From: Escherichia phage OSYSP | DNA length: 64,000 nt | Sequence record: MF402939 | Strand: one strand, 5' to 3' | Part shown: piece by piece, positions 1 through 64,000 of the stretch | Layout: each line of letters opens with the position of its first letter | Position numbering within the stretch: the first letter of the stretch is position 1 | Notes under the pieces: model-generated | Databases searched by the model: none | Seen by the model: the letters and a program-made list of their open reading frames with translations, nothing else | What the model was told of the DNA's origin: nothing | Made by a program: the position numbers and the translations under genes

Positions 1-159
1 ATGTGGGAAGACTGTCCAATACTTCTTGCGGTTGTTCTTCACACGTTGCCGATGGTGACGTCTTAATGCTCGATCCACACATTTCTCCTAAAACTTGAGA
101 GATAAATGGAGTTTGCTCGACTACCTTGCGTAGCTGGGAGAAATCGTACCCAAACCCCA

Positions 160-528
160 TTATATCGCCTGAGTAAATGTACGACTAATAACGTCGTTCT
201 GTTGTTCACGCGTCAATGCGTTAAATCGAACAGCATAGCCAGAGACACGGATGGTCAACTGAGGATATTTTTCAGGATGTTTCTGTGCATCCAAAAGCTG
301 ATCACGGCTTAACACATTGACATTTAGGTGCTGACCACCCTCGACTTGAGGAACCACTTCCACATCTACAATGCGAAAGGCCTCAGAGTCAAAGTGAGGT
401 GTGATACCTTCTAGATCTTCAACTAGAACTTTCTGTTTAAGTTCACCATCTTTAGAATATAGTTGAATGATCTGATTGTTATGAACAATGTTAATTACGC
501 CAGACTTAAGACTTTGATATGCTTTCAT
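160..528 (-). CDS. GrcA/YfiD-like autonomous glycyl-radical cofactor protein
   Basis: 122-aa ORF; C-terminal half carries the glycyl-radical domain signature [11 protein letters not shown]...[20 protein letters not shown]...TFT as in E. coli GrcA and pyruvate formate-lyase C-terminus; GGGAGA just upstream of ATG. Confidence 0.8.
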
Positions 529-898
529 TAGATCTCCCTGATGTTAGAATTTGGCTCAGCTTTTTGTTAACCCAGAAGCAAGATAAAAACTGGAAGGCAG
601 GCTTGCTTATTATCTAATCACTAGATACTGTTGGGGGTGCTAGCATTCCGGTGAGATTGATGGTCTCGATTAGATAAATAAGCACTGGAACTTTGATTTT
701 AACGTTGCGATCTTCCAGGTCTGTTGCAACTACGTGATTGCTCACGCTAAGACAATGGCTATCTAAAGTCTTAGCTTCTACATTTATACTCCTGGGTAGC
801 ATGGAGTTGCAGTCTACTTCCTGCTGTCACGCCCGGCCATTTATAGAATGTGGACTCTCTTCTCAGCAGGATCTGGTACAATGACCTGATCCTCTGTT

Positions 899-974
899 TG
901 GTAGTTAGTAGTGGATTTGAACCACTGTAGTCGCTCCGTATGAAGGAGGTGCATAACCGCTCTGCCAACTAACT
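899..974 (-). tRNA. tRNA, anticodon CAT (Met or Ile2)
   Basis: Cloverleaf folded by eye: acceptor AGTTAGT/ACTAACT, T-arm AGTGG-TTCAAAT-CCACT, anticodon loop TTCATAC, encoded CCA. Confidence 0.55.
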
Positions 975-980
975 ATAATT

Positions 981-1056
981 TGGTACTCCGACTTGGGATC
1001 GAACCAAGATTTGACGATTATCGGTCGCCTGTTCTAACCTGTTGAACTATCAGAGC
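981..1056 (-). tRNA. tRNA-Ile (anticodon GAT)
   Basis: Acceptor GCTCTGA/TCGGAGT (two G-U pairs), D-arm GTTC..GAAC, anticodon arm GGCGA-CCGATAA-TCGTC, T-arm CTTGG-TTCGATC-CCAAG, CCA encoded; position 33 is C. Confidence 0.55.
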
Positions 1057-1057
1057 A

Positions 1058-1351
1058 TTACATCATTTCATCTAAGTAAGAGGTATACTGGTATTTAGCT
1101 TCCCCAGTTTTATCTACTTCGACTTCTGTTCTAGGTACTTTTCGTACCAGACCATGAATCATTTTGTACTGAATAGCCTTAGATGGTTCGTGATCTTTTG
1201 GAAATACTTGTTTAACCGTTACTACTTTGAATCCTTCACGAGGAGTTAGCACAACAACTTGATCACCTTCTTTAATTTTCCAGGACTCAGGAAATTCGTA
1301 AGTGTAGCGTTGACCACCAGTTTGGAACACGACAGAAAGATAACGTTTCAT
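1058..1351 (-). CDS. hypothetical protein (97 aa)
   Basis: ORF track; AAGGGA Shine-Dalgarno upstream; sits between tRNA genes, downstream of a consensus promoter. Confidence 0.6.
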   Translation of the reverse strand: MKRYLSVVFQTGGQRYTYEFPESWKIKEGDQVVVLTPREGFKVVTVKQVFPKDHEPSKAIQYKMIHGLVRKVPRTEVEVDKTGEAKYQYTSYLDEMM

Positions 1352-1381
1352 TTGGTTTCCCTTTCATTAATTTATATAAAT

Positions 1382-1410
1382 ATTATAACAAGAAATAAGA
1401 GAGAAGGCAA
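1382..1410 (-). promoter_or_regulatory. sigma70-type early promoter (TTGCCT-17-TATAAT)
   Basis: Read on minus strand; AT-rich upstream region; member of the repeated promoter family in this window. Confidence 0.6.
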
Positions 1411-1425
1411 ATGAATTTTTAAATT

Positions 1426-1500
1426 TGGTGCTCCCACCAGGAATCGAACCCGGTTCAGATGCTTACAAGGCAACTGCATCGCCAGCAATGCTTTAGGAGC
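1426..1500 (-). tRNA. tRNA-Thr (anticodon TGT)
   Basis: Acceptor GCTCCTA/TGGGAGC, anticodon loop CTTGTAA, T-arm CCGGG-TTCGATT-CCTGG, CCA encoded. Confidence 0.6.
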
Positions 1501-1667
1501 AATAAACCCGTTATTTCAACGGGATTTCTTTTTCAAATATAGGGGACTTATCAGACATTACTGTCATAGCCAACTGCTGTAGAAATTCGAATGAGAGTTT
1601 TAAACGTTCTTCTCCTAACTCAACCTCAACGCACTTCATTCGTTTATCTACTTTTAGCTTTAGATTA

Positions 1668-1889
1668 TCAGCCATCTTCGGATTCTCTTTGCTCAGCTAT
1701 TGCTAGCCAGTCTGGTAAAAGAAACTTCGTACGAAATTCTTCATATGTTTCTTCTGGATGAAAGCTATAGCCTTGTTTTTCATCATTTAATAAAACCGAA
1801 CCATCTTCTTGCTCATAAGCTCGGTATGTTTCACCAATAATTAAAACTCGTCTATTAGGATTTTTATTACGAAACTCAAAAACGTCCAT
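1668..1889 (-). CDS. hypothetical protein (73 aa)
   Basis: ORF track; AAGGA SD upstream. Confidence 0.55.
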   Translation of the reverse strand: MDVFEFRNKNPNRRVLIIGETYRAYEQEDGSVLLNDEKQGYSFHPEETYEEFRTKFLLPDWLAIAEQRESEDG

Positions 1890-1904
1890 AACGTTTCCTT
1901 AAAT

Positions 1905-1979
1905 TGGTGCGGGATACGAGAGTCGAACTCGTGTCTACTGGTTGGAAGCCAGTTATTCTAGCCACTGAACTAATCACGC
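1905..1979 (-). tRNA. tRNA-Gly (anticodon TCC)
   Basis: Anticodon arm ACTGG-CTTCCAA-CCAGT, D-arm GTTC-AGTGGCTA-GAAT, CCA encoded; one acceptor mismatch. Confidence 0.6.
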
Positions 1980-1985
1980 ATAAAT

Positions 1986-2061
1986 TGGCTGGAGAAGGAG
2001 GAATCGAACCTACCATTAACGGAGTCAAAGGCCGTTGTGCTAACCATTACACTACTCTCCA
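1986..2061 (-). tRNA. tRNA-Gln (anticodon TTG)
   Basis: Acceptor starts U1 (TGGAGAG/TTCTCCA) with discriminator G as in bacterial tRNA-Gln; anticodon loop CTTTGAC; CCA encoded. Confidence 0.6.
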
Positions 2062-2067
2062 AGTATT

Positions 2068-2143
2068 TGGCTGGGATGCCACGGATCGAACGTGGGACCT
2101 TCGGAGTCAGAGGCCGACGATCTGCCAATTGATCTACATCCCA
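2068..2143 (-). tRNA. tRNA-Gln (anticodon CTG)
   Basis: Acceptor TGGGATG/CATCCCA, anticodon loop CTCTGAC, T-arm CCACG-TTCGATC-CGTGG, discriminator G, CCA encoded. Confidence 0.6.
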
Positions 2144-2156
2144 ATAATTCTTTACT

Positions 2157-2351
2157 CTACGGAAATAGAGTAACTGGCTCAGGTTCTTCAAGGCGCTTAC
2201 CTTCATGATCTACTCGAATGACTCCGCATCCTTCGCAAACCACAACTGCACCATAACCTTCTTTGACTTCGGCTTCTGTAATCAGACCAGCTAAGTCACC
2301 AGTATCTTTACCCCACATATCAATGGAGCATTGTTTGCAGAAATCAGCCAT
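2157..2351 (-). CDS. small zinc-ribbon-like protein (64 aa, CxxC...CxxC)
   Basis: ORF track; two CxxC pairs; AGGA upstream. Confidence 0.55.
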   Translation of the reverse strand: MADFCKQCSIDMWGKDTGDLAGLITEAEVKEGYGAVVVCEGCGVIRVDHEGKRLEEPEPVTLFP

Positions 2352-2376
2352 ATTTTATTTCCTATTTAAGTTAATT

Positions 2377-2453
2377 TGGGGTGGCTAGTGGAATTCGAAT
2401 CCACATAGGCCTGATTCACAATCAGGATCATTAACCAATTATGATATAGCCAC
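2377..2453 (-). tRNA. tRNA-His (anticodon GTG)
   Basis: Acceptor GTGGCTA/TAGCCAC, anticodon arm CCTGA-TTGTGAA-TCAGG, T-arm GTGGA-TTCGAAT-TCCAC, discriminator C, CCA encoded. Confidence 0.7.
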
Positions 2454-2820
2454 AATTGAAAACTCGCAGGGTTAGCGAAACCATCCTCAATTAGCATGTT
2501 CTAGAATACTAATCAAGTTATCTCCTATTGCACGCAGCTCAAGACGAGTACGAATTTTCAATTGTGGCGGCTCTCAGAAACTCTTCTATTCTAGCCTCAG
2601 AAGCTTACCCCCGAACGCATGTCGGGAAAGTCTTTCCAAGCGCATCAAATAGCACCGTTACACTTTGAGCCATTGATGTATCAAGGAATAGAAGGACTTG
2701 AACCTTCATGAGTTAGACCATTTAACTCAACCGCTTTTAAGGTATATTTCTAGGAGTGGATGTTCCTAGTAAACCTATTGGGCAGTCCCGTCTACCAATT
2801 CCGGCATATTCCAAGAATTT

Positions 2821-3003
2821 TTATAAACCAGCGGAAGCCTCATTTAAAGCATCAACAATAGCCTGTTGTTGAGTCCATCCTCTACCAGTAGAATTAACGT
2901 GTGGAAGATATACTTCCCAATAACCGTCTTCTAGTAAGGTTATTTGTGCACTAAACTCTGTGCCATCAGTTAGTGTAACCTTCACAGTTTTCGTTAAAGA
3001 CAT
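2821..3003 (-). CDS. hypothetical protein (60 aa)
   Basis: ORF track only; weak SD. Confidence 0.4.
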   Translation of the reverse strand: MSLTKTVKVTLTDGTEFSAQITLLEDGYWEVYLPHVNSTGRGWTQQQAIVDALNEASAGL

Positions 3004-3019
3004 ATATTACCCTATAAGT

Positions 3020-3109
3020 TGGCAGAAGATAATGGAGTCGAACCATCACCGTATCACTACAGCGGGCTGGTTTTCAAGACCAGTTACGTACCACTACGTC
3101 CTATCTTCT
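3020..3109 (-). tRNA. tRNA-Ser (anticodon TGA), type II
   Basis: Acceptor AGAAGAT/ATCTTCT, anticodon arm CTGGT-CTTGAAA-ACCAG, long variable arm, CCA encoded. Confidence 0.6.
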
Positions 3110-3122
3110 AGTATTTATTATA

Positions 3123-3470
3123 CTAATAGTCACTCGTACTAGTGAAGTTTTCTACTTTTCCACAGATTTTACAAGTCCTACGATGATAATAGGTAATTTT
3201 TACTTTAGACCAGCCATCGTGATCATTACCTAGGTTTTCTGTTACTCCCCAAGTATGAGAACACTCATTTTCAATTTGCTTAGTAAGAGCGTTATAGCGA
3301 GTATAAAACTCCTCCTGAGCAATAGCAAATTCTTTCTGTAGTTTATCACGAGCAATAATAGCACGTTCCAGATATGTTAAATCAGGCATTCCAGCTTTTT
3401 CAGCTGCATCTATAATCTTATCTTCATCTAAAGATGCTAAAAACTCTAGAGCTTTATCTTTTGCTAGCAT
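3123..3470 (-). CDS. hypothetical protein (115 aa) with C-terminal zinc-ribbon-like motif
   Basis: ORF track; GAGGT SD; C-terminal C..H...CKICG. Confidence 0.6.
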   Translation of the reverse strand: MLAKDKALEFLASLDEDKIIDAAEKAGMPDLTYLERAIIARDKLQKEFAIAQEEFYTRYNALTKQIENECSHTWGVTENLGNDHDGWSKVKITYYHRRTCKICGKVENFTSTSDY

Positions 3471-3489
3471 TATTATTACCTCAATTGTT

Positions 3490-3580
3490 TGGCGGAAGAG
3501 GAGAGATTTGAACTCTCAAGCCGTTTTACCAGTCAGCCACTTTCCAAGCGGTTTTCGTCGCCAATTCGATTTGCTCTTCC
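3490..3580 (-). tRNA. tRNA-Ser (anticodon GGA), type II
   Basis: Acceptor GGAAGAG/CTCTTCC, T-arm GAGAG-TTCAAAT-CTCTC, anticodon loop TTGGAAA with 4-bp stem, long variable arm, CCA encoded. Confidence 0.5.
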
Positions 3581-3692
3581 AATAATAAGATGATGCCTCT
3601 ATCACACCAGGCAGTTACGCCTCGCTGGGATTCGAACCCATTAAAACAGCTCAACCGAGATAGTAGGTTTAATTTACTCTGACCATCAAATT

Positions 3693-3769
3693 TGGTGCGT
3701 GACAAGGGATTCGAACCCTCAAAACCCGACTTCTAAGGACGGTATGTATGCCAATTCCATCAATCACGC
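3693..3769 (-). tRNA. tRNA, anticodon TAG (Leu CUA reader?) with short variable arm
   Basis: Acceptor GCGTGAT/GTCACGC, anticodon arm CCGTC-CTTAGAA-GTCGG, T-arm GAGGG-TTCGAAT-CCCTT, discriminator A, CCA encoded; 77 nt, not the type II length expected for Leu. Confidence 0.45.
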
Positions 3770-3774
3770 GTATT

Positions 3775-3853
3775 TGGTGGAGGATAACGAATTCGAATCG
3801 TTCTGATGTCCTCGGTGCAAGCGAGGTGTCCACCCCTAGCAGACCCATCCCCC
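3775..3853 (-). tRNA. tRNA-Ala (anticodon TGC)
   Basis: Acceptor GGGGGAT/ATCCTCC with G3-U70 pair (Ala identity), anticodon arm CCTCG-CTTGCAC-CGAGG, T-arm AACGA-TTCGAAT-TCGTT, CCA encoded. Confidence 0.65.
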
Positions 3854-4092
3854 AAATTCTTTAGTTTACTAAGGCTATTAGCTCGGCGTAACTACAGCAC
3901 CTTCGCTTCGAGCGGAAGGAACCGCGTCATCTCGCAAACCCGATACACTATTCAGTTGCCGTTGAATCTAGTGGACTAATCTAGAACTTCTCCCGAATCG
4001 TAGGGATCGTGCTTTTTGGCAGCCAGTCCTAGGTCGAGCTAATACCTTAGTGAACTATGATGGGGATTTCTCCCCTATCAATTAATATAAAT

Positions 4093-4121
4093 ATTATAAC
4101 AAGAAATTAAGCATTAAGCAA
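4093..4121 (-). promoter_or_regulatory. sigma70-type promoter (TTGCTT-17-TATAAT) driving leftward transcription into ORF-free region 3854-4092
   Basis: Consensus hexamers with 17-nt spacer on minus strand; overlaps stop of CDS 4114-4473. Confidence 0.6.
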
Positions 4122-4473
4122 GTACATTTTTGCAGATTTCTTGTAGTTCCTTTACATCACGAACGTAAAGGTAGTCTGAACTTCCAGAGTGCATACTTTG
4201 CATAAACACACCCTCATCTGGCGCAGCATCCTTCAAAGTAATTCCTAACCAAAAAGCGGCAAAACGAGGTGTTACCTCACCTTGACTTGCCTTGAATACA
4301 TCGGCTTCTGTGATCTCCTGACCAGTAGAAAGTCCCATATACGGTACGTTCAGATCAATATCTTTGTAGAATTCAGCTAGGTCTTGTTCGAAGTCCCAAC
4401 CTTTAGAGATAGCGAACTCTATTGTTACATGACCGAAATAGCCTTGAACCTTGCTTGATAATTGCATTTGCAA
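4114..4473 (-). CDS. hypothetical protein (119 aa)
   Basis: ORF track; AAGGA SD. Confidence 0.6.
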   Translation of the reverse strand: MQMQLSSKVQGYFGHVTIEFAISKGWDFEQDLAEFYKDIDLNVPYMGLSTGQEITEADVFKASQGEVTPRFAAFWLGITLKDAAPDEGVFMQSMHSGSSDYLYVRDVKELQEICKNVLA

Positions 4474-4492
4474 TTCCTTATTTTGAGTTAAT

Positions 4493-4566
4493 TGGTACTC
4501 GGTGATAGAATCGAACTATCGCAACCGCCGTGTAAAGACGGGGTTCTCCCATTAAACTAACCGAGC
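4493..4566 (-). tRNA. tRNA-Val (anticodon TAC)
   Basis: Acceptor GCTCGGT/ACCGAGT, anticodon arm CCGTC-TTTACAC-GGCGG, T-arm GATAG-TTCGATT-CTATC, CCA encoded. Confidence 0.6.
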
Positions 4567-4699
4567 AAAAGATTTGCTACTAAAAATGCTTCGAACAGAA
4601 ATTCACAAAATCCCGCTAAAAACATACCTATTGTAAAATCGGCAGAAAATACATAGGAATCTTTTATTTTCTGCTTCATTAAGTAAAACCAGATAGTCA

Positions 4700-5017
4700 T
4701 TAAAATCTCTCCATTCTAAAGCCAATGAAGTAAGGTGCATTACACGGAACATGCTTAAGATCTTTAAGGGTAATTTTACGTCCTAAGCGTCGTTCCATAC
4801 AAGTGAAACATAGAACAATATCTTTGGGCTGCTCTTTTCTTATCTGATCCCAGACCCAATCTTCAACCATACACATTTCATGGTATTGTTCACAGTCTCG
4901 ACAATAATGACACTGATGTTCTGGTACTTTTTGATTTTTAATACACAGTTCAGTAAAGCGTTTTCCGGCTCTGCCAGACATTTCTGATATTGTTTCTAGA
5001 ACTTTGTTAATATTCAT
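4700..5017 (-). CDS. cysteine/histidine-rich hypothetical protein (105 aa)
   Basis: ORF track; AAGGA SD; multiple CxxC/HxxC motifs. Confidence 0.6.
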   Translation of the reverse strand: MNINKVLETISEMSGRAGKRFTELCIKNQKVPEHQCHYCRDCEQYHEMCMVEDWVWDQIRKEQPKDIVLCFTCMERRLGRKITLKDLKHVPCNAPYFIGFRMERF

Positions 5018-5034
5018 AACAAATTCCTTTAAAT

Positions 5035-5113
5035 TGGTAGATCGCCTGGGACTCGAACCCAGAACCTTCCGATTAAAAGTCGGATGCTACTAAACCTATT
5101 GAGCTAGCGATCT
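5035..5113 (-). tRNA. tRNA-Lys (anticodon TTT)
   Basis: Acceptor AGATCGC/GCGATCT, anticodon arm TCCGA-CTTTTAA-TCGGA, T-arm CTGGG-TTCGAGT-CCCAG, CCA encoded. Confidence 0.6.
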
Positions 5114-5114
5114 A

Positions 5115-5282
5115 TTAATAACCATTGTATACTTCTTTAATAGAGTGAACTTTCAAGTAAGGGTGATTAGTACTAAACTCTACCATTACTTCATCCCAAT
5201 TTTTACCATAATGAGCAAGTAAGGATTTTGATGTATTCTTACCTAAACGTTTGTCACTTACTACTAATCGAAATACTTTCAT
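5115..5282 (-). CDS. small hypothetical protein (55 aa)
   Basis: Not in ORF track (under 60 aa); ATG preceded by GAGGA at 7-nt spacing; fills gap between two tRNAs. Confidence 0.4.
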   Translation of the reverse strand: MKVFRLVVSDKRLGKNTSKSLLAHYGKNWDEVMVEFSTNHPYLKVHSIKEVYNGY

Positions 5283-5302
5283 TTCGAAATCCTCTATTAA
5301 AG

Positions 5303-5380
5303 TGGAAGCGGGTGCAGGAATCGAACCTACCTCTTTCTAGCTTATGAGACTAGCGATCTCTACCAGAGATCTAACCCGCA
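5303..5380 (-). tRNA. tRNA, anticodon CAT (Met or Ile2)
   Basis: Anticodon arm CTAGT-CTCATAA-GCTAG, T-arm GTAGG-TTCGATT-CCTGC, CCA encoded; position 1-72 is T-T. Confidence 0.55.
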
Positions 5381-5386
5381 ATTGTT

Positions 5387-5464
5387 TGGTCTCCGTGGGA
5401 GGATTTGAACCCCCGACCCTATCGCCCCAAACGAAACGCTCTGGCCAAACTGAGCTACACGGAG
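5387..5464 (-). tRNA. tRNA-Pro (anticodon TGG)
   Basis: Acceptor CTCCGTG/CACGGAG, D-arm GCTC..GAGC, anticodon loop TTTGGGG, T-arm GGGGG-TTCAAAT-CCTCC, CCA encoded. Confidence 0.55.
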
Positions 5465-5468
5465 AATA

Positions 5469-5627
5469 TTATTTCTTTAACCACAGCAAAGATAAGCCCA
5501 GCATACTAAAACCGCTAACTAATCCGATACATTTTTCTTCTATAGTAAGAGTATCTAGATTAAATGCTGTTATAGCTATTGGCATACACCATAATGCCAT
5601 AAAAACTTGAGCTATCTTGTGTTTCAT
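5469..5627 (-). CDS. small hydrophobic peptide (52 aa, likely membrane)
   Basis: Not in ORF track; ATG with AAGGA SD immediately downstream of promoter 5660-5688; translation MKHKIAQVFMALWCMPIAITAF... is hydrophobic. Confidence 0.4.
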   Translation of the reverse strand: MKHKIAQVFMALWCMPIAITAFNLDTLTIEEKCIGLVSGFSMLGLSLLWLKK

Positions 5628-5659
5628 TTTGCTTTCCTTCTCTTCACTTTATAAAATAT

Positions 5660-5688
5660 ATTATACAGAGAATTAAGCAGAATAGCAA
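5660..5688 (-). promoter_or_regulatory. sigma70-type early promoter (TTGCTA-17-TATAAT)
   Basis: Consensus hexamers on minus strand with AT-rich upstream element. Confidence 0.65.
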
Positions 5689-5999
5689 ATGAATTTTTAA
5701 TAAATTTACTTATTGTGTAGGCCACCTGGAGGCTATGAACCCCACGGCTGACAAAGAAGTTTGCGAGACCTCTCTTAAATGCCAGAATAGACCCGCCTAT
5801 CTATCGGAACCTACTCAATAAGTAAACTTTCGTTTACTTACGCCCCGTTAGAGGGACTTTAGCGACTAGAACCGGCCGGAAACTTTATCGCCTTGTTTAT
5901 TAAGAAGTCCGTTCTCTAGGAAGCAGAAATCTAAATTTGGTGGAGTTTGGGAGACTACGTGTTACTTCCTCTGTCCGAAGTAGGACAGTGCTTAACCGT

Positions 6000-6191
6000 T
6001 TAGCTGAACCCCTTTAAATATTTATACGTTTTATCTAACAACTCTTGTTTAGAGATTATACCATCACGATATTCAGTAATAAAATTATCTATGTTGGAGT
6101 CCTTTGATACAACGTTATCAGATAGCTCTGTGAATTTATTTGCTAAAAGATCTAATTCTTTGTAATTCACAAAACCTCCAGAATATGTCAT
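6000..6191 (-). CDS. hypothetical protein (63 aa)
   Basis: ORF track; no clear SD. Confidence 0.35.
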   Translation of the reverse strand: MTYSGGFVNYKELDLLANKFTELSDNVVSKDSNIDNFITEYRDGIISKQELLDKTYKYLKGFS

Positions 6192-6431
6192 TCTAGTCAG
6201 GACTTGAACCTGCTATCACTTGTGCGGACTTACGAGAACCATTCTTTCACTCGAATCGAACGAGCTTCTGCCCTAGCCAAGCTGGTTTCCCCATCAACCA
6301 CGCTAGAATGTTTGATTGTTTTCAGTGCAAGAGTCCGAGTCTTGGACACGACCGCTTCGCAAATACATAGGCAGCTTATCATGAGTCGGCACTTCCGAAT
6401 TGCTAGCTCCGTGTTCTGCACTGAAATTTTG

Positions 6432-6779
6432 TTAATTTAATAGTAAAGTACGATCTACTTCACCATTAATTGTTCGGCATTCTTCTGGGATTGCCGGTGT
6501 AGTCTTATATTCCCACCATTCAGAACCATCATATTCACCACGTTCTAACCAAGTTCCATCGGTAAACCATACGTTACCATAAAGCAATTGTCCGCCGAAA
6601 CCAGAATCATATTTAAAGTCTAGATTATCTAGAAAATCTTCAATATCTTTTTCTGTATAACCTACGGGTAATACCCAAACTTCTTTATCCCCATAATAAC
6701 CGAATTCTATCTTAATACACTTAACTTCAGAATTAGTATTCTTTAGGGCAAGTAACAATTCTTCTTTAGCATTAATCAT
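6432..6779 (-). CDS. hypothetical protein (115 aa)
   Basis: ORF track; weak SD. Confidence 0.55.
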   Translation of the reverse strand: MINAKEELLLALKNTNSEVKCIKIEFGYYGDKEVWVLPVGYTEKDIEDFLDNLDFKYDSGFGGQLLYGNVWFTDGTWLERGEYDGSEWWEYKTTPAIPEECRTINGEVDRTLLLN

Positions 6780-6805
6780 AGCGTATTTCTCGTGCTAGTT
6801 TAGTT

Positions 6806-6882
6806 TGGCGCGACCGATGGGATTCGAACCCACATTCTCTCCCGTGACAGGGGAGTACCATTACCAAGCCAGCCCCGGTCGC
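6806..6882 (-). tRNA. tRNA-Asp (anticodon GTC)
   Basis: Acceptor GCGACCG/CGGTCGC, anticodon arm CTCCC-CTGTCAC-GGGAG, T-arm GTGGG-TTCGAAT-CCCAT, discriminator G, CCA encoded. Confidence 0.7.
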
Positions 6883-6891
6883 ATAATTCAT

Positions 6892-7077
6892 TTACTCAGC
6901 TTTGAGTTTTTCAATAGCTGCATTAAGTTCCTTAAGAAACTCTTTTCGTACATTAAGACGATTAAGACTTACTAGTATATCATGTTTAAGTTCTTCGATG
7001 TATTTCTTCTCAACTTCAATATTGTTGATAGTGCTATCACGATGAACTTCTAGCTGTGCAATTACATTCTTGGACAT
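6892..7077 (-). CDS. hypothetical protein (61 aa, predicted coiled coil)
   Basis: ORF track; GAGGA SD. Confidence 0.5.
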   Translation of the reverse strand: MSKNVIAQLEVHRDSTINNIEVEKKYIEELKHDILVSLNRLNVRKEFLKELNAAIEKLKAE

Positions 7078-7104
7078 GCTTGTTTCCTCAGTTATTAATG
7101 AAAA

Positions 7105-7177
7105 TGGTATCTGTGGCTGAATTCGATGTCAGCAATGATAGCTGGTTGGCTACCGGTTTACTTAACTCTACACAGAA
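7105..7177 (-). tRNA. tRNA-like element, non-canonical (possible TCA-containing anticodon loop)
   Basis: 3' CACAGAT-A-CCA pairs with 5' TTCTGTG; stem CAGC/GCTG flanks loop TATCATT; D-arm and T-loop are atypical. Confidence 0.3.
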
Positions 7178-7179
7178 TT

Positions 7180-7262
7180 TGGCGGGCCGTGTAGGATTCG
7201 AACCTACGTTGTCTTTCGACATGGATTAACAGTCCACCGCCAAACCGCTTGGCTAACGACCC
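7180..7262 (-). tRNA. tRNA, anticodon GTT (Asn-type anticodon arm) with extended variable hairpin
   Basis: Acceptor GGGTCGT/ACGGCCC, D-arm GCCA-AGCGGTT-TGGC, anticodon arm GTGGA-CTGTTAA-TCCAT, 13-nt variable hairpin GTCGAAAGAC, T-arm GTAGG-TTCGAAT-CCTAC, CCA encoded. Confidence 0.55.
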
Positions 7263-7269
7263 TAAAATT

Positions 7270-7345
7270 TGGACGACCGCATGAGATTTGAACTCACATA
7301 AAAAGGATTTGCAATCCTTCGCCTAAGCCATTCAGCCAACGGTCG
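7270..7345 (-). tRNA. tRNA-Cys (anticodon GCA)
   Basis: Acceptor CGACCGT/GCGGTCG, anticodon arm AAGGA-TTGCAAA-TCCTT, T-arm GTGAG-TTCAAAT-CTCAT, CCA encoded. Confidence 0.65.
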
Positions 7346-7523
7346 ATTTATCTTGTTTTTCGAGATCTTCAAATTCTAAATCATTGAAGTTCCCTAGAGT
7401 ACGTGTATAGAACCCGTCTCCTGAGTCATAGCCTGATTTAGCACAATCACACATTTTAAATTCACGAAGATGTGTGAAGACATGTTCAGAACCACAACAC
7501 TTAAATATAACTAATCGTTTCAT
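7332..7523 (-). CDS. hypothetical Cys-containing protein (63 aa)
   Basis: ORF track; start overlaps stop of upstream ORF; last codons overlap the 5' end of tRNA-Cys. Confidence 0.45.
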   Translation of the reverse strand: MKRLVIFKCCGSEHVFTHLREFKMCDCAKSGYDSGDGFYTRTLGNFNDLEFEDLEKQDKSTVG

Positions 7524-7760
7524 TTACTCTCCAGTAGGATTATCTAAGGTATACTGAGTAGCTACTCCAGCTACATCTAGCAGACTTCCCATATTCCTAA
7601 TAACTCTAGAGATTGCGTCACCTTCGGCAGTTTCTGTAAACACCTTAAGTCTTAAGAAATCGCCACCACCATCCATACCAGAGAAAATATTTAGTAAGCG
7701 AAGCATTACCAACTTACGTTCATTCAATTCTTGTTCTGTCATGTTGCTTCTCCAGTTCAA
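7524..7760 (-). CDS. hypothetical protein (78 aa)
   Basis: ORF track; GGAGA SD. Confidence 0.6.
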   Translation of the reverse strand: MNWRSNMTEQELNERKLVMLRLLNIFSGMDGGGDFLRLKVFTETAEGDAISRVIRNMGSLLDVAGVATQYTLDNPTGE

Positions 7761-7792
7761 TTTATGTAATTATTATATAGAACTTTTGGAAA

Positions 7793-8065
7793 CTAAGCAA
7801 CTACATTTTTTAAGAATTTGATGCCTTTCTTTTTCTTCTTATATTTCCACGTTAATGGATTTTGTCGATTATGAACGCTTGAGATCTTTGTCTCGTCAAA
7901 GTTCTTCAATATCATGTAATCACAGGATAATTGTTCTAGTGGAATGTGATCACCGTCAAAAGCGTATACATAAGGCTGTTGACTAGCACGATAATGATAG
8001 ACTTTGTTAATTCTACGTTTCAGCGACTTATCCGCGCAGTAAATAAAGAAGTTTTCAGGATGCAT
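7793..8065 (-). CDS. hypothetical protein (about 90 aa)
   Basis: ORF track ORF 7793-8080 trimmed to internal ATG (MHPENFF...) that has AGGAG at 6-nt spacing; the first ATG abuts the tRNA 3' end. Confidence 0.5.
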   Translation of the reverse strand: MHPENFFIYCADKSLKRRINKVYHYRASQQPYVYAFDGDHIPLEQLSCDYMILKNFDETKISSVHNRQNPLTWKYKKKKKGIKFLKNVVA

Positions 8066-8082
8066 CAGCATCTCCTTCAATT

Positions 8083-8157
8083 TGGTGCACCCTGTTCGAA
8101 TTGAACGAACCTCTCAAGCTCTTCAGGCAAGCGCTAATCCATCTCAGCTAAAGGTGC
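8083..8157 (-). tRNA. tRNA, probable anticodon GAA (Phe?), weak anticodon stem
   Basis: Acceptor GCACCTT/AGGGTGC, T-arm GTTCG-TTCAATT-CGAAC, loop CTGAAGA at standard positions 32-38 but stem has two T-T mismatches; CCA encoded. Confidence 0.4.
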
Positions 8158-8163
8158 AAATTT

Positions 8164-8234
8164 TGGCAGGGGTAAAGGTATTCGAAACCTTTTCATGGGT
8201 TTTGGAGGCCCATTTGCAACCTATGCGTACCCCA
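8164..8234 (-). tRNA. tRNA-Trp (anticodon CCA), compact D-arm
   Basis: T-arm AAGGT-TTCGAAT-ACCTT, anticodon arm TGGGC-CTCCAAA-ACCCA, 3' TACCCCT-G-CCA; T1-T72 mismatch. Confidence 0.45.
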
Positions 8235-8243
8235 ATTGTTAAT

Positions 8244-8318
8244 TGGCACACCCACGGAGAATTGAACTCCGATTCTCAGATTGAAATCCTGATGTCCTAG
8301 CCATTAGACGATAGGTGC
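8244..8318 (-). tRNA. tRNA-Glu (anticodon TTC)
   Basis: Acceptor GCACCTA/TGGGTGT (G-U pairs), anticodon arm TCAGG-ATTTCAA-TCTGA, T-arm CGGAG-TTCAATT-CTCCG, CCA encoded. Confidence 0.6.
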
Positions 8319-8326
8319 ATTAAATT

Positions 8327-8414
8327 TGGTGGGCGTTAATGGAGTCGAACCACTCGAGTCGCAATGACCAGGGATTTACAATCCCCTCCGCTACCACTTA
8401 CGGAATAAACGCCC
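8327..8414 (-). tRNA. tRNA-Tyr (anticodon GTA), type II
   Basis: Acceptor GGGCGTT/AACGCCC, anticodon arm GGGGA-TTGTAAA-TCCCT, long variable arm, T-arm TGG-TTCGACT-CCA, CCA encoded. Confidence 0.7.
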
Positions 8415-8542
8415 ATATTTAGAAGCATTCAAATACTTGTTTAAACACTTTTAAATATGTTTCCAAATTAGATAACTATTATATCAAGTTTTAAGGCACT
8501 GAGCAAGTCAGATTTTGAAGAACTTGCTCAGTGCTGTATTAG

Positions 8543-8818
8543 TTAGTCGAACTTAGGAGTGACAATTAAAGAGAATGGGAGTTCGAAAACTTCTTCACCC
8601 TCATTACTAACAGTAACTACACGACCTTTAAGTTCAGACATTGAAATATCAATATCAGCTTTTGCATCTGGAGCCATTCCAGCTTCAACACATTTAGCTT
8701 TAACTTCCGGAAGGAGTTCTACATCGTAGAAATAAAGCCATTCAATCTCACCTTCCCAGCCTTCCCAGGATTTACAGATTGCACTTTCAATACCAGTTGC
8801 TATAACACGATTTTGCAT
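8543..8818 (-). CDS. hypothetical protein (91 aa)
   Basis: ORF track; AGGAG SD; followed on minus strand by a 13-bp-stem hairpin (about 8470-8515). Confidence 0.6.
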   Translation of the reverse strand: MQNRVIATGIESAICKSWEGWEGEIEWLYFYDVELLPEVKAKCVEAGMAPDAKADIDISMSELKGRVVTVSNEGEEVFELPFSLIVTPKFD

Positions 8819-8908
8819 TCGTTAACTCCTTCATCAATTTATATAACTATTATATCAGAAATTTAAAGTAAAAGGCAAGTACATTTTTAAAAATTCTGTT
8901 CGGAGGAG

Positions 8909-9115
8909 CTAAACTCCAGATTCTTCGGCCAAGTCTAGACTAATAAGAGTTATAGCCATAATTGCTGCACCGTGTTCTTTTTCTCCGGTGTTTTTAGCAG
9001 AGCCTATAATATCCTTAATCTGTTCGTAATAACTTTTTACTTCTTGTTCAATGCCTGCCTCGGCTATCATGCCTTTAGTCATGAATCGTTGCATGGTAAT
9101 TTCAGGATTAGCCAT
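8909..9115 (-). CDS. hypothetical protein (68 aa)
   Basis: ORF track; ATG overlaps stop of upstream small ORF (ATGGCTAA). Confidence 0.55.
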   Translation of the reverse strand: MANPEITMQRFMTKGMIAEAGIEQEVKSYYEQIKDIIGSAKNTGEKEHGAAIMAITLISLDLAEESGV

Positions 9116-9275
9116 GTTGTTTCTCCAGTTTCATTTTTAATAGTTTACAGATGAAATCAACGTCTTCATCTGTGCCTAAGTCTCTATCTTCAAGGGTCGC
9201 CTTGAAGTTTTTCGTCAATTCCATAAGGATGACTTCCCTAGAACGACGTGTTGGTGGCGGAGGAGGTCTATACAT
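9108..9275 (-). CDS. small proline-rich hypothetical protein (55 aa)
   Basis: Not in ORF track; ATG with AAGGA SD; stop overlaps next start; translation MYRPPPPPTRRSREV... Confidence 0.4.
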   Translation of the reverse strand: MYRPPPPPTRRSREVILMELTKNFKATLEDRDLGTDEDVDFICKLLKMKLEKQHG

Positions 9276-9290
9276 CTTAATTCCTTAATT

Positions 9291-9367
9291 TGGTAGGGGT
9301 GGTGGGATTCGAACCCACAAAACCTGAATTTTAAGTCCAGTACCTATGCCAATTCGATTACACCCCC
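9291..9367 (-). tRNA. tRNA, anticodon TAA (Leu UUA reader?) with short variable arm
   Basis: Acceptor GGGGGTG/CACCCCT, anticodon arm CTGGA-CTTAAAA-TTCAG, T-arm GTGGG-TTCGAAT-CCCAC, discriminator A, CCA encoded; 77 nt. Confidence 0.45.
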
Positions 9368-9474
9368 ATGTAATCAGTTTATTAGTTGATACATATTATA
9401 GCCTAAAGAAAACCCTACTACTAATCCTACGAACCAACCAATATAATAATCTTTTAATTTCACGGGTGTCAACC

Positions 9475-9654
9475 TCATTCAATATCTAGAGAAATACCAC
9501 AGGTAGGATTAATGCCTGTGCCTTTGCACGTAGGACAAACCCAGATATTACAGAATGTATCCCCTGCTTCTGCATCAGAACTTTCTCCAACTCCTAGACA
9601 GTCAGGACAGGCACATTCTTCTAGCTCTTGCTTGAGTTCTTGAAACTTAGACAT
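9475..9654 (-). CDS. small zinc-ribbon protein (59 aa, two CxxC pairs)
   Basis: Not in ORF track; ATG with AAGGA SD; translation MSKFQELKQELEECACPDCLG...CPTCKGTG. Confidence 0.45.
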   Translation of the reverse strand: MSKFQELKQELEECACPDCLGVGESSDAEAGDTFCNIWVCPTCKGTGINPTCGISLDIE

Positions 9655-9663
9655 ATAGTTTCC

Positions 9664-9852
9664 TTATTCAATTACTTTTGAGGCTTCAAGGGAGTCGATA
9701 TAGTGTACGTTTTCTACCATAATCATATAATCTGCCACTTTATCCATAGCCTGAACTTCAGAGGTAGCCCTGGCTAACCTATATCCTTTTTTATATTCAT
9801 CCGGGTATTCCCTATCTGGAATAAACACAACACAAACTAGGTATAGTTCCAC
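9664..9852 (-). CDS. hypothetical protein (62 aa)
   Basis: ORF track. Confidence 0.45.
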   Translation of the reverse strand: MELYLVCVVFIPDREYPDEYKKGYRLARATSEVQAMDKVADYMIMVENVHYIDSLEASKVIE

Positions 9853-9873
9853 TTGTAACCTCTCTAATCAAGA

Positions 9874-9951
9874 TGGTGGCTCCCCGAGGATTCGAACCTA
9901 CGTACCTTCCGGTTATGAGCCGGGTGCTCATACCATATGAGCTTGAGAACC
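9874..9951 (-). tRNA. tRNA, anticodon CAT, initiator-like anticodon arm
   Basis: Acceptor GGTTCTC/GGGAGCC, anticodon arm CCGG-CTCATAA-CCGG followed by GAAGG as in initiator tRNA; T-stem imperfect; CCA encoded. Confidence 0.45.
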
Positions 9952-9957
9952 AGAATT

Positions 9958-10046
9958 TGGCGGAAGAAGTGGGAATCGAACCCACAAGGCTATATTTCAA
10001 ACCGACAGATTAGCAATCTGCTGCAATACCGTTATGCTATTCTTCC
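9958..10046 (-). tRNA. tRNA-Ser (anticodon GCT), type II
   Basis: Acceptor GGAAGAA/TTCTTCC, anticodon arm GCAGA-TTGCTAA-TCTGT, long variable arm, T-arm GTGGG-TTCGATT-CCCAC, CCA encoded. Confidence 0.65.
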
Positions 10047-10067
10047 GAATTTATAAGATATATTATA

Positions 10068-10586
10068 TTAGAAATTTAGCTTCATAGCAAGAAAATTTTT
10101 CAAGTTTTCGGTAGACATCTCATCCACATCTACAGGAGAAACAAATCCATTTAATTGTCTAGCAAATTTTTCACCAGCAGGATCATTATCCCCAACAGCT
10201 ACCAATTTAAAAGGTAGTAATTTCAATTGCTTTAACAACGCTTTTCCTGGAGAAGAACCCAACATTGCCAGGGCTGGATAACCAGCGTTATGTAATGCTA
10301 CTGCCTTAAATACAGATTCAGCAATCAATACTACTTTTTCATCCCCAGTGAGGGTTTCTAGCCCCCATACACACTGTGTAGTAGAATAAGTAAAATATCT
10401 AGCTTCAAAGGGGCACTTACCATGACCTTTTGGAGCAGAAGGATTATACGTCTGATAGCCTCTCAACATCCCAGAGAAGTCATACAATGGGACTGTTAGC
10501 CATCCTTCCGGACTTAACCAGCAATGATACTTATCTGTATCAAACCCTCTAGATAAGAGATGTTCTGTTAGTTCATCAACAGTCAT
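10068..10586 (-). CDS. small Toprim-domain protein (about 172 aa)
   Basis: Start moved to ATG (MTVDEL...) after GAGAGAGG SD, because the first ATG of track ORF 10068-10637 lies inside the promoter; motifs IAESV...GSS...LVAVGDNDPAGEKFA match a Toprim fold. Confidence 0.6.
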   Translation of the reverse strand: MTVDELTEHLLSRGFDTDKYHCWLSPEGWLTVPLYDFSGMLRGYQTYNPSAPKGHGKCPFEARYFTYSTTQCVWGLETLTGDEKVVLIAESVFKAVALHNAGYPALAMLGSSPGKALLKQLKLLPFKLVAVGDNDPAGEKFARQLNGFVSPVDVDEMSTENLKNFLAMKLNF

Positions 10587-10616
10587 ATTAGATTCCTCTC
10601 TCAAATTTATAAATAT

Positions 10617-10645
10617 ATTATACAGAGAATTTAGCATTCAAGCAA
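10617..10645 (-). promoter_or_regulatory. sigma70-type early promoter (TTGCTT-17-TATAAT) with downstream ATAAATTTGAGAGAGG box
   Basis: Consensus hexamers and conserved downstream element on minus strand. Confidence 0.65.
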
Positions 10646-10761
10646 TTGAATTTTTTAACTTTTTAGAGGAAAATCATAGGATGCTTAAGGGTAGCAGGTA
10701 AGTGATCAGGACCGAAATTTGTGACCCCACTAAAAATCTGGGGGCAATTTTTAAAGACCCC

Positions 10762-10790
10762 TTGACATTTTCGCCGGGGTAATGTAAAGT
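10762..10790 (+). promoter_or_regulatory. sigma70-type promoter (TTGACA-17-TAAAGT) for the plus-strand low-complexity cassette
   Basis: Perfect -35 hexamer, 17-nt spacer, 4/6 -10; about 60 nt upstream of AGGAGG-ATG at 10853. Confidence 0.55.
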
Positions 10791-10852
10791 ATATGTTATG
10801 GATGAGTGATCAAAGAGACACACATTTTCTATATACTAGGAGGTGTCAAAAA

Positions 10853-11833
10853 ATGACAGAAGAAGTAGCTAAGAGTCCTGAAACCGTCGCTAGCGTAGCA
10901 GCAGAACTGCATCGTCACGAGGAATCAGATAAGAAAAAGTGGGAGAAAGTCAAAGCCTACGAGGAAAAACATCGTGAACACGATGAAGATGATGAAGAAG
11001 ATGACGATGATGAACATTGTCATAAATATGGAAAACATAAAATGCAAGAACCAGTAAACGTATTTACTAACGGCTTCCCTGGCATGGGTGCATTCCCAGC
11101 TAACGCAAGTGCTTTCGGTGGAGAAGGTATGGGTCTATTCGGAGCTATCCTAATCGGTGCTCTATTAACAGGCGGATTTGGTGGTTTTGGTGGTTTTGGT
11201 CGCGGTGCTGGCGTTGCCGCTGAAGGGACTGCTGTGGACGCGATCCTTTCTAACCAAGATACTGCAAGTATTCTAGCTGCAATCAATACTACTCGTACAG
11301 AAGCTAACCAGGGCACTGGGGCTGTTCTAAGCGCAGTAAACGGTGTGGGAGCTGCTCAAGCTGCTAGCACTCAGCAAGTTCTGACTACTGTCTACGGTAC
11401 AGGTGCTAATCTGTCAAACCAGATCTGTGCTGAAACTCGTAACGTTATTCAGGGTCAGTTCGATCTTTCTCGTCAGATGGATCAATCTTTCGCTGCTAAC
11501 CAGATAGCACGTGCTCAAGATAAGTTTGACTCTGCTCAGATTGCTTTCCAGCAGTCTATTCAGACTAACAACCAGTTCGCCGCTGTTCAGGCTCAGATGT
11601 GTGCTAACCAGAACGCTATCGAACGTCAGCTTGCTGAATGTTGCTGTGAGCTTCAGACTGCGATCGCTGGTGTAACTACTGCGCGTATTCAGGACGAACT
11701 GAATGAATGCCGTCTGCGTGAAGCAATCGCTCAAGGTAGTGGTGCAAATGGTCAGGTAATCAACCAAATCGCTGTAAGTCTTGGTGCTATCACTCAGACT
11801 CTGGCTGGTCTGCAGGCTAAACTGCCGGCTTAA
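10853..11833 (+). CDS. low-complexity protein (326 aa): acidic/His-rich N-terminus, Gly-rich hydrophobic segment, Ala/Gln/Asn-rich C-terminal domain
   Basis: Start set at ATG after AGGAGG (9-nt spacing) rather than track start 10793; segments EDDEEDDDDEHCHKYGKHK, GLFGAILIGALLTGGFGGFGGFGRGAG and CCC triplet; ctg/cgt/gct-biased codons; opposite strand to neighbours. Confidence 0.7.
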   Translation: MTEEVAKSPETVASVAAELHRHEESDKKKWEKVKAYEEKHREHDEDDEEDDDDEHCHKYGKHKMQEPVNVFTNGFPGMGAFPANASAFGGEGMGLFGAILIGALLTGGFGGFGGFGRGAGVAAEGTAVDAILSNQDTASILAAINTTRTEANQGTGAVLSAVNGVGAAQAASTQQVLTTVYGTGANLSNQICAETRNVIQGQFDLSRQMDQSFAANQIARAQDKFDSAQIAFQQSIQTNNQFAAVQAQMCANQNAIERQLAECCCELQTAIAGVTTARIQDELNECRLREAIAQGSGANGQVINQIAVSLGAITQTLAGLQAKLPA

Positions 11834-11854
11834 AATTAAGGGGAGGAGCCCATT

Positions 11855-12271
11855 ATGAGTAAATATGGTTTTGTAAACAACGGATTTAATCAACAAATGG
11901 GCTCCCAGCAGCCCGTTCCGGGTCTGGATAATCCTTACCTACAACAGTTGCAACAGCGTTTAGCAGAAGCTCAACAGATGCAGCAACAACTCCAGCAAAA
12001 CCCTGGAAGTGTGAGTCCTATGCAAATGATGCAGCAAATGAGCGGGCAGTCGCAAATGCCTCAACAAATGCAGCAACAGGTGCCTCAGCAGCAAGTTCAG
12101 CAACAAACCCAACAACCGCAGGTTTCTGCGGAAGGACAGGCAGTACTAGCCCTTTTCGAAGATTTCGCAAAGACAGAGGATGGGAAACAGCTTGTATCAC
12201 TTATGGGTAAGTTTAATAGCTTCTGCCAAAGCCAAGTTGCAAAAGCTCAAAATGGTGATAATAACTCCTAA
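11855..12271 (+). CDS. glutamine-rich low-complexity protein (138 aa)
   Basis: ORF track; AAGGGGAGGAG SD; long Q/M-rich tracts (QQMQQQLQQ...QQMQQQVPQQQVQQQTQQPQ). Confidence 0.65.
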   Translation: MSKYGFVNNGFNQQMGSQQPVPGLDNPYLQQLQQRLAEAQQMQQQLQQNPGSVSPMQMMQQMSGQSQMPQQMQQQVPQQQVQQQTQQPQVSAEGQAVLALFEDFAKTEDGKQLVSLMGKFNSFCQSQVAKAQNGDNNS

Positions 12272-12280
12272 GGAGGAATT

Positions 12281-12475
12281 ATGTGTTGCAGAAAATCTGT
12301 TTCGTGCTGCCCAATGCCTGTAGCACGTTGTTGCTCTCCAGCAATGTTTACACAAATACCGGCGTTCAATCCCTTTGCCTTTAAGCCTATTCTTATCCTG
12401 CCCCCTAGAGTAGATTTTCAGTCAAGATTGGCCTCCCGTATGGGTGGTTGCTGTAACAAGAGTATATGGTTCTAA
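12281..12475 (+). CDS. small cysteine-rich protein (64 aa; CC doublets)
   Basis: ORF track; AAGGAGG SD; MCCRKSVSCCPMPVARCCSP...GGCCNKS; followed by an intrinsic terminator. Confidence 0.55.
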   Translation: MCCRKSVSCCPMPVARCCSPAMFTQIPAFNPFAFKPILILPPRVDFQSRLASRMGGCCNKSIWF

Positions 12476-12490
12476 AGAACCAAACAATAA

Positions 12491-12526
12491 AGCCCCTAGT
12501 CGAAAGACTTAGGGGCTTTTTCTTTT
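12491..12526 (+). terminator. rho-independent terminator ending the plus-strand cassette
   Basis: Hairpin AGCCCCTAG-loop-CTAGGGGCT followed by a T-run. Confidence 0.7.
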
Positions 12527-12536
12527 GCCTTAAATA

Positions 12537-12571
12537 CAGAAAAGCCCGCGCTCTCGGAGAAAACGCGGGCT
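12537..12571 (-). terminator. rho-independent terminator after the SPFH gene
   Basis: Hairpin GCCCGCG-loop-CGCGGGC followed by TTTT on minus strand; convergent with the previous terminator. Confidence 0.6.
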
Positions 12572-12595
12572 TAGTTCGAAGATTACGTGTAACTA

Positions 12596-13543
12596 TTACT
12601 TGTTACGCATATCCATGATCATTTGACCATCATAGCCAGTGCCAACTACAGTCTGAGGTACACCACCTTGATATTTCTGAGCACGAATCATCTCAACTTC
12701 CAGTTGTTTCCAACGAATCATCTCAGGAGTAATGGTACGTTGCAGTGCGGCGTTAGCTTCAGCTTCTTTCTTAGCTGCGTACAGTTTAGCATCTGCGTCA
12801 CGTTCATTAGCAATAGCTTGGTTATTGCGAGCTTCACGATCTGCTTCTGCTTGTTTAACTTTTTGCTGTGCTTCCTGTTCAACGCGGGCAAGTTCAGCTT
12901 TCGCAGCGTTAACTTGCTCTTCACGAACTTTGGTATTCTGTACCTGTTCCATGATTACCGGTGGCAAAGTAATATCTTGAAGAAACACCTGCTTAACTGT
13001 GTAACCATATGGGCGTGCATACTCTTCAACTTCCTGTTGAATTGCAGTTTGCAATTGAGCCTGAATTTTAGCATCAAACAAATCTTGTGCTTTAGGTACA
13101 GACTTACCAAACTCACAAATAGTAGATAGTAATTTTTCAGTTACATATTTGTCTAACGCTTGATCCTGAGTACCTGCATTAATACGGTTAATCGGTGCCT
13201 TAGAACCATCAAACTGCAACATAACAGTCAGATCAACAGTGGATTTAAACTTATCCTGACTAGGAACCTGAAGTTTATCTAATTTTACAGCAATATCTTT
13301 TGTACTAAAAGTATCGAAAGATGCAAACGGGTTTACAATATGGAAACCAGGTAATACTGGATTAGGGTCTACTTTACCCAGGAATGTTTGAGTTTTAACC
13401 GTACCATCAGAAACAATAGTATATGAATTAAAAGCTAGGATTAAACCTGCTAAACCAACTACAGCACCAATACCCCAACGTTTAATAGTGCGAATTACTT
13501 TTTGCTCAGAAGTCAGTTCTTTCATATTTTTAGTATTAAACAT
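12596..13543 (-). CDS. SPFH/band-7 (HflK/HflC-like) membrane protein
   Basis: 315 aa; N-terminal hydrophobic helix (IGAVVGLAGLILAF), then SPFH-like core and long Ala/Glu/Gln-rich coiled coil; AAGGA SD. Confidence 0.6.
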   Translation of the reverse strand: MFNTKNMKELTSEQKVIRTIKRWGIGAVVGLAGLILAFNSYTIVSDGTVKTQTFLGKVDPNPVLPGFHIVNPFASFDTFSTKDIAVKLDKLQVPSQDKFKSTVDLTVMLQFDGSKAPINRINAGTQDQALDKYVTEKLLSTICEFGKSVPKAQDLFDAKIQAQLQTAIQQEVEEYARPYGYTVKQVFLQDITLPPVIMEQVQNTKVREEQVNAAKAELARVEQEAQQKVKQAEADREARNNQAIANERDADAKLYAAKKEAEANAALQRTITPEMIRWKQLEVEMIRAQKYQGGVPQTVVGTGYDGQMIMDMRNK

Positions 13544-13580
13544 ATATTTCCTTTGTTTTAGTTACAGTTAATAAAATTGA

Positions 13581-13652
13581 CCGAGGTGACAGGATTCGAA
13601 CCTGCATAAAGGAATTTAGAAGACTCCTGCCTCTCCCTTAGACTACACCCCG
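13581..13652 (-). tRNA. tRNA-Arg (anticodon TCT), CCA not encoded
   Basis: Acceptor CGGGGTG/CACCTCG, anticodon arm GGAGT-CTTCTAA-ATTCC, T-arm GCAGG-TTCGAAT-CCTGT. Confidence 0.55.
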
Positions 13653-14152
13653 TTTAAGTATTTTTAAGAACTCTCGTAAAAACTCTTAAAAATACAGACG
13701 ATACCGGGAGAGTCATAAGTCTCACTCATTAAGTATTTCAAGACAAAATACAGTAACGTCTATTATTTTCCAGTTTAAGTCAGGGTGACTTAGTGGTTAT
13801 GTCCTGCGGTATATTGAGGACTCGGTTAGGCTTGGGGTCATGACTTCCCGCCTTTTGCTGCTACTCAACAGGAGTTATCGCGAATTACCTGTGCTATTGT
13901 GCACCATTAGTGACATCTCTCATGTCAGCATTTCCCACTTTGTGGATAGCTTGAAAAACTACTCCGATATGGAGAAAGAACTTCACTATCCTAGAATACC
14001 TTCTAAAGTTCTTCTTTAGCCTGGACATAGTTAAATCGTAATAAAACTATTCAGCAGACTGGTTGGTTAGTCTGGAACCAACTACCGCGTGGTTTAGGCA
14101 GTGCGCAACTAACCTCGGAAGCTTTTACGTTAAAAGCATCAGTTATCCAGTT

Positions 14153-14230
14153 CTTACCGACCGTAGGATTCGAACCTACATCTTCCACCAGTTACGGCTT
14201 GATAATACCAATTATACTAGGACGGCAGTG
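14153..14230 (-). tRNA. tRNA-like element, non-canonical (no foldable anticodon stem)
   Basis: T-arm GTAGG-TTCGAAT-CCTAC, D-loop-like AATTGGTA, acceptor GCCGTCC/GGTCGGT with one mismatch; no anticodon arm can be formed. Confidence 0.3.
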
Positions 14231-14449
14231 TTACTACATAAGTGATTTCCACACCCCACTATTTATAAATTAGAGAAGAGTTTAGGGGAGAGGTTTCAGA
14301 CGCCTCATTTTACACGTTCTAGCCACTAACCGGGATTGCCGCCCCCTGTGTACTAGTTTTACAACTAACCCACCGACTCTATTCAATGCGCTCCGGTTGG
14401 GATTCTGCACTCAGCGTAATCGGCTCGCTGTTCCCTAATTTATGAATAT

Positions 14450-14478
14450 ATTATACAGAATTTATAAGCATTTAGCAA
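14450..14478 (-). promoter_or_regulatory. sigma70-type early promoter (TTGCTA-17-TATAAT)
   Basis: Consensus hexamers on minus strand. Confidence 0.6.
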
Positions 14479-14486
14479 ATAAATTT

Positions 14487-14930
14487 TTAATTAAATTCGC
14501 CAGCAATCTGAGCAGCAGTACCACCATCATAACGCCCGGGAAATTCTTCCTTAATCGCTTTCATCAGCATACCTTTTGTAATTCCAGGGTTTAGCTTAAC
14601 TAATTCTGCAAAGTATTTACGAATCTCAGTATCAGATAACTGAGGAGGCAGATACTCCTGCAACCACTTATTTAGAATGTATTCATACTGAGCGGACTGC
14701 AAGCTATAACTATCAAGATCTTGACCATGAAGTTTAGCTTTCATCTGGTTAATGCTTTTTAGTTGAGCTTTGAGATAAGACACAAATTGTTCAGAAGTGA
14801 TGAAATCTTTATCAATACGCTGAAGATCCCCGATTATGGTCTGATAGCTTTTAGCGACTTCTTTATCAGAACCATTAAACTTAGAATCCTGCAAAGCTCT
14901 ACGCAAAACATCTAAAATATTCTCTTCCAT
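14487..14930 (-). CDS. GatB/YqeY-domain-like protein (147 aa)
   Basis: ORF track; size and motifs (GITKGMLMKAIKEEFPGRYDGGTAAQIAGE) resemble YqeY-family proteins; start overlaps stop of upstream small ORF. Confidence 0.5.
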   Translation of the reverse strand: MEENILDVLRRALQDSKFNGSDKEVAKSYQTIIGDLQRIDKDFITSEQFVSYLKAQLKSINQMKAKLHGQDLDSYSLQSAQYEYILNKWLQEYLPPQLSDTEIRKYFAELVKLNPGITKGMLMKAIKEEFPGRYDGGTAAQIAGEFN

Positions 14931-15100
14931 TATTTCATTCCTAACGCTTGGTTAAAAGATTGTTCTGTCATAACTGCTGAGACTTTGGCGAAATCAAACT
15001 TTTTAGGGTTCGTAGTGATCTCAGCAACGTTAGAAGTTTTAACAGTTTTCGTAGTACGAAAACCGCGAGTGTTAACACCAATAATTACAACTGATTTCAT
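14930..15100 (-). CDS. small hypothetical protein (56 aa)
   Basis: Not in ORF track; ATG with GAGGA SD downstream of promoter 15132-15160; stop TAA overlaps next ATG. Confidence 0.4.
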   Translation of the reverse strand: MKSVVIIGVNTRGFRTTKTVKTSNVAEITTNPKKFDFAKVSAVMTEQSFNQALGMK

Positions 15101-15131
15101 ATTTCGCTTCCTCTCATTAATTTATGGAAGT

Positions 15132-15160
15132 ATTATACGGAAATTTAAGTATTTAAGCAA
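15132..15160 (-). promoter_or_regulatory. sigma70-type promoter (TTGCTT-17-TATAAT)
   Basis: Consensus hexamers on minus strand. Confidence 0.6.
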
Positions 15161-15168
15161 GTAAATTT

Positions 15169-15636
15169 TTAAGTTTTAGTGACAACAGGTTTATAAAACG
15201 TATGTCCCTTAATCTTAGTTGTTTTCTTAAACTTCTTTGTCCAGTAAGGTTTATCTTTACCACTATGGAAGTATAGTGCTCCATATGTAGGATCTTGTGG
15301 TAAATCAACGTAGTATATCACTCTAGCTAAATTCTTAGCGGTTTGCCAAGCCTCATCAGTTTTATCAACTTTTGGTCTCTTAGATACCCAAGAGAACTGG
15401 TTAGACTGATATACTACTTTACAGTAGGAATCTGGGAATTTACCGGAGTTTACACGGTTTTTAGTAACGTGTGCAATCGCCGTCATTCCCTTTATGCCCT
15501 CACCACGACTTTCGAAATAGATATTTTTAGCAATGCAATCTATTTCTTTTGCATCGTGCGATGCCTGACTACTAAAGCTGAAGGTAAGGGCAGCTACTAA
15601 AAGCAAAGCTGCCTTCATTCTTTTTACTCCTGCCAA
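15169..15636 (-). CDS. secreted cell-wall hydrolase, SleB/CwlJ-like domain, with signal peptide
   Basis: 155 aa; N-terminal signal peptide (MKAALLLVAALTFSFSSQA); core resembles the SleB/Hydrolase_2 family; start overlaps upstream gene. Confidence 0.55.
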   Translation of the reverse strand: MAGVKRMKAALLLVAALTFSFSSQASHDAKEIDCIAKNIYFESRGEGIKGMTAIAHVTKNRVNSGKFPDSYCKVVYQSNQFSWVSKRPKVDKTDEAWQTAKNLARVIYYVDLPQDPTYGALYFHSGKDKPYWTKKFKKTTKIKGHTFYKPVVTKT

Positions 15637-15941
15637 TCATATTCAACACGATTGGGGTTTTCTTTGTACCCTAAGTCAAGCAAATCATTACGCATATGTT
15701 GCTTAGCTACTGGGTTCGAGGTTACTAGTACCACTTTCTTTGGTCTCTGCCCAAATTCTAAGAGTAAACGAAGAATTTGATAACCTTCCATACCATCTAC
15801 AGCCAAGTCATTATCCATATAAACGAAGTGGCCTGTGGTATCAGTTTTATTCAGAAACTCTACAGCGGCTTCTGGGGTTCGAATGATAATGTCCATTCCG
15901 TGAAGATTACGCACATCATCAATCAAAATATGAAAAGTCAT
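15624..15941 (-). CDS. stand-alone receiver (CheY-like REC) domain-like protein
   Basis: 105 aa; HILIDDV...VYMDNDL...DGMEGYQILR...VVLVTSNP pattern resembles a response-regulator receiver fold; GAGG SD. Confidence 0.45.
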   Translation of the reverse strand: MTFHILIDDVRNLHGMDIIIRTPEAAVEFLNKTDTTGHFVYMDNDLAVDGMEGYQILRLLLEFGQRPKKVVLVTSNPVAKQHMRNDLLDLGYKENPNRVEYDWQE

Positions 15942-15971
15942 AATAGCCTCGTTTCATCAATTTAAAAATAT

Positions 15972-16000
15972 ATTATACAGATAACTTAATAAATTAGCAA
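15972..16000 (-). promoter_or_regulatory. sigma70-type promoter (TTGCTA-17-TATAAT)
   Basis: Consensus hexamers on minus strand upstream of the receiver/hydrolase/YqeY operon. Confidence 0.6.
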
Positions 16001-16383
16001 ATACATTTTTAAATTGTGAAACTAGTAAACCGATAAACAGCCTAGAGGCGCCACAGGCCATATCTTATGAGCCATGTACCTTTGATCTAGGGTTTGAATC
16101 ATCAACGAATACTTTGCATCTTTTAGCTTTAGAAGTTTAGAAGTTTGAGTTCTTTAAACTTTTCAGCTTTCATACTTAAATGTTGATCTTTGAAGTTGTG
16201 TCGGTAATATCAACGACGCTTTGTTCTTACGTGTCAGCTTAAAAGGCTGGTGTAATAAACATAATCTCCAATAGATTATACTTTATAGTATGGTCAGCGG
16301 TCTTATTTAACCTCGTATTTCAACCGCTGCTGCGAGGTAAGATGCTTGGGCTTTCGTCTACCGATTTACTAGCTTTTAAATTA

Positions 16384-17022
16384 TTACTCTACTTCAATAA
16401 AGGTAGAGGCGTTAGACTCGGACAGAACAAAGTCAACATTTGTTGCAAAGTCCTGGTATTCCTCGTCATGCTGCTTAATCAGCTTCTCCAGTTCCAGCGG
16501 ATCAATCAAGAATGGAGTATTCTTGAGTTCTAGCAGATTGAGCTGCATTTTAACTTCATCTTCGGAAGTTTTCTTATCGCGGGTAGCCATGCTATCCTGC
16601 AAACGCTCATATTTAGCATCAAACTGTGCTTTCTGCGTATTAAACTTAACCGTAGCGGCATGGAACTGCTTACGCATGTTAGCCAACAGCTGAGCTTTAA
16701 GCTCCATAGAACGCTTAGCTTCAATTGCTTCCGCAACAGTCATCTTACGAGAGCCAATCTCAACGATTGTTTCCGCATTGCTCTTAATCAGAGCAGCTTT
16801 GATACAATCACGCTGGGACATCATATCTAGGAGAGATTGGAAATCTGCCTTAATACGAGCAGATAGATCGTCTACTTCGATTGCAGCGCCAACTACAACC
16901 TTATTTTTATCCTTACCTTCACCAACAGCGATCAGAAGCTGTTGTTCAGTAGCTTTACGGATTTTAGCTTCCAGAGATTTGATAGTTGCCAGAGCGCGAG
17001 TTTTAGAAATACGAGTAGTCAT
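16384..17022 (-). CDS. hypothetical protein (212 aa)
   Basis: ORF track; AAGGA SD. Confidence 0.65.
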   Translation of the reverse strand: MTTRISKTRALATIKSLEAKIRKATEQQLLIAVGEGKDKNKVVVGAAIEVDDLSARIKADFQSLLDMMSQRDCIKAALIKSNAETIVEIGSRKMTVAEAIEAKRSMELKAQLLANMRKQFHAATVKFNTQKAQFDAKYERLQDSMATRDKKTSEDEVKMQLNLLELKNTPFLIDPLELEKLIKQHDEEYQDFATNVDFVLSESNASTFIEVE

Positions 17023-17075
17023 TATTTGCTTCCTTATATGAAGTTTGAGATTTGAATTTGTTTAAATTTGATCTA

Positions 17076-17258
17076 TTACAGACCAATTGCCAGCAGAGTG
17101 CGCAGAACAGTATCATTACTGTTATCAATTTTAGGATTAGCACGATTTAACAGATCAAAGATTTTCTGGATACCTGATTGACGTTCAGCCATACGACGGA
17201 TACCCAGATTACGAGTAGCTTTCTTACCATTTTTACGAACATTTTTAGATACTGGCAT
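17076..17258 (-). CDS. small basic hypothetical protein (60 aa)
   Basis: ORF track; AAGGA SD; downstream of promoter 17299-17327. Confidence 0.5.
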   Translation of the reverse strand: MPVSKNVRKNGKKATRNLGIRRMAERQSGIQKIFDLLNRANPKIDNSNDTVLRTLLAIGL

Positions 17259-17298
17259 ATTTGTTTTCCTTTTATTGTTTTCTCAAATTTATGAATAT

Positions 17299-17327
17299 AT
17301 TATACAGAATTTTGGAGCCGGAAGCAA
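17299..17327 (-). promoter_or_regulatory. sigma70-type promoter (TTGCTT-17-TATAAT)
   Basis: Consensus hexamers on minus strand. Confidence 0.6.
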
Positions 17328-17328
17328 A

Positions 17329-18030
17329 TCAAATTTTCATTTTTTCGATCATAGCTGCAACACAATAGCTTTCAACTAAGGCATCAAATGCAGGATCATG
17401 CTTAACCGGATAGATCCCATAACGAATGGTGTCCATCTTCTCCATTTTAGCTATTGCCCAGCTAATACCTTCGGTCTCTAGAGCCTTATAACTGTATCCA
17501 GCTTGCATCCAGAGATTACGAAGAGATCGAACATTACCCAAATTCCAGAATTTCCACGGAACTACCTCTTCATTGGTTCCAGCATGGAACGTGTTTGCAG
17601 AGTATATAGTCATATCAAACTCTGGGCCATTGCCATAATACAAAGCATTTTCGCCTAGAGCCAACTCCATAATATTTTGAGTCATAGAGAAGGCAGCATA
17701 GTTTGAGCCTAATTTATTAGTGCAATGATGTTTACCATTTTGGAAGGCAATCAGTTTTGGATTACGTTCCTTCATAGCTTCCATAATGTGAATAGCAGAC
17801 GGGCTATTTTTAGCTTGATCCATCCAGAATGCTAGAGTAGATGCTGTAACTTTGGCACCAGAATTAAGCTGATCCTGCACATCCAAAGTAACAAATACTA
17901 AGTCAGGGTCTTTATCAATCCCATGCATAGCCACAAAAGCGAAAGAAGGCATTGCAATATGAGTAGTACCACAATCTCCTGGAGTTCCTAGAGATTCAAT
18001 ATCTAGCATACCAAATGGTTTTACTTTCAT
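17329..18030 (-). CDS. DEDDh-type 3'-5' exonuclease-like protein
   Basis: 233 aa; MLDIESLG (Exo I D-x-E) and HDPAFDALVESY (Exo III H-x4-D) motifs; AAGGA SD. Confidence 0.5.
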   Translation of the reverse strand: MKVKPFGMLDIESLGTPGDCGTTHIAMPSFAFVAMHGIDKDPDLVFVTLDVQDQLNSGAKVTASTLAFWMDQAKNSPSAIHIMEAMKERNPKLIAFQNGKHHCTNKLGSNYAAFSMTQNIMELALGENALYYGNGPEFDMTIYSANTFHAGTNEEVVPWKFWNLGNVRSLRNLWMQAGYSYKALETEGISWAIAKMEKMDTIRYGIYPVKHDPAFDALVESYCVAAMIEKMKI

Positions 18031-18058
18031 AACTTATCCTTTATTGTGTAGAAAACTA

Positions 18059-18295
18059 TTAAAGAGCTGTCTCTTTAATAGACTCCCACTTCTTGGGGTC
18101 TTTAAAACCAGGAAGCATATCCTCACTGACATCCCAGTTCTCTTCCATAGAGAAGTCGGGCCATTCATTCCAGCTACCTTCCAGCTCTTCATAACAGGTA
18201 TCTATTACCTCATGACTAGAAAGTCGTGTATAATCCCTAGCTGACTTATGTGTGCTAGCACGGTTAAAATCATTCTTTGCTACAAAATTACGCAT
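18059..18295 (-). CDS. hypothetical acidic protein (78 aa)
   Basis: ORF track; GGAGA SD. Confidence 0.55.
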   Translation of the reverse strand: MRNFVAKNDFNRASTHKSARDYTRLSSHEVIDTCYEELEGSWNEWPDFSMEENWDVSEDMLPGFKDPKKWESIKETAL

Positions 18296-18336
18296 AGTTT
18301 CTCCAAATAAGAGGGGCTTTCGCCCCCTGATTTAAA

Positions 18337-18552
18337 TTACTTGCCCAGCAGTTTAAGGATATTTTCCATAATAGTTTGGGCAGATTTTTCACTCTTGTTG
18401 GTTTCAGCCAACTTTAAAGCGAGTTCTTCCTGCTGTTTCTGAATATCCGCAGCAATTTTTTGATCAGCCTCAATACGAGCTTGAAGCTCATCAGTGATAG
18501 TGGTAAAGGAAGCAACGATTTCAGTAACGGAACGTGGTTTCTTAGAGAACAT
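18337..18552 (-). CDS. hypothetical protein (71 aa, coiled coil)
   Basis: ORF track; AAGGA SD. Confidence 0.55.
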   Translation of the reverse strand: MFSKKPRSVTEIVASFTTITDELQARIEADQKIAADIQKQQEELALKLAETNKSEKSAQTIMENILKLLGK

Positions 18553-18616
18553 AAAAAATATCCTTGATTAGTTAGAGAATCAGTAGATTGTAGGGGCTCT
18601 CGCCCCTATTTATCTA

Positions 18617-19132
18617 TTACTTCGCTTTACGCTTGCGAGCTGGTTTAGCAGATTTACGAGCAGAATCACCCGTGAACTTAATACCTACACCGTAACACAG
18701 AGCACGAACATTATCCTTGCTATATTCTACGCCAAAGATATTTGGCTTAACAGAACCAAACTGGCCACGAGTATCACGCAGTACATCTGCCGTTGGTTTA
18801 CGCTTCTGGTTAACTGCTTTCTCATAGTCTTTCATGGCCATGCCATTACGAGAGAACAATTCAGCTCCAGCATTGAAACTCAGTGTTACTGAAACAGATT
18901 TGTGGCCATAACCCTGTACATAGGTCACAAGGCGGGCTACAGAACGAGTAGCATTCTTAGCCTTCGGCTTTTGACGAATCGGAGCCGGACGATTCAGTGC
19001 CTGTGCAGCTTGAGCATCAGTAGGGTGCTTGCGCAGGTGGCGTTCCAGACGAGCTTTGCGGTTAGCCTCAGTCTGCGGGAAAGTTTTAACTGTAGTAGCT
19101 GCTTGAGTTTTTGCGTTTTTCTGCTTAGCCAT
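18617..19132 (-). CDS. basic hypothetical protein (171 aa), possible nucleic-acid binding
   Basis: ORF track; Lys/Arg-rich termini; AAGGA SD. Confidence 0.6.
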   Translation of the reverse strand: MAKQKNAKTQAATTVKTFPQTEANRKARLERHLRKHPTDAQAAQALNRPAPIRQKPKAKNATRSVARLVTYVQGYGHKSVSVTLSFNAGAELFSRNGMAMKDYEKAVNQKRKPTADVLRDTRGQFGSVKPNIFGVEYSKDNVRALCYGVGIKFTGDSARKSAKPARKRKAK

Positions 19133-19170
19133 TATTTGTTTTCCTTTTTGTTTATCAATTTATGAAGTAT

Positions 19171-19199
19171 ATTATACGAGAATTTGAAGCGTTTAGCAA
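19171..19199 (-). promoter_or_regulatory. sigma70-type promoter (TTGCTA-17-TATAAT)
   Basis: Consensus hexamers on minus strand. Confidence 0.6.
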
Positions 19200-19207
19200 A
19201 TGAATTT

Positions 19208-19657
19208 TTAATTTATTAACTGTAATCTTCTTTTAATTTCAGACCTTACCTGCATCAAAAGAACTCCCAAAGTATTATCCCCGATGCCTCGGCAAACACC
19301 CCAATATGTATCTCCCCAGGTATTTCCTTCAATCAAAGTTGCACTTTCTGTTGCTAACAGTTTATCTCTCAAATCAGGGATTGCAAACTTTAACCGTAAA
19401 AGCTCTAGCATTACATCATCTTTTACCTTATCCCAGTCAGAGCGTAGAGTTAATTTACGTCCTCTACGTTTAGCAACTCCTGCATTCAGGGAGCGTAGTA
19501 CATGAGCTACATCATCTTTTTGGTCGGATTTTATAGCCTGAAAAGCATGTTCTACAGTATCAGCATGCCATATTTCATTTAGATATTCGAAAGTAATTGG
19601 TGATAAATAAAAGTTAGATAAGAAACTATAAGCACCTTTAAATTCAGTAATCTTCAT
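19208..19657 (-). CDS. NADAR (YbiA-like, DUF1768) domain protein
   Basis: 149 aa; matches YbiA pattern: YSFLSNFY, W..DTVEHAFQAIK, KRRGRK, LL.LKF, LLAT....LIEGN..GD.YWG...G.G.N.LG.LLM.VR. Confidence 0.75.
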   Translation of the reverse strand: MKITEFKGAYSFLSNFYLSPITFEYLNEIWHADTVEHAFQAIKSDQKDDVAHVLRSLNAGVAKRRGRKLTLRSDWDKVKDDVMLELLRLKFAIPDLRDKLLATESATLIEGNTWGDTYWGVCRGIGDNTLGVLLMQVRSEIKRRLQLIN

Positions 19658-19938
19658 TTTTTACGCCCCGCATCTTTAGCCTCTTCGGCTGTATAGATAT
19701 ACTGATAAGCCCCTTTGGAGTAGGCTGGAGCAGTACACATTTTCTTACGCTCAATCTCTTCTTGAGCTTTTCTTTCGCGTTCAGCTAATTCTTCATCCAG
19801 ATAAACTAAACGTTGTTCTGGAGGAGGTGGAAGACGTGTTTCTGGCTCACCAATATTAGCCTTTCTTATTTGACGAGGTGATTGTGCACGTTTTCTCAAC
19901 GGTTTAAATCCTAATGAATTTGAGTTATAAATTCGCAT
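19654..19938 (-). CDS. hypothetical protein (94 aa)
   Basis: ORF track; GAGGAGG SD; translationally coupled to NADAR gene (ATGA overlap). Confidence 0.6.
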   Translation of the reverse strand: MRIYNSNSLGFKPLRKRAQSPRQIRKANIGEPETRLPPPPEQRLVYLDEELAERERKAQEEIERKKMCTAPAYSKGAYQYIYTAEEAKDAGRKK

Positions 19939-20014
19939 AAAGCCCTCCTCACTTTCAATACGAATATTATACTAAATTAGAGGGCTTTAAGCAAGAAGAT
20001 TTTTAATTTATTTA

Positions 20015-20491
20015 TCACATCTCGGCCATTTCAGCTTCAGTAATAACTGTGTTACACAGTGCATCTACAGCTTCATTACCACTAATACCAGAATGTCCTT
20101 TAACCTTAATAAAGGTAGGATTAGTATTATGAAAGTTGATATACTGCTGTGTTAATTTAAATGCTTCCTGCCAAAGTTCTAGATTAAGAGGAACTTCACC
20201 ATCTGCTTTCTTCCAGCCTTTCCTTTGCCAAGAAAACATCCAACTTTCCATACCATTTTTGCAATAAGCAGAGTCAGTATAGATAACAATTGGTCTATTA
20301 TCTTTTTTAACGGACCAACGTAGAGCTTCTACAATAGCTGTGAGTTCCATCTCATTATTTGTAGTTTTAGGACTATAACCAGATTTAGAGCCTAAACGAT
20401 CGTCGTTATCATCATAGACAATAAAACCCCAAGCACCTGGGCCTGGGTTAGACTTACAAGCACCATCTGTGTAAATGTGGAAAACCGACAT
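20015..20491 (-). CDS. rnhA: ribonuclease H (RNase HI family)
   Basis: 158 aa; IYTDGAC..NPGPG, ELTAI, TDS.Y, W...W...GWK, GHSG...NE.VD motifs. Confidence 0.85.
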   Translation of the reverse strand: MSVFHIYTDGACKSNPGPGAWGFIVYDDNDDRLGSKSGYSPKTTNNEMELTAIVEALRWSVKKDNRPIVIYTDSAYCKNGMESWMFSWQRKGWKKADGEVPLNLELWQEAFKLTQQYINFHNTNPTFIKVKGHSGISGNEAVDALCNTVITEAEMAEM

Positions 20492-20691
20492 TATTTTTCA
20501 CCTTCTGTTATCTCTTTAGTTTTTGACTGGGTAGGAGGCTTGGGTTTTATAGCCTCTAACTCTCTATCCAGAAATTCCTCTATTGCTCTATCTACAAAAT
20601 AATCATATGGTAAATGATAATATTCTGATAGAGTAAGAAGTTTGAGTTCTTGCTTTTCTGTTAAATAAACTTTCTTTCTAAAGAGTCCCAT
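20491..20691 (-). CDS. hypothetical protein (66 aa)
   Basis: ORF track; GGAGA SD; coupled to rnh. Confidence 0.55.
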   Translation of the reverse strand: MGLFRKKVYLTEKQELKLLTLSEYYHLPYDYFVDRAIEEFLDRELEAIKPKPPTQSKTKEITEGEK

Positions 20692-20785
20692 ATGTGTATC
20701 TCCAATTTATAAAATATATTATATTTAAATTTCACTAAATAAGCAAATGAAATTTAAATATAATAGCCCCGAAGGGCTATTTGAG

Positions 20786-21625
20786 TTAAGAAGACATCTT
20801 AGCTTTAAGAGCTGGGTGAGGGTCGTACCCCTCTAAATGGAATGACCAAGCTGCCGTATTATTTTCTAATAAATCGTAAAGATCTACAAACTCTGGCATT
20901 ACTAGAGTTGGCAGAGGGCGTGGCTTGCGTTTTACCTGTTCTTCTACCTGTTCCATGTGGTCATTATAGATATGAGTATCACCGCCGCTAAAGATAAGAT
21001 AACGAGGTTTTAATCCTGTCAGTTTTGCTAATATATGCGTTAATAAAGCATAACTAGCAATATTGAAAGGTAAACCGAGGAAACAATCCACAGAGCGTTG
21101 TGTCCATTTAAGATCTAGGTATCCATCGTTACTTACATAGCACTGGAAGCCGTAGTGACAAGGTGGTAATGCCATTTTATCAAGTTCAGCTACGTTCCAT
21201 GCAGAAACTAGATGTCTGCGGCCATGGGGATTATTCTTGAGTCCTTCAATAAGCTCTAGAATCTGATCTCGCCCACCAAAGTTACGCCACTGTTTACCAT
21301 ATACCGGTCCTAGATTACCCTTATCATACCCCATACTTATAGCTTGGTCTTCATAATTTGGAGTCCAGATGGTCCACTGTCCTTCGTCACGCCCAAATGT
21401 GAATACACGTAGATCATGAAGATTTGTGGAACCAGACAAGAACCATAAAAGTTCTCCTACTACTGATTTCCAGGCCAGGCGTTTAGTAGTTACAGCCGGG
21501 AACCCTTCACGTAGATCGAACTTAGCATAGGAATCAAAAATTGAAACTGTGCCTGTTCCTGTACGGTCATTACGGGGTTCACCTAATAAAATTACATCTG
21601 TCAAAATTTTTAAGTATTGTTGCAT
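20786..21625 (-). CDS. thyA: thymidylate synthase
   Basis: 279 aa; ThyA signatures (LAWKSVVGELLWFLSG, active-site PPCH, FQCYV, FLGLPFNIASYALL). Confidence 0.9.
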   Translation of the reverse strand: MQQYLKILTDVILLGEPRNDRTGTGTVSIFDSYAKFDLREGFPAVTTKRLAWKSVVGELLWFLSGSTNLHDLRVFTFGRDEGQWTIWTPNYEDQAISMGYDKGNLGPVYGKQWRNFGGRDQILELIEGLKNNPHGRRHLVSAWNVAELDKMALPPCHYGFQCYVSNDGYLDLKWTQRSVDCFLGLPFNIASYALLTHILAKLTGLKPRYLIFSGGDTHIYNDHMEQVEEQVKRKPRPLPTLVMPEFVDLYDLLENNTAAWSFHLEGYDPHPALKAKMSS

Positions 21626-22158
21626 TAATAAGTAACCAATTCCTGTACAAATCGCAGGCTGTTATCACTGTTTGCGCCAACTGCATAGACTAATCGAGTG
21701 GATTCATAGTTATAATCCAGTATCATACTATCTAAGTGTATATCTGCCTCTAGCTTCTGTTCGCTAAAGATTGTAGATACAAAAGCACTTTCTATATGCC
21801 CATGTTGGTACATTTCTAGAAGAAGATTAGCTCCACCTAGAACTACTGTTTGCTGATCTTTTAGAAAAGTAGGTAATGTATCACCTATCATTGATATGGG
21901 AGTGTAAATATCATGCGTAATATCGTCTGGCAATGGACGATCAGCACGAATAAATAGGTCAGAAGCTCCAATCATACGTTCCCTAACGGCATATGGAAGA
22001 GCTAAATAAGTACCTGCCCCAATAATAATATTATCAGGATTTAGTACATCTAATTGTGAATAAAAAGCATCTAGTTCTTCTTTAAAAGAACCCCAGGGAA
22101 GTTTACCACGGAGGCCGAACTCCCCATTCGGCCCAACTGCATACATTGCTGTAATCAT
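21625..22158 (-). CDS. dihydrofolate reductase-like protein
   Basis: 177 aa; N-terminal MITAMYAVGPNGEFG...LPW pattern; sits between thyA and nrdB as in T5-like phages. Confidence 0.65.
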   Translation of the reverse strand: MITAMYAVGPNGEFGLRGKLPWGSFKEELDAFYSQLDVLNPDNIIIGAGTYLALPYAVRERMIGASDLFIRADRPLPDDITHDIYTPISMIGDTLPTFLKDQQTVVLGGANLLLEMYQHGHIESAFVSTIFSEQKLEADIHLDSMILDYNYESTRLVYAVGANSDNSLRFVQELVTY

Positions 22159-23300
22159 AGGAAATCTCCAAATTCATTGCCCAGATCTTTCAGAGTATCA
22201 GTAGAGGTCTCAGTTACCTGACCTACACGGTAGGCTGCACCAATCTGGATTTCTTGTGGAGCAGGCTGTAGGGAAGTAGTATCCAACCAGTTCATGATCC
22301 ACGGAATAGGGTTTTTGGTGATTACTGGTAAGTGATTAGGCCATTCTACACCAATGTGCATAAATGCATTACGCCCCACAAAGTACAAGTATTCTTCTAG
22401 AAGTTCTGCATTCAAACCAATCAGACTACGACCTTTGAAAATGAAATGACCCCATTCAATTTCAGTTTTCAGAGTTTTCAGAAGCTGTGCTGGTGCTTTA
22501 GCCACTGCTTCATCTACCAGATCTTTGTCAAACTGCTGGAACATAATCTGGATGATTGTTTTAGACATCTGCGTGTGAAGGGCCTCATCCTTAGCAATCA
22601 ACTGCAGATTTTTAGCAATACCTTGCAGGATATCGTTCTCTGCTAACGCAAAGGTACATGCAAAGGATGCGTAGAATTGCATTGCTTCTAGACCGTAGAT
22701 TGCAAAATAAGCATCTAACAGTTTAGCCTGAGTTTCACGCTTAACTTCAGGGAACTCAGTTTCTGGGTATGTATTGTCACCACGATGATCACGTACTGCG
22801 ATGAAATACTGACCTAACTGATACAGTTCATCGAACAGTTCAACAGAATCTGCGATACGTGCGAATGCTTCTTGGTTTTTGGTTACAGAATCAATAAATT
22901 CTGCTGGATCAGTCAGCACATTACGAATAATATTGCTATAGGCACGGCTATGCAGGTCTTCGAAGTAGCTCCACTGCTTTAGCATTCCTTCCAATTCTGG
23001 ACGACTTACAAGTGGCATAATAGCTGCTTCAGGAGCACGACTGATAAAGGAATCTGTTTGGGTCTGCCATGCTAAGTTCAGGAGTGTAATTTCCTGAATT
23101 TCACGTGGGAGGTTAGGCCATTGTTTCTTATCTGCTTCCAGACTGATTTCAGTTTCAGTCCAAAATTGAGAGCGTTGCAGAAGTGCCAGACGCTCTAATT
23201 CTGGATGTGCTACACGCACATAATCTGCGATACCTAGAGAATCGCCCAGGAAAAGATCAGCGTTAGTATGATCCCAATTCAGGTTTAGTAAAGTAGTCAT
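22155..23300 (-). CDS. nrdB: ribonucleotide reductase class Ia beta subunit
   Basis: 381 aa; ferritin-like di-iron radical protein pattern; directly downstream of nrdA. Confidence 0.8.
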   Translation of the reverse strand: MTTLLNLNWDHTNADLFLGDSLGIADYVRVAHPELERLALLQRSQFWTETEISLEADKKQWPNLPREIQEITLLNLAWQTQTDSFISRAPEAAIMPLVSRPELEGMLKQWSYFEDLHSRAYSNIIRNVLTDPAEFIDSVTKNQEAFARIADSVELFDELYQLGQYFIAVRDHRGDNTYPETEFPEVKRETQAKLLDAYFAIYGLEAMQFYASFACTFALAENDILQGIAKNLQLIAKDEALHTQMSKTIIQIMFQQFDKDLVDEAVAKAPAQLLKTLKTEIEWGHFIFKGRSLIGLNAELLEEYLYFVGRNAFMHIGVEWPNHLPVITKNPIPWIMNWLDTTSLQPAPQEIQIGAAYRVGQVTETSTDTLKDLGNEFGDFL

Positions 23301-23407
23301 TGATTTTCCTCTTTCTCACTATTTCAGGAATATTATAGCAAATCAGGTAGCGATTAGCAAGTAAAATTTCAAAGAAAAAGGAGACCCGAAGATCTCCTTG
23401 TTTTTTA

Positions 23408-25738
23408 TTATAGCTGGCAACCACCAGAAGCACAACCCGCTGCTTCTTCTCCAGCACCTCCACCATTTGCGGTATTGAAGTTAGCATAATACCAAGTTTT
23501 CCACCCATACTTAACAGCAGTCATGAAATCACGAACTACTACTGGGCCAGGAATAATTTCATTCTCAAACTTGGTGTAGTCATAGTACATATTCGTGCTG
23601 ATAGACTGACTGAAGAATTTCTGCATAGTTGCTACCCATTTGATCCACTCGATACGATCTACATCATAAGCCAATTTATAGCTCATTAACGTTTCCCAAT
23701 CGGTTGCACCTGGAGCAATTGCAATTACTTTATTTACTGCACTACCTTTGATAGATACAATCTTACGAGGTGGTTCGATAGAGTTAGTAACACCTAACAG
23801 AACAGAAGAACTTTCTCCCGGCATCTGAGCAGTCAGAACAGAGTTACGCATACCATATTTCAGAATATCTGCACGCAGAGACTCCCAATCCATTTCTAGA
23901 CCTACGGATACCAGTTCATCAACAGTTTTCTTGTACGTGTCGATTACCAGAATTCCTTTAGATGGTTTAGTACGATCAAACCACTCACATGCGCCCTGTT
24001 CTTTAGCCAGGCGTACGGAGGCTTTATGCAGGAAGTAAGATAGTTTTTCAGCCTCACGGTGGATCCAGTTACGAGCTTCAATACCTTCGTAAGCCAGACC
24101 TTCTGCTGCCATTGCACCTGCTGCGTTCATTAGTCCAATACCAACATTACGACGTTTCTTAGCTGTATATTCCATAGTTGGGAACGGATAATCCTGAATT
24201 TCAATAATTGTATCAACGAATTTCAGAAGGATATAGCAAGTTTTTTCCCACTCAGCCAGAGATTCCATGCGCCCAAGTACAACACCACCTAAGTTACACA
24301 GAGATACTTCACCAATATCCTCCGGCTTCATTTGATCAAGCTGCTCTTTTGTCTTGTACAGCTCTGTAATGTGATGGAACGGGCGTGTAGGCTGAGTAAT
24401 CTCAACACAAAGGTTTGTCATACGGATCGGATCAAGGAAGTTACCGTGACGATTAGATTCCCCGATGTGATGAGCATACATACGTCCTGTTTCCATTCGG
24501 ATACGTAGCCAAGTATCTAGGATTTCTTTTGCAGAGACTTTAGGAGCTGCTGGAACTGTTTTTCCTTCGTGGTCGATCTTTGTAAGAGATGCCACACGTT
24601 TCTCCGCTGCCACGTAGGTTTCTTCAAATTTGGCCTCGTCATCACTATAAAACGCTTCATGAACTTCTGGAGCATAGAAGTATGACATTAGCGTAATATC
24701 TTCGTTTTTAAGATAACGTTTTAACAAAAGATTGTTAAAGCTCAGAGAATAATCCATCTTATCGATTTTATTCTCATCTGTAGCACGTTGTTGCTTAACC
24801 TGCATCAATTGAATGATTTCAGGGTCGAAGTACGGATAAGACACTGTGGCAGAACCACCACGAGTTTGCTGGGTATTGGCCTTTACTGAGCGGTCAATGT
24901 GTCGATAATATGGCAGTTTTCCGGAATGCGGGAATGCCCCATTTCGCACCGGATCAGCAATTGATCGGCTTTCAAGATGATACCCGATTCCCGCCCTGGC
25001 TGCGACCATTTTGAAGACGATGTGCTCGGCGGTGTCGATTGAATCCAACGTGTCAGTGGAATCCACGAGGCAGCAACTAGCAAATCCACGGTCACTAGAG
25101 CGCAGACCAACCAGTGGCGGCGTAGGAACGTTGATTTTGTGGAGTGACATTGCGTTGTAGAGGTCGATTGCATCTAGAATTGTCCAGTTAGGTTGAGATA
25201 GCATCGCCATTGCCATACCCATGTAGGCAAACTGCGGAGTTTCATAAATTTCACCAGTGGCTATGTTACGACGGGAATACTTATCAAAGAACTGCTTCAG
25301 TCCACCACTAGTAAAAAGTCGGTCACGATCATGGTCGATAACCTGATTCAGAGCTTCAAATTGCTCATCGGTAATCCATGCACTCATGTCTTCCCATGCA
25401 CCTACGCTAACCATATGGTCATGGAAGAAGCGTAGAGAAGGTGGTTCGAAAGAGTCATAAAGGCGCTTACGCATTTGCGCAAGACGTAATTCCTTTGCTG
25501 GCACATCGTATGCTGGATTATCTTTAATAAGACTTTCAGCAGCTTTAATTAATGCATCCATCAGAGTGTCGGAATCTACAACCCCTTTAGGCAGAGTTTT
25601 TTGAGCAGCCATAGTAATGGCTGACCAACTTACATCAACTGTTTTGCAACCATACTCTGCCCAACCATTGAGTTTTTCAGGAGCAAAGTCTTCTACAGTA
25701 CCGTCACGTTTAATTACTTTTTCAATGCGATGGCTCAT
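23408..25738 (-). CDS. nrdA: ribonucleotide reductase class Ia alpha subunit
   Basis: Start set at ATG (MSHRIEKVIKRDG, ATP-cone) with AAGGA SD; the longer track ORF (to 25843) would start upstream of the apparent promoter; C-terminal Cys pair. Confidence 0.85.
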   Translation of the reverse strand: MSHRIEKVIKRDGTVEDFAPEKLNGWAEYGCKTVDVSWSAITMAAQKTLPKGVVDSDTLMDALIKAAESLIKDNPAYDVPAKELRLAQMRKRLYDSFEPPSLRFFHDHMVSVGAWEDMSAWITDEQFEALNQVIDHDRDRLFTSGGLKQFFDKYSRRNIATGEIYETPQFAYMGMAMAMLSQPNWTILDAIDLYNAMSLHKINVPTPPLVGLRSSDRGFASCCLVDSTDTLDSIDTAEHIVFKMVAARAGIGYHLESRSIADPVRNGAFPHSGKLPYYRHIDRSVKANTQQTRGGSATVSYPYFDPEIIQLMQVKQQRATDENKIDKMDYSLSFNNLLLKRYLKNEDITLMSYFYAPEVHEAFYSDDEAKFEETYVAAEKRVASLTKIDHEGKTVPAAPKVSAKEILDTWLRIRMETGRMYAHHIGESNRHGNFLDPIRMTNLCVEITQPTRPFHHITELYKTKEQLDQMKPEDIGEVSLCNLGGVVLGRMESLAEWEKTCYILLKFVDTIIEIQDYPFPTMEYTAKKRRNVGIGLMNAAGAMAAEGLAYEGIEARNWIHREAEKLSYFLHKASVRLAKEQGACEWFDRTKPSKGILVIDTYKKTVDELVSVGLEMDWESLRADILKYGMRNSVLTAQMPGESSSVLLGVTNSIEPPRKIVSIKGSAVNKVIAIAPGATDWETLMSYKLAYDVDRIEWIKWVATMQKFFSQSISTNMYYDYTKFENEIIPGPVVVRDFMTAVKYGWKTWYYANFNTANGGGAGEEAAGCASGGCQL

Positions 25739-25820
25739 TTGGCTTTCCTTTTTATAGTTATCAGGATTTAGGAAATAGTTTACTTTATTCTCAGTCATTT
25801 GGCAAATAAAATTTTCTGAT

Positions 25821-25856
25821 AGAAAAGGCCCGAGTATTTTCATACCCAGGCCTTAT
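25821..25856 (-). terminator. rho-independent terminator upstream of nrdA
   Basis: 10-bp stem (two G-U) plus T-run on minus strand after stop of CDS 25860-26102. Confidence 0.45.
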
Positions 25857-25859
25857 GTA

Positions 25860-26102
25860 TTACCAGTCTAGCTTTTTAGCTTGTTCAATTACTTTAGCTC
25901 TAGCTACTTCTTTTAATAGAATATCTATGGAAGTGCTTAGCTCATTATAGTTGAACGGTTTATTCGGATTTGAGGTTACAATTTTCCACGCTAGGGTAGT
26001 CTTAGGACTTTCTTCCCCTTCCTTACGTGTAATCATATTAGCAGCACTCAGTGAAGTACGATGTATTTTAGTTTTACGGTGTAGGTGTACGACGTTTCCC
26101 AT
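25860..26102 (-). CDS. hypothetical protein (80 aa)
   Basis: Track ORF 25860-26171 trimmed to ATG located 1 nt after phoH stop. Confidence 0.5.
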   Translation of the reverse strand: MGNVVHLHRKTKIHRTSLSAANMITRKEGEESPKTTLAWKIVTSNPNKPFNYNELSTSIDILLKEVARAKVIEQAKKLDW

Positions 26103-26103
26103 A

Positions 26104-26865
26104 TTACACCTTCCCCATGTCTTTAAAAATATCGTAGAATGCTTTAGACTCAGCAGAACGAACGTTATCAATCAATTCGATCATTGAGAATGGAGCATTT
26201 TCATATTTCTCATAAACTTCCATAAGAAGTGCTAGACCTGAGTCACCTTTAATGTCTTTCTGAGCTATATCTCCGCAGATAATTAAACGGCAGTCTTGTC
26301 CCACACGAGTTAGGAGACAAACCATTGCCTCAACGGAAATATTCTGAGCTTCATCGACAATTACATAGGAGTTGTTGAAAGTTCTGCCACGAGCATGTTC
26401 TATAGCCAAAAATTTAATTTTCTGACGTTCGACATATCCCTTATAGGCATGATCACCGATGGCCCATTTCATACCATCAGCTATTGGCTCCAACCAAGGC
26501 TCTAGCTTTTCTGCTAGATCACCAGGAAGCATACCAAGAGACTTACCTAGAGGTTCATTAGGACGTACGAGAATCACTTGCTCAATATCTGAGTGAATGT
26601 CTACGAGTTCCTGAGCTGCAAGAACGGACGGGATAAAGGTTTTACCGGTACCTGGCTCACCGATGCCCACAGTCACTGTGTTGTTCTTGATCATATTGAT
26701 ATATGATTTTTGCTCTCGGTTTTTACCTACTAGGGATTTAGCAACTGGGTTAGCGTAATCATTAGAAAAATCAGCCTGAATTACGTTATTCTCATATTTG
26801 TTGCCACGCTTTCTTGAACCATTGCGGTTCTCTCTTTTTTGACGTGCTTTTCCCATAAATAACAC
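26104..26865 (-). CDS. phoH: PhoH-like ATPase
   Basis: 253 aa; Walker A GEPGTGKT and PhoH-like core; AGGAG SD. Confidence 0.85.
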   Translation of the reverse strand: MLFMGKARQKRENRNGSRKRGNKYENNVIQADFSNDYANPVAKSLVGKNREQKSYINMIKNNTVTVGIGEPGTGKTFIPSVLAAQELVDIHSDIEQVILVRPNEPLGKSLGMLPGDLAEKLEPWLEPIADGMKWAIGDHAYKGYVERQKIKFLAIEHARGRTFNNSYVIVDEAQNISVEAMVCLLTRVGQDCRLIICGDIAQKDIKGDSGLALLMEVYEKYENAPFSMIELIDNVRSAESKAFYDIFKDMGKV

Positions 26866-26929
26866 TCCTATAGTGTACTTCGCTAACAGAGGATCAACAA
26901 AAAGATCTTGTTTATCAACTTACAAATAT

Positions 26930-26958
26930 ATTATACCAGTATATGCAGTAAAAAGCAA
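26930..26958 (-). promoter_or_regulatory. sigma70-type early promoter (TTGCTT-17-TATAAT) for phoH-nrd operon
   Basis: Perfect hexamers on minus strand; divergent control region 26866-27226 also holds promoters near 27004-27032 (+) and 27060-27090 (-). Confidence 0.7.
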
Positions 26959-27168
26959 CTACAATTTTAAATAAGCCTATGATATTGCATTTAAATAAAA
27001 AATTTGCTTGCTTTTAATGGGAAATGTATGATATTAGATAATCATTTTATATCGCGTACATAGGCGCGTGATTATACTATTTTAAGTACAAAATAGCAAA
27101 TAAATTTTTTAACAATTTGCTAACCTTTTAGCACAGATCAAAATACAATATCTAAGAGAAAAATTATA

Positions 27169-27198
27169 TTGACATTTGCCCTTGAATAAGCTATAATA
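27169..27198 (+). promoter_or_regulatory. sigma70 promoter (TTGACA-18-TATAAT) for nrdD
   Basis: Perfect -35 and -10 hexamers. Confidence 0.7.
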
Positions 27199-27226
27199 GT
27201 AGTCTTAGTTAGAGAAGGAGAGTATA

Positions 27227-29101
27227 ATGAATCGCAATGATGAACTAAAATACAAGGAAATGCAGTCCTTGATTAGAAACTGCAAAGAAATTATTGAGGG
27301 TTCTGCTGATGAAGAGCTTCTCTTTAATAATGCGAATAAACCCTCTGAGCGTTTCCCTACACAAAGGGATATGCTTGCAGGGGAATTGAGTAAATATCTG
27401 ATTCTAGAAGAAATGCCAATTCAGATTCGAAATGCTCATATGATTGGTGATATTCACTTTCATGATGCTGATTACGCTGCTTTAGGCATGACTAACTGTT
27501 GTCTAGTAGCCCTGGAAGATATGTTGAAAAATGGTATGAAAGTTGGTAATGCTGAAATTAGCACTCCAAATTCTATTACTACTGCGGCTGCTATTACAGC
27601 TCAGATTATCACACAGGTTAGCTCCCATCAGTATGGTGGTACTTCTGTAGACCGATTAGATGAAGTATTGGCTCCTTATGTTCGTAAGTCTTACGATAAG
27701 AATCATGCGTTTGCAAAACGTTGGACTAAGGACGAAGCCAAAGCATCAGTAATGGCTACGGAGATGACTGAAAAAGAAGTCTATGATGCTTGTCAGGGTC
27801 TAGAGTATGAAATCAATACGATGTTCAACTCTAATGGTCAGAGTCCATTTATTACCTTTGGTTTTGGTCTAGGAACTTCTTGGGAATCACGTCTAGTACA
27901 GAAAGCAATACTGAAAGTACGTATGGATGGCCTAGGCATCAATAAACGTACAGCTATCTTTCCTAAACTGGTGTTTGTTCTGCGCGATGGCGTAAATATG
28001 AAGCCAGGAGATGTTAATTATGACATCAAGAAGTTAGCTATGAAATGTACTGCTGAACGTATGTATCCAGACTATATCAGCTATGATAAGGTTGTGGAAG
28101 TTACTGGTGACTATAAAGTTTCTATGGGCTGCCGTTCATTCCTAGCTGCTGCAGAAGATGGTGAAACTGCCGGTCGTAATAACTTAGGTGTTGTTTCTGT
28201 AAACTTGCCTAGAATTGCTATCGAAGCTGAAGGGAATATTGATCTATTCTTTGATTTGCTTGAGTTACGTGTGGATACAGCGTTAAAAGCATTGGAGTGG
28301 AGGGTTGATCGCTTAAAATACATTCAAGCTAAAGCCGCACCCATCCTCTATATGTCAGGAGCCTTTGGATTACGCTTAGGGCCTGATGAGTATGTATTCG
28401 ATCATTTCTATAACCGTGCTTCTGTATCTCTGGGGTATATTGGTTGCCATGAAATGCTACAGTTCATGTTTGGCAAAGATGTAGATACAATGTCAGATAC
28501 CTGTATTAAGTTTGTACAACGTGTTCTACAGTATATGCGGGATAGAGTGGATCAGAAGAAGGAAGAGACTCAGTTAGGCTATAGTCTGTATGCTACACCA
28601 TCTGAATCCTTATGTGATCGTTTCTGTCGTTTAGATCGTGAATATTTTCCAGAGCATGAAGATATTCTTGGTAAAGGTTACTACACTAACTCACACCACC
28701 TCGATGTGGAGCGTAAGGTTGCTCCAAACGTGAAGTTTGACTATGAATCTAATTTTACTCCAATTGCATCTGGTGGGTGTATTTCCTACGTGGAATTACC
28801 AGACATGAAACGATTCCCAGATGCACTGGAATGGGTTATTAACTATGCTGCTAGTAAGGTTCATTACTTCGGTATTAATACTCCAGTGGATTCCTGTGGT
28901 AAATGTGGATTCTTAGGTGAAACAGTAGCATCCGAAGATGGATTCAAGTGCCCTATCTGTGGTAATCATGACCCTGAAACTCTTGAAGTAACTCGTCGAG
29001 TTTGTGGGTATCTTGGAAATCCAGGCGCTCGTCCATTTAACCCAGGCAAACAACATGAGGTTATGGGCAGGGTGAAACATCAGGATATTCGAGCTAAATA
29101 A
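27227..29101 (+). CDS. nrdD: anaerobic ribonucleoside-triphosphate reductase (class III)
   Basis: 624 aa; C-terminal glycyl-radical motif RVCGYLG and preceding Cys cluster (CGKCGF...CPICG); AAGGAGAG SD. Confidence 0.85.
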   Translation: MNRNDELKYKEMQSLIRNCKEIIEGSADEELLFNNANKPSERFPTQRDMLAGELSKYLILEEMPIQIRNAHMIGDIHFHDADYAALGMTNCCLVALEDMLKNGMKVGNAEISTPNSITTAAAITAQIITQVSSHQYGGTSVDRLDEVLAPYVRKSYDKNHAFAKRWTKDEAKASVMATEMTEKEVYDACQGLEYEINTMFNSNGQSPFITFGFGLGTSWESRLVQKAILKVRMDGLGINKRTAIFPKLVFVLRDGVNMKPGDVNYDIKKLAMKCTAERMYPDYISYDKVVEVTGDYKVSMGCRSFLAAAEDGETAGRNNLGVVSVNLPRIAIEAEGNIDLFFDLLELRVDTALKALEWRVDRLKYIQAKAAPILYMSGAFGLRLGPDEYVFDHFYNRASVSLGYIGCHEMLQFMFGKDVDTMSDTCIKFVQRVLQYMRDRVDQKKEETQLGYSLYATPSESLCDRFCRLDREYFPEHEDILGKGYYTNSHHLDVERKVAPNVKFDYESNFTPIASGGCISYVELPDMKRFPDALEWVINYAASKVHYFGINTPVDSCGKCGFLGETVASEDGFKCPICGNHDPETLEVTRRVCGYLGNPGARPFNPGKQHEVMGRVKHQDIRAK

Positions 29102-29108
29102 GCTAATC

Positions 29109-29142
29109 AGCCAGGTTGCTAGTCGACCTGGCTTTTATTTTA
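29109..29142 (+). terminator. rho-independent terminator after nrdD
   Basis: 8-bp stem AGCCAGGT/ACCTGGCT followed by TTTTATTTTATTT. Confidence 0.65.
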
Positions 29143-29143
29143 T

Positions 29144-29172
29144 TTGCTTTCAGCTAAAAATTTATGTATAAT
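29144..29172 (+). promoter_or_regulatory. sigma70 promoter (TTGCTT-17-TATAAT) with downstream ATAAATTTGAGGGGAG box
   Basis: Consensus hexamers. Confidence 0.65.
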
Positions 29173-29200
29173 AGATTTATAAATTTGAGGGGAGAAAGAT

Positions 29201-29482
29201 ATGAGCGAATTGCTTCCGAAAGTAGATGTTTCTCATCTTGGAGAGCCTAGTGAAGAACGTAAGGCTCTTGATTGGTTGGGTGGATTTGATTATCGTCGTG
29301 TTGTTGCAACATGGAATGATAAGAAAGTTAAGAAGTTTCGGGTACATTATGTAGGTAAAGACAAGTGGCTCTGGATTGATTATGAAGAATCGAAGGGGTC
29401 TACTAAGGCTGTGAAAATTTATTGTATGTATGGGTATTATTATGCTCACTGTGACAAGAATGAATTTACAGTACAGAACTAA
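29201..29482 (+). CDS. hypothetical protein (93 aa)
   Basis: ORF track; GAGGGGAG SD. Confidence 0.6.
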   Translation: MSELLPKVDVSHLGEPSEERKALDWLGGFDYRRVVATWNDKKVKKFRVHYVGKDKWLWIDYEESKGSTKAVKIYCMYGYYYAHCDKNEFTVQN

Positions 29483-29491
29483 GGAACAAGA

Positions 29492-29698
29492 ATGAAAAAC
29501 GTAAAACACCTTAAATATCGCTTAATTTACAACGGACGTATGGAAACAGAAGATCTGGCCCAATTAGCTATTAATTCTAATGAGGTTACAGTGCGTGCAC
29601 TGGCAATTGAAAAGTTGCGTGCTTCTTATGAAAGTCGTATTATGGAATTAGAGGAGAAACTTTATGGCATTCTCGAAGCCGATGCTACCCGGCAGTGA
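29492..29698 (+). CDS. hypothetical protein (68 aa)
   Basis: ORF track; AAGGA SD. Confidence 0.5.
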   Translation: MKNVKHLKYRLIYNGRMETEDLAQLAINSNEVTVRALAIEKLRASYESRIMELEEKLYGILEADATRQ

Positions 29699-29885
29699 TT
29701 TAAACACCGCTTTGGAAAACGCACTAATGCAGCACTGGGAAACTGGTTATAAGGATGGTGTTGAATCCTGCGCTACTATGCTAGAAGTTATTGCTAGTAC
29801 CTTAGTGGAGAAAGGTAATAAAGAATTGGCTGAGCTATTAGACAGTATTGGGCAAAACTTTAGAGAACAGGTGAAAAATGCGTAG
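29664..29885 (+). CDS. hypothetical protein (73 aa)
   Basis: ORF track; GAGGAG SD; overlaps previous ORF by 35 nt. Confidence 0.45.
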   Translation: MAFSKPMLPGSDLNTALENALMQHWETGYKDGVESCATMLEVIASTLVEKGNKELAELLDSIGQNFREQVKNA

Positions 29886-30702
29886 ATTAATTATTATCAG
29901 TGGTGCAGGTTTGAGTGTTGAAAGCGGTGTACGAGCCTTCCGTACTGATACTGCTAGTGGTAAAGCATTGTGGGATGATTATGATTTAGAAGAGGTATGT
30001 AGTATTCATGCCTTTCGTGGTAACTTTTATCATAAAACCCATATGTTTTACAACAAGCGACGTGAAGAGCTAAAAACTGTTGAGCCTAACCTTGCGCATC
30101 TTCGTATTGGTGAGTGGTATAAGAAATATCCGGGTCAAGTAGTAAATTTGACTACTAACGTTGATGACCTTATTGAGCGTGCTGGTGTTCCCCATAATGA
30201 TATTCTCCACATTCATGGATACTTAAAGGAGGTTGTTGTAGCTGATAGCTACAATAGTAGTAATAAACGAATTATTGATGTTGGGTATAACTCTATTGAT
30301 CCGGATGATTATAAATGGGTTAAACCTAATGTAATCTTCTTTGGGGAGCATGCTCCAGCGTACGCAGAAATGTACAATATTTTTGATGGTATTACCAGTC
30401 AAGATATGGTCGTTGTAGTTGGTTGCTCTAACCAAGTAATTAACTTCTACTGGGAATTATTCCCTGTTCTTAACCGTACTGCTGCGAAACTTATGGTGGT
30501 TAACTACTACGATAGTGCCCTAGCGGCAGAACCAGGTTATCAAGGTATGACTCGTAGTGAGATGTACCAGTTGGAAGAACGCGGTATCCCCTACTGGAGT
30601 AAAGGTGCGGTAGATGCTTTCAGTGATCCTGGTTTTATTGCTCGTGTAGAAGCTCATCTAGAGGGTAGACCTTATATGCCGGGAAAACAGATATGTCCAT
30701 AG
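29878..30702 (+). CDS. Sir2 (sirtuin)-like NAD-binding protein
   Basis: 274 aa; N-terminal IISGAGLSVESGVRAFR matches the sirtuin GAGxS..SGIP.FR NAD-binding motif; TTNVDDL and HIHG motifs; no zinc-binding Cys pairs seen. Confidence 0.6.
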   Translation: MRRLIIISGAGLSVESGVRAFRTDTASGKALWDDYDLEEVCSIHAFRGNFYHKTHMFYNKRREELKTVEPNLAHLRIGEWYKKYPGQVVNLTTNVDDLIERAGVPHNDILHIHGYLKEVVVADSYNSSNKRIIDVGYNSIDPDDYKWVKPNVIFFGEHAPAYAEMYNIFDGITSQDMVVVVGCSNQVINFYWELFPVLNRTAAKLMVVNYYDSALAAEPGYQGMTRSEMYQLEERGIPYWSKGAVDAFSDPGFIARVEAHLEGRPYMPGKQICP

Positions 30703-30875
30703 TTAAATCTGTGTATACACATCCAGATGATATATTTGTATGGGCGGATGGTAGTTGGTGCTATCGATGTGAGTTATGGGAAATGGACTATAAATCTGAT
30801 GACTATGGTGTCATATATGTTGATACGGTTGAGTATGATACGTTCTTAGAAAGGGACAAAAATGGAAATAAGTAA
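30693..30875 (+). CDS. hypothetical protein (60 aa)
   Basis: ORF track; overlaps both neighbours by a few nt. Confidence 0.4.
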   Translation: MSIVKSVYTHPDDIFVWADGSWCYRCELWEMDYKSDDYGVIYVDTVEYDTFLERDKNGNK

Positions 30876-31368
30876 TACTCCAATTATTTTTCTAGATATT
30901 GATGGGGTGCTCAACTCGAGCATCTCCCATCACCATGCACCTGATGATGAAAAGATTTTCTTTGGAAGTGACTGGGTTTTTAAACCGCTTCTCAAGGCTT
31001 TTCAGGACTTTATTCGTCCTTCCCCAATAATGATTGTTGGGGTATCTTCATGGTTCTCTGTCAGGAATGAGATGGAGAACGTTCAGATTATGACCGGATT
31101 AGATCTTATCGATCGTTTTCTTGGTACAACGGATTTTACTGGTGGTGGGCTATCTAGGGGTAATTCTGTTCTTCGCTTCGTTGAAAAACACAAGCTCAAA
31201 CATTGGTGTGTGCTGGATGATGCTGGTGCTATGATGTATCAGTATCCAACGGTTATAGTCAATGGTAGAACTGGAATAAATCTTCAAGATTTAAGAGCTG
31301 TTAGCTATATGTTAGAATTTAGTCCAGATCTTGAAATGTGTAAAGCCCTACAACAATTTAAGGTGTAA
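30862..31368 (+). CDS. HAD-superfamily phosphatase-like protein (possible deoxynucleotide monophosphatase)
   Basis: 168 aa; N-terminal FLDIDGVL motif (DxDx(T/V) nucleophile) typical of HAD hydrolases. Confidence 0.55.
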   Translation: MEISNTPIIFLDIDGVLNSSISHHHAPDDEKIFFGSDWVFKPLLKAFQDFIRPSPIMIVGVSSWFSVRNEMENVQIMTGLDLIDRFLGTTDFTGGGLSRGNSVLRFVEKHKLKHWCVLDDAGAMMYQYPTVIVNGRTGINLQDLRAVSYMLEFSPDLEMCKALQQFKV

Positions 31369-31370
31369 AT

Positions 31371-31799
31371 ATGTTCAATAATGTATTCTCTAAAGAGGCT
31401 AACCCGATATTGGTTAATTTTTGGCGTACTCTTCCAGCCAACCTGTACAATGAGGCTATTAATGCTCTGAAAATATGGTGTGAGAATAATGAAATCTCCT
31501 TTGCTTTTAAAGGCGAGATTGAGGAGGCTCCCTGTATTGGTTTAATTGTGCAGGTGGAGGATGGTCTTGAAGAGATTGTCGGCTGGAAAGAGTTGGATGA
31601 AATGGGCTTGGTTTTTGCGTTAAACTATAAGCTATTTATGCCCAATAAACACCGTATTGTTGTTAACTATAAAACCAATGAATCTCCTGGTTTTCAAGTT
31701 AATGAACGGTATGGTTGGTCTTACTCACCAGAAGAAGTAAATGATGGTATCCAAAAACTTCGTCGTTTTGGTTATCAAATTCCGGGTTTAACCGCCTAA
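31371..31799 (+). CDS. hypothetical protein, paralog A (142 aa)
   Basis: ORF track; AAGGTG SD; shares PCIG...W.ELD.MGL..ALN..LF.P motif with next ORF. Confidence 0.6.
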   Translation: MFNNVFSKEANPILVNFWRTLPANLYNEAINALKIWCENNEISFAFKGEIEEAPCIGLIVQVEDGLEEIVGWKELDEMGLVFALNYKLFMPNKHRIVVNYKTNESPGFQVNERYGWSYSPEEVNDGIQKLRRFGYQIPGLTA

Positions 31800-31808
31800 G
31801 GGGGCACA

Positions 31809-32207
31809 ATGGAACAAGTATATTGGCGTCAGATTGATCCTAGTTTGGTGAAGCGTGCGGAGAAGCTGCTACAACGTTGGTTGGGGGTAAGACAAGCCTC
31901 CTTCACTTTTCCGGAGCAGCAAATAGACGATCCCTGTATTGGTGTTTTCCTATCAGGCTACGCTAGGGAATGGGAATGGGAATTGGATTGGAATGAGTTG
32001 TCTGCTATGGGTTTAATTGTTGCCCTAAATTTCTCTTTGTTCCATCCACGTGGTTTGGCTATATGTCGTATGCCTGATGATGGTTGTTCACCCCATCTTT
32101 TACAGGTGGAAGATGATATTTGGGAGTACACTCCAGATATTCTCAAAGAAGCTAAAGAACAGTTAAACCATGTTGGGATCTATGTTCCAGGCTTGAATGA
32201 TGAATGA
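31809..32207 (+). CDS. hypothetical protein, paralog B (132 aa)
   Basis: ORF track; AAGGGGG SD; similar to preceding ORF. Confidence 0.6.
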   Translation: MEQVYWRQIDPSLVKRAEKLLQRWLGVRQASFTFPEQQIDDPCIGVFLSGYAREWEWELDWNELSAMGLIVALNFSLFHPRGLAICRMPDDGCSPHLLQVEDDIWEYTPDILKEAKEQLNHVGIYVPGLNDE

Positions 32208-32231
32208 TTTTTATTAGCTGAACTCTGATTA

Positions 32232-32256
32232 CCGAGTCATTTTGGCTCGGTTTTAT
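32232..32256 (+). terminator. possible intrinsic terminator
   Basis: CCGAG-loop-CTCGG hairpin followed by TTTTAT. Confidence 0.35.
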
Positions 32257-32298
32257 CCGTACTCAAGACCAATGATAGCACCATCCGGAAAATTTTAC

Positions 32299-32327
32299 TT
32301 GCAGGATGCCCAAAATCTTGATATAAT
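32299..32327 (+). promoter_or_regulatory. sigma70 promoter (TTGCAG-17-TATAAT, extended -10 TGATATAAT)
   Basis: Hexamers read directly; followed by about 500 nt of ORF-free leader. Confidence 0.6.
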
Positions 32328-32826
32328 ATTTATATTGAATTGAGAGACATTAGTAAAAATTGATTTTGCTAATTTTTCTTGTTTACAATCCGCGATACGG
32401 AACAGTTAGGCTGCCCCATTAAGGGTTGTTTTAACTGTTACGTGTTAGTTTTTAAACAAATAATTAATAGAATACTTAGCGATCTGCGTCCCGTAGGAAC
32501 CCTGGTAAGGCCTCGAAGCAACCTAGATAGAGGTGGTTGTGAAGTGAGACGGGAGGAGTGAAAAACTCCGAGACGTGATTCTGTAAGTTATATTGCATCT
32601 AGTATGAGCTAGTATATGAAGCATTAGGTGAGCAAATCTGGCTTAGCGGCCATCCTCAAGGATTTGTGCGGTATAGCAAAGCAGCAGCGCAGCGTGAAAG
32701 TGGAAGTTGCCACCCCACTTCAGTATTTGCGATTAATTTGTTGAGAAATTGACAGTAACAGTTGTTCTATTCTTTCTGAATAGTCCTAAAGAAAACTTAT
32801 TTCATTTCCAATACAGGAGTATTGTT

Positions 32827-35616
32827 GTGTTTTCAATCCTACAAGGTCATGCAGGATTTCATCGCGATTTAGCCACAGGCAATTGGCGAGAAGTTAAGGC
32901 AGAAGATTATCTTTTTGCTAAAAGATTTTCCTCAAAGCATCCTGAAGGTAAACCAGCTTCAATGCCCTTCAAGTTTGATGTAATTGACGAAGTTGATCCT
33001 CAAACCCTAGTAGAAATGCTTCCTCTTATGAGACGTTTAACGTCTGATCCTCATATCGTTGCGGTACGAGGTAGATGTCTTGCACCTAAAAATAATGTGC
33101 GACGTAAGAAGGGCAACTTTAATGTATCTAATCCAAGTCATATAATCGCAATGGATGTGGATGGTATTGTAGATACAGGAGGTTGTAACAAGTTTGATCT
33201 TGTTGGCATGGCGCGTCATATTATTAGGATGTTGAATAGTATTAGTGAGGATATGTTTCCTCTTGATGCAGGGTTTATTGCTCATGCATCGTCTTCGGCT
33301 GGACTAAAACCAGGTATCCGAATGCATTTAATACTAGAATCTAATGTTAAAGTTACACAGGGTCAGATCAAGTTCTTATTTACATCTATCAACGAAAGTA
33401 GTAGACAAAAGTATGGTTTTGATATTGCCGACTTAGCTTATTACTCTTCAGTACAGCTCCACTATTTTGCAGATCCTTTATTTATTGATGGTATAGTTGA
33501 TCCGTTTAAAGCGGAGGATGCTTCACGTCTGGTATTTGTTAAGGGTTCTAAAGTAAATTTACCTAATAATCTAGTTGACTATGAAACAACTAGAGGGGAG
33601 TTTAAAGAGGAATTCTACTCTTTACTCGATCAAATTAAAGGTAAAAAAGCTGCCTCTGATAAAGTAGAAGAAACCATCAGCGAGTTAGAGGAAGCTGAGG
33701 ATGGTGTATATCTACGTATTATTCCTAAACTCTATCACCGAGCACTAGAGGATGGTGTAGATTTTGGTTGGCTAGAGAAGGAGATCCGCCCAGCTTTATC
33801 TGAGTATATTGCAACTAAAGATAATAGTCGTAATATTCAGGATTATTTTAATAACGGTCGAAAACAGGCTCTGAAAGCATTTGTTAATAATTCTAAACGT
33901 GATATACCTGATGTTTTAAAAGGTATTCCACTTAAAAAGCTAGAAACTAACTCTCTAGAAACAGATAATTTCTTGAAATTAAACACTGTGCCACCAGAAG
34001 GTTATATGACTTTTGTAAAAGCAAGTCTAGGTACAGGTAAAACCACGGCGGTTGTGCGTTGGTTAGATTCAGGAGTTATTAAAGGTAATTTCTTAGCAAT
34101 TACCAATACTAGGGCACTGGTGTCTTCAAATGCCAAGAAATTTAGTGCAGGACAATATGATAAGTCTGTAGATATGCTTAATTTTAAGCGTGGTGCTATT
34201 GACCGTATGTCCACAACTATCCACTCTTTACATAAGTTTAAGAGTTTTATTGGTCAAATTGATGCAATCTTTATCGATGAATGTGATGCAGTAATGAATG
34301 ACCTATTATTCGCCCCGGTTGTTAAGCAACGTCGTGAGTGTATTCAGGTTCTTCGTGATATTCTTGCAACTGCAAAAATCATTATACTATCCGATGGTGA
34401 TATTAGTGCGGAAACAATTGAAGCATATGGTTCTTTGATTGAGTTCGATAAACCAGTTGCATTCTATAATCATCACCGTAAGATGCTGTCAAAAGCCCAC
34501 GCTTATGAGTTTCCAGATGAATCCAGTATTTGGGTTGCACTTCAGACTTCTCTAGAGATGGGGGAGAAATCTATTCTAGTATCTGATTGTGGCCCTGATG
34601 AGCTGAATGAGAAGGGTATGGCACTGCGTCGTAACACGGGTGCGTTAGTTAAGGAAATCCATTCAAACTCTACCTCAGATGTGGATATTCGACGTATTCT
34701 GGATTATACAACTAATGAGCTAATTGATCAACAAATTGATTGCTTATTATGTAGTCCATCCGTAACGAGCGGTGTTGACTTCAACTATTTTGATAACGTA
34801 TTCGTTATTACTAGAACCAGTAATCAAGCGCCAAACATGCGTTTTCAAGCAATCAGGCGCGACCGTGGTGCTCAGAATATCTATTATTTTATTGATAAAT
34901 CCACTAGTGGGTTCTCTGCAGGTTCTGAACAATATAATATTGATGAAGGTTGGCTGGAGTTAGCACAGCAATTATACGCACGTCGTAGAGAGCTGGAATC
35001 TAGAAACTATACTAGTACCTTACGGTATTACTTGCTTGATCAGGGTGCAACTATTGATATTTTCAGCGAAAGCTGGGGAACTATTGAAGGTGCTGGTAAA
35101 GAATATACAGAAGAGCGAATCAAAGCTATTCTGCATTCAACTCCAGATTATTGTGCCCCACGTCATGCAGATGCATATGAAGCTAAACTACTTCTTGTTC
35201 GCTATTATCATCTTGAGTCTATTAAAGATGTAACAGTTGAGCATGTTGAACAATATATCAAAGATAAACCGAATGATCGAGCTGCATTCTTCCATAAGAT
35301 GCACGAGATGTTCTGGGAAGATATTAAAAAGTGTTCAAATGTGACCATTAAACCATTCATAGAGGCTCTGAAAGGTAAGAAGAAAGACTTCTTCCTTAAA
35401 ACAGGTCAGAGTGCTAACCCAAAATATGCTAGAATGTATCTTGGTATGATGGGTATTGGTAAGGATATGAACACTGAAAATATCGTAGACTGGTATAGAA
35501 CCTATTGTAAAATCGAGTGTATGCCAATTCCATATAAGTTCATGACTGACGAGGAAAAACATATGCACGATGAAGCAATGTCAGAGCTAGGTGCTAGAAA
35601 TGACAGTGAAGAATAA
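32827..35616 (+). CDS. large DExD-box NTPase/helicase-like protein (putative replication origin-binding type)
   Basis: Walker A LGTGKTT, Walker B IFIDECD, downstream CSPSVTSGVDF; start tentatively GTG at 32827 after AGGAG (track start is ATG 32749). Confidence 0.7.
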   Translation: MFSILQGHAGFHRDLATGNWREVKAEDYLFAKRFSSKHPEGKPASMPFKFDVIDEVDPQTLVEMLPLMRRLTSDPHIVAVRGRCLAPKNNVRRKKGNFNVSNPSHIIAMDVDGIVDTGGCNKFDLVGMARHIIRMLNSISEDMFPLDAGFIAHASSSAGLKPGIRMHLILESNVKVTQGQIKFLFTSINESSRQKYGFDIADLAYYSSVQLHYFADPLFIDGIVDPFKAEDASRLVFVKGSKVNLPNNLVDYETTRGEFKEEFYSLLDQIKGKKAASDKVEETISELEEAEDGVYLRIIPKLYHRALEDGVDFGWLEKEIRPALSEYIATKDNSRNIQDYFNNGRKQALKAFVNNSKRDIPDVLKGIPLKKLETNSLETDNFLKLNTVPPEGYMTFVKASLGTGKTTAVVRWLDSGVIKGNFLAITNTRALVSSNAKKFSAGQYDKSVDMLNFKRGAIDRMSTTIHSLHKFKSFIGQIDAIFIDECDAVMNDLLFAPVVKQRRECIQVLRDILATAKIIILSDGDISAETIEAYGSLIEFDKPVAFYNHHRKMLSKAHAYEFPDESSIWVALQTSLEMGEKSILVSDCGPDELNEKGMALRRNTGALVKEIHSNSTSDVDIRRILDYTTNELIDQQIDCLLCSPSVTSGVDFNYFDNVFVITRTSNQAPNMRFQAIRRDRGAQNIYYFIDKSTSGFSAGSEQYNIDEGWLELAQQLYARRRELESRNYTSTLRYYLLDQGATIDIFSESWGTIEGAGKEYTEERIKAILHSTPDYCAPRHADAYEAKLLLVRYYHLESIKDVTVEHVEQYIKDKPNDRAAFFHKMHEMFWEDIKKCSNVTIKPFIEALKGKKKDFFLKTGQSANPKYARMYLGMMGIGKDMNTENIVDWYRTYCKIECMPIPYKFMTDEEKHMHDEAMSELGARNDSEE

Positions 35617-35833
35617 AAAATGGGAAACAAGGAAGTTTCCAGTAAAAGAACGTAAAGTTCCTGTTTATGATACTTCGGAAAAGCTATGTAGGGTGGTACC
35701 GCACAGATTAGCTGGCATCCCTAACATATCCGAATGGTTACTTAAACAACGGAGGACTAACGTATCTCTTCGCATAGGGTTTGAGTTAGATAAAGTATAT
35801 GCTGAACTTTCTTCTTTGCTCAAAGAATCATAA
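35600..35833 (+). CDS. hypothetical basic protein (about 77 aa)
   Basis: Track ORF 35591-35833 trimmed to ATG with AGGTG SD; overlaps end of helicase gene. Confidence 0.4.
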   Translation: MTVKNKKWETRKFPVKERKVPVYDTSEKLCRVVPHRLAGIPNISEWLLKQRRTNVSLRIGFELDKVYAELSSLLKES

Positions 35834-35842
35834 AAAATTTAT

Positions 35843-35871
35843 TTGCTTTCAGGAAAATTTTTCTGTATAAT
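35843..35871 (+). promoter_or_regulatory. sigma70 promoter (TTGCTT-17-TATAAT) with ATAAATTTGAGAGAGGAG box
   Basis: Consensus hexamers. Confidence 0.65.
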
Positions 35872-35902
35872 AGATTCATAAATTTGAGAGAGGAGTTTAA
35901 AT

Positions 35903-36607
35903 ATGGCTGGTTCTCACAGAAAGAAACATATCCATGAAATCCCGGATGAAGTCTTTAAAAAAGTTATAGAGCATCTGGAGAACGGTGGTACTAAGAAAGC
36001 AGCATGTGAAATGCTAGGCGTATCATCCAATCCAACTATGGAAAGGATGATTGAAGAGTGGCAAGACCGCCAGATTCAAGTTGCCGAAATGAAGAAAAAG
36101 AAACGTGGTACACTCATTGAAGGTATTGAGTTGGCCAACGTTATTGAACAGTATCTATCTGGCGATTCTTTTGAAGAGATTGCCGATCGTAATTACCGCT
36201 CTGTAGCAATGGTTAAATCTGTTCTGGAACGCTATGGTGCTCTGCTTCGTTTGAATGATATTGTAGATCCATTGAGTCCTCCAATTATTCCTGACGATGC
36301 TGTGGCAGAAGAATTTGAGGTAGGTGAGCTTGTTTGGGTTCCTGGATACCAGTGTATCGGTGAAATCAAAAAAGCAATGGATAACCCTGTTGGTTGTTAC
36401 CGTGTATGGCTCTTATCAGAAGGCAAACAACAGAACGTTCATTATATGAATTATGAGCTGGCTTCTGTTAAACACCTGGAAAAGCTAGGGGTTGATGTAA
36501 AGTCTCTGGGGTACAAATGGTCCCGGGAAGAAGTTATCACACTGATTAACGAAGCTGTTAAGGCTGCCTTGAAACTTGATAAAGATAAAGGAAAACGCCG
36601 TGAGTAG
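35903..36607 (+). CDS. putative DNA-binding protein with helix-turn-helix motifs
   Basis: 234 aa; HTH-like GGTKKAACEMLGVSSNPTMERMI and a second sigma-region-4-like segment; GAGAGGAG SD. Confidence 0.6.
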   Translation: MAGSHRKKHIHEIPDEVFKKVIEHLENGGTKKAACEMLGVSSNPTMERMIEEWQDRQIQVAEMKKKKRGTLIEGIELANVIEQYLSGDSFEEIADRNYRSVAMVKSVLERYGALLRLNDIVDPLSPPIIPDDAVAEEFEVGELVWVPGYQCIGEIKKAMDNPVGCYRVWLLSEGKQQNVHYMNYELASVKHLEKLGVDVKSLGYKWSREEVITLINEAVKAALKLDKDKGKRRE

Positions 36608-36851
36608 ACTAACTGATTTACTTAAAGATGGGGAAGTAAAAACGCTATATCGTAGAAGCTGGGATAACGATAATTACGGCTTAGTGTTACTAACTTTAGA
36701 TGCTGACTCGGATGTAGCTACTCAACATACCTGGGTAGCCGGTAACTATCCATATAGCGAGGCTGTTTCATTAACAGTATGCGAAGCTATTGCAGATGAT
36801 TGGGAGGTTGCCAGCATCGATGATATGCGTGCTGTTGGCCTGCTGGAGTAA
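36600..36851 (+). CDS. hypothetical protein (about 83 aa)
   Basis: Track ORF 36576-36851 trimmed to GTG after AAAGGA SD; overlaps stop of upstream gene. Confidence 0.45.
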   Translation: MSRLTDLLKDGEVKTLYRRSWDNDNYGLVLLTLDADSDVATQHTWVAGNYPYSEAVSLTVCEAIADDWEVASIDDMRAVGLLE

Positions 36852-36954
36852 CTACTTAAAAATTTCAGTTGCTTAATCCTACAATTCTTGATATAATATT
36901 CTCATAGTTTGAAAGAACTATTCTGTTTAATTCTTAATTAAGGAAATATAAAAT

Positions 36955-37365
36955 ATGACTACTCCAACTCAGTGGACTGATGAACTGTTCGAAAAAATGT
37001 CTTCCGAATACGTTGCTCGTATGGAGCAATTCCCAGAGGATGAACGTCCGGGTGTTAGCATGGAAATTGTTAGCGAAATTGCCCAGGAAAATGGTGTAAC
37101 TCCGAACGGTTTTCGTATGAAGCTGACTAAAGCAGGTTTGTATATCAAGAAAGCTGCTGGTTCTACTTCTAAATCTAGCGCATCTACTGGAGAAAAAGCT
37201 TCCGGTGGTTCTCGTACCTCCAAAGCCCAAGCTCATGCTGATCTTCGTTCAGCATTCTCTGATGCTGGCTTAGCGCCAGATTTTCTGGATGATGCAATTA
37301 TCGACAAACTGACCGGTAAAGCGGCTGCTCATCTGGCAGAAGCAATCCGAGCTATCACTAAGTAA
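36955..37365 (+). CDS. hypothetical protein (136 aa) with Ser/Thr/Ala-rich linker
   Basis: ORF track; AAGGA SD; ctg/cgt/gct-biased codons. Confidence 0.65.
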   Translation: MTTPTQWTDELFEKMSSEYVARMEQFPEDERPGVSMEIVSEIAQENGVTPNGFRMKLTKAGLYIKKAAGSTSKSSASTGEKASGGSRTSKAQAHADLRSAFSDAGLAPDFLDDAIIDKLTGKAAAHLAEAIRAITK

Positions 37366-37401
37366 TTTTAGATAAATCCACCAACAAAAGGAACTATAGC
37401 T

Positions 37402-37698
37402 ATGACTAAAGCTGAAATTATTGCACAGTGCGAAAAATTTGGTGAGTTTTATCTTCATTACGAGAAACTTCGTCAGAAAGGAACCACGTATCTTCAGGGT
37501 ACAATGGAATTTGATCCGGCCCAAGATAAATATCTGGCTGAGCGTATTAAACGCGAACGTATTCGTAAAGCGAAAGATGATGAAATCCTTGTCTTCTCTC
37601 GTACTAATGATAGCTTCCGTTTTATTCCTGTCGAGAAAGTTCGTCGTGTGACTAGCCTCCAATCAGAGTTAGATCGTGCTTCTCCAGTAGGCCGATAA
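37402..37698 (+). CDS. hypothetical protein (98 aa)
   Basis: ORF track; AAAGGA SD. Confidence 0.65.
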   Translation: MTKAEIIAQCEKFGEFYLHYEKLRQKGTTYLQGTMEFDPAQDKYLAERIKRERIRKAKDDEILVFSRTNDSFRFIPVEKVRRVTSLQSELDRASPVGR

Positions 37699-37748
37699 GA
37701 AAACAATTAGCCCCTATATGGGGCTTTTTGTGTATTTGGGATATGTAA

Positions 37749-38057
37749 ATGAGCGAACAGGTAAATCAAAACTATGAAGGACACGTTGATGACCAGTCCA
37801 TCATACTTTGGGAGAAGGAGGGGGAACAAGTAAGATTAACAGTATCTGAATTTCGTGGGAATCTATACATGGGTATTCGTTACTGGCTTCTTGATATTAA
37901 TGATGAGTGGTTTCCAACGAAATCTGGCTTCTCTTTTCCTTACACCCTAGAAACAACATCACAGCTTTTCTATGCGTTTACACAGATTCTTAGCGAATCT
38001 GAGGTTTTACATGAAGTACAGAAACGAGCTGAAGAACTCAAAGCCAAGAATGCCTAG
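37749..38057 (+). CDS. hypothetical protein (102 aa)
   Basis: ORF track; followed by terminator. Confidence 0.6.
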   Translation: MSEQVNQNYEGHVDDQSIILWEKEGEQVRLTVSEFRGNLYMGIRYWLLDINDEWFPTKSGFSFPYTLETTSQLFYAFTQILSESEVLHEVQKRAEELKAKNA

Positions 38058-38073
38058 TTCTTGGCTTTTTCTT
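38042..38073 (+). terminator. rho-independent terminator
   Basis: 9-bp stem AGCCAAGAA/TTCTTGGCT plus TTTTTCTTT. Confidence 0.65.
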
Positions 38074-38084
38074 TATAAATGTAT

Positions 38085-38113
38085 TTGCTTTCAACTCAGT
38101 TTTGTTATATAAT
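38085..38113 (+). promoter_or_regulatory. sigma70 promoter (TTGCTT-17-TATAAT)
   Basis: Consensus hexamers. Confidence 0.65.
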
Positions 38114-38144
38114 ATTTATATAAATTAATGAGAGATATAAATAA

Positions 38145-39116
38145 ATGACTAATGTAAAAGAATTTATTAAACGCTGTCAAGAAGCATATTATCAAGGCAT
38201 GTCTTTAATCTCTGATGAGGAGTATGATCGCCTGGTAAAACGCTTCCCGTTAGAGGAAGAGATCGGGCCTAAGGGTGATATTCCACATCTATATCGTATG
38301 TATTCTTTACAGAAAGTTTACTATAACCGTGGAGATAAACCACCATTCAATCCTTTAGGTCAGGTGGAAACCGATAAGTTAGATGGTTGTGCAATTTCTC
38401 TGCTATATATTAATGGCGAATTTGTTCAAGCACTAACTCGTGGTAATGGTATTCTGGGGAATGATGTCACAAGCAACGTAAGATTGCTGAACATTCCTAA
38501 AAAGATTTCCCAAAAAGTACCTACTCAAATCACTGGTGAAGTTCTAATTACAAAAGAAGTAGAAAATAAACGTAACTTTGCCTCTGGTGCTATTAACCTC
38601 AAAGATAGCGATGCTTTCGTACAACGCATTGGAGAAGGCGGTTTAATCTTTGTTGCTTATGGTATCCAGTGTTCTGCTGAATCTGTAGGTATTACAGAAG
38701 CATATTTAAAAGATATGCTTTGGCTAGAGAATGAGAACTTCTTAACAGTCGTTAATGTGCGTTCCTTTTTTAAATGGATTCCGACGGACGGTAAAGTTGT
38801 TCGTATTAATGACAACAACAAATTCTTCCGCGAAGGCTGGACTAATAAATTCCCTCGTGGAGCATTCGCTATTAAAGAGGATGAAGAAGGCGAGATTACA
38901 ACTCTTACTAAAGTTGAATGGCAGGTAGGGGCTTCTGGTAAAGTAACTCCAGTTGGTTATTTCGAACCGGTAATTATTGATGATGCTACGATTGTTAAAG
39001 CGACTCTTAATAACGTTGATTATATTAACTCTCTCGATCTAGAGATCGGTTGCCAGATTCGAGTGATTCGTGCTGGTGGTGTAATCCCGTGCATAGTAGA
39101 GCGAGTATATGATTAA
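38145..39116 (+). CDS. NAD-dependent DNA ligase, N-terminal adenylation/OB-fold part (split ligase subunit A)
   Basis: 323 aa; adenylation-lysine motif KLDGCA and LigA-like N-terminal pattern; ends before Zn-finger/HhH/BRCT modules. Confidence 0.7.
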   Translation: MTNVKEFIKRCQEAYYQGMSLISDEEYDRLVKRFPLEEEIGPKGDIPHLYRMYSLQKVYYNRGDKPPFNPLGQVETDKLDGCAISLLYINGEFVQALTRGNGILGNDVTSNVRLLNIPKKISQKVPTQITGEVLITKEVENKRNFASGAINLKDSDAFVQRIGEGGLIFVAYGIQCSAESVGITEAYLKDMLWLENENFLTVVNVRSFFKWIPTDGKVVRINDNNKFFREGWTNKFPRGAFAIKEDEEGEITTLTKVEWQVGASGKVTPVGYFEPVIIDDATIVKATLNNVDYINSLDLEIGCQIRVIRAGGVIPCIVERVYD

Positions 39117-39166
39117 TACATAACCCTTTGCTACCCATCTACCATATCGGAATTATAAAGTGGTTA

Positions 39167-39195
39167 TTGACATTTTCGCCGCTTAGGTATATACT
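39167..39195 (+). promoter_or_regulatory. sigma70 promoter (TTGACA-17-TATACT) between ligase parts
   Basis: Hexamers read directly. Confidence 0.55.
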
Positions 39196-39259
39196 ATTAT
39201 CATTCAGTTGAGGGATAGAAAGTTATGGCGAGGGTAAGCAAAGTTAGTTAAAATTGTAG

Positions 39260-39289
39260 TTGCTAAATGCTTAAATACTTGCTATAATA
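39260..39289 (+). promoter_or_regulatory. sigma70 promoter (TTGCTA-18-TATAAT) between ligase parts
   Basis: Consensus hexamers. Confidence 0.6.
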
Positions 39290-39318
39290 TTTATATAAAT
39301 TGATAAGGAAGAAATTTG

Positions 39319-40095
39319 ATGAAAATCGAAATTCCAACACAATGTCCCTCTTGTGGTTCTAAGCTAGATCTTGTCAACGGACAATTATTCTGTCGTAATA
39401 AGTCCAACTGTCCAGCGCAATCAAGTAAGTTAATTGAGAACTTCTGTACAAAAATGAAGTTAAAGGGCTTTGGCCCGAAAACTATTGAAAAGCTGGAGCT
39501 GACTAAGATTTCAGAACTATTTTACCTAACCGAAGAAGATTTGGTTAGAGCCGTGGGTAGCAAGGTTGCCGCTAAGTTAATTAGCGAATTAAATACTAAA
39601 GTTCGTGGAGACATTGACTTTGGTTCAGTTCTCGGTTCTTTAGGAATCCCTCTAATTGGAGAGGTTGCAGCAAAGAAATTGTCCCAAAATTGCACCAGTT
39701 TTCAAGATGTGAGAGCTGATGGCAAAGCTGGAGAAAACTATAAAGCCTGGCTAAATTCCCCACAAGGCAAGGATGTTATCGAATTACCGTGGAAATTCTC
39801 AAATGGTATTAAGGGTGCTAAAGCTGACATCATTACTGATGGTCTAGTAGCCCAACCAAACGGAATAACGGTGTGTATTACCGGATCTTTGCAAGATTTT
39901 GCAAATCGAACGGATGCAACAAACTATTTAGAAGGTCTAGGATACACGGTTAAGAAATCCGTTACCAAAGACGTCAAATACCTAATCTGTGAGGATGAAT
40001 CGAAGCGTTCTTCCTCATCTTATAAGAAAGCCGAAACGAATGGGATAGAAATCCTGTCGATTAAAGAACTATTGGAGAAAAATAATAATGTCTAA
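39319..40095 (+). CDS. NAD-dependent DNA ligase, C-terminal part (Zn-finger, HhH, BRCT-like; split ligase subunit B)
   Basis: Start at ATG after AAGGAAG; N-terminal CPSCGS...C..KSNCP zinc finger as found after the OB-fold in LigA. Confidence 0.65.
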   Translation: MKIEIPTQCPSCGSKLDLVNGQLFCRNKSNCPAQSSKLIENFCTKMKLKGFGPKTIEKLELTKISELFYLTEEDLVRAVGSKVAAKLISELNTKVRGDIDFGSVLGSLGIPLIGEVAAKKLSQNCTSFQDVRADGKAGENYKAWLNSPQGKDVIELPWKFSNGIKGAKADIITDGLVAQPNGITVCITGSLQDFANRTDATNYLEGLGYTVKKSVTKDVKYLICEDESKRSSSSYKKAETNGIEILSIKELLEKNNNV

Positions 40096-40855
40096 ACTGA
40101 ACTGGAACGTAGAAGGTGTAACCGAGTCTCTGAAAGCAAAAGCCACTGCTCTGGGTGTTGCTGTAATCTCTCAAGAACAAGTAGCTGCTATCGCTGCTGA
40201 ACTGGCTGCTGAAACTGGCAAAGACGTTACCGCTCGCTCTGTTGGCTCTAAGCTGCGTAAAGAAGGTTTCGAAGTACAGAAAGCTAACGAAGTACAGAAA
40301 TCTCCGTGGACTCCTGAGCAGGAAGCTGAACTGGTTGATTTCCTGAACGCTCATGCTGGTCAGTATACCTATGCTGAAATCGCTGCTGCTGTAGCTGGTG
40401 GTCAATTTGGTGCTAGGCAGGTACAGGGTAAGATCCTGAGTCTGGAAATGACCGCTTCTGTTAAACCAACTGAAAAAGCAGCTGCTGTTCGTTCCTTCAC
40501 TCCTGATGAAGAAACTGATTTTGTTAATCAGGTTGTTGCTGGTGCTACTATTGAAGCTATCGCTGCTCACTTCGGTCGTAATATCAAGCAGATCCGTGGT
40601 AAAGCTCTGAGCCTGCTTCGTGAAGGTCGTATCGCTGCTATGCCGGTACAGGAAACTTCAAGTGCTAAAACTCGTGAAGATCTGCTAGAAGGTCTGGATC
40701 TGGTTAACATGACCGTTGCTGAGATCGCTGAGAAAACTGGTAAGTCTGAGCGTGGTGTTAAATCTATGTTGTCTCGTCGTGGTCTGGTTGCTAAGGACTA
40801 TGATGGTGCCGCTAAGCGTGCTAAACTGGATGCAAAAGCTGCGGCTGCTGAATAA
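40088..40855 (+). CDS. hypothetical protein (255 aa) with three internal HTH-like repeats
   Basis: ORF track; GGAGAAAAA SD; repeated segments (EIAAAV..., IEAIAAHFGRNIKQIRGKALSLLREGRI, VAEIAEKTGKSERGVKSMLSRRGLV); strongly biased codon usage. Confidence 0.7.
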   Translation: MSKLNWNVEGVTESLKAKATALGVAVISQEQVAAIAAELAAETGKDVTARSVGSKLRKEGFEVQKANEVQKSPWTPEQEAELVDFLNAHAGQYTYAEIAAAVAGGQFGARQVQGKILSLEMTASVKPTEKAAAVRSFTPDEETDFVNQVVAGATIEAIAAHFGRNIKQIRGKALSLLREGRIAAMPVQETSSAKTREDLLEGLDLVNMTVAEIAEKTGKSERGVKSMLSRRGLVAKDYDGAAKRAKLDAKAAAAE

Positions 40856-40874
40856 TCTGGTAAATTAAACCTAA

Positions 40875-40905
40875 GGGGAGGGGGCTATGCTCCTTCCCCT
40901 TTTTG
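40875..40905 (+). terminator. strong rho-independent terminator (10-bp stem, loop CTATG, TTTTT)
   Basis: GGGGAGGGGG-CTATG-CTCCTTCCCC-TTTTT; the first ATG of track ORF 40887 lies in the loop. Confidence 0.7.
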
Positions 40906-40937
40906 CATTTAGAAGGCACGAAAGCGTGCAAAGGAGA

Positions 40938-42410
40938 ATGACCTTGTTTAACGTGCAAGCTGTAGTGTTGAAGATGCTTCTAGCTTCCGAACAGAAGCAA
41001 ATAGCATTGGAAACATTCTCAAAACTGCATAAAGATCATTTTAATGACGCTTTCTCCTCAATTTACCAAGCCGTCCAGAATTATTATAAAAAATATAACA
41101 CAATGCCGTCCATTGACGCACTGATGCTTGAGGCTAATAGGAACGCCCGCCTTTCTCAAGCTCTAGTCGTTTTAGCTAACACTCAAATTCCAGAAGTTAG
41201 CATGGAACAGGCACTTGAAGTCCTAGAGGCCGAGTATACACAGGATTTATTCCTGAAGCTTCTAGAAACAGACGTGCTTCAAGATTTAACAATGCTGGAT
41301 CAGGGAGAAATTCTTAACCGAGTTGCCTCCCTTCACTTAAAATTAGAAGAGAAAGTAACGAATACTGGAAAAGTATTCAACGCAGATAATATGCGTATTT
41401 TCCAGAGAGAAGAAGATACCAAACTGAACTTAATCGCTCTTGGTATTTGTAATGAGTTCGACGCTCAAATTGGTTTAGCTCGCACAGAAACGTTACTGCT
41501 TGGTGGTTGGCGTGGTACTGGTAAATCCATTATCTGTTCAAACATACAGGTTCAGCAATATTTGAATGGGGATATTGCTCCATACTTCTCAATTGAGATG
41601 AAAGAACATGAAGTATTTAGACGTAATCTAGCCATGTTAGCTGGTGTATCAGCACTAGCAATGCGTAATAATACTCTAGAAGGTGCAGCTCTGTTGAGAT
41701 TAGCCAGAACTAGAGCTAGGATGTTTAACGGTGGTGAAGAGCTCTTCGATAACTTCGTTAAACAGTATACAATGGCTAAGATGAGTGATTTCTACGACAT
41801 GGAGAGTAAGCTAATAGAAGGGTATGAGCTACATACTCCTATGATTATTGTTTATGACCCTGAGCTGTCTATTACAACAGTTGACGTAGAATTAAATAAA
41901 TTAGTTGCTAGATATGGGGATAAAGTTACAGTAGCTTTACTGGACTATATTAACCAAACCCGACTTCCAGACTCTAAAACCATTGATATGTATGACTGGA
42001 AAGAACAGATGGTTGTTAGCTCGTCTTTCAAATCTATCTGCCAGAAACATAACGTGGCTGGTGTAGCTCCTTACCAGATTGATCAAGATGGTAGAACACG
42101 TATGTCAAAAGGGATTCTTGATTCCGCAGACATGGCTGCTAATCTTAATGCTGCAAAAGCTGATAATGGTCAAGGTGCTATTATGTTTGACTTCGTTAAG
42201 ACTCGTTCTTCTGATAGCGTGAAGTTTATGCCTAAAATGAACTGGGAAACCCTGCGGATGGATAACACTACCAACCTAGCAATGGAAGATATATCTCAAA
42301 TGGAAGCTGAGTTCGTTATCCCTATTGAGAAGGATAAGCCGGCTCAATCTAAACGTGCTAAGAAAGACAAAGCTGAAAATTCAACAGGTGAACAGGCCAG
42401 CGATATATGA
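40938..42410 (+). CDS. DnaB-like replicative helicase
   Basis: Walker A GGWRGTGKS and RecA-like core; start uncertain (ATG 40938 after AAAGGAGA, or ATG 40887 inside the terminator hairpin). Confidence 0.7.
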   Translation: MTLFNVQAVVLKMLLASEQKQIALETFSKLHKDHFNDAFSSIYQAVQNYYKKYNTMPSIDALMLEANRNARLSQALVVLANTQIPEVSMEQALEVLEAEYTQDLFLKLLETDVLQDLTMLDQGEILNRVASLHLKLEEKVTNTGKVFNADNMRIFQREEDTKLNLIALGICNEFDAQIGLARTETLLLGGWRGTGKSIICSNIQVQQYLNGDIAPYFSIEMKEHEVFRRNLAMLAGVSALAMRNNTLEGAALLRLARTRARMFNGGEELFDNFVKQYTMAKMSDFYDMESKLIEGYELHTPMIIVYDPELSITTVDVELNKLVARYGDKVTVALLDYINQTRLPDSKTIDMYDWKEQMVVSSSFKSICQKHNVAGVAPYQIDQDGRTRMSKGILDSADMAANLNAAKADNGQGAIMFDFVKTRSSDSVKFMPKMNWETLRMDNTTNLAMEDISQMEAEFVIPIEKDKPAQSKRAKKDKAENSTGEQASDI

Positions 42411-43297
42411 GTAGAATAACAGAACTACTTGATCTGAAAGGCATTGAATATAAAGACACAGGTGGGGACATCCTCATCTGTTGTCTCAATCCAGATCATG
42501 ACGATAAACACCCAAGTTTGCGTATTGACCCTGAAACAGGTATTATGCACTGCTTGAGTTGTGGCTTCGGTAAAGGTATACCGAGCATTTACCATTATTT
42601 TAATGAGACTCAGTACCGACAGTCCCCAAGGCTATCGCAAGTACGTAAAAAGATTTCAGAGATTAGGAATGGATCAACGAATCTTGCAATTCCTGAATCT
42701 GCTTACCTTTTCGAAGGTGATTTCCGAGGTATAAGTTCTAAGACCTTGAAGAAATATTTTGCTTTCCAACACCAAGCAGACTGGGAAGGCAGAATTGTAT
42801 TCCCAATCACAGATGCTGTTGGACGCAATATCCTATTTTTGGGTCGTTCTATAAACAGTTCTGCCCCTCCTAAATACTTAGTAAAACCAAAACAAGTTTC
42901 ACCGCCAATTTTTCCTGTACGATATAATACTCCAGTCCTTATTCTAGTTGAAGGCATCTTTGATATGCTGAACCTAGAGGATAATGGTATAGACTATGCT
43001 TCTTGCTGCTTTGGTACACATCAGTTTACTTCGGATAACATTGCAGATAAGTTCAGTCCTTATATTATCGCCGGTGTAAAAGTTGTTGTTATCTTACTAG
43101 ATAATGATGCTTCTGGTAATAAAGCTGCCCAGGCTCTAGCAAAATTAATTCGTACAAAAACACGTTTAACACCTGTAGTTGCTAACTTCTTACTTCCAGA
43201 GGGTAAGGATCCTGGTGATTTAAATAAAGAAGAAGTCGATACGTTAGCAAAACGTATTGAAATTTTAGTTGCTGAATCACTTAAAGATTTGGTATAA
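42407..43297 (+). CDS. DnaG-like DNA primase (zinc-binding plus Toprim)
   Basis: 296 aa; zinc motif CCLNPDHDDKHPS...HCLSCGFGKG; Toprim motifs ILVEGIFDML and LLDNDASGNKAAQ; ATGA overlap with helicase. Confidence 0.8.
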   Translation: MSRITELLDLKGIEYKDTGGDILICCLNPDHDDKHPSLRIDPETGIMHCLSCGFGKGIPSIYHYFNETQYRQSPRLSQVRKKISEIRNGSTNLAIPESAYLFEGDFRGISSKTLKKYFAFQHQADWEGRIVFPITDAVGRNILFLGRSINSSAPPKYLVKPKQVSPPIFPVRYNTPVLILVEGIFDMLNLEDNGIDYASCCFGTHQFTSDNIADKFSPYIIAGVKVVVILLDNDASGNKAAQALAKLIRTKTRLTPVVANFLLPEGKDPGDLNKEEVDTLAKRIEILVAESLKDLV

Positions 43298-43359
43298 TAT
43301 ATTGGTAAGTTAGAGAAGAAACACTGAAGTTATACTTACTTACCAAGAGGAGATTAAAT

Positions 43360-45927
43360 TTGAAAATCGCAGTAGTTGATAAAGCTCTAAATAACACTCG
43401 TTACGATAAACATTTCCAGCTATACGGCGAGGAAGTTGATGTATTCCATATGTGTAACGAGAAGTTGTCCGGTCGTTTGCTCAAAAAGCATATTACTATC
43501 GGGACTCCGGAAAACCCATTTGACCCGAATGATTATGATTTTGTTATACTGGTAGGTGCCGAACCTTTTCTGTACTTTGCAGGTAAGAAAGGTATTGGTG
43601 ATTATACCGGTAAACGTGTAGAGTATAATGGATATGCTAACTGGATTGCTAGTATCAGCCCAGCCCAGTTACACTTTAAACCTGAAATGAAACCAGTTTT
43701 TGATGCAACAGTAGAGAATATCCACGATATTATCAATGGTCGTGAGAAGATTGCAAAAGCTGGTGATTACCGTCCTATTACTGACCCTGACGAGGCAGAA
43801 GAATATATCAAGATGGTGTATAATATGGTTATCGGACCTGTCGCATTCGACTCCGAAACCTCAGCACTATACTGTCGAGATGGTTATCTGCTTGGTGTTT
43901 CTATATCTCACCAAGAGTATCAGGGTGTATATATTGATTCTGATTGTCTCACAGAGGTTGCAGTATATTATCTCCAGAAAATTCTAGATAGTGAAAACCA
44001 CACTATTGTTTTTCACAACTTGAAGTTTGATATGCACTTTTATAAGTACCATCTGGGACTTACTTTTGATAAAGCACATAAAGAACGCAGGCTCCATGAT
44101 ACCATGTTGCAGCACTATGTTCTAGATGAACGTCGTGGTACTCATGGCTTGAAATCTCTAGCAATGAAGTATACCGATATGGGTGACTATGACTTCGAAC
44201 TAGATAAGTTCAAAGATGATTACTGCAAAGCACATAAAATCAAGAAAGAAGATTTCACCTATGATTTAATTCCATTTGATATTATGTGGCCGTATGCTGC
44301 GAAAGATACAGATGCTACTATACGTTTGCACAACTTCTTTTTACCAAAAATTGAGAAGAATGAAAAACTTTGCAGTCTGTACTATGATGTTTTGATGCCT
44401 GGTTGCGTATTCTTGCAACGTGTTGAGGATCGTGGAGTACCTATCTCTATTGATCGTTTGAAAGAAGCTCAGTATCAATTGACCCATAATTTGAATAAAG
44501 CCCGTGAGAAACTGTACACTTATCCAGAAGTTAAACAGCTAGAACAAGGTCAGAATGAAGCATTTAACCCGAACTCTGTTAAGCAACTTCGTGTTCTTCT
44601 GTTCGATTATGTTGGTTTGACTCCAACTGGTAAGTTAACAGATACGGGTGCAGATTCTACAAACGCAGAAGCTCTGAATGAGTTGGCAACCCAGCATCCT
44701 ATTGCTAAAACTCTTCTAGAGATTCGTAAGCTGACTAAGCTGATCTCTACTTATGTTGAGAAGATTCTACTGAGTATTGATGCAGATGGTTGCATTCGTA
44801 CTGGTTTCCATGAACATATGACTACTTCTGGTCGTCTGAGTTCTTCTGGTAAACTGAACCTGCAACAGCTACCTCGTGATGAATCTATTATTAAGGGTTG
44901 TGTAGTTGCACCACCTGGATACCGTGTAATCGCGTGGGACTTAACAACTGCGGAAGTTTACTATGCTGCTGTTCTATCTGGTGATAGAAATATGCAACAA
45001 GTATTTATCAACATGAGAAATGAACCCGATAAATACCCTGACTTCCACTCTAACATCGCCCACATGGTATTTAAATTGCAATGTGAACCTCGTGATGTTA
45101 AGAAGCTGTTCCCAGCTCTACGTCAGGCAGCTAAGGCAATTACCTTTGGTATTTTGTATGGTTCTGGCCCGGCTAAAGTAGCACATTCTGTTAACGAAGC
45201 ATTGCTAGAGCAAGCAGCCAAAACTGGTGAACCGTTTGTTGAATGTACTGTTGCAGATGCTAAAGAGTACATTGAGACTTACTTTAGTCAATTCCCACAG
45301 CTTAAGCGTTGGATTGATAAGTGCCACGATCAGATCAAGAATCATGGGTTTATCTATAGTCACTTTGGTCGTAAACGTCGTCTGCATAATATCCATTCCG
45401 AAGACCGTGGCGTTCAGGGTGAAGAAATTCGTTCTGGATTTAACGCAATCATTCAGTCTGCTTCTTCTGATAGTCTCCTTTTAGGTGCTGTAGATGCAGA
45501 TAATGAGATCATTTCTCTTGGCTTAGAACAAGAGATGAAGATTGTTATGCTGGTTCATGACTCCGTAGTTGCTATTGTTCGCGAGGATTTGATCGACCAG
45601 TACAATGAAATCCTGATTCGTAATATTCAGAAAGACCGTGGTATCAGTATTCCTGGCTGTCCTATTGGTATTGATTCAGATTCTGAAGCTGGAGGTTCTC
45701 GTGACTATTCTTGTGGTAAGATGAAGAAACAGCATCCATCAATTGCTTGTATTGATGATGACGAATATACTCGTTACGTTAAAGAAATGCTACTTGATGC
45801 AGATTTCGAGTATAAGAAATTAGCTGCAATGGATAAAGAACATCCAGACCACAGCAAGTACAAGGATGATAAGTTTATTGCTGTATGTAAAGATCTGGAT
45901 AACGTGAAAAGGATTCTCGGTGCTTAA
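43360..45927 (+). CDS. family A DNA polymerase with 3'-5' exonuclease domain
   Basis: 855 aa; TTG start after GAGGAG; exo motifs FDSETSALY and HNLKFDMHF; pol motifs RQAAKAITFGILYGSGPAKVA and VHDSVV. Confidence 0.85.
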   Translation: MKIAVVDKALNNTRYDKHFQLYGEEVDVFHMCNEKLSGRLLKKHITIGTPENPFDPNDYDFVILVGAEPFLYFAGKKGIGDYTGKRVEYNGYANWIASISPAQLHFKPEMKPVFDATVENIHDIINGREKIAKAGDYRPITDPDEAEEYIKMVYNMVIGPVAFDSETSALYCRDGYLLGVSISHQEYQGVYIDSDCLTEVAVYYLQKILDSENHTIVFHNLKFDMHFYKYHLGLTFDKAHKERRLHDTMLQHYVLDERRGTHGLKSLAMKYTDMGDYDFELDKFKDDYCKAHKIKKEDFTYDLIPFDIMWPYAAKDTDATIRLHNFFLPKIEKNEKLCSLYYDVLMPGCVFLQRVEDRGVPISIDRLKEAQYQLTHNLNKAREKLYTYPEVKQLEQGQNEAFNPNSVKQLRVLLFDYVGLTPTGKLTDTGADSTNAEALNELATQHPIAKTLLEIRKLTKLISTYVEKILLSIDADGCIRTGFHEHMTTSGRLSSSGKLNLQQLPRDESIIKGCVVAPPGYRVIAWDLTTAEVYYAAVLSGDRNMQQVFINMRNEPDKYPDFHSNIAHMVFKLQCEPRDVKKLFPALRQAAKAITFGILYGSGPAKVAHSVNEALLEQAAKTGEPFVECTVADAKEYIETYFSQFPQLKRWIDKCHDQIKNHGFIYSHFGRKRRLHNIHSEDRGVQGEEIRSGFNAIIQSASSDSLLLGAVDADNEIISLGLEQEMKIVMLVHDSVVAIVREDLIDQYNEILIRNIQKDRGISIPGCPIGIDSDSEAGGSRDYSCGKMKKQHPSIACIDDDEYTRYVKEMLLDADFEYKKLAAMDKEHPDHSKYKDDKFIAVCKDLDNVKRILGA

Positions 45928-46417
45928 TTTCAAATTGCCCGTCTATGCGTTACGGGCGTTTGTATCAATTGAGCAAGAAGGTGATTATTCCGTAATTACA
46001 ACAAGGTATAATAAATATGTGCTAGATAACAGGAAGTTGCCTGGCACGTTTTCTCAACGTAGGCTTATTCTATTTGAGAAACGGAAAGAATTACCATACA
46101 AGCTCTACCCTATTAGAGGTAGAATATCAATGTTGTCTCAATTAGTTGGGTCAAAGCGTAGCCAATTTATAGATTCTGATGGAAATCTTATTAACTGGAA
46201 GAAAACTACGTTCTATGATGTTGTCACCTCTAAAGTTTTGCATTCAGCTAGAATTTATAATGGAAAATACCAATGCTATGTGGCTAAAGTCCCTTATCCA
46301 TTTGTATTATCCTATGTTCCAGCTTATATAAGCTATATTCTGGTAAATAATAGCCATGTTATTTATCAAGTCCATCAAGAGGAGCCTGAAATTCCTAGAC
46401 TTAGAATAAAATTATGA
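45920..46417 (+). CDS. hypothetical protein (165 aa)
   Basis: ORF track; GTG start after AAAGGA; overlaps polymerase stop; AT-rich codon usage unlike neighbours. Confidence 0.5.
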   Translation: MLNFKLPVYALRAFVSIEQEGDYSVITTRYNKYVLDNRKLPGTFSQRRLILFEKRKELPYKLYPIRGRISMLSQLVGSKRSQFIDSDGNLINWKKTTFYDVVTSKVLHSARIYNGKYQCYVAKVPYPFVLSYVPAYISYILVNNSHVIYQVHQEEPEIPRLRIKL

Positions 46418-47766
46418 AGGTTGTTATATCTAATAAAGCCTATTTCAAGCCCGATGATGAACTTTGGGATTATTGTAGTAAGCAAACCACTTATCACATA
46501 GAGACAATGACTAGTAAATACCCTATTATGTATAAGAATAGTGGTGTTGTTGCCAAAGAGATTAAGTGGATTCCTATTACGCGTCTGGACTTACTAGATG
46601 CTAAAGGAGTAAAATACGAATTAGTCGATAAACGTACATTAGCTCCGGTAGACATACCAAAACCTAAGTTCAAATTGCGCGAAGAAGATCAACTTCCAAT
46701 ATACGAAGAGTGCGATGATACCTGTATTATTAATGGTAAGCCTGGATTTGGTAAAACTATCCTAGCCCTTGCACTTGCGTATAAATTTGGTCAGAAAACT
46801 TTGGTAATCTGTACGAATACATCCATTCGTGAAATGTGGGCGGCAGAAGTTCGTAAATGGTTTGGGTTTGAACCAGGCATCATAGGTTCTGGGAAATACA
46901 ATATTGATCCACCAATTGTAGTCAGTAATATTCAAACAGTGAATAAACACGCGAATAATCTTTCTAAAGTATTCGGTACTGTTATAGTTGATGAAGTTCA
47001 CCATTGTGTGGCTACAACTTTCACTAACTTCCTAGAAATATCATGTGCTCGCTATAAAATTGGACTATCCGGTACACTAAAACGAAAAGATGGTTTACAA
47101 GTTATGTTCAAAGATTTCTTTGGATATAAGATATTTAGCCCGCCGGTTAATAATACTGTTGCACCTACAATCCATAGGTACTCCGTGCCTGTTGAGCTAT
47201 CAGGAAACCAAAACGTGCCGTGGGCATTACGTGCTAACGATGTGTATAATCATCCTGAATATCGAGAGACTATTATAAACCTAGCACATTTATATGTGAA
47301 TATGGGACATAAAGTACTCATTGTAAGTGATAGAACAGAGTTAATCCAAACAGTACTAGAAGCACTATCTCAGAGAGGAGTCACAACCTATGAGATTATT
47401 GGCGCAACTCACTTAGATGACCGATTAAAAATTCAGGAAGATATAGCAAAAGGTGGGCCTTGTGTGCTTGCAGCAGCTCAAAGTATCTTCTCTGAGGGTA
47501 TTTCCCTTAATGAGCTATCTTGTTTAATAATGGGAAGCCTTATTAATAATGAATCTCTCATTGAACAGCTTGCAGGCCGTGTTCAACGTATTGTCGATGG
47601 TAAACTCGACCCTATTGTTGTAGATCTAATTATGAAAGGTGGCACTGGACTAAGACAGGCTTCTGGACGTATGGCAGTATATCGTAACAACGGGTGGAAA
47701 ACTATTACTATGACTCCGGAGAAAGCAGTTCAATTAGCTAAAATTGCATTTGGCAACAGCTCATAA
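46414..47766 (+). CDS. SF2 (SNF2/DEAD-like) helicase
   Basis: 450 aa; Walker A GKPGFGKT, Walker B VDEVHH, C-terminal helicase motifs; ATGA overlap. Confidence 0.8.
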   Translation: MKVVISNKAYFKPDDELWDYCSKQTTYHIETMTSKYPIMYKNSGVVAKEIKWIPITRLDLLDAKGVKYELVDKRTLAPVDIPKPKFKLREEDQLPIYEECDDTCIINGKPGFGKTILALALAYKFGQKTLVICTNTSIREMWAAEVRKWFGFEPGIIGSGKYNIDPPIVVSNIQTVNKHANNLSKVFGTVIVDEVHHCVATTFTNFLEISCARYKIGLSGTLKRKDGLQVMFKDFFGYKIFSPPVNNTVAPTIHRYSVPVELSGNQNVPWALRANDVYNHPEYRETIINLAHLYVNMGHKVLIVSDRTELIQTVLEALSQRGVTTYEIIGATHLDDRLKIQEDIAKGGPCVLAAAQSIFSEGISLNELSCLIMGSLINNESLIEQLAGRVQRIVDGKLDPIVVDLIMKGGTGLRQASGRMAVYRNNGWKTITMTPEKAVQLAKIAFGNSS

Positions 47767-47778
47767 ATGATGTATAAT
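47749..47778 (+). promoter_or_regulatory. sigma70 promoter (TTGGCA-18-TATAAT)
   Basis: Hexamers at end of helicase gene; downstream ATAAATTTGAGAGAGAG box. Confidence 0.5.
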
Positions 47779-47851
47779 ATATACATAAATTTGAGAGAGA
47801 GAAAGTTTCGGATTGATAAGAAAGTCCGAAGCAGAAAAATAAAAATTTTAG

Positions 47852-47881
47852 TTGCTAAATTCTCTCGAAATCTAGTATAAT
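47852..47881 (+). promoter_or_regulatory. sigma70 promoter (TTGCTA-18-TATAAT)
   Basis: Consensus hexamers; downstream ATAAATTCGAGGAG box. Confidence 0.6.
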
Positions 47882-47988
47882 ATATACATAAATTCGAGGA
47901 GAAAACAAAAATTAAATTCTTCGATTATGAAAAGCTATACTTACTAGCTAGAGGAAATTCCGACCTAATTATTAAGCTATTCAAAAGA

Positions 47989-48273
47989 ATGCTTACGGAG
48001 CCTGATGCTCACCAATTATTGGTCGGTTCCTCATTCATTTTGAATGAATCAACAATAGTTGATAATCCAAATAAATTGTCTAATAGACAACTGGCAGAAT
48101 ATCTAGGAATTTTAAGTCTACGAAATTATGCCGAATACAAGTTTACAAACGATCCTAGTTTGGACATACAATATGTTCCAGTATGGATACCACGTTTAGT
48201 AATCGACACTAACCCACTAATCGCAATTAACAAATCGAAATTAATCTTTAAAGAGGAAATAAAATATGGCTAA
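47989..48273 (+). CDS. hypothetical protein (94 aa), doubtful
   Basis: ORF track only; no SD; overlaps start of next gene. Confidence 0.25.
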   Translation: MLTEPDAHQLLVGSSFILNESTIVDNPNKLSNRQLAEYLGILSLRNYAEYKFTNDPSLDIQYVPVWIPRLVIDTNPLIAINKSKLIFKEEIKYG

Positions 48274-49039
48274 GTCTTGGGGCGAAACTACTGGCGGTTC
48301 TAACGATAAAATCGAATTCCTGAAGTTCAACAACGGTATCACTCGTGTTCGTATCGTTTCTGGTGTTCTTCCACGTTATGTCTATTGGCTGACTAATAAA
48401 GAGGGTAGCGTAGCTCCTTTCGAATGTCTCCGTTTTAACCGTGACAAAGAGAGTTTTGTTCGTGGTAAAGCTGATCCGGTTCATGAGATGGGCTTCTTTG
48501 AGAAAGAGCTGGATAAAGATGGTAATCGCGTTCCGCTGAAACCGAAGAAAAACTATATCGCTTTTGTTATCGACCGTTCTGATAACAAACTGAAAGTAAT
48601 GGAAGTCAAAGCTACTATTCTGAAAGGCATCCAGTCTATCATGAAGCAGTTGAATCTGGCAACTCCGTTTGATATTGATATTTCTATCGAGAAAAAAGGT
48701 AAAGGTTTCGATACTGAGTATGATGTACAGCAGATTGCTGCTATGCAGTTCCAGATTAAGCTGCAAGATCCTAACAGTGCAGAATCTAAGCAATATGCTG
48801 CGGATGTAGATCTGATTGGTGAAGCTATGTGTGACGAAGATGGCGACATCATTAAGTTCGAAAAAGTTCCTTCTCTGGAACAAACTTATCCGGTTCCTAC
48901 CTATGAAGAGCAGAAAGAAGCAATTCAAGCCTTCATGGAAGGTCGTGAGAATAAAGATGATGATGCCAAGTCTGGTAACAGCACTGCTGGTTCCCAGAAA
49001 GGTATTGATCACGAAGCTGCAAGCGATCTGGATGACTAA
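48266..49039 (+). CDS. putative ssDNA-binding protein (acidic C-terminal tail)
   Basis: 257 aa; strong SD AAAGAGGAAA; highly biased codons; acidic C-terminus ...HEAASDLDD typical of phage SSBs; function inferred. Confidence 0.7.
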   Translation: MAKSWGETTGGSNDKIEFLKFNNGITRVRIVSGVLPRYVYWLTNKEGSVAPFECLRFNRDKESFVRGKADPVHEMGFFEKELDKDGNRVPLKPKKNYIAFVIDRSDNKLKVMEVKATILKGIQSIMKQLNLATPFDIDISIEKKGKGFDTEYDVQQIAAMQFQIKLQDPNSAESKQYAADVDLIGEAMCDEDGDIIKFEKVPSLEQTYPVPTYEEQKEAIQAFMEGRENKDDDAKSGNSTAGSQKGIDHEAASDLDD

Positions 49040-49046
49040 TAAATAG

Positions 49047-49070
49047 AGGGGCTTCGGCCCCTTTCTTTTT
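49047..49070 (+). terminator. rho-independent terminator
   Basis: AGGGGC-TTCG-GCCCCT hairpin followed by TTCTTTTT. Confidence 0.7.
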
Positions 49071-49075
49071 AACCA

Positions 49076-50053
49076 ATGAGAATATTATTTAGTGCTGATC
49101 ATCATATCAAACTAGGACAGGATAAAGTTCCAAAGGAATGGCAGAAGCGTCGCTTCCTGATGCTAGGAGAACGGTTAAATGATATATTCCATAATCATAA
49201 CTGTGATCTTCATATTGCTGGTGGTGATATACTTGATGTTGCCGACCCGTCGTCAGAAGAAATAGAACTGCTTGAACAGTTCATGTCAAGACTTGACCAT
49301 CCAGGCAAAATCTTTACTGGAAATCATGAAATGTTAACTAAAACCATTTCGTGTCTATATCATTATGCGGGGGTTATTAATAAAGTAACTAGTGGGAAGT
49401 GGGAAGTAATTACCAAACCATATCGTTCCCCTGAATTTGATATTGTTCCGTATGATGAAATCCATAAGTCTAAGTGGAAACCATCTGAATCAAAACTATG
49501 TTTCACGCATGTTCGTGGTGAAATCCCTCCACATGTAAAACCAGAAATTGATCTAACTAAGTACAACTGTTATGATACTGTAATTGCTGGCGATTTACAT
49601 TCTTATACTAATAGCCAGACTATCGGATCTACTAGACTCCTCTACCCAGGGTCTCCATTAACTACATCGTTCCATAGAGAACGCACAAAAGGTACAAATG
49701 GTTGCTTTATCATTGATACCGACACATTAAAAGTAGAATGGATTGAACTAGGTGATTTACCACAACTGATCCGTAAAACAATCGGAGCAGGTGAAGAGAT
49801 GGAACCTAGTGATTATGATCGTGTAGTCTACGAAGTTACTGGTGACGTTGTTCAATTAAAGTCTATCAAAGACTCTGATTTATTAGATAAGAAGATTAAC
49901 CATCGAGTTACTAAAGATGCTAAGTTAAATCTTGTTGATCTTGATATGTTGGGCGAACTTGAACTTTACTTCCGTGAAGTCGAGAAGCTATCTCAAGGCG
50001 ACATTGATAGAATCTTGGCTAGAGCTGCGAAATATGTCAAAGATTACAATTAA
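49076..50053 (+). CDS. SbcD/Mre11-like nuclease (calcineurin-like phosphoesterase)
   Basis: 325 aa; N-terminal ILFSADHH metallophosphatase motif and later GNHE and GDLH motifs. Confidence 0.75.
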   Translation: MRILFSADHHIKLGQDKVPKEWQKRRFLMLGERLNDIFHNHNCDLHIAGGDILDVADPSSEEIELLEQFMSRLDHPGKIFTGNHEMLTKTISCLYHYAGVINKVTSGKWEVITKPYRSPEFDIVPYDEIHKSKWKPSESKLCFTHVRGEIPPHVKPEIDLTKYNCYDTVIAGDLHSYTNSQTIGSTRLLYPGSPLTTSFHRERTKGTNGCFIIDTDTLKVEWIELGDLPQLIRKTIGAGEEMEPSDYDRVVYEVTGDVVQLKSIKDSDLLDKKINHRVTKDAKLNLVDLDMLGELELYFREVEKLSQGDIDRILARAAKYVKDYN

Positions 50054-51872
50054 GACACTAAAATTTAGTAACGTTATGTCTTACGGTAAGGACATCGTAA
50101 TTCATTTCGATAAGAATCCAGTTACTCAACTAATCGGTGGCAATGGGCTAGGGAAATCTACTATCGCCACGGTTATAGAAGAGCTGTTCTATAATAAGAA
50201 CTCACGTGGTATTAAGAAAGATGCTCTGTTCTCTTGGTCTTCTCCGAAAAAAGAGTATGATATGCACGCTTACTTCTCAAAAGATGAAGATGAGTATGAA
50301 TTGCATAAAGTAGTTAAATCAACTGCTAAGGTTACACTCATTAAGAATGGAGAAGATATTAGTGGGCATACGGCAACCCAAACATATAAGATGATTGAAG
50401 AAATTATGGGGGGTGACTTTCAAACATTCACCAAACTGATTTATCAATCAGTGGGTTCTAATCTAGACTTCCTAAAAGCAACAGATGCAACACGTAAGGC
50501 TTTTCTTGTTAACTTGTTCAATCAAGAGCAATACAAAGAAATGTCAGAAACTATTAAGGCTGACCGTAAAGAAATAGCAAATACCTTAAATAATTTGCAG
50601 GGCCAGATGGCTGTAATTACGAAAATCCTTAATGGAAAAAATAATCTAGGAACTTTGCAGGAACCTGTAGAGGTGCCGGAGTTTGATGAAGAGCCATTAG
50701 CACAAGAACTTACTGAATCGAAAATTAAGGCGGCATTAGCCAAGTCTCAAGAGGCTAATATTACTAAGTTGCGTAATTTGGACAAAGCTGTACAAGTTGC
50801 CGAACAATCTTTCGAACCTTTCAAAAATTTGCCCGCGCCCACCGACCAAAGTGAAGAGATCTCGAGTGTTACGCGTGACCTAACGATTGTGACCTCACGT
50901 GCGAGCGAAGTTAAGAAACGTTATCAGAAGTTCAAGCAAGAGGCTTCAAATACTGAATGCCCTACTTGCGGTACTCATCTGGATACAACTGCTGCCCAAA
51001 AAGCAATGGATATGGCTAGAACAGAATATGATCCTCTGTTCAAAGAGAAGCAATCTCTTGAAGCTAAGCTAGAACAGTTGAAGAAAGAACAACTTGAGTA
51101 CGTTGCGTATACTAGAGCAAAGGATGCTTTGGATAAAGCGGTGGTAGCTAGAGACGAGTTCAAAAATTCAATGAGTGATGCTTCTTTTGAAGAACTCAAT
51201 GTGCAAATCCTACAGGTGCAAATCCGACAATTAGAACAGGAAATCGCTGATGGCCGCTCTAAGGTTGCAATTGCCAAAGAGCATAATGCAAATGTCGAAT
51301 TAGCCAACGCAAAATATAAAGCGAAACTAGAACAGATTGAGAAAGCTGAAGCAGAAATGTCTGAGATTACTTCCAAACTTGATGGAGTAGCCGAAGCTGT
51401 AGCTGATCTTGATATTCTAATTGCTGCTTTGAAAAATCTGGTGGGATATAAACTAGAGCATAGTGTGAAAGTATTCGAAGAATTAATTAATAAATACCTT
51501 TCTATTATGACTGGAGGTAAATTCGCACTTGGATTTGAACTTGATGAAACGAAGTTACAAGTAGTAATCTTCAATGATGGAAATCGTACCAGTATGGAGA
51601 ACTGCTCTACTGGTCAGCAAAGTAGAATTAATCTAGCAACCCTGTTAGCTATTCGTATGCTGTTAACATCTATTAGTAAAGTTAATATTAATCTTCTATT
51701 CCTTGATGAAGTAATTAGCTTTATTGATACGAAAGGACTTGATACTCTCGTTGAACTATTAAATGAGGAAGAAAGTCTAAATTCTATCATTGTTTCTCAT
51801 GGGCATACGCATCCATTAGCTCATAAGATTACTGTCAAAAAAGATGCAGAAGGATTTTCCTACTTAGAATAA
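50034..51872 (+). CDS. SbcC/Rad50-like ATPase
   Basis: Start at ATG (MSKITIKTLKF...) overlapping sbcD-like stop; Walker A GGNGLGKST; long coiled coil; C-terminal LLFLDEVISFID (Walker B/D-loop). Confidence 0.75.
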   Translation: MSKITIKTLKFSNVMSYGKDIVIHFDKNPVTQLIGGNGLGKSTIATVIEELFYNKNSRGIKKDALFSWSSPKKEYDMHAYFSKDEDEYELHKVVKSTAKVTLIKNGEDISGHTATQTYKMIEEIMGGDFQTFTKLIYQSVGSNLDFLKATDATRKAFLVNLFNQEQYKEMSETIKADRKEIANTLNNLQGQMAVITKILNGKNNLGTLQEPVEVPEFDEEPLAQELTESKIKAALAKSQEANITKLRNLDKAVQVAEQSFEPFKNLPAPTDQSEEISSVTRDLTIVTSRASEVKKRYQKFKQEASNTECPTCGTHLDTTAAQKAMDMARTEYDPLFKEKQSLEAKLEQLKKEQLEYVAYTRAKDALDKAVVARDEFKNSMSDASFEELNVQILQVQIRQLEQEIADGRSKVAIAKEHNANVELANAKYKAKLEQIEKAEAEMSEITSKLDGVAEAVADLDILIAALKNLVGYKLEHSVKVFEELINKYLSIMTGGKFALGFELDETKLQVVIFNDGNRTSMENCSTGQQSRINLATLLAIRMLLTSISKVNINLLFLDEVISFIDTKGLDTLVELLNEEESLNSIIVSHGHTHPLAHKITVKKDAEGFSYLE

Positions 51873-51875
51873 AAC

Positions 51876-52358
51876 ATGGCTGTAGATAGTAGAGAGAAAG
51901 GTAAACGTGGTGAATATCAGGTAAGGGATATTCTACGTGAGCGTACAGGTCTTGAGTGGGAACGTGTTCCTGGCTCTGGTGCTTTTGGCCAGAGCCACGG
52001 ACTGAAGGGTGACATCTACCTTCCACCACAAAGCGGACACATTAGTAAATACTGCTTCGAAGTTAAGTGGTATAAAGATGATAATATATCAAGTAATTTA
52101 TTTAATGTTGGTGAATCCACTCTAGAGAAGTGGTGGCAGCAGTGCTCACGTGAAGGTGAGCAGATGAACTCCAAACCTGCATTAATATTCAAAAAAGACA
52201 GAGGACAGTGGTTAATAGCTTTGGATAGCTCAGACCCGATGGTTGACAACTTAATGAGTCGTACCCATATGGTGTTAAATAAGAAAGGCATGGAAATCGT
52301 AATCGGTTTATTTGAGCCGTGGCTACATAATGCATCTGTTGAGGACTTAATTAAATAA
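51876..52358 (+). CDS. PD-(D/E)XK nuclease-like protein (Holliday-junction-resolvase-like)
   Basis: 160 aa; GEYQVRDIL...GSGAFG...GDIYLP...FEVK pattern resembles archaeal Hjc-type nucleases. Confidence 0.55.
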   Translation: MAVDSREKGKRGEYQVRDILRERTGLEWERVPGSGAFGQSHGLKGDIYLPPQSGHISKYCFEVKWYKDDNISSNLFNVGESTLEKWWQQCSREGEQMNSKPALIFKKDRGQWLIALDSSDPMVDNLMSRTHMVLNKKGMEIVIGLFEPWLHNASVEDLIK

Positions 52359-53233
52359 TGAGTAAATCCTGGGGAAAATTTATTGAAGAAGAGGAAGCTG
52401 AAATGGCTTCCCGTCGTAACCTAATGATTGTCGATGGAACTAACTTAGGCTTTCGCTTCAAACATAACAACAGTAAAAAACCATTTGCCTCAAGTTATGT
52501 TTCCACTATTCAATCTTTAGCAAAATCCTACTCCGCAAGAACTACGATTGTTCTAGGTGATAAGGGGAAATCTGTATTTCGTCTAGAACATCTACCAGAG
52601 TATAAAGGTAATCGTGATGAAAAGTATGCACAACGTACAGAAGAAGAGAAAGCACTGGATGAACAGTTCTTTGAGTATTTGAAAGATGCTTTCGAGTTGT
52701 GTGAAACTACATTCCCAACTTTTACCATTCGTGGTGTAGAAGCAGATGATATGGCAGCTTATATTGTTAAACTCATCGGGCATCTTTATGATCACGTTTG
52801 GTTGATTTCTACCGATGGTGACTGGGATACGTTATTAACGGATAAAGTTTCTCGATTTTCTTTTACTACACGTCGTGAGTATCATCTTCGTGATATGTAT
52901 GAACATCATAATGTTGATGATGTTGAGCAGTTTATCTCCCTGAAAGCAATTATGGGTGATCTAGGGGATAATATTCGCGGCGTTGAAGGTATTGGGGCAA
53001 AACGCGGATATAATATTATTCGTGAGTTTGGTAACGTACTAGATATTATTGATCAGCTTCCACTGCCTGGAAAACAGAAATATATACAGAATCTGAATGC
53101 ATCGGAAGAACTGCTTTTCCGAAACTTGATTCTGGTTGATTTACCGACGTATTGTGTAGATGCTATTGCTGCCGCAGGGCAAGATGTATTAGATAAATTT
53201 ACAAAAGATATTTTGGAGATTGCAGGACAATGA
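52358..53233 (+). CDS. flap endonuclease / 5'-3' exonuclease (T5 D15-like)
   Basis: 291 aa; N-terminal LMIVDGTNLGFRF and downstream EADDMAAY, TDGDWD, GVEGIGAKRG motifs of the FEN family. Confidence 0.85.
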   Translation: MSKSWGKFIEEEEAEMASRRNLMIVDGTNLGFRFKHNNSKKPFASSYVSTIQSLAKSYSARTTIVLGDKGKSVFRLEHLPEYKGNRDEKYAQRTEEEKALDEQFFEYLKDAFELCETTFPTFTIRGVEADDMAAYIVKLIGHLYDHVWLISTDGDWDTLLTDKVSRFSFTTRREYHLRDMYEHHNVDDVEQFISLKAIMGDLGDNIRGVEGIGAKRGYNIIREFGNVLDIIDQLPLPGKQKYIQNLNASEELLFRNLILVDLPTYCVDAIAAAGQDVLDKFTKDILEIAGQ

Positions 53234-53676
53234 TTAAAATTAAATTAACTCACCCAGATTGTATGCCTAAGATTGGTTCCGAAGATGCCGCAGGTATGGA
53301 TCTGCGAGCATTCTTTGGTACTAACCCTGCCGCAGATTTACGTGCTATTGCACCAGGCAAATCCTTAATGATTGACACCGGTGTCGCGGTGTCAATTCCG
53401 CGAGGCTGGTTCGGTTTGGTGGTTCCTCGTAGCTCTTTAGGTAAGCGCCATTTGATGATTGCAAACACCGCAGGGGTGATCGACTCAGACTATCGTGGTA
53501 CTATTAAGATGAACCTCTATAATTACGGTTCTGAAATGCAAACTCTGGAGAATTTCGAGAGACTTTGTCAGCTAGTAGTGCTACCACACTATTCAACTCG
53601 TAATTTTGAAATAGTTGACGAACTAGAGGAGACTATTCGTGGAGAAGGTGGATTTGGAAGCTCAGGAAGCAAATAA
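53230..53676 (+). CDS. dut: dUTPase
   Basis: 148 aa; motifs AAGMDLRA, PRSSLG, GVIDSDYRG, C-terminal GGFGSSG. Confidence 0.85.
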   Translation: MIKIKLTHPDCMPKIGSEDAAGMDLRAFFGTNPAADLRAIAPGKSLMIDTGVAVSIPRGWFGLVVPRSSLGKRHLMIANTAGVIDSDYRGTIKMNLYNYGSEMQTLENFERLCQLVVLPHYSTRNFEIVDELEETIRGEGGFGSSGSK

Positions 53677-53896
53677 TTTTACTGATCCTAATATGGTAGG
53701 TATTGATACTAATATGTCGGCTTATCAGATTAAAACTGAACCAGAAAAGTATGTACTGAAAACAGACAAAGAAGGTAATGTTACTTTCTGGGATCCTGAA
53801 GGTTTTGTGGAGCTTTGTACTAATAGTGACAACGAGCATTTAAAAATACTATTAACCATTTATAATCTTGGTATTATAGAAGGTTGTAGAAGCTAG
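53639..53896 (+). CDS. hypothetical protein (85 aa), start uncertain
   Basis: ORF track; GTG start overlapping dut; no convincing SD. Confidence 0.3.
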   Translation: MEKVDLEAQEANNFTDPNMVGIDTNMSAYQIKTEPEKYVLKTDKEGNVTFWDPEGFVELCTNSDNEHLKILLTIYNLGIIEGCRS

Positions 53897-53902
53897 TTAT
53901 AG

Positions 53903-53940
53903 AAAAACCCCAGCGGATTTTGTCCGCTGGGGTTTCTTTT
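53903..53940. terminator. bidirectional rho-independent terminator between convergent early and tail modules
   Basis: CCCCAGCGGA-loop-TCCGCTGGGG hairpin flanked by A-run on the left and T-run on the right. Confidence 0.75.
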
Positions 53941-53953
53941 TACTATGTATACA

Positions 53954-56863
53954 TTATGAGTTATCTGGCTTAATGAGCTCACTCACAAGTTTTTTCAGTT
54001 CGGTTAATTCTTGCTCAAGTTTGTTAACTTTATCAGCTTGATAACGAAATGCACAAGCTAAATCCGCCATAATTACGTTATTATCAAGAGCTAATGTATC
54101 GTCCGCTTTATCAACAACAATTTGACGGTCTACATATTCTTCACCTTCTTCATTAACACCTATAACATCTGCAAAAATATCCCCGCCAGGAATTAATTTT
54201 ACATATTCCGGGTCTATTTTTAGTAGGTCTTGGGCTATTAAACCAAATCGCTGGATGTTGCTTCCATTGTATTTAAACATTGTAGGCAGCCACTGCATAA
54301 CGCGATCATAGCTTTCTTTTCCATCTGTATAAATTATATCATGCTTTAAATCTCTGTCAGAGTTGGCGGCCTTTTGAAAAATGAAATTTCCACTTGATGA
54401 CCATGTAGTTATATCGTTTGATGCTGGCTGAAACTGGAAGTTACAGAAAAAATTGCCATCACCACGAAGCCTTAACGAGCAAAAAGGCCAAGCATTATTT
54501 CCCTGTGGGATAAGACCCCAAGTTGCACGAATTGGATAACCACCAGTTGATTGTGTACCCCATGAAAGTCCAGGCGCCCATCCACCATCATTGTTAGGAA
54601 TAATCTCGCCCCAAACAAGAGCATTACCCCAATAGTTAGGATCATCCCAGCCCATTTGTTGGGTTTTGCCAGTGTATTGGGCGGAATGAGTTCTGCCGTC
54701 AGGGTAAAACTTGTGCATATAGGCCTGTATCCCTGCTTGATACAATTCTATTCCAAAAGATTCAATGTGTGTGTCGCCTCTTCTGATTAAACCAGCGATA
54801 GCGTAATCGTCATACCAATTGTAACGACTTACACCAGTCCATGTGTTTATGGGTGGATTCATGGTTGAAAATAGTTGTGACGCATTGCGTTCATTCCCGT
54901 CTGCATAAATACCAGCCCCCGGAGCTAATGAGATTGATTTTGCTCCTGAAAAAGTACCATTTTCATTAAATTGATAATAGTGAAACAAGTTATTATGAAA
55001 CACACCTATTGTATGTTTTCCTACGCCTACTTGAGTTTCGAAATAAGACTGAGAAGAACCAATATCCTCGCCTTGTGTGTTCTTTAATTTTGAATGGTAT
55101 ATACCTGCGTTTGCAGTATTTGCATTTTCCGTTTCATTTTCAACATTAAGGCTTAGAAATTTTGGTGCATGTTTTTCGCCAAGTCCTATATTGTTTCTAA
55201 TACCATTCGCATCCTTAGCACCCGTACCACCAAATTGAATACCTAGTGGTAGCCATTGATTGGTTGTAGCATCATAAACGCCCCAATGATCCCCACCATC
55301 TGGAATGGTTAGATACTTGTTTTTATTTGGGGAATATAAAACTGTTTCACCAGAAGTCTGAAACAGCCTATCAACTCCTAAATTATATCTAGCACCTTCA
55401 AGTGTATCCGCTCCAGTACCACCAGCAATAATTGATAATGGAAGAGATTCCCATGAGATACCATCACCATTTATGTTTTTCTGGAGTACAATAAGCCCAT
55501 CATCTCGCATAACAAATCTATATAATCTATTATGCGAGTATAAAAAAGTATGAACCCCATCCTGCACAAGTGAGTCTATAAGGAGCGTCTGACGAGAAGC
55601 ATTAATATCCGACAGATCTGAAAGATTATTTTCTTTTAGTAACGATTTACCAATAATACCTTCAGCTTTTCCAGCAGCCACTTCTGCACGTCCAGCGTCG
55701 GTAGATGCGCTTTGTGCGCTACTAGCAGCATTACTAGCTTGTTGCCCGGCCTCAACAGCACTGTTACCCGCTTGTGTAGCGGAAATAGCAGCGGCGTCTT
55801 TTAGCACGGTAGTTTCGGACACAGCGGCATCCTTAATTGCTTGCGTCTCGCTTACTGCACTATCCTTAATAGTCTGTGTGTCAGACTTTAATTTTTCAAC
55901 ATCTGCTTTTAAAGCTGTTGTTTCACCTACAGCGGCATCCTTAATTGCTTGCGTCTCGCTTACTGCACTATCCTTAATAGTCTGTGTGTCAGACTTTAAT
56001 TTTTCAACATCTGCTTTTAAAGCTGTTGTTTCACCTACAGCGCTATCTTTAATTAGTTGAGTATCTGATTTTAGTTGCTCAACATCTGATTTTAAGCCTT
56101 GAATAGTGGTTACTGACTGACTAGCTGAGGTTGCAGAACTAGCTGCGTTAGTCTCACTATCTTTGGCTTTAGTCTCACTAGTTTTAGCATTTGTTTCACT
56201 AGTTTTAGCATTTGTTTCAGAGGTTTTTGCAGCAGACGCTGATGTAGCAGCTTGTGTAGAGAATGTTTCCGCCTCATTCCTAAAACCACTGGAATCCGCA
56301 GCGGAAGCGGCAGCATTAGTCTCACTGATTTTTGCTTTATCTTCACTAATTTTTGCAACAGCAGCAGATGCAGCAGCATTAGTCTCACTGATTTTTGCTT
56401 TATCTTCACTAGCCTTTGCATTAATTTCGCTAGTTTTAGCTTTATCTTCACTAGCCTTTGCATTAATTTCGCTAGTTTTAGCTTTATCTTCACTAGTCTT
56501 TGCATTAGTTTCGGATATTTTAGCTGCTGCAGCGGATTCTGCAGACTTATTGGCTGACGTTGCGGACTGAGTAGCAGAAGTAGCTGATTGGGTAGCCGAT
56601 GCTTCAGAAGCTTCCGCGGAAATCGCAGCTTCCTGTTCAGAATTCTTAGCATTAAGCTCTGAAGTCTTAGCAGCTATTTCAGAATCTTTTGCAGCCGCAG
56701 CAGATTTAGCAGTGGCCTCTATAGAAGATACTAACTCATTAGCAGTAATAGAGCTAATAGAATTTCCAAGAGTTACTGTGTATCTAGGAAATTTACTAGC
56801 AGTAGCTTTAGTATCATCAATATTTAATATTTGTTGTACAATAATCTTAGTAGTTATTGCCAT
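53954..56863 (-). CDS. L-shaped tail-fibre-like protein with repeat array and C-terminal intramolecular chaperone (peptidase S74-like) domain
   Basis: 969 aa; N-terminal Ala/Ser/Glu-rich tandem repeats; C-terminal ...DLKHDIIY...LIAQDL...DLACAFRYQ block resembles auto-cleaving chaperone domains of phage fibres. Confidence 0.75.
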   Translation of the reverse strand: MAITTKIIVQQILNIDDTKATASKFPRYTVTLGNSISSITANELVSSIEATAKSAAAAKDSEIAAKTSELNAKNSEQEAAISAEASEASATQSATSATQSATSANKSAESAAAAKISETNAKTSEDKAKTSEINAKASEDKAKTSEINAKASEDKAKISETNAAASAAVAKISEDKAKISETNAAASAADSSGFRNEAETFSTQAATSASAAKTSETNAKTSETNAKTSETKAKDSETNAASSATSASQSVTTIQGLKSDVEQLKSDTQLIKDSAVGETTALKADVEKLKSDTQTIKDSAVSETQAIKDAAVGETTALKADVEKLKSDTQTIKDSAVSETQAIKDAAVSETTVLKDAAAISATQAGNSAVEAGQQASNAASSAQSASTDAGRAEVAAGKAEGIIGKSLLKENNLSDLSDINASRQTLLIDSLVQDGVHTFLYSHNRLYRFVMRDDGLIVLQKNINGDGISWESLPLSIIAGGTGADTLEGARYNLGVDRLFQTSGETVLYSPNKNKYLTIPDGGDHWGVYDATTNQWLPLGIQFGGTGAKDANGIRNNIGLGEKHAPKFLSLNVENETENANTANAGIYHSKLKNTQGEDIGSSQSYFETQVGVGKHTIGVFHNNLFHYYQFNENGTFSGAKSISLAPGAGIYADGNERNASQLFSTMNPPINTWTGVSRYNWYDDYAIAGLIRRGDTHIESFGIELYQAGIQAYMHKFYPDGRTHSAQYTGKTQQMGWDDPNYWGNALVWGEIIPNNDGGWAPGLSWGTQSTGGYPIRATWGLIPQGNNAWPFCSLRLRGDGNFFCNFQFQPASNDITTWSSSGNFIFQKAANSDRDLKHDIIYTDGKESYDRVMQWLPTMFKYNGSNIQRFGLIAQDLLKIDPEYVKLIPGGDIFADVIGVNEEGEEYVDRQIVVDKADDTLALDNNVIMADLACAFRYQADKVNKLEQELTELKKLVSELIKPDNS
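55821..56096. repeat. tandem 108-bp repeat (about 2.5 copies, 36-aa units) inside tail fibre gene
   Basis: Two identical copies (55821-55928, 55929-56036) plus a diverged third copy. Confidence 0.8.
56174..56215. repeat. tandem 21-bp repeat inside tail fibre gene
   Basis: TCACTAGTTTTAGCATTTGTT x2, then partial copy. Confidence 0.7.
56399..56524. repeat. tandem 42-bp repeat (3 copies, 14-aa units) inside tail fibre gene
   Basis: Two identical 42-bp units (56399-56440, 56441-56482) plus a diverged third. Confidence 0.8.
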
Positions 56864-57285
56864 TATCTAGTTACCCCATCACTGATAAATACTTTACCCT
56901 CCATTATACGAAAAGAACTAATAGCTGATCCTATGACGTCTCGTGTCATAATTATATCATAGTATCCTGCAAAACGTTGGCGAGGGTTATACTTATCTCT
57001 CTCTTTGGTAGCTTTTTCGCCAATATTATCTACTGCCTCTACAGGTAAACTTATAGCTATAGCACCTTGAGCAGCATCAGTAATTTTAGTAGTAAAAGAT
57101 GCCAAAGTTTCCGCATTCTCATCAAGCCCGGCCTTTATAGTACCCCTTAGGGAATACCCTGTTAAGTTAACAGGGGTATTTGTAGGTGGATAAGTACTAT
57201 CATCAACATCTAAGAATTGCATCATTAGACCATAAGGTACTTTCTCATCTATCACTAAGTCTATAACTCTATTTTCAGTACTCAT
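56863..57285 (-). CDS. tail collar-like protein (140 aa; same length and position as T5 p132)
   Basis: ORF track; ATGA overlap with fibre gene; assignment by size and synteny only. Confidence 0.5.
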
Positions 57286-57291
57286 TATTTA

Positions 57292-59364
57292 TTACCTTAT
57301 ATGGATATACCCACTATTTAGGTCTATCTTCATCTTGTAGTATGCCTCAGGATTTCCTGATAACGCAGCGTTCCTATCATAAATGATGTTAACACCGATC
57401 TGAGATAAGAAAGCATTTCCTGCTACAATTTTATCTGCCGTCACCGTCCCGTTAACAATCATGTTTCCGTGGAGAACCATTGCAGGGTTAACCCAACCAG
57501 ACCCGTTCCATTGCCTTGTAAATGCTGATTGTGGGGCATTACTGTTAAATTCAGTTAATACATCATATTTAACTGGAGGAGAACCGAAGTTACTTTGAAA
57601 GAAGGAATTAGCTTGTCCATCATCCCAACCACCTAAACCTGCTATACCTACAGAGTACATCCCAGGACCACGTTGTCCATCATGCCCTATAGTACCTTCA
57701 GTACCACTCCACTGAACCACATCTGACCAGCTAGTACCCTCTAATAACCTATTAGTAACTGGATCAAGTGTACCCGTAGTCGCATAGATATTTTGTGTCA
57801 TATCTGTACGGTTAGGTGGAGTTTTTGACCAACCAGGAGGTGGATAATCTTGTTCTAGTGGTTTAGCAGGTAGAGATGTTGCTAACTTATAAACAAATAC
57901 TGTCTGTTTACCTTGTAAACCAGTTTCAATATCTACGTCACCATTTGGTGTCCCAATTACTACACCACTAGAGATACGCAAGGTAGTACCATCATAACGT
58001 ATCCATTGTGTAGCGTTACCAATGTCTAATTTAGCTTTGGCAGAGGTATTATCCATACCCATCCAAATACCGGAGTTATTATCCCCCCAAGATTTACCTT
58101 GAGTGTAAATTGCTGGGTTATCCTTACCAGATAAGTTAGTCATAATAAAGTTCGCAGCATTAATATCTCTAGTAATTACTTTACCATCAACGTTAACAAC
58201 ACGGTTTATAGGGTCGAAAGAAATAGGTGCTTTTCCTTCTTCATCCAGTAGACCAATGTTAATAGCACCAGTAGCTGCGTCGATTAAGAATGTCTGTCTC
58301 CAGATTTCTCCATCTTTCATGCTACCCTTAATAAAGGCATAATTAACGTCAATACCTGTCTCATTGACAAAGCTATTGTCTAGAGGAGTATCTTCATTCA
58401 ATATAAATGTTACAGGAGCTGATTCTGTTATATCTTGCTTATTTGGTCCCCAGGCAATTGATGATACCTTAAAAGTATGCTCAACTTTCCATGGGAATGA
58501 TATAATCGTTGCAGCTCTAGCAGCCCCAACGTTTATCTTTTGAGCTTTATCCCAGCCAGTCTTAGCGTATTCTTCAGAGTTTATATAAGTAACCAGAAAT
58601 TCACGGACATTAGCACCCGCACCACGTTCCCAGTCCCACTCTATTCTGACATCATATCGTTCCTTACCATCTGCAATTCGTGCAGCTTTAAAGGCAATGT
58701 TAGTAGGTGCAGTAGGTGGTACAAAATTATAAGCTACAGTGAAAACGCTAGGATATTCATAATAACCAGATGAGTCAACTGTAACACCATCTGGCATCGT
58801 AACTTGACCAGATATTCTGATCTTATAGTCGCCAACGGGAACACCACCAAATTTGATAGTAGGTCCCAGCGCGCCTATATAGTATTTAACCCATTCACTA
58901 TCTTCTGATGCAGTACTTTTTAATTCAATAGTGCAGTAACTAGCTTCACCAGTAGTCTCTACAACAACTATTGGAGCACCAACACCAACGTCAACGGGTT
59001 CTGATTCAGATCTTGCTGCAGTAATTATTGGCTTTTCCTTTGTTCTAAAGTTAGTTTCATTAGAGAGGTTTATACCAATTTTTGCATTTAAAAGTTCTGA
59101 GTCGATAATTGAATCATAGAAAGCCCCCTGAACCTGGTAGGTGGTTGAGGGGGTTAAATTATTAATCATTACGAAGAAAGTATCTATACCGGTATAATCA
59201 CGTCTATCTATACTTTCTCCTATTTTTAACCAAAAAGATCTACCAATAACATCATAATCAGTATAAATGGAGTGCTGGACATAAGCCAAAGTATATCCAG
59301 TCATTATACTATTTAAGACCATTTTGGCTGGTGCATTATTTGAAATCATTAAATGGATGCCCAC
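57292..59364 (-). CDS. baseplate/central-fibre protein (T5 pb4-like by size and position)
   Basis: 690-aa ORF between hub and collar genes; assignment by synteny. Confidence 0.6.
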   Translation of the reverse strand: MGIHLMISNNAPAKMVLNSIMTGYTLAYVQHSIYTDYDVIGRSFWLKIGESIDRRDYTGIDTFFVMINNLTPSTTYQVQGAFYDSIIDSELLNAKIGINLSNETNFRTKEKPIITAARSESEPVDVGVGAPIVVVETTGEASYCTIELKSTASEDSEWVKYYIGALGPTIKFGGVPVGDYKIRISGQVTMPDGVTVDSSGYYEYPSVFTVAYNFVPPTAPTNIAFKAARIADGKERYDVRIEWDWERGAGANVREFLVTYINSEEYAKTGWDKAQKINVGAARAATIISFPWKVEHTFKVSSIAWGPNKQDITESAPVTFILNEDTPLDNSFVNETGIDVNYAFIKGSMKDGEIWRQTFLIDAATGAINIGLLDEEGKAPISFDPINRVVNVDGKVITRDINAANFIMTNLSGKDNPAIYTQGKSWGDNNSGIWMGMDNTSAKAKLDIGNATQWIRYDGTTLRISSGVVIGTPNGDVDIETGLQGKQTVFVYKLATSLPAKPLEQDYPPPGWSKTPPNRTDMTQNIYATTGTLDPVTNRLLEGTSWSDVVQWSGTEGTIGHDGQRGPGMYSVGIAGLGGWDDGQANSFFQSNFGSPPVKYDVLTEFNSNAPQSAFTRQWNGSGWVNPAMVLHGNMIVNGTVTADKIVAGNAFLSQIGVNIIYDRNAALSGNPEAYYKMKIDLNSGYIHIR

Positions 59365-62198
59365 TCCACAGACTGTTCTCCATCATCCCCTTCTGCCCTA
59401 ATACGAAAATACAATTTTCTATTTATACCTAGAGCACCGCTGTTCTGGAGAGCAAAGTCTGCCTTATTATATGTTAATAAATAGTCATAAGTATACTGAT
59501 TTTCAATACGTACACTTCTTAACATCCTATTTTGTGAATCGTGTATTTCAAGGGTATAAAATATACTCTCTATTATATCTTCTTCAGGTATTCTATCCCA
59601 GGCTAGTTTCACATCTGGGCCAACAAACTCAGTTACATCTCCAGAAGCAGTATTAGTTACCCTAAAATTAGATACTACACTAAGGTTTTTAGCAGAGTTA
59701 AGTTCTATAGACAGAGTCACCGGGGAACTTCTTCTACCATTAATATCTACTGCCCTTATCTCAAATATAGCCAGACCTGCTGGTTCCCCAATTATTTCTT
59801 GGACCATACGTTCGTTAGGATTGGTCTCTAACTGTTGTATTATGTAAGGTTCGGCATGGCCTGAGTGCACAATAGAGTAGTAAACTACATTATTGGTTAG
59901 ACTCGGAAGCCAGGATAACTCACCATTTTTACCTATAGAGCCTACTAAACCGCCAGGAGTAGGAGTATATTTAAAGTCTCTAGGAGGAAGGACATTGTTA
60001 CTAATATCAGGAATATCATTACCGCTATTATCAACCTGCTCAGAGTTGATGAATACATCCTCTCCATACTCCTGTAAGGTAACATTTATCTTACCCTCTC
60101 TAGAGTTTTCAACCTCATCAACTAGGAAATACTTTTTGTTCCACCCGTAACGGTCATACGTGAATGCAATAGCATCATTGGGTTCAATCCCTATGAACTG
60201 GTATGGTAATGAGAAAGAAAGTGTTCTTGAGTATCTGGATTTCTTAAGTTCTCTATCCGCAAAACTTCTTGCAGTATAGTAGTTAGTAATATTAGCAAAA
60301 GATAGTTGTAATTTTTTATCTAGGTTCTTGTCCTGTTCCTTATACTTGGAATTATAGAATGTAATAGAATTAGTTTTCCAGCTAAGGGCGGGATCTACGA
60401 TAGATGCTTGAACTGAGTTGAATTTATTTCTACCAGTAGTATCTGATAGCTCCAAATCACCGTAAGTATCTAGAAAATTAATCTCTAAGGGAGTATTAGA
60501 GTATTTTTCTACAGTAACCCTATACTGACCAGATAAATTGTTAATAGCCCCACCATAGGACTCTAACAAACCTTGCACATTTTTAAATACTGATTCAGAT
60601 GTATCCAAAATAGTATTCATTTGTACTATTTGTCTATTTTCTGCTAGTGGATCAGTCCACCCAACGTATCTCCAATATGGCTGCCAAGATACCTGATAGG
60701 ATTCATCTATAATATCTAAAATAGCTGCCTCCTGTATTAATTGCTGAAGAGGGAACTGATCAATGGTAATATTAGCGCCATATCTATCAGAGGTTAAGTA
60801 ATCAAGTGTTTGCCAAATACCATTTAAACTAGTACTATTAGCAGTTACTCTACCATCAGAATGATAGACTTTTACTTTTTTACCTTGAATTTCAGCACTA
60901 ACTTCTGGAATCTCAGTCCTATTTTCATTAATAGTGAAGCGCACCACTGCGTATGCAGTATCTAGTAGCTTATATCTAGCATCCCAGTACTCCGGCCCAT
61001 TGCCATTCATATTCTGAAGGTAGAATCCACGTTCTTTAGCTATATCTACTAGTACTTCAGAGGCTGTTTGATCAGATTTTCCGTGATAAGTCCAAATCCT
61101 TATGTCACCATTTCCATCATTATACTTATACTCTTGACCATGGACGGATGGACTACTAGAAGAGGTTCCAGATGCTATCCTCTGCATTGTATCTCCTGCT
61201 ATTTTTTTAGTACCAAAGCAGGTTCTAGCGGAGCTATCATTAGCATCTACGCAGATCATAGGATTATCACCGAAGGAGAAATCAAGAAAACCATCAATCT
61301 CCCCCTCAGCAAAGGCGTATACGACATAAACTATGTTGGGATTGTGTAGTTCTGTATCAGCAAAAATAGGTATTCCAGGAATTTTTTGAACCCCATAAAC
61401 CACCGGTATGTATTTAGCAGCAAGGTTAAAATCTATATCCACTTCCTTAGTGACAGTTTCATAGTATTTTTTAAGGCTGTAGCTTCTAGATAAACCAAAT
61501 AATTTTTTCTTTGATTTTAGCTTGTATCTTTCTTCTTGAACCTGATATTTTGCTAGGATAGAGATACTTTTATTAGAGTGGAAGAAGCCGTAGTCTTCTT
61601 GATACTCTGGTCTTTTAGCACCATTAGATGGTACTAACTGTCCAGCTACAACTTCAAGCCCCCTATGGGAAGCGTCATCAGTATATCTACCATTAACTCT
61701 ATCAAAGTCATAGAATTGGTTAGAACAATTCCAGGTAATTGTAGAGGTTCCTACTCCAGAGGTACTAATGTTATCTTTAATACCCCCTCCAGTAATCCTC
61801 CCCCTAAAATATAGTAAAGGACCATTTGTATCTGGGTCTACTGGCAGAATAGAACCATCTTCAGTAATAATTGCTTGATGAATTGATACGGTTCTATCTA
61901 AGAAGGATACACCATTTTGTACTAGTTTTAGTACTTCATCCTGAGCTGTACCAGTAATAGTAAAAGATAGACTACCAATAGATAAATCTCTATTTTGTTT
62001 ATGTGAGCTAATAGACTTAACTTTACCCGCCTGGTATAAGATGCCATTATATAGTACATCCCTAAAATAATCAGTTAAATAAATAAAAGCAGTACTAGTA
62101 CCAGTAGAGCCAGGTAACTCTAGAGAAATTAGACTAGCAGTTTTTATTCTGCTATTATTTTTTAAGTAGTTTCTAGCACTATCTAGTATTTTTTTCAT
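59349..62198 (-). CDS. baseplate hub protein (T5 pb3-like; 949 aa)
   Basis: 949-aa ORF immediately downstream of Dit-like gene; same length as T5 pb3; assignment by size and synteny. Confidence 0.65.
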   Translation of the reverse strand: MKKILDSARNYLKNNSRIKTASLISLELPGSTGTSTAFIYLTDYFRDVLYNGILYQAGKVKSISSHKQNRDLSIGSLSFTITGTAQDEVLKLVQNGVSFLDRTVSIHQAIITEDGSILPVDPDTNGPLLYFRGRITGGGIKDNISTSGVGTSTITWNCSNQFYDFDRVNGRYTDDASHRGLEVVAGQLVPSNGAKRPEYQEDYGFFHSNKSISILAKYQVQEERYKLKSKKKLFGLSRSYSLKKYYETVTKEVDIDFNLAAKYIPVVYGVQKIPGIPIFADTELHNPNIVYVVYAFAEGEIDGFLDFSFGDNPMICVDANDSSARTCFGTKKIAGDTMQRIASGTSSSSPSVHGQEYKYNDGNGDIRIWTYHGKSDQTASEVLVDIAKERGFYLQNMNGNGPEYWDARYKLLDTAYAVVRFTINENRTEIPEVSAEIQGKKVKVYHSDGRVTANSTSLNGIWQTLDYLTSDRYGANITIDQFPLQQLIQEAAILDIIDESYQVSWQPYWRYVGWTDPLAENRQIVQMNTILDTSESVFKNVQGLLESYGGAINNLSGQYRVTVEKYSNTPLEINFLDTYGDLELSDTTGRNKFNSVQASIVDPALSWKTNSITFYNSKYKEQDKNLDKKLQLSFANITNYYTARSFADRELKKSRYSRTLSFSLPYQFIGIEPNDAIAFTYDRYGWNKKYFLVDEVENSREGKINVTLQEYGEDVFINSEQVDNSGNDIPDISNNVLPPRDFKYTPTPGGLVGSIGKNGELSWLPSLTNNVVYYSIVHSGHAEPYIIQQLETNPNERMVQEIIGEPAGLAIFEIRAVDINGRRSSPVTLSIELNSAKNLSVVSNFRVTNTASGDVTEFVGPDVKLAWDRIPEEDIIESIFYTLEIHDSQNRMLRSVRIENQYTYDYLLTYNKADFALQNSGALGINRKLYFRIRAEGDDGEQSVEWASI

Positions 62199-62809
62199 AA
62201 ACTTTCCCGTAAATTTAATGAGATGCCGGAATATGTTCCGTTATTATTTAATGTAGATCCGAAAGCATCACCATTCATGAGTTTTGTTCTAAACAGTATC
62301 CCATTAAATACTGGTTTTTCAGCTCCAGTAGTCGTTACAAATAAATCAGGGTATACGTTAATAGACCATGAATTACCAGATCTATTAAATGATGTTATTT
62401 TATAAACTTTTGGGTGATTGGATAATTTAAATAAATCACCTGGTTTAGGGATGCCGGTAAGAACACCTTTTGTATCCATAGTAATATTGGAACCTTTTTG
62501 TCCTGCTGGTATATTTACTAAGTTAGTATTGCCCCTAACCCTAAAAGCCTCATACTGAGGTAATATAACATCAATGTAGCCTCCTGTCCTCTTATACTCT
62601 AGAATAAAGGAATCTAGAACACTATATTCATCAGGAAACAATTCTGGGTAAGAAATATTTATACCCCAGTACTGAGCAGATACCTTAACTTCGTTAACTT
62701 TACCATTAGGTAACTCATCACGAATTACTGGGTCATTATCAATCAGGTTAACACTTTCGAATCCTAATCCTGAAAGTTCTGGATTCGTGTATGGGTCTGG
62801 TAATCTCAT
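62195..62809 (-). CDS. distal tail protein (Dit; T5 pb9-like, 204 aa)
   Basis: 204-aa ORF downstream of tape measure gene; size and position as in T5. Confidence 0.6.
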   Translation of the reverse strand: MRLPDPYTNPELSGLGFESVNLIDNDPVIRDELPNGKVNEVKVSAQYWGINISYPELFPDEYSVLDSFILEYKRTGGYIDVILPQYEAFRVRGNTNLVNIPAGQKGSNITMDTKGVLTGIPKPGDLFKLSNHPKVYKITSFNRSGNSWSINVYPDLFVTTTGAEKPVFNGILFRTKLMNGDAFGSTLNNNGTYSGISLNLRESL

Positions 62810-62918
62810 AGTTAATTTCTCCTCTTAGATACAATTATTATAATAGTATTAGAAAATTTTATCAAGAAATTTTTATTTTTCCATATAGAAAAGGAGGACT
62901 CAAAGTCCTCCTCCAGTT

Positions 62919-64000
62919 TTAAGAATTTCCTAGTGTTTTTAGGCTAGCACCATTCTCATTCAGAGCTAGTTCTACTGCATCCCTCAGAGCACCGCTATTA
63001 CTAGAGGCGAACTCTCTAAAACTAGCAGCATCCATAGCACTAATATTCAGGATGATAGGTCTTCCTGAGATTGAATTAGAGGAATTTTTTAACTCATCAT
63101 TAGGTGTAGCTTTCATAGGAATCATAGGTGTAATTACTTCTGTACCATGTTCTCCCATCTGGTAGCTAACCCCTGGGTACATATTACCACCTTCGGCACG
63201 AGGCACAAATGAATTAGCATTACCAATACCTTGATCACCACGTATATAGGATAGTTCCCCAGCGTTAGCAGACATAGATACATCAATGTTCTTCTGACGC
63301 TCTCCAAGAGTTAAATAACTAGTAGTATCCGCTCCAGAATCTGCAATACTTGACATACTAGAGGCAGAGGATGCCTGCGCTAATGCCAGAGCACCTGCTA
63401 ATCCTGCCGCTACCATCAGAGGGATAGAGAACGGGTATGGTACAGCTGTTGCTGCCTGCATAACTGCTACTGCAGTTTGGATGATAATCTGCTTCTTAGC
63501 TGCATCTTGTTGAATCTTCAGCTTTTCAGCTTCTAGCTTCTTCAATTTAGCTTTAGATGCTTCTGATTTACCATCACGTTTCTGCTCCGCTGCGATAGCT
63601 GCATCAATAGCACTAACCTGCTGACTAGTACTGTATTGAATCATAGAAGCCACAGTTTGCATACCAGAAGCAATCAAGGAAGTAGTATCTAGAGATCCCT
63701 GAGAGAACTGAATCATAGCATTAGTTAAGTTACCCATACTTTGTGCTACTGCAGTTGCTTCAGAATTTAGCTCAGATAGCTTAGAGATTGCTTGGTCATA
63801 AGAAGCCATTCTATTTTGCATATCAGCAAAATCTTTATCTTCTCCAGATAATCCCGTTGTAGGAGTGTACACAGCACCTACAGAGGATCCTACCTGTTGT
63901 TGCATTTGAGCATTACGTTGCGCCGTTAAAGCAGACATTTGAGCCCTTGTCTTAGCTATTTCAGCATTCCAGCGCATTTGCTCGTTAGCATTACCTTTGG
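62919..64000 (-). CDS. tape measure protein, C-terminal part (gene continues beyond window end)
   Basis: Open on minus strand to the window edge; Ala/Gln/Ser-rich coiled coil and Gly-rich C-terminus; first gene of the tail module. Confidence 0.65.
   Translation of the reverse strand, partial: KGNANEQMRWNAEIAKTRAQMSALTAQRNAQMQQQVGSSVGAVYTPTTGLSGEDKDFADMQNRMASYDQAISKLSELNSEATAVAQSMGNLTNAMIQFSQGSLDTTSLIASGMQTVASMIQYSTSQQVSAIDAAIAAEQKRDGKSEASKAKLKKLEAEKLKIQQDAAKKQIIIQTAVAVMQAATAVPYPFSIPLMVAAGLAGALALAQASSASSMSSIADSGADTTSYLTLGERQKNIDVSMSANAGELSYIRGDQGIGNANSFVPRAEGGNMYPGVSYQMGEHGTEVITPMIPMKATPNDELKNSSNSISGRPIILNISAMDAASFREFASSNSGALRDAVELALNENGASLKTLGNS

What the first reader, a model, noticed from the sequence alone, without database searches (positions are those of the whole stretch)
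29878..30702. Sir2-like protein encoded in the early replication region
The N-terminus IISGAGLSVESGVRAFR matches the sirtuin NAD-binding motif, and TTNVDDL and HIHG fit the downstream sirtuin motifs, but the zinc-binding Cys pairs are absent. Sir2 domains occur as NAD-depleting effectors in bacterial defence systems; a phage-borne divergent Sir2 could be a deacylase, an ADP-ribosyltransferase, or a decoy.
Basis: partly seen in the sequence, partly recalled or inferred. Interest (0 to 1): 0.6.

Follow-up and report, generated by a model that had tools for sequence, protein, structure and literature searches.

The report
Zinc-free sirtuin of T5-like phages
This gene is the already-annotated Sir2-like gene (T5.102) of T5-like phages: an apparently active NAD-using sirtuin without the usual zinc site, sitting next to a predicted RNA-end phosphatase, whose real substrate has never been tested.

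Summary
The ORF at 29878-30702 (+, 274 aa) is real and is a true sirtuin. It hits Pfam SIR2 at E 1.4e-24 and PHROG 2162 at E 6.7e-121. The AlphaFold model (pLDDT 90) is closest to E. coli CobB, then Sir2Af1 and SIRT5. It is the ortholog of phage T5 gene T5.102, and homologs occur in 993 phage records, most of the listed ones already labelled Sir2.

All NAD-pocket and catalytic residues are invariant across 121 clade members, including His113 and the class-III Tyr58/Arg61 pair. No member has a Cys4 zinc site; aromatic or aliphatic residues sit at those positions. The conserved Gln of TQN[IV]D is always Thr. dN/dS is about 0.08.

The protein matches no PADLOC defence model, so a decoy or defence-type NADase is unlikely.

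It shares a tightly packed early gene string with a HAD_SAK_2 phosphatase. In V5-like phages the ortholog sits beside RNA ligase 1, a kinase, cREC and a metallophosphoesterase. This context, and an RNA-repair (KptA-like) role, were published by Iyer et al. 2022. No experiment was found.

My best guess is a lysine deacylase for acidic acyl groups (about 0.5); direct action on RNA ends about 0.25. The finding is known and correct, with an open substrate question.

The parts
29878..30702 (+). Sirtuin CDS, 274 aa; ortholog of phage T5 gene T5.102
   Evidence: ORF; Pfam SIR2 E 1.4e-24; PHROG 2162 E 6.7e-121; 97% nt identity to the phage chee24 gene annotated as a SIR2-family deacetylase; T5.102; AF2 pLDDT 90.4 with top Foldseek hit CobB 1s5p, E 2.4e-18
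29902..29943 (+). NAD-binding Rossmann motif G9-A-G-L-S13 ... S16 G17 ... F21 R22 (cosubstrate loop)
   Evidence: 98-100% conserved in 121 clade members and identical to CobB G48-A-G-x-S52, S55, G56, F60, R61
30049..30063 (+). Y58-N-K-R61-R62: the YxxR pair that class III sirtuins use to bind the carboxylate of succinyl/malonyl-lysine
   Evidence: Y58, R61 and R62 are invariant in 121/121 members and align to CobB Y92, R95, R96. The role of SIRT5 Y102/R105 is stated in PMC9499238
30151..30171 (+). T92-T93-N94-V95-D96-D97-L98: nicotinamide/ribose pocket motif, with Thr in place of the Gln that is conserved in sirtuins
   Evidence: T93, N94, V95 and D96 are invariant and align to CobB Q129, N130, I131, D132. 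The Gln is described as universally conserved and NAD-binding in PMC9499238
30214..30219 (+). Catalytic His113-Gly114
   Evidence: Invariant; aligns to CobB H147-G148
30220..30333 (+). Small-domain beta ribbon (aa 115-152) that carries the zinc site in other sirtuins; here it has no Cys
   Evidence: CobB ligands C155/C174/C176/C177 align to V121 (V/Y/I in the clade), Y145 (Y/F), W147 (W) and V148 (C/V/A). 0-2 Cys occur in this segment in all 121 members. AF2 still predicts three strands, 114-122, 131-134 and 147-152, with pLDDT 91-96
30322..30348 (+). K149-P-N-V152-I-F154-F155-G-E157: substrate-tunnel / beta-staple motif ('RPxVVxFGE')
   Evidence: K149, P150, V152, F154, F155 and E157 are invariant and align to CobB R184, P185, V187, W189, F190, E192
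30421..30504 (+). G182-C-S184 (= GTS), V187-I-N-F190 (in place of CobB V-Y-P-A) and N209: NAD ribose/adenine contacts and second staple loop
   Evidence: G182, S184, V187, F190 and N209 are invariant
30693..30875 (+). 60-aa ORF overlapping both the sirtuin stop and the HAD start (T5.104 family, PHROG 5116); unknown function
   Evidence: Present in 25/33 T5-like loci and directly downstream of the sirtuin in one non-T5-like contig, L042
30862..31368 (+). HAD_SAK_2 phosphatase (168 aa, motif I FLDIDGV); predicted RNA-end phosphatase; T5.105 ortholog
   Evidence: Pfam PF18143 E 1.8e-20, 74 bits against a cutoff of 27.5. Linked to the sirtuin in 30/33 T5-like loci, on either side of it. Co-deleted with the sirtuin in phage DT57C
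31371..32207 (+). Two tandem DUF7415 paralogs (142 and 132 aa; T5.106/T5.107) that end the same gene string
   Evidence: Pfam PF24187 E 3e-32 and 2e-31. Present in 31/33 T5-like loci and in no V5-like or other locus
29109..29133 (+). Strong intrinsic terminator after nrdD, marking the 5' boundary of the sirtuin-containing transcription unit
   Evidence: 10-bp stem with 6 GC pairs plus a T-run. The T5 record annotates a terminator and then a promoter at the same place, and a terminator after T5.107
29201..29885 (+). Three small ORFs (93, 68 and 73 aa) upstream in the same string; unknown function, T5-like only
   Evidence: PHROGs 7953, 5236 and 5827. Found only in T5-like loci

Best explanation
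The ORF is the T5.102 ortholog. It is a catalytically competent, zinc-free member of a branch of class-III-like sirtuins whose close members (174 hits at E<=1e-5) come, where a source name or contig size is available, from phage or phage-sized contigs. Shown: it has the sirtuin fold. It keeps every residue that binds NAD+ and the general-base His. It keeps the hydrophobic substrate tunnel (V152, F155, E157) and the Tyr58/Arg61 pair that class III enzymes use to hold an acidic acyl group. The zinc ligands are replaced by an aromatic/aliphatic mini-core. The gene is under strong purifying selection and lies in an early gene string bounded upstream by a terminator, with a HAD phosphatase. Inferred: early in infection it binds NAD+ and a substrate oxygen nucleophile, releases nicotinamide and forms an ADP-ribosyl adduct. 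I take the most likely substrate to be an acyl-lysine on a host or phage protein, preferentially succinyl, malonyl or glutaryl. That makes it a CobB/SIRT5-type deacylase producing O-acyl-ADP-ribose. The target proteins are unknown and may belong to the tRNA/RNA-repair or NAD-linked functions encoded next to it. Probabilities: sirtuin identity and catalytic competence about 0.95; lysine deacylase as the specific chemistry about 0.5.
For: Family and fold: Pfam SIR2 E 1.4e-24. PDB sequence search top hits are CobB 1s5p (E 2.5e-17), Sir2Af1/Af2 and SIRT5. AF2 gives pLDDT 90.4 and pTM 0.88. Foldseek top 50 are all CobB, Sir2Af1, SIRT5 or Sir2Tm, with a target-normalised TM of 0.85 to CobB. NCBIfam best hits are 'NAD-dependent protein deacylase' models. 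Active site: G9AGxS13, F21, R22, N94, D96, H113, F155, E157, G182, S184 and N209 are 98-100% conserved in 121 sequences spanning 47-97% identity. Acyl pocket: the CobB positions engineered to change acyl selectivity (A76, Y92, I131, V187; PDB titles) correspond to invariant C41, Y58, V95 and V152. R61 (= SIRT5 R105) is 121/121, although it is replaced (mostly by M or L) in about a fifth of the wider relatives. Function is maintained: dN/dS is about 0.08. Not a defence-type SIR2: no PADLOC hits.
Against: No biochemical or genetic test of any phage sirtuin was found. The Gln described as universally conserved and NAD-binding is Thr in every clade member, and the V-Y-P staple loop is V-I-N/D, so the chemistry or substrate may differ from CobB. 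Scores against the curated CobB equivalog models are far below cutoff: 104 against 243 and 92 against 320. The gene repeatedly neighbours RNA end-healing and sealing genes in unrelated phage groups, which a general protein deacylase does not explain. Host CobB is reported to restrict T4 and lambda (PMC4271551), so extra CobB-like activity is not obviously useful to a phage. DT57C has lost the gene, so it is not essential.
Confidence: 0.5

Rival explanations
1. RNA-repair sirtuin (hypothesis of Iyer, Burroughs, Anantharaman and Aravind 2022). The enzyme would use NAD+ like the unrelated RNA 2'-phosphotransferase KptA/Tpt1. A 2'-phosphate left on cleaved tRNA or RNA attacks C1'' of NAD+ and is removed as an ADP-ribose (cyclic) phosphate. 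The neighbouring HAD, metallophosphoesterase, cREC and kinase enzymes would prepare the ends or clear the by-product, and a ligase would seal the break.
For: The published prediction covers exactly this neighbourhood: Tequintavirus SP15, sirtuin plus 'Swiss-army-knife' HAD (PMC9503650). It is reproduced here independently. HAD_SAK_2 lies 160 bp downstream in the window and is present in 30/33 T5-like loci, on either side of the sirtuin. In the 16 V5-like loci the 47-64%-identical ortholog sits within about 3 kb (5 kb in one locus) of RNA_lig_T4_1, an AAA_33 kinase, cREC and/or a Metallophos gene wherever the contig extends that far (14 of 16 carry all of Rnl1, kinase and Metallophos), despite rearrangements. 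In a jumbo-phage contig a 37%-identical sirtuin lies within 4 kb of RlaP and Thg1. No macro domain is adjacent. The invariant Y58/R61 plus K60 and R62 would suit an anionic (phosphate) group. One deletion in DT57C removed the catalytic parts of both the sirtuin and the HAD. The phage carries 23 tRNA genes.
Against: No sirtuin is known to act on nucleic acid. The narrow lysine tunnel motif (KPxVxFFGE) is invariant rather than opened up. Apart from four partly conserved lysines (K29, K53, K60 at 85-89% and K204 at 97%, none invariant), no new conserved basic surface appears, and the protein is acidic (pI 5.7; KptA 9.4). That argument is weak, because the phage Rnl1 is also acidic. T5-like phages show no RNA ligase, polynucleotide kinase or 2H phosphodiesterase in the annotated 50-kb region around the gene. 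V5-like clusters already hold a complete T4-type heal-and-seal set that leaves no 2'-phosphate. E. coli has its own KptA. 17 of 66 loci show no RNA-repair neighbour. Gene adjacency within early regions of related phages is weaker evidence than operon conservation in bacteria.
Confidence: 0.25
2. Protein or small-molecule ADP-ribosyltransferase, or a regulated NAD+ glycohydrolase. The altered pocket (Gln to Thr) would favour ADP-ribose transfer to a non-acyl acceptor or to water. The phage would use this to modify a host factor or to make or destroy an NAD-derived metabolite, which the adjacent phosphatase then processes.
For: The invariant Gln-to-Thr change is in the ribose-binding motif. Some relatives sit next to NAD-salvage or ADP-ribose-processing genes: NAMPT directly upstream in L068; DUF4326 and a nucleoside 2-deoxyribosyltransferase-like gene flanking it in L069; NAPRTase, PRPP synthetase and NADAR within a few kb in V5-like phages. 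The T5 record itself lists 'ADP-ribosylase' among possible activities.
Against: The full deacylase apparatus (His113, tunnel, YxxR) is conserved, unlike in known NADase SIR2 domains, and no PADLOC defence SIR2 model matches. No macro-domain partner is present as in SirTM systems. T5-like phages depend on an NAD-dependent DNA ligase encoded about 8 kb downstream, so unregulated NAD+ destruction would hurt the phage.
Confidence: 0.2
3. Inactive remnant or decoy that only binds a host factor or a defence-system ligand.
For: The gene is dispensable in at least one natural isolate (DT57C). The zinc site is lost.
Against: All catalytic and NAD-binding residues are invariant over 121 sequences down to 47% identity. 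dN/dS is about 0.08. The zinc-free small domain is confidently predicted to fold. There is no similarity to defence SIR2 families that a decoy would mimic.
Confidence: 0.03

Closest known systems
E. coli CobB (PDB 1S5P, 6RXJ) and human SIRT5: class III sirtuin lysine deacylases
   Same: Same fold (Foldseek E 2.4e-18, target-normalised TM 0.85). Same NAD motifs, catalytic His, FGE tunnel motif and the Y-x-x-R acidic-acyl pocket. Similar size, single domain.
   Different: Only about 24% identity. No Cys4 zinc site: the ligand positions hold V/Y/I, Y/F, W and C/V/A. TQN[IV]D is TTNVD, GTS is GCS, and the VYP loop is VIN. There is an extra 30-residue insertion (aa 210-240) before the C-terminal helices. 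It fails the curated NCBIfam CobB cutoffs. It is encoded by a virulent phage.
Phage T5 T5.102 'Sir2-like protein' / PHROG 2162, and the phage sirtuin clade of Iyer et al. 2022 (PMC9503650)
   Same: Direct ortholog, about 95% aa identity. Same gene order nrdD - sirtuin - HAD - DUF7415 x2. Same family as the sirtuins of V5-like and other large enterobacterial phages at 47-65% identity.
   Different: Nothing material; this window is another T5-like isolate. The family's function is predicted only.
Sir2/CobB of Vibrio schizoT4-like phages (KVP40, phiSt2, phiGrn1; PMC5107563)
   Same: Phage-borne sirtuins for which loss of the zinc ligands has already been noted. They were suggested to deacetylate host enzymes, and the paper lists the T5 homolog. 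They are detected here at about 40% identity.
   Different: More distant sequences. They are linked to NAD salvage (NAMPT/NMNAT) rather than to the HAD phosphatase.
Defence-associated SIR2 NADases (ThsA, DSR1/2, SIR2-HerA, SIR2-APAZ/pAgo)
   Same: Distantly related Rossmann-type NAD-binding domain. Also lacks the zinc module.
   Different: A different Pfam family (SIR2_2 type). No PADLOC model matches. No sensor or partner domains. The phage protein keeps the deacylase tunnel and the YxxR pair.
KptA/Tpt1 RNA 2'-phosphotransferase
   Same: A possible functional analogy only: NAD+-dependent ADP-ribosyl transfer to an oxygen nucleophile, in an RNA-repair gene context (PMC9503650).
   Different: Unrelated fold and sequence. 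KptA is basic (pI 9.4 against 5.7). The analogy is untested.

Membership tests
Sirtuin family (Pfam PF02146 SIR2) | Profile match above the curated gathering score | tested here: met
   87.5 bits against a cutoff of 24, E 1.4e-24, profile positions 1-178 of 180
Sirtuin family (Pfam PF02146 SIR2) | Rossmann NAD-binding motif GAGxS plus the cosubstrate-loop F-R | tested here: met
   G9AGLS13 and F21 R22; 98-100% conserved in the clade and identical to CobB
Sirtuin family (Pfam PF02146 SIR2) | Catalytic His in an HG motif, and N/D of the TQN[IV]D motif | tested here: met
   H113-G114, N94 and D96 are invariant and align to CobB H147, N130, D132
Sirtuin family (Pfam PF02146 SIR2) | Conserved Gln of TQN[IV]D (NAD ribose contact) | tested here: not met
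   Thr93 in 121/121 clade members. The Gln is described as universally conserved in PMC9499238
Sirtuin family (Pfam PF02146 SIR2) | Cys4 zinc ribbon in the small domain | tested here: not met
   No Cys in aa 115-152. The ligand positions hold V, Y, W and V. 0-2 Cys occur in this segment in all 121 members
Sirtuin family (Pfam PF02146 SIR2) | Sirtuin two-domain fold | tested here: met
   AF2 pLDDT 90.4; all top 50 Foldseek PDB hits are sirtuins at probability 1.00
Sirtuin family (Pfam PF02146 SIR2) | NAD+-dependent deacylase or ADP-ribosyltransferase activity | not testable with these tools
   Requires an enzyme assay; no published assay was found
Class III sirtuins (CobB / SIRT5) | Y-x-x-R pair that binds acidic acyl groups | tested here: met
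   Y58 and R61 are invariant and align to CobB Y92/R95
Class III sirtuins (CobB / SIRT5) | Closest solved structures and sequences are class III | tested here: met
   Top PDB hits by sequence and by fold are CobB, Sir2Af1 and SIRT5
CobB equivalog (NCBIfam NF040867 / NF001755) | Score above the curated equivalog cutoff | tested here: not met
   92 against 320 bits and 78 against 318 bits. The best subfamily model, NF001753, scores 104 against 243. CobB itself scores 600 bits
Defence-associated SIR2 (ThsA, DSR, SIR2-HerA, pAgo-SIR2) | Match to a defence SIR2 model and a sensor/partner gene or domain | tested here: not met
   No PADLOC hit at E<=0.1. It is a single-domain protein and its neighbours are not HerA, SLOG or pAgo
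SirTM (macro-domain-linked ADP-ribosylating sirtuins) | Operon with a macro-domain gene | tested here: not met
   None of the 7 flanking ORFs, nor the neighbours in 6 other loci, carries a Macro domain
Phage RNA-repair-associated sirtuin clade (Iyer et al. 2022) | Conserved linkage to a HAD_SAK phosphatase or to the Rnl1/kinase/cREC/phosphoesterase genes, with no macro partner | tested here: met
   HAD_SAK_2 at 30862-31368. 30/33 T5-like loci carry the HAD, and the V5-like loci carry the Rnl1 set wherever the contig extends far enough (14 of 16 complete). SP15 is a Tequintavirus
Phage RNA-repair-associated sirtuin clade (Iyer et al. 2022) | Acts on RNA 2'-phosphate (KptA-like) | not testable with these tools
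   This is a prediction only (PMC9503650). The sequence features are ambiguous

The most novel reading that the evidence does not exclude
The phage clade would be the first sirtuin that works on nucleic acid. With the adjacent HAD phosphatase it would use NAD+ to remove or convert a phosphate (or another blocking group) on damaged tRNA/RNA ends. That would give T5-like and V5-like phages an NAD-dependent tRNA-repair route against host anticodon nucleases. The invariant Gln-to-Thr change and the zinc-free small domain would be the adaptations for the new substrate. The idea was published as a prediction in 2022 and is untested.
Probability: 0.25. Interest if true: 0.75.

Novelty: already known. 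Interest (0 to 1): 0.3.

Why it matters
As a gene call it adds nothing new. The same gene is annotated as a SIR2-family deacetylase or Sir2-like protein in phage T5 and in most of the related records inspected, and its neighbourhood has been analysed in print. What remains open is the function. About 2% of sequenced phage genomes (993 of 50,697 records) carry a homolog; the closer ones (47% identity and above) form a strongly conserved, zinc-free clade with an altered NAD-ribose contact, and nobody has shown what it acts on. If it is a deacylase, it would be a direct way for virulent phages to rewrite the host's lysine-acylation state. If it acts on RNA ends, it would extend sirtuin chemistry to nucleic acids and add a new arm to phage counter-defence against tRNA-cleaving systems. 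Both are testable with simple assays on a small soluble protein from a model phage.

Tried and rejected
- **Defence-type SIR2 or decoy:** the PADLOC scan gave no hit for the sirtuin or the HAD, so this reading was dropped.
- **Fusion partners as functional clues:** a Pfam scan of ten longer relatives (304-528 aa) showed only SIR2 plus WG or RHS repeats. Uninformative.
- **Names and sources of the nearest 50%-cluster relatives:** almost all are unnamed metagenome proteins. Uninformative.
- **PDB sequence searches:** nothing significant for the HAD or the DUF7415 proteins.
- **Isoelectric point as a test for RNA binding:** the sirtuin is acidic and KptA is basic, but the phage RNA ligase 1 is equally acidic. 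I therefore count this as weak evidence only.
- **Simple sigma-70 promoter scan of 28900-32900:** fewer matches than in shuffled sequence. Only the terminator after nrdD is convincing.
- **Literature searches for any experiment on a phage sirtuin:** searches on T5.102, HAD_SAK_2 and DUF7415 found none. A 2026 paper on the phage NARP3 system mentions Sir2 only as a host defence.
- **Zinc-free sirtuin precedents:** I looked in the Sir2La preprint and in a bacterial-sirtuin review and found nothing usable.
- **Not attempted:** structure prediction of the DUF7415 proteins or the 60-aa ORF, which is tangential and would have cost a large database search.
Full report
**1. Observation**

The window has an ATG-to-TAG ORF at exactly 29878-30702 on the + strand, encoding 274 aa. 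An AGGTG ribosome-binding site lies just upstream. The ORF overlaps the upstream ORF by 8 nt and the downstream ORF by 10 nt.

- IISGAGLSVESGVRAFR, aa 6-22
- TTNVDDL, aa 92-98
- HIHG, aa 111-114

The protein has three cysteines (C41, C183, C273). None lies between the catalytic His and the FGE motif, where sirtuins carry their zinc ligands.

**2. Identity**

- Pfam SIR2 (PF02146) matches at E 1.4e-24, 87.5 bits against a cutoff of 24, over almost the whole profile.
- PHROG 2162, 'Sir2 (NAD-dependent deacetylase)', matches at E 6.7e-121.
- By sequence, the closest solved structures are E. coli CobB (E 2.5e-17), the Archaeoglobus Sir2 proteins and SIRT5. These are class III sirtuins (Sir2Af2 is usually placed in class U). 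Sir2Tm and SIRT3/2 follow.
- An AlphaFold2 model built on a 120-sequence alignment is confident: pLDDT 90.4, pTM 0.88.
- Its top 50 Foldseek hits in the PDB are all sirtuins. CobB 1s5p is first, at E 2.4e-18 and a target-normalised TM of 0.85.
- NCBIfam also points to 'NAD-dependent protein deacylase' models, but far below their curated cutoffs (104 against 243; 92 against 320). It is therefore a divergent relative of CobB, not an equivalog.
- No PADLOC defence model matches. It is not the SIR2 type used by Thoeris, DSR, SIR2-HerA or pAgo systems.

**3. Residue anatomy**

I aligned the query with 120 homologs and E. coli CobB. The following are 98-100% conserved:

| Phage clade | CobB equivalent | Role |
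|---|---|---|
| G9-A-G-x-S13, S16, G17, F21, R22 | G48-A-G-x-S52, S55, G56, F60, R61 | NAD-binding Rossmann motif and cosubstrate loop |
| N94, V95, D96 | N130, I131, D132 | nicotinamide/ribose pocket |
| H113-G114 | H147-G148 | catalytic His |
| K149-P-x-V152-x-F154-F155-x-E157 | R184-P-x-V187-x-W189-F190-x-E192 | substrate tunnel / beta-staple ('RPxVVxFGE') |
| G182-x-S184 | G214-x-S216 (GTS) | NAD contact |
| N209 | N240 | NAD contact |

The class III signature is also invariant: Y58 and R61 correspond to CobB Y92/R95 and SIRT5 Y102/R105. That pair binds the carboxylate of succinyl- or malonyl-lysine (PMC9499238).

This invariance is specific to the clade. Among 150 more distant representatives, the R61 position is replaced (mostly by M or L) in about a fifth of them.

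The CobB residues that were engineered to change acyl selectivity (A76, Y92, I131, V187; PDB titles) correspond to invariant C41, Y58, V95 and V152.

**4. What is unusual**

- **No zinc site.** The four CobB zinc ligands (C155, C174, C176, C177) align to V121 (V/Y/I in the clade), Y145 (Y/F), W147 (W) and V148 (C/V/A). No clade member has more than two Cys in this segment. The model nevertheless predicts the three-stranded ribbon (strands 114-122, 131-134, 147-152) at pLDDT 91-96. A hydrophobic mini-core appears to replace the metal.
- **Gln to Thr.** The Gln of TQN[IV]D is described as universally conserved and NAD-binding. It is Thr in 121/121 members.
- **The two changes travel together.** Among the scorable representatives: Thr with two or fewer Cys, 33; Thr with three or more Cys, 10; Gln with two or fewer Cys, 15; Gln with three or more Cys, 77. 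These counts are not phylogenetically independent.
- **Altered staple loop.** The V-Y-P loop after GTS is V-I-N/D.
- **An insertion.** There is a 30-residue insertion at aa 210-240.

**5. Distribution, selection and dispensability**

- Megablast finds the gene in 234 phage records. These are T5-like Escherichia and Salmonella phages. The best match is 97% (chee24), and most of the listed hits are annotated 'NAD-dependent protein deacetylase of SIR2 family' or 'Sir2-like protein'.
- tblastn finds homologs in 993 of 50,697 phage records. Beyond the T5-like phages these include V5-like and other 135-155-kb myoviruses, Klebsiella T5-likes, Vibrio schizoT4-likes and jumbo phages.
- In phage T5 itself the ortholog is T5.102, annotated from InterPro IPR003000.
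- dN/dS against 21 T5-like orthologs is 0.04-0.16 (median 0.078 over 22 comparisons, one of them a mis-extracted fragment).
- Phage DT57C carries a 91-aa chimeric ORF made of sirtuin aa 171-212 fused to HAD aa 128-168. One deletion therefore removed the catalytic parts of both genes, so the pair is dispensable for propagation.

**6. Context**

The sirtuin lies in a tightly packed, overlapping string of eight + strand ORFs, corresponding to T5.100-T5.107. A strong terminator after nrdD (29109-29133) marks the upstream end. The T5 record annotates a terminator after the last gene.

Two genes downstream, at 30862-31368, is a HAD_SAK_2 phosphatase, the 'HAD domain in Swiss Army Knife RNA repair proteins'. 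It matches at E 1.8e-20 and has the catalytic DxDGV motif. Two DUF7415 paralogs follow.

I fetched 59 IMG/VR loci and six contigs, and searched their ORFs with HMMs built from the annotated neighbours. The results fall into four groups.

- **T5-like loci.** 30 of 33 carry the HAD and 31 of 33 carry DUF7415. The HAD can lie upstream or downstream of the sirtuin.
- **V5-like loci (16).** Each places the 47-64%-identical sirtuin within about 3 kb (5 kb in one locus) of RNA ligase 1, an AAA_33 kinase, cREC and/or a metallophosphoesterase wherever the contig extends that far (14 of 16 carry all of Rnl1, kinase and Metallophos), and next to an ATP-dependent DNA ligase, despite rearrangements.
- **Other loci (17).** None of these neighbours is present. 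Examples are a C5 methylase and DUF7275/7277.
- **Two distant loci.**
  - A jumbo-phage contig has DUF4326 and a nucleoside deoxyribosyltransferase-like gene flanking the sirtuin, with RlaP and Thg1 within 4 kb.
  - Another contig has NAMPT directly upstream.

**7. Literature**

- Skliros et al. 2016 (PMC5107563) modelled a Vibrio-phage Sir2/CobB. They noted the missing zinc site, proposed deacetylation of host enzymes, and listed the T5 homolog.
- Iyer et al. 2022 (PMC9503650) state that most viral sirtuins form a distinct clade linked to RNA repair. Their three neighbourhood types include 'Escherichia phage SP15: sirtuin + Swiss-army-knife HAD'. They propose a KptA-like removal of RNA 2'-phosphates. 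SP15 is a Tequintavirus, so that description covers this locus.
- Koyuncu et al. 2014 (PMC4271551) report that host CobB restricts T4 and lambda.
- I found no experimental work on any phage sirtuin.

**8. Mechanism**

*Shown:* a sirtuin fold with a complete and conserved catalytic apparatus, under purifying selection, in an early gene string with a HAD phosphatase.

*Inferred:* it binds NAD+, releases nicotinamide and forms an ADP-ribosyl adduct with an oxygen nucleophile of its substrate.

- **Lysine deacylase for acidic acyl groups, about 0.5.** I rank this first for two reasons. The lysine tunnel and the YxxR pocket are invariant. And every characterised enzyme with this residue set is a protein deacylase.
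- **Direct action on RNA ends, about 0.25.** This is the main rival.
  - For it: the recurring RNA-repair neighbourhoods in three unrelated phage groups, and the co-deletion with the HAD.
  - Against it: the closed-tunnel motifs; only a few partly conserved clade-specific lysines rather than a new basic surface; the absence of a ligase, kinase or 2H enzyme in the 50 kb examined around the gene in a T5-like phage; and the fact that V5-like clusters already contain a complete T4-type heal-and-seal set.
- **Protein or small-molecule ADP-ribosyltransferase, or regulated NADase, about 0.2.** The Gln-to-Thr change and the NAD-salvage neighbours keep this open. However, T5-like phages depend on their own NAD-dependent DNA ligase, which argues against free NAD+ destruction.
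- **Decoy or inactive remnant, about 0.03.**

**9. Verdict**

The finding is correct but already known. It is the T5.102-type phage sirtuin, already labelled Sir2 or SIR2-family deacetylase in T5 and in most of the related records inspected, and its gene context and a functional hypothesis are published.

This analysis adds:
- the residue-level picture: an intact class III pocket, Thr for Gln, and hydrophobic replacement of all four zinc ligands;
- quantified linkage statistics for the neighbouring genes;
- the DT57C co-deletion;
- an explanation for a recurring mis-annotation of the neighbouring HAD gene as 'Sir2'.

The substrate remains an open question that can be tested directly.

Noticed in passing
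window 30862-31368; L009 38109-38405; L011 7589-8095; L010 3980-4252: The HAD_SAK_2 phosphatase gene is labelled 'Sir2 (NAD-dependent deacetylase)' in the RefSeq records of T5 (T5.105) and chee24 (gp115). PHROG 18062 carries the same label, yet it matches the HAD C-terminus at E 1.9e-58. The likely cause is the DT57C 'defective Sir2' ORF, which is a sirtuin(171-212)-HAD(128-168) deletion chimera that bridges the two families.
   Followed up: yes
window 31371-31799 and 31809-32207: Two tandem paralogs of DUF7415 (each with two repeats of the 53-aa domain) end the sirtuin gene string. They accompany the sirtuin in 31/33 T5-like loci, including three that lack the HAD, but never in V5-like or other loci. 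No PDB relative was found. Function unknown.
   Followed up: partly
window 30693-30875; L042 816-998: A 60-aa acidic ORF (pI 4.3) overlaps both the sirtuin stop and the HAD start. A homolog sits in the same overlapping position directly after the sirtuin in a non-T5-like contig, so it may be a partner protein.
   Followed up: partly
window 899-13652, minus strand: An array of 23 tRNA genes covering 18 of the 20 amino acids (no tRNA-Trp or tRNA-Arg other than TCT seen by ARAGORN in the window), typical of T5-like phages. It is relevant background for any tRNA-repair reading of the sirtuin/HAD pair.
   Followed up: no
L068 8057-9490 and L069 9721-14639: Distant phage sirtuins (37-43% identity) sit next to NAD-related or tRNA-repair genes. 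In one contig NAMPT is directly upstream. In a 279-kb jumbo-phage contig DUF4326 and a nucleoside 2-deoxyribosyltransferase-like gene flank the sirtuin, with RlaP and Thg1 close by.
   Followed up: partly
representatives P0121-P0269: Across the wider family, loss of the four zinc cysteines goes together with replacement of the TQN Gln by Thr: 33 Thr/Cys-poor and 77 Gln/Cys4, against 10 and 15 mixed cases. Both states keep His-Gly and FGE. No structural reason for this coupling is known to me.
   Followed up: partly
window 32208-32748: About 540 bp without a convincing ORF separates the last DUF7415 gene from the large primase/helicase ORF. The TTG start that the ORF listing gives at 32749 is probably upstream of the real start, because related records begin this gene several hundred bases later. 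The T5 record annotates a terminator and a promoter here.
   Followed up: no
L003 1-209 and 12608-12777; L006 1-1416: In V5-like phages the sirtuin / RNA-ligase cluster lies within a few kb of PRPP synthetase, NAPRTase and a NADAR gene, which are NAD-salvage and ADP-ribose-processing functions.
   Followed up: no

What the first reader, a model, noticed from the sequence alone, without database searches (positions are those of the whole stretch)
32328..32826. Roughly 500-nt untranslated leader between a consensus promoter and the 930-aa helicase gene
Promoter 32299-32327 is followed by about 500 nt without a credible ORF, GC-richer than the flanks and with several hairpins (for example GGAGTGAAAAACTCC), before the AGGAG-GTG start proposed for the large DExD NTPase. 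This could be a regulatory leader, a small RNA, or the replication origin next to an origin-binding-type protein.
Basis: seen in the sequence. Interest (0 to 1): 0.45.

Follow-up and report, generated by a model that had tools for sequence, protein, structure and literature searches.

The report
Large structured RNA leader before D2
The roughly 490-base "empty" stretch between an early promoter and the replication helicase gene (D2) of this T5-like phage encodes a large, intricately folded RNA kept in shape by compensatory mutations across related phages; it matches no described RNA family, and its function is still unknown.

Summary
The window is a T5-like phage. Positions 32208-32826 are the gap between a DUF7415 gene and D2, the "origin-binding" SF2 helicase, whose GTG start at 32827 is confirmed by homologs. 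A T5-class early promoter (T5P32 in T5 records) should start transcription near 32334.

The gap is not a spacer. It specifies a ~450-nt RNA (32334-32783) with about 14 helices. In the type-A lineage, 141 predicted pairs are 94% paired and 37 carry compensatory changes, against 3-10 in slid controls and 0/500 shuffles. G·U pairs make up 15-16% of cells and A·C under 1%, so the fold belongs to the sense strand.

I found no conserved ORF, iterons, tandem repeats, Rfam match or E. coli match. The 5' hairpins and the 3' end are 98-100% conserved. The ~300-nt core exists in at least two forms of equal length and parallel layout (window versus T5/EPS7) that are only ~40% identical.

No terminator separates the RNA from D2. 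My best reading is an RNA-level element co-transcribed with D2: a leader or processing module closed by a ~30-bp stalk. It could also be an excised stable RNA or a primer RNA. A double-stranded DNA origin is not supported.

The parts
32231..32256 (+). Terminator hairpin (ACCGAGTCA-TTT-TGGCTCGGT plus a T run) ending the upstream operon. It isolates the RNA+D2 unit.
   Evidence: Inverted repeat I13. Annotated as a rho-independent terminator in T5, Lindwurm and KEY records. Not called by the generic scan.
32299..32327 (+). T5-class early promoter: -35 TTGCAG, 17-nt spacer, extended -10 TGaTATAAT, with an A/T-rich upstream tract.
   Evidence: T5P32. The class signature TATAAT-N13-TGAGAG is shared with 10598(-), 17280(-), 29167(+), 35866(+) and 47773(+).
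32334..32783 (+). The structured RNA element as a whole, from the inferred +1 to the end of hairpin P10. The full leader runs to 32826.
   Evidence: Covariation and pair counts. Strand asymmetry. Coordinates. The +1 is inferred by analogy with PN25-type promoters, not measured.
32341..32381 (+). P1: 5'-terminal hairpin (GAGAGA.CAUUAGUAAAA / UUUUGCUAAU.UUUCUU). It is 100% identical between the Tequintavirus and Epseptimavirus members compared. Its sequence differs but the hairpin is kept in KpGranit, L080, L081 and AAS21.
   Evidence: A 97-nt optional insertion sits just 3' of it in 51 records.
32385..32429 (+). P2: hairpin with the near-invariant core UAC-RG-AA-CRGU-NNG-GCYG-CY.
   Evidence: Six lineages: 9 core pairs, 4 with compensatory changes such as GC<->AU 3:3.
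32432..32476 (+). P3/P3b 5' strand of the long AU-rich closing helix.
   Evidence: Pairs with 32722-32764. 26+7 pairs, 93% and 91% of cells paired, 4 compensatory pairs (helices 5-6). A long closing helix is also seen in type B, L080 and L081 with unrelated sequences.
32479..32489 (+). P4 5' strand (GCGAUCUGCGU), pairing with 32687-32695 (GCGCAGCGU).
   Evidence: 100% of cells paired, 3 compensatory pairs (helix 7). T5 has CUGUG/CACAG against EPS7 CUGCG/CGCAG. KpGranit has CUAGAA/UUCUAG.
32490..32553 (+). P5 domain: stem CCCGU/ACGGG enclosing two hairpins.
   Evidence: Helices 8-11. 8 of 18 pairs are compensatory and 96-100% of cells are paired.
32555..32569 (+).
   Evidence: Helix 12: 3 of 5 pairs compensatory.
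32581..32684 (+). P7-P7a-P8-P8a three-way junction domain. It includes the invariant island GGCUUAGCGGCC (32640-32651), a hairpin with a UAGC loop.
   Evidence: Model R1, built from type A only, finds L080 (E 4.6e-8), L081 (5e-6) and KpGranit (0.008) at the matching place. In the combined P7-P9 alignment, 28 of 42 pairs are compensatory against 6-10 in slid controls. The island is unique in the window.
32687..32695 (+). P4 3' strand.
   Evidence: helix 7.
32698..32720 (+). P9 hairpin (AAGUGG / CCACUU) with the loop AAGUUGCCACC, which is similar in several lineages.
   Evidence: Helix 20 and helix 8 (4 of 6 pairs compensatory).
32722..32764 (+). P3/P3b 3' strand.
   Evidence: helices 5-6.
32767..32783 (+). 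P10 hairpin CUAUUC-UUUCU-GAAUAG. It is identical in types A and B and is not followed by a U run.
   Evidence: (helix 21). No terminator-like site was called between the RNA and D2.
32816..32829 (+). Shine-Dalgarno AGGAG and the GTG start of D2.
   Evidence: and the RBS annotation in Lindwurm.
32827..35616 (+). D2, also called the 'replication origin binding protein': a 929-aa SF2 helicase similar to herpesvirus UL9 over residues ~390-530.
   Evidence: The T5 protein is a characterised bipolar helicase required for DNA replication (PMC3632103).

Best explanation
The interval is the gene for a ~450-nt highly structured RNA that forms the 5' part of the D2 helicase transcript.

Shown:
- It lies between a T5-class early promoter and the D2 start codon, with no terminator-like site or ORF in between.
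- It folds on the sense strand into P1 and P2 hairpins, then a ~30-bp AU-rich closing helix (P3). P3 encloses a ~270-nt multi-helix core (P4-P9). A small hairpin (P10) follows, ~45 nt before the ribosome-binding site.
- The fold is maintained by compensatory substitutions across at least five sequence lineages.

Inferred:
- It acts as RNA and in cis with D2. Host RNA polymerase transcribes it early, and the folded leader sets how much D2 is made and when.
- The most plausible route uses P3 as a double-strand processing stalk for host RNase III, as in lambda N or T7 early leaders. Cleavage would free a D2 mRNA that begins at the conserved P10 hairpin.
- Alternatively, or in addition, an early phage protein (possibly D2 itself) binds the invariant motifs: the P2 core, the CUUAGCGG hairpin and the P9 loop.

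My confidence that this is a genuine conserved structured RNA is ~0.9. My confidence in the cis-acting leader/processing role is the figure given below.
For: Structure:
- Type-A lineage (window relatives plus Pantoea AAS21 and Erwinia KEY): 141 pairs, 94.1% of cells paired, 37 pairs compensatory against 3-10 with slid partners, 0/500 shuffles.
- T5/EPS7 group: 148 pairs, 6 compensatory, about 13 one-sided G·U-compatible changes, 2 pairs each with one broken cell.
- P7-P9 domain over six lineages: 28 of 42 pairs compensatory.
- Sense strand: 94.1% and 99.8% of cells paired on the + strand, against 78.7% and 84.8% on the - strand.

Link to D2:
- No terminator-like site lies between the RNA and the start codon. 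The promoter and upstream terminator frame the RNA and D2 as one unit.
- The long non-coding gap stays directly upstream of D2 in Tequintavirus, Epseptimavirus, Sugarlandvirus, AAS21/KEY, L080, L081, Proteus and Providencia phages, although the upstream genes differ.

Processing stalk:
- P3 is 26+7 pairs here. It is comparably long in type B, L080 and L081 with unrelated sequences.
- P10 and the region up to the RBS are 86-100% conserved between types.

Not coding. Not DNA repeats.
Against: - A processing site or translational operator does not need ~14 helices. The elaborate, covarying core suggests a function of its own.
- Many D2 homologs (33-37% and 51% identity groups) have no such gap, so D2 does not need it in principle.
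- Proteus phage PM135 has a consensus TTGACA-N18-TATAAT promoter between its long non-coding region and D2. L080 has a TTGATG-N17-TATAAT inside the P3 3' strand. In those phages D2 may therefore be transcribed without the leader.
- The core can be swapped (type A versus type B) without a matching change in D2: STG2 has a type-A RNA 93-99% identical to the window, while its D2 is 77-93% identical.
- No expression, 5'-end or cleavage data were available. The +1 is inferred.
Confidence: 0.42

Rival explanations
1. Excised, stable, trans-acting large non-coding RNA. P3 acts like the processing stalks that flank rRNAs. Cleavage releases the ~270-330-nt core (P4-P9), which works on its own as a protein scaffold, decoy or ribozyme during early infection. 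Its place in front of D2 only supplies a promoter.
For: - About 14 helices with dense covariation. The invariant loops (CUUAGCGG, the P2 core, the P9 loop) look like recognition sites.
- The closing helix brings both ends of the core together.
- The core evolves fast in sequence while length and layout are kept: types A and B are ~40% identical. The structure-only alignment score is 503.5 for the two consensus structures and 463.5 for the T5 minimum-energy fold. Folds of 120 shuffled T5 cores score 331 +/- 33, maximum 432.
- Optional expansion segments occur between P1 and P2.
- Possible separate D2 promoters exist in PM135 and L080.
Against: - The RNA has no terminator of its own.
- No data show a discrete RNA species.
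- It is always adjacent to D2, never elsewhere in the genome. The island is unique in the window and each phage record has one place.
- No similarity to any known large RNA.
Confidence: 0.3
2. Replication origin that works through RNA. The early transcript, or the displaced sense DNA strand, forms a persistent R-loop or folded single strand. That primes leading-strand synthesis and gives the D2 helicase, which needs single-stranded tails to load, an entry site. The analogy is ColE1 RNA II or the T4 ori(uvsY)/ori(34) origins.
For: - D2 is essential for T5 DNA synthesis, is proposed as the initiator, and needs ssDNA tails to start unwinding (PMC3632103).
- The T5 origin has never been mapped at sequence level.
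- The element pairs a strong early promoter with a purine-rich transcript: GC skew +0.26 and AT skew +0.12 at 32500-32700.
- It lies next to the initiator gene, near the middle of complete genomes (59.2 of 120.6 kb in chee24).
- ColE1 RNA II is also a ~550-nt folded pre-primer (my own knowledge).
- A folded displaced sense DNA strand would give the same strand-specific covariation.
Against: - No antisense promoter lies in the leader; the only minus-strand promoter-like site is inside D2.
- There is no GC-skew inflection here.
- Recombineering strand bias in T5 points to mainly unidirectional replication from one genome end (PMC10055335).
- A stably folded RNA competes with hybrid formation.
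- D2 homologs in other lineages lack the element.
Confidence: 0.17
3. Classical double-stranded DNA origin: binding sites for D2/OBP plus an AT-rich unwinding element, as in herpesvirus oriS with UL9.
For: - The neighbouring gene is annotated 'origin binding protein' through weak UL9 similarity in the helicase core.
- AT-rich flanks (GC 0.33) lie at 32200-32500.
Against: - No iteron families, only short two-copy chance-level repeats, and no tandem repeats in the leader.
- The conserved positions are base-paired with compensatory changes and G·U asymmetry. Duplex protein-binding sites do not produce that pattern.
- The UL9 similarity covers the helicase motifs only, not the DNA-binding domain.
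Confidence: 0.04
4. Small protein-coding genes, as some GenBank records annotate (three 'hypothetical proteins' of 33-60 aa), or an N-terminal extension of D2 from the TTG at 32749.
For: Phage SCF and several Klebsiella records annotate 2-3 small CDS here. K36 and mar003J3 annotate longer D2 versions.
Against: - Stop-free stretches differ in frame, strand and position between lineages.
- In-frame stops lie 0-13 codons upstream of the conserved start in 7 lineages, and T5 has no alternative start.
- The substitution pattern follows base pairs, not codons.
Confidence: 0.02

Closest known systems
RNase III-processed early leaders of phages (lambda N leader; T7 early mRNA processing sites)
   Same: A long 5' leader on an early phage transcript made by host RNA polymerase. 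A long double-stranded stem lies upstream of the ribosome-binding site, where it could control translation or stability of the downstream gene.
   Different: Those sites are single ~40-60-nt hairpins. Here a ~30-bp stalk encloses a ~270-nt, ~10-helix covarying core, preceded by two ultra-conserved hairpins. Cleavage has not been shown.
ColE1 RNA II pre-primer and the T4 ori(uvsY)/ori(34) R-loop origins
   Same: A promoter followed by a several-hundred-nt non-coding transcript tied to replication initiation. RNA II also depends on a defined fold.
   Different: No antisense RNA I-type promoter was found, and there is no evidence of a persistent hybrid. The transcript continues into a protein gene. 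There is no sequence or model similarity.
Large structured RNAs of phages and bacteria with unknown function (GOLLD, ROOL, OLE, raiA)
   Same: Size above 400 nt, many helices, strong covariation, phage-encoded, no known function.
   Different: No hit to these or any other Rfam 15 family even at E<=10. The hosts are enterobacteria. The element is embedded in a 5' UTR rather than being free-standing near tRNA genes.
Structured leaders of plasmid replication-initiator genes (IncI-alpha/IncB repZ, R1 repA/CopT)
   Same: A folded leader directly upstream of the gene for the replication initiator, in a position to set its translation rate.
   Different: Those leaders are controlled by antisense RNAs and short leader peptides. 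Neither is seen here, and they are much smaller.
Herpesvirus oriS / UL9 origin-binding protein pair
   Same: The downstream protein shares the UL9-type SF2 helicase core (Pfam PF02399, E 3e-7; PDB UL9 chains E ~1e-5).
   Different: No palindromic or repeated binding boxes are present. Conservation is RNA-like. The UL9 DNA-binding domain is not matched.

Membership tests
Any Rfam 15 family (including RNase P, tmRNA, 6S, group I/II introns, riboswitches, T-box, GOLLD, ROOL, OLE) | Covariance-model score at or near the family's gathering threshold | tested here: not met
   The best hits in 31500-33500 score 13-19 bits with E 1-10, all far below threshold and none inside the core. Five relatives gave nothing in the leader. 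The whole window at gathering level gave only tRNAs.
Conserved structured RNA (generic) | Base pairs maintained by compensatory changes beyond controls | tested here: met
   37 of 141 pairs against 3-10 in slid controls, 0/500 shuffles. 28 of 42 against 6-10. 6 compensatory pairs and only 2 pairs with a broken cell between T5 and EPS7.
Conserved structured RNA (generic) | The structure is specific to the transcribed (sense) strand | tested here: met
   G·U cells 15-16%, A·C cells 0-0.9%. Pairing on the + strand is 94-99.8%, against 79-85% on the - strand.
One RNA family including the T5/EPS7 'type B' core | A model built from one type detects the other at the matching site | tested here: not met
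   R1 and R2 (P7-P9 domain) give only 5.9 bits (E 4.3) at the correct T5 site, and spurious AT-rich hits elsewhere. Support for equivalence is indirect: identical flanks and islands, helix-for-helix parallel RNAalifold predictions, MFE tree distance reached by 3 of 200 shuffles, and a structure-only alignment score with z about 4-5 and 0 of 120 shuffles reaching it.
RNase III processing stalk | At least ~20 bp of nearly continuous double-stranded RNA | tested here: met
   P3 has 26 pairs with two single interruptions, plus 7 pairs in P3b.
RNase III processing stalk | Cleavage by RNase III in vivo or in vitro | not testable with these tools
   No transcript-end data were available.
Free-standing sRNA/ncRNA gene | An intrinsic terminator at its own 3' end | tested here: not met
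   No terminator-like site between 32334 and 32826. P10 is not followed by a U run.
Iteron-type or UL9-type dsDNA replication origin | Repeated or palindromic initiator-binding sites | tested here: not met
   Only two-copy repeats of 8-17 nt at chance level. No tandem repeats in the leader.
Iteron-type or UL9-type dsDNA replication origin | A compositional (GC-skew) switch at the site | tested here: not met
   Cumulative skew rises steadily through 28-54 kb. The minimum is at ~24-27 kb. Skew in this phage also follows transcription direction, so this is a weak test.
ColE1 RNA II-type primer | An antisense regulator promoter in the 5' part, and a persistent RNA-DNA hybrid processed by RNase H | tested here: inconclusive
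   No minus-strand promoter-like site in the leader. Hybrid formation cannot be tested here.
T5 early promoter class | -10 TATAAT, an A/T-rich upstream region, and the conserved downstream TTGAGAG about 13 nt after the -10 | tested here: met
   32322-32346 matches TATAAT-N13-TGAGAG with 0 mismatches, as do 10598(-), 35866(+) and 47773(+). Annotated as an early promoter in T5 records.

The most novel reading that the evidence does not exclude
The element is a new class of large functional RNA that takes part directly in starting T5 DNA replication. It would act either as the primer or R-loop RNA that defines the long-sought T5 origin and loads the D2 helicase, or as an excised RNA partner of D2. 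The interchangeable type-A and type-B cores would then be specificity modules.
Probability: 0.2. Interest if true: 0.88.

Novelty: new variant of a known kind. Interest (0 to 1): 0.62.

Why it matters
T5 is a classical model phage, yet its replication origin and the control of its initiator helicase D2 remain undefined. All three reference T5 records leave this ~470-nt stretch unannotated.

Showing that it encodes a ~450-nt RNA with about 14 covarying helices, one of the larger structured RNAs seen in a coliphage, gives a concrete and testable handle on D2 expression and replication initiation.

It also corrects spurious small-ORF and extended-D2 annotations in many GenBank records. It adds a candidate new family to the short list of large structured phage RNAs. 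The two equal-length cores, ~40% identical and sitting between near-identical flanks, offer a natural experiment in how RNA structure is conserved through recombination.

Tried and rejected
- **Rfam.** Permissive scans of the locus and of five relatives, plus the whole window at gathering level, found nothing.
- **RNase P resemblance.** The P2 core (ACAGAAC..GGCUGC) resembles the RNase P CR-V motif from memory. I rejected this because there was no model hit and no CR-I partner.
- **Pattern scans for new variants.** IMG/VR gave 24 loci, all of known types. Metagenomes gave 20 hits: some were T5-like or Sugarland-like copies of known types, and the rest were chance matches, mostly in GC-rich contigs.
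- **Type B by covariance model.** Models R1 and R2 did not detect the T5-type core.
- **Helix-recovery test.** A positional test of type-A helices in T5 and KpGranit was weak. It was also flawed because mafft --keeplength dropped residues, so I did not use it as evidence.
- **Tree-edit distance.** The MFE comparison was only modestly significant, with 3 of 200 shuffles as close.
- **RNA type versus D2 N-terminal sequence.** I found no clean linkage. T5 differs from the window over a block from 32430 to 34400, but STG2 has a type-A RNA with a diverged D2 5' end.
- **Complementarity to the D2 start region.** Short matches exist (for example 32554-64 against 32830-40). They fall at different places in different lineages, so I treated them as chance.
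- **D2 N-terminal 390 aa.** There was no Pfam or PDB sequence match. Single-sequence AlphaFold gave pLDDT 34, which is unusable. The idea of an AEP-primase fold, based on the AMDVDG and SSSAGIKPGIRxH motifs, remains untested.
- **E. coli genomes.** No similarity.
- **Literature.** Searches found no description of this RNA. Rad (the T5 anti-retron factor) is a protein in the tRNA region, and the DRT9 escaper mutations map elsewhere. Bourguignon 1976 was not available.

Full report
**Context.** The window is a T5-like phage. It carries 23 tRNA genes at 0.9-13.7 kb. The query region is 98-99% identical to Tequintavirus genomes such as chee24 and Lindwurm, and 522 phage records match. The finding lies between a 132-aa DUF7415 gene (31809-32207) and a 929-aa gene (32827-35616). 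That gene is D2, also called the "replication origin binding protein" of T5. It matches herpesvirus UL9 only in the SF2 helicase core (Pfam PF02399 E 3e-7, PDB UL9 chains E ~1e-5). The T5 protein is a biochemically characterised bipolar helicase. Its amber mutants make no DNA, and it is proposed, not proven, to be the replication initiator (PMC3632103).

**The observation.**
- A terminator hairpin (32231-32251) ends the upstream operon.
- TTGCAG-N17-TGaTATAAT (32299-32327) is the promoter that T5 records call "putative early promoter T5P32".
- The promoter carries the class signature TATAAT-N13-TGAGAG. Five other sites in the window share it, one of them PN25-like at 35866.
- The generic consensus scan missed the promoter because its -35 is weak.
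- By analogy with PN25 (my own knowledge), transcription should start at A32334. That gives a 493-nt leader.
- The leader has no credible ORF. It is GC-richer than its flanks and folds better than shuffles, z = -2.75.
- The "ATG at 32749" is a TTG.
- Homologs settle the start codon. The N-terminus (M/V/L)F(S/T)ILxGH is conserved in ten lineages, and in-frame stops lie 0-13 codons upstream in seven of them.

**What it is.** Aligning the gap from relatives gave an unusual pattern.
- The first ~110 nt of the transcript and the last ~50 nt before the AT-rich RBS region are 98-100% identical, even between the Tequintavirus and Epseptimavirus genera.
- The neighbouring coding DNA of those genera is only 62-94% identical.
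- The ~300-nt centre exists in two forms of the same length that are ~37-46% identical. Type A is the window; type B is T5 and EPS7.
- Both forms share the short islands GAUCUG, GGCUUAGCGGCC and CAGC.
- More diverged versions sit at the same place in Pantoea phage AAS21 and Erwinia phage KEY, Klebsiella Sugarlandvirus, and two IMG/VR genomes, L080 and L081.

**Independent folds agree.** RNAalifold was run separately on the type-A and type-B groups. It returned the same helix-by-helix layout at nearly the same positions. In order, the helices are:
- P1, the 5'-terminal hairpin.
- P2, with a near-invariant core.
- P3, a long AU-rich closing helix.
- P4, P5 (with sub-hairpins) and P6.
- P7, P7a and P8, a three-way junction. 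It ends in P8a, the hairpin with a UAGC loop that holds the invariant island.
- P9 and P10.

**Covariation.**
- In the type-A alignment (window-type variants plus AAS21 and KEY) there are 141 pairs. 94.1% of cells are paired and 37 pairs have changes on both sides. Slid-partner controls give 3-10, and 0 of 500 shuffles reach any measure.
- Between T5 and EPS7, which differ at few positions, 6 pairs changed on both sides and about 13 changed to or from G·U. Only 2 pairs each have one broken cell.
- A covariance model of the P7-P9 domain, built from type A alone, found L080 (E 4.6e-8), L081 (5e-6) and KpGranit (0.008) at the matching position. In the resulting alignment 28 of 42 pairs are compensatory, against 6-10 in controls.
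- The P2 core covaries across six lineages.
- G·U pairs are 15-16% of cells and A·C under 1%. The fold therefore exists on the sense strand only: 94-99.8% paired, against 79-85% on the other strand.
- This is the signature of an RNA, or formally of the sense single strand. It is not the signature of duplex DNA.

**Limits of the structural claim.**
- The models built from type A do not detect the type-B core.
- A-to-B equivalence therefore rests on indirect evidence. The flanks and islands are identical, and the independent predictions run in parallel.
- The tree-edit distance between the MFE structures was reached by 3 of 200 shuffles.
- The structure-only alignment score is 503.5 for the two consensus structures and 463.5 for the T5 MFE structure. 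Folds of 120 shuffled T5 cores score 331 +/- 33, with a maximum of 432.
- Homology of the even longer non-coding regions upstream of D2 in Proteus, Providencia and Vibrio phages is only hinted at. The hints are a CUUAGCGG hairpin and a truncated P2-like motif.
- Many distant D2 homologs have no such gap at all.

**What it is not.**
- It matches no Rfam family.
- It is not coding.
- It has no iterons or tandem repeats.
- It is not at a GC-skew turning point.
- It is not related to E. coli sequence.
- It is not described in the papers I could search.

**How it most likely works.**

*Shown.* The promoter, the RNA and D2 form one unit bounded upstream by a terminator. No terminator-like site was detected between the RNA and the D2 start. 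The RNA-D2 adjacency persists where upstream synteny does not.

*Inferred.* The RNA acts in cis as the D2 leader. The ~30-bp P3 helix is long enough to be a host RNase III substrate. Cleavage would leave a D2 mRNA headed by the invariant P10 hairpin, as in the lambda N and T7 early leaders. The invariant single-stranded motifs may bind an early protein. I give this reading 0.42.

*The main rival (0.30)* is that the core is released as a stable trans-acting RNA. Its complexity argues for this, as do the optional expansion segments between P1 and P2 and the possible D2-proximal promoters in PM135 and L080.

*A primer or R-loop origin RNA (0.17)* fits what is known of D2, which needs ssDNA tails and is essential for replication. 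It also fits the purine-rich transcript. It lacks any positive signal, and it sits badly with recombineering evidence for mainly end-initiated, unidirectional T5 replication (PMC10055335).

*A duplex-DNA origin (0.04) and small ORFs (0.02)* are disfavoured.

**Mosaicism.** Against T5, the window is 94-100% identical on both sides. It diverges over one block, 32430-34400, which covers the RNA core and the first ~1.6 kb of D2. Phage STG2 shows the opposite pattern: a type-A RNA 93-99% identical to the window inside flanks that are 67-78% identical. The RNA core therefore moves between lineages by recombination at its conserved ends.

**Verdict.** The origin idea survives only in its RNA-primed form. 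It is a previously unannotated large structured RNA with no Rfam match, in a classical model phage. Its function is unresolved but directly testable.

Noticed in passing
L006 1363-1459 (Salmonella phage Kenya-K36); corresponds to window ~32372/32373: A 97-nt optional insertion lies between hairpins P1 and P2 of the leader RNA, flanked by a TTTTTCTT direct repeat. It is present in 51 phage records, one place each, on both type-A and type-B backgrounds. It contains its own 8-bp hairpin (AUUUACGG/CCGUAAAU). AAS21 and KEY carry ~22 extra nt at the same spot. It looks like an RNA expansion segment or a tiny mobile insert.
   Followed up: partly
L005 716-1168 (phage mar003J3); phage S132 (hit H77): Free-standing HNH homing-endonuclease genes are inserted immediately upstream of the leader in some relatives. 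In mar003J3 the leader is preceded by a different -35/spacer sequence.
   Followed up: no
window 35866-35890 (+); also 10598-10622 (-), 17280-17304 (-), 29167-29191 (+), 47773-47797 (+): Further T5-class early promoters with the TATAAT-N13-TGAGAG signature. The one at 35866 (TATAATAGATTCATAAATTTGAGAG) looks, from memory, like the classical PN25 promoter. It sits just downstream of D2.
   Followed up: partly
window 32827-33026: The first ~200 nt of D2 are only 76-78% identical to every relative compared (T5, HdH2, EPS7-like, STG2). Most of the gene is 83-100% identical, apart from a second dip to 70-82% at about 33827-34026. This is a local hypervariable N-terminus next to the leader.
   Followed up: no
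window 32360-32389 (+): A second promoter-like site (TTGATT-N18-TACAAT) lies inside the ultra-conserved P1/P2 stretch. It is within chance expectation for the scan, but it could give a transcript lacking P1.
   Followed up: no
L035 ~1935-1965 (Proteus phage PM135); L080 ~1505-1533: Consensus-like promoters (TTGACA-N18-TATAAT in PM135; TTGATG-N17-TATAAT in L080) lie between the long non-coding region and D2. D2 may therefore be transcribed independently of the upstream RNA in those phages.
   Followed up: no
window 9877-9951 (-) and 14155-14226 (-): Two tRNA-model hits above the Rfam threshold (40.3 and 35.5 bits) that ARAGORN did not call. They may be degenerate or unusual tRNA genes in the T5 tRNA region.
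   Followed up: no
window ~24000-28000: The cumulative GC-skew minimum of the window lies here, where the skew changes sign and, judging from the strand of the tRNA genes, gene orientation flips from - to +. It is a better compositional candidate for a replication or transcription divergence point than the leader.
   Followed up: no
window 31371-31799 and 31809-32207: Two adjacent paralogous genes, each matching DUF7415 (two stretches per protein, E ~1e-31), lie directly upstream of the leader, after a Sir2-like gene. Their function is unknown.
   Followed up: no
L002 1643-2145 (phage SCF) and many Klebsiella records: Automatic annotation places 2-3 'hypothetical protein' CDS of 33-60 aa inside the structured RNA. 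Other records extend D2 upstream to TTG starts. Both are very likely mis-annotations.
   Followed up: yes

What the first reader, a model, noticed from the sequence alone, without database searches (positions are those of the whole stretch)
38145..40095. NAD-dependent DNA ligase split into two genes separated by 200 bp containing two promoters
The adenylation/OB-fold part (38145-39116) and the Zn-finger/HhH/BRCT part (39319-40095) are separate ORFs. The spacer carries two sigma70 promoters, so the second part can be transcribed independently. Split ligases are known in T5-like phages; the internal promoters imply differential expression of the two halves.
Basis: partly seen in the sequence, partly recalled or inferred. 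Interest (0 to 1): 0.35.

Follow-up and report, generated by a model that had tools for sequence, protein, structure and literature searches.

The report
Phage T5 two-gene DNA ligase
This is the well-known two-gene (ligA/ligB) NAD-dependent DNA ligase of bacteriophage T5 and its relatives, with the two already catalogued T5 early promoters between the genes, so the finding is correct but ordinary.

Summary
The window is a T5-like phage, 98% identical to T5 here.

- ORF 38145-39116 (323 aa) carries LigA domain Ia, the adenylation domain (KLDG, K78) and the OB fold.
- ORF 39319-40095 (258 aa; some records use TTG 39316) carries the four-cysteine zinc finger, HhH and BRCT.
- Together they tile a full-length phage LigA profile, with only about 6 linker positions missing.
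- The 202-bp spacer has stops in all frames. It holds no intron, no homing-endonuclease ORF and no predicted terminator.
- The spacer holds two strong sigma-70 promoters. T5 GenBank records annotate these as P-K28b and P-K28a.

The split was reported with the T5 genome (Wang 2005, cited in PMC1684257). A homologous two-chain ligase from a Providencia T5-like phage is in the PDB (9hu3/9i5i).

What I add:
- The split, and a tandem promoter pair just upstream of ligB, are present in nine phages from across Demerecviridae. Every sampled non-Demerecviridae phage LigA is one piece.
- The spacer is at least as conserved as the coding DNA.
- ligB overlaps D5, so the promoters feed ligB plus the downstream replication genes.

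"Differential expression" of the two halves is plausible but untested. Novelty: already known. Interest: low.

The parts
38040..38068 (+). Terminator-like hairpin followed by a T-run. It ends the upstream transcription unit, just before the ligA promoter.
   Evidence: 12-bp stem, T-rich tail. The equivalent site is annotated as a putative rho-independent terminator in T5 AY587007.
38085..38113 (+). ligA promoter: TTGCTT-17-TATAAT (T5P35, 'repeat b copy 4'). Its -10 and downstream 19-mer are identical to those of the proximal ligB promoter.
   Evidence: Sequence. The 19-mer match at 38108 is and the -35 position. Annotated as a promoter in both T5 records. The generic scan missed it because its -35 matches only 3 of 6 bases.
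38145..39116 (+). ligA: ligase subunit A (323 aa). It has the domain Ia motif (AYYQGMSLISDEEYDRL), a nucleotidyltransferase domain with KLDG (K78), and the OB fold.
   Evidence: PHROG 3359 matches at E 4.8e-176. It covers positions 9-381 of the full-length LigA profile PHROG 3869.
39117..39318 (+). Non-coding 202-bp spacer (31% GC). It has stops in all three frames, reads the same as the T5 spacer, and is 99.5-100% conserved among the Tequintavirus relatives compared.
   Evidence: No Rfam match. No predicted terminator.
39167..39195 (+). Distal promoter, equal to T5 P-K28b (T5P36): TTGACA-17-TATACT. It is followed by a TTGAGGGA box and an 8-codon mini-ORF (39225-39251) that is not conserved in other genera.
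39260..39288 (+). Proximal promoter, equal to T5 P-K28a (T5P37, 'repeat b copy 5'): TTGCTA-17-TGcTATAAT. Its -10 ends 30 nt before the ligB ATG.
39319..40095 (+). ligB: ligase subunit B (258 aa from ATG 39319; T5 records use TTG 39316). It has a zinc finger (Cys 9, 12, 25, 31), an HhH region and BRCT. The Shine-Dalgarno sequence AAGGAAG lies at 39305.
   Evidence: PHROG 3498 matches at E 1.4e-136. It covers positions 388-654 of PHROG 3869.
40088..40855 (+). D5 DNA-binding protein gene. Its ATG overlaps the end of ligB by 8 nt, so the two are co-transcribed and probably translationally coupled.

Best explanation
[quoted passage not shown] Subunit B (LigB: zinc finger, HhH, BRCT) supplies the DNA-binding clamp half that a one-piece LigA carries at its C-terminus. 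The two polypeptides associate non-covalently to seal nicks during phage replication.

The genes are adjacent on one strand. ligA has its own early promoter. With no terminator after ligA, its transcripts should run into ligB. The two strong host-sigma-70 early promoters in the spacer (P-K28b, P-K28a) start further transcripts that cover ligB, D5, the DnaB-like helicase D6, hegJ and the primase.

What is shown: gene structure, domain content, the position of the break, promoter sequence identity with annotated T5 promoters, family-wide conservation, and the existence of a solved two-chain homologue.

What is inferred: subunit association and catalytic division of labour in this particular phage, read-through from ligA, and a higher mRNA dose for ligB than for ligA.
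For: - Identity with T5: 98.0% to T5 over 38000-40200, where the record annotates ligA, ligB and three promoters. The spacer reads the same as that of T5.
- Domains: adenylation domain and OB fold in A; BRCT and HhH in B. K78 lies in KLDG, and B has four zinc-finger cysteines.
- Tiling: A covers positions 9-381 and B covers 388-654 of the full-length phage LigA profile PHROG 3869. A residues 214-320 align to E. coli LigA (2owo) 284-390, and B residues 3-123 align to 402-530. The alignment with the unsplit 657-aa LigA of jumbo phage N1M2 shows the same junction.
- Solved homologue: PDB 9hu3/9i5i hold 'DNA ligase (NAD(+))' together with 'DNA ligase subunit B' in the same entry (E 1.9e-103 and 1.3e-79). 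Chain B is 100% identical to ligB of Providencia phage PSTCR5.
- Need for subunit B: a LigA-type enzyme truncated after the OB fold self-adenylates but cannot ligate (LigN-deltaC, PMC1684257). That paper also names the T5 split ligase as a known discovery.
- Family pattern: among the records listed, every Demerecviridae hit comes as two pieces and every non-Demerecviridae phage LigA hit as one piece. The split was seen directly in Aeromonas, Vibrio, Providencia, Klebsiella and Pantoea phages.
- Promoters: the tandem pair is conserved in position in nine phages of the family. The spacer is at least as conserved as the coding DNA.
- Operon context: no terminator in the spacer. ligB overlaps D5. 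The T5 record shows no annotated terminator until after D11.
Against: - No experiment on this phage's enzyme or its transcripts is available here.
- No paper describing 9hu3/9i5i was found in the library. Whether that structure shows a functional complex on DNA is therefore not known to me.
- The generic promoter scan is not enriched over shuffles for the region as a whole.
- The experimental status of P-K28a/b rests on the GenBank annotation names and on my recollection of the Bujard laboratory's T5 promoter work. I could not retrieve that work.
Confidence: 0.93

Rival explanations
1. The split is an artefact or a pseudogene. On this reading, a sequencing frameshift or a recent disruptive insertion broke a single ligA gene and at least one half is non-functional.
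For: Two adjacent ORFs that together make one protein are the classic signature of a frameshift error or of a disrupted gene.
Against: - The spacer is 202 bp with stops in all frames and encodes no LigA-like residues.
- The same two-gene layout occurs in more than 1000 phage records, including family members whose subunits are only about 42-54% identical to the window's.
- Both halves keep their catalytic and structural residues.
- Both have their own Shine-Dalgarno sequence and start codon.
- A homologous pair has been solved as two separate chains in one PDB entry.
Confidence: 0.01
2. The gap is the scar of a mobile element. On this reading, a group I intron or a free-standing homing-endonuclease gene once interrupted a single ligA gene, and the present spacer is its remnant.
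For: T5 carries several HNH endonuclease genes in the same early region (hegI, hegJ). In some relatives the gap holds one to three extra small ORFs, so the site does accept insertions.
Against: - The spacer has no Rfam intron match.
- The spacer has no + strand ORF of 30 aa or more.
- None of the nine gap ORFs examined has a nuclease domain. The only recognisable ones are DprA-like.
- The gap ORFs of different genera are mostly unrelated to one another, which fits later accessory-gene insertions, not one founding element.
- The spacer is fully accounted for by two promoter cassettes of the standard T5 early type.
Confidence: 0.04
3. The promoters exist to set unequal doses of the two halves. 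On this reading, LigB (zinc finger, HhH, BRCT) is made in excess because it has a job of its own, for example nick binding or protein recruitment through BRCT, apart from completing the ligase.
For: ligB lies downstream of three promoters and ligA downstream of one, with no terminator between them. The tandem pair always sits directly before ligB, whatever lies upstream.
Against: The same promoters also serve D5, helicase and primase. D5 is described in the T5 record as a DNA-binding protein required for replication and late transcription. That need explains strong promoters at this spot without invoking LigB. No data on protein levels or on a LigB-only activity are available.
Confidence: 0.15

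Closest known systems
Bacteriophage T5 ligA (T5.116) / ligB (T5.117) with promoters P-K28b and P-K28a (GenBank AY543070, AY587007, AY692264)
   Same: Same gene order and ORF lengths (972 and 780 nt), a spacer that reads the same as T5's, 98% nucleotide identity over the region, the same three promoters, and the same overlap of ligB with D5.
   Different: Only about 2% nucleotide differences in the coding parts. The window comes from a close T5 relative and is not the T5 reference itself.
Two-chain NAD+ DNA ligase of a Providencia T5-like phage (Priunavirus), PDB 9hu3 / 9i5i
   Same: Same two-subunit architecture and the same break point. About 53-54% identity for each subunit. The source phage has the same tandem promoters in its 192-bp gap.
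   Different: Different genus. Its subunit A is slightly longer (333 aa in PSTCR5; the PDB chain is 339 residues) and its subunit B shorter (248 aa in the PDB chain). I found no publication describing it.
One-piece bacterial and phage LigA (E. coli LigA, PDB 2owo; jumbo phage N1M2 LigA, 657 aa; PHROG 3869)
   Same: Same domain order: Ia, NTase, OB, zinc finger, HhH, BRCT. Same KxDG lysine and four zinc-finger cysteines.
   Different: These are single polypeptides. Relative to N1M2 LigA, the T5-type A subunit lacks about 30 residues between domain Ia and the NTase core and a further stretch of about 14. The OB/zinc-finger linker is replaced by a stop codon, 202 bp of promoter DNA and a new start codon.
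T5 early promoter family (P-N25, P-N26, P-K28a/b, P31A/B)
   Same: Near-consensus -35 and -10 hexamers, AT-rich surroundings, and a conserved stretch after the -10 with a TTGA-purine box. Tandem pairs also occur at P31A/B, at 47773 and 47876 in this window.
   Different: Nothing distinguishes the two spacer promoters from other members of the family. That the downstream box belongs to the published T5 promoter consensus is my recollection and was not checked in a paper here.

Membership tests
NAD+-dependent DNA ligase (LigA) | Nucleotidyltransferase (adenylation) domain with the motif I lysine KxDG | tested here: met
   Pfam DNA_ligase_aden at E 1.3e-23. KLDG with K78.
NAD+-dependent DNA ligase (LigA) | N-terminal domain Ia (NAD+ specificity; YY...SDxEYD motif) | tested here: met
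   AYYQGMSLISDEEYDRL at residues 14-30. It aligns with the N-terminus of the phage LigA profile PHROG 3869 from position 9 and with N1M2 LigA. NAD+ use itself was not tested.
NAD+-dependent DNA ligase (LigA) | OB-fold domain after the NTase domain | tested here: met
   Pfam DNA_ligase_OB at E 3.3e-22, residues 252-321. Aligns to 2owo 284-390.
NAD+-dependent DNA ligase (LigA) | Four-cysteine zinc finger, HhH domain and BRCT domain | tested here: met
   Cys 9, 12, 25 and 31 of ORF2. BRCT at E 1.6e-8; the HHH_2 match (25.1 bits) is just below its cutoff of 27. Aligns to 2owo 402-530 and to 1dgs 400-653.
NAD+-dependent DNA ligase (LigA) | All domains on a single polypeptide | tested here: not met
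   Two ORFs in different frames, separated by 202 bp with stops in every frame.
T5-type split ligase (Demerecviridae LigA + LigB; PHROG 3359 + PHROG 3498) | Two adjacent same-strand genes with the break between the OB fold and the zinc finger | tested here: met
   PHROG 3359 at E 4.8e-176 and PHROG 3498 at E 1.4e-136. Tiling of PHROG 3869 at positions 381/388. The same break is seen in the eight relatives from other genera that were inspected.
T5-type split ligase (Demerecviridae LigA + LigB; PHROG 3359 + PHROG 3498) | Synteny: ligB immediately followed by the D5 DNA-binding protein gene and the replicative helicase gene | tested here: met
   D5 begins at 40088 and overlaps ligB; a 507-aa ORF, D6 in T5, begins at 40887.
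T5-type split ligase (Demerecviridae LigA + LigB; PHROG 3359 + PHROG 3498) | The two polypeptides form an active heterodimeric ligase | not testable with these tools
   Indirect only. The homologous pair was deposited as chains A and B of one PDB entry. A LigA-type enzyme lacking the C-terminal half adenylates itself but does not ligate.
T5 early (host sigma-70) promoters | Near-consensus -35 and -10 hexamers with 17-bp spacing | tested here: met
   TTGACA-17-TATACT (11/12) and TTGCTA-17-TATAAT (10/12, with TG extension).
T5 early (host sigma-70) promoters | Correspondence to catalogued T5 promoters | tested here: met
   The spacer reads the same as that of T5. The sites fall within the features 'promoter P-K 28b' and 'P-K 28a' and T5P36/T5P37.
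T5 early (host sigma-70) promoters | Transcription initiation in vivo or in vitro at these sites | not testable with these tools
   The original promoter-mapping papers could not be retrieved. This rests on the annotation names and on my recollection.

The most novel reading that the evidence does not exclude
The split is not a neutral accident. It is kept because a strong tandem promoter must sit exactly at this point to launch the ligB-D5-helicase-primase block, and/or because LigB is needed in excess of LigA for a ligase-independent role such as nick binding or BRCT-mediated recruitment. The evidence does not exclude this: the promoter pair is fixed in position directly before ligB in nine phages from across the family, even where other genes separate ligA from ligB, and the non-coding spacer is at least as conserved as the coding DNA.
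Probability: 0.12. Interest if true: 0.4.

Novelty: already known. Interest (0 to 1): 0.08.

Why it matters
It matters little beyond correct annotation. The split ligase has been in the T5 genome records since 2004-2005, is carried by hundreds of sequenced T5-like phages, and has a solved homologue.

The only modest added value is comparative. The break and the promoter pair before ligB go back to the common ancestor of the sampled Demerecviridae. The ligA-ligB gap also serves as an insertion site for small accessory genes in the Vibrio and Pantoea members. That makes the locus a tidy natural example of a multidomain enzyme kept as two genes with a transcription start between them. It does not open a new question.

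Tried and rejected
1. Frameshift fusion: rejected. The spacer has stops in all frames, the ORFs are in different frames, and 202 bp separate them.
2. Intron or structured RNA in the spacer: Rfam in E-value mode over 38000-39450 gave only a meaningless miRNA hit at the upstream terminator hairpin.
3. Fold of the P-K28b leader: the transcript 39203-39318 folds unusually well (z = -4.07). The equivalent leaders of Providencia, Aeromonas, Klebsiella and Vibrio phages do not (z = -0.6 to -2.6) and adopt different folds. I do not claim a conserved RNA element.
4. Homing-endonuclease remnant: the gap ORFs of relatives have no nuclease domains and are mostly unrelated to one another.
5. Insertions inside the spacer: megablast matches that came in two pieces suggested this, but the extra DNA proved to be small ORFs upstream of ligA, not in the spacer.
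6. A decayed gene behind the distal promoter: its Shine-Dalgarno-like TTGAGGGA box and the 8-codon mini-ORF (39225-39251) suggested this. The mini-ORF is not conserved in other genera. The same box follows other ORF-less T5 early promoters such as P31A. I therefore read it as part of the promoter cassette.
7. Literature: searches for the PDB codes, for 'split DNA ligase' and for P-K28 found no paper on the structure or on promoter mapping.
8. Searches deliberately not run: I did not run the large protein-database searches, because the answer would not change the verdict.

Full report
**What is there**

The region holds two + strand ORFs. The first is 38145-39116 (323 aa). The second is 39316/39319-40095 (259 aa from TTG, 258 aa from the adjacent ATG). 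They are separated by 202 bp. The ORFs are in different frames, and the spacer has stop codons in all three forward frames, so no single sequencing error could join them. The spacer is 31% G+C against 39% for the flanking genes and for the window as a whole.

**Domain content**

- Pfam finds the NAD-dependent ligase adenylation domain (E 1.3e-23) and the ligase OB fold (E 3.3e-22) in the first ORF.
- Pfam finds BRCT (E 1.6e-8) and weaker helix-hairpin-helix matches in the second ORF.
- The first ORF has the domain Ia motif AYYQGMSLISDEEYDRL and the adenylation motif KLDG with K78.
- The second ORF starts with a four-cysteine zinc finger, Cys 9, 12, 25 and 31.
- Against PHROGs, the two proteins belong to separate families, 3359 and 3498. 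They also tile the full-length phage LigA profile 3869: positions 9-381 for the first and 388-654 for the second.
- Against solved structures, residues 214-320 of the first align with E. coli LigA (2owo) 284-390. Residues 3-123 of the second align with 2owo 402-530.
- An alignment with the unsplit 657-aa LigA of jumbo phage N1M2 shows the same junction.

The break therefore lies in the short linker between the OB fold and the zinc finger, and no domain is missing.

**Identity of the locus**

Megablast of 38000-40200 against phage genomes gives 444 records. The best is bacteriophage T5 at 98.0% over the full length. [quoted passage not shown] The spacer carries the features 'promoter P-K 28b' and 'promoter P-K 28a', and a third promoter lies just before ligA.

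Record AY587007 calls the same three sites T5P35, T5P36 and T5P37. It also marks a 25-bp 'repeat b' in the ligA promoter and in the proximal ligB promoter. The window's spacer reads the same as that of T5.

[quoted passage not shown] A 2013 paper lists ligA and ligB as the two subunits (PMC3632103). The finding is therefore already known.

**The promoters**

The generic scan finds TTGACA-17-TATACT at 39167-39195 (11 of 12) and TTGCTA-17-TATAAT with a TG extension at 39260-39288 (10 of 12). The overall number of promoter-like sites in the region is no higher than in shuffled sequence, 6 against 6.6. The case for the promoters therefore rests on other evidence:

- They coincide with the annotated T5 promoters.
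- The 19-nt stretch starting at the -10 of the proximal promoter recurs 16 times in the window with at most three mismatches, against 0.13 expected. The matches lie on the - strand in the first 18 kb and on the + strand after 29 kb, which I read as following the local direction of transcription.
- Their positions are conserved across the family (see below).

No terminator-like site lies in the spacer, so transcripts from the ligA promoter should continue into ligB. ligB's last codons overlap the ATG of D5 at 40088. In the T5 record no terminator is annotated from there until after D11, and the next promoter lies before the polymerase gene. The two spacer promoters thus feed ligB, D5, the DnaB-like helicase D6, hegJ and the primase.

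**Family-wide comparison (new here, but modest)**

A tblastn search with the concatenated subunits finds 1250 phage records. In the sampled rows, every Demerecviridae hit (47-99% identity) comes as two or more pieces. Every hit from outside the family that spans both halves of the query (23-30% identity: jumbo phages, a cyanophage, Ralstonia phages and others) comes as one piece.

I inspected the split directly in these phages:

| Phage | What lies between ligA and ligB |
|---|---|
| Aeromonas AhSzw-1 | 178 bp, non-coding |
| Providencia PSTCR5 | 192 bp, non-coding |
| Klebsiella K7_rec12 | 199 bp, non-coding |
| Pantoea AAS21 | one ORF |
| Vibrio 70E35.2 | one ORF |
| Vibrio PG07 | two ORFs |
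| Vibrio JSF12 | two ORFs |
| Vibrio Direpillow8 | three ORFs |

The inserted ORFs carry no nuclease domain. The only recognisable ones are DprA-like. They are mostly unrelated between genera, and in AAS21 the DprA-like gene sits upstream of ligA instead of in the gap.

In all nine phages, the 170 bp before ligB hold the same arrangement:

- A distal TTGAC(A/G/C)-17-TATA(A/C)T promoter, with its -10 ending 112-126 nt before the ATG.
- A proximal TTGCnn-17-TGnTATA(A/C)T promoter, with its -10 ending 27-30 nt before the ATG. AAS21 is the exception at 14 nt, probably because its annotated ligB start is too early.

Among the Tequintavirus relatives compared, the spacer is 99.5-100% identical to the window, while the coding parts are 96-98% identical. 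Against Klebsiella phage K7 the figures are 71% for the spacer and 68-69% for the coding parts. The split and the promoter pair therefore date to the common ancestor of the sampled family and are under selection.

**How it most likely works**

By homology with LigA, subunit A binds NAD+ through domain Ia and forms the lysyl-AMP intermediate on K78. Subunit B brings the zinc finger, HhH and BRCT modules that let a one-piece LigA encircle nicked DNA.

A LigA-type enzyme truncated after the OB fold self-adenylates as well as the full-length protein but cannot ligate (PMC1684257). Subunit B should therefore be required for nick sealing.

PDB entries 9hu3 and 9i5i contain 'DNA ligase (NAD(+))' and 'DNA ligase subunit B' as separate chains. 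Chain B is 100% identical to ligB of Providencia phage PSTCR5. That indicates a T5-family pair has been produced and solved together. I found no paper describing it.

Subunit association, read-through from ligA and a higher ligB mRNA dose are inferences for this phage.

**Rivals**

- A sequencing artefact or pseudogene is excluded by the family-wide conservation of both ORFs.
- An intron or homing-endonuclease scar has no support: no Rfam match, no + strand ORF of 30 aa or more in the spacer, and no nuclease in any gap ORF examined.
- The idea that the promoters serve to make LigB in excess for a role of its own cannot be excluded. It is less economical than the need to drive D5 and the replication genes downstream.

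**Things that led nowhere**

- The transcript from the distal promoter folds well in this phage (z = -4.07), but the fold is not shared by other genera.
- The Shine-Dalgarno-like box TTGAGGGA after the distal -10, and the 8-codon mini-ORF at 39225-39251, looked like the remains of a gene. However, the box is present with no conserved ORF in all nine phages. It also follows P31A at 47773. I recall, from memory and unchecked here, that a TTGA box near +7 belongs to the published T5 early promoter consensus.

**Verdict**

The feature is already known and annotated, so interest is low.

Noticed in passing
window 47720-47900 (+): A second tandem pair of T5-type early promoters lies about 100 bp apart. 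The 19-mer TATAATATATACATAAATT occurs at 47773 and 47876. Each copy is followed by a TTGAGAGAG or TTCGAGGAG box, and the next long ORF starts only at 47989. The pair corresponds to the annotated T5 promoters P31A and P31B.
   Followed up: partly
window 39203-39318 (+): The leader RNA that the distal promoter (P-K28b) would produce folds into a long hairpin spanning the proximal promoter. Its minimum free energy is -26.1 kcal/mol, z = -4.07, and 0 of 200 shuffles fold as well. The equivalent leaders in Providencia, Aeromonas, Klebsiella and Vibrio relatives do not share this fold (z = -0.6 to -2.6). Its significance is unknown.
   Followed up: partly
window 39196-39251; L007, L008, L009, L010, L011, L013, L014, L015 upstream of ligB: A G-rich, Shine-Dalgarno-like box sits 11-20 nt after the distal -10 in all nine phages examined. 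Examples are TTGAGGGA, TTTGGGGA, TTTGGAGA and GTTAGGGA. No conserved ORF follows it. In this window an 8-codon mini-ORF (MARVSKVS) lies at 39225-39251. It is probably part of the T5-type promoter cassette and not a gene remnant.
   Followed up: partly
window 900-14226 (-): A cluster of 22 tRNA genes, all on the minus strand. This is the T5 tRNA region.
   Followed up: no
L009 1071-1903; L014 1269-2487; L008 1551-1847; L015 1337-1783; L013 1259-1585: In Vibrio and Pantoea members of the family, the ligA-ligB gap has taken up one to three small accessory genes. These include a DprA-like gene in JSF12 and Direpillow8. In Pantoea AAS21 the DprA-like gene sits upstream of ligA instead. The tandem promoters always stay next to ligB.
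   Followed up: yes
L009 1071-1292; L008 1551-1847; L015 2061; L013 1734; window 39316 vs 39319: Several public annotations look wrong or inconsistent:
- JSF12 gp143 (73 aa) is named 'DNA ligase' but has no ligase domain.
- The 70E35.2 gap ORF is named 'hydroxymethylglutaryl-CoA reductase' with no Pfam support.
- PG07 ligB is annotated 126 nt too short; the homology starts at 1935.
- The annotated AAS21 ligB start lies only 14 nt after the -10.
- T5 records start ligB at TTG, while other records use the adjacent ATG.
   Followed up: partly
L016 (OR847187.1, 'Listeria phage LM 4-11-1', 4772-bp contig): A contig deposited as an UNVERIFIED_ORG Listeria phage encodes ligA and ligB at 98.8% amino-acid identity to this window. 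It is almost certainly a T5-like coliphage or Salmonella phage contig that has been mislabelled.
   Followed up: no
L003 445-918; L004 444-644; L005 444-632; L006 359-717: Some Tequintavirus relatives carry one or two extra small ORFs (62-90 aa) between the PC4-like gene and ligA, at a position where this window and T5 have only the ligA promoter. This is a second variable spot next to the ligase genes.
   Followed up: partly
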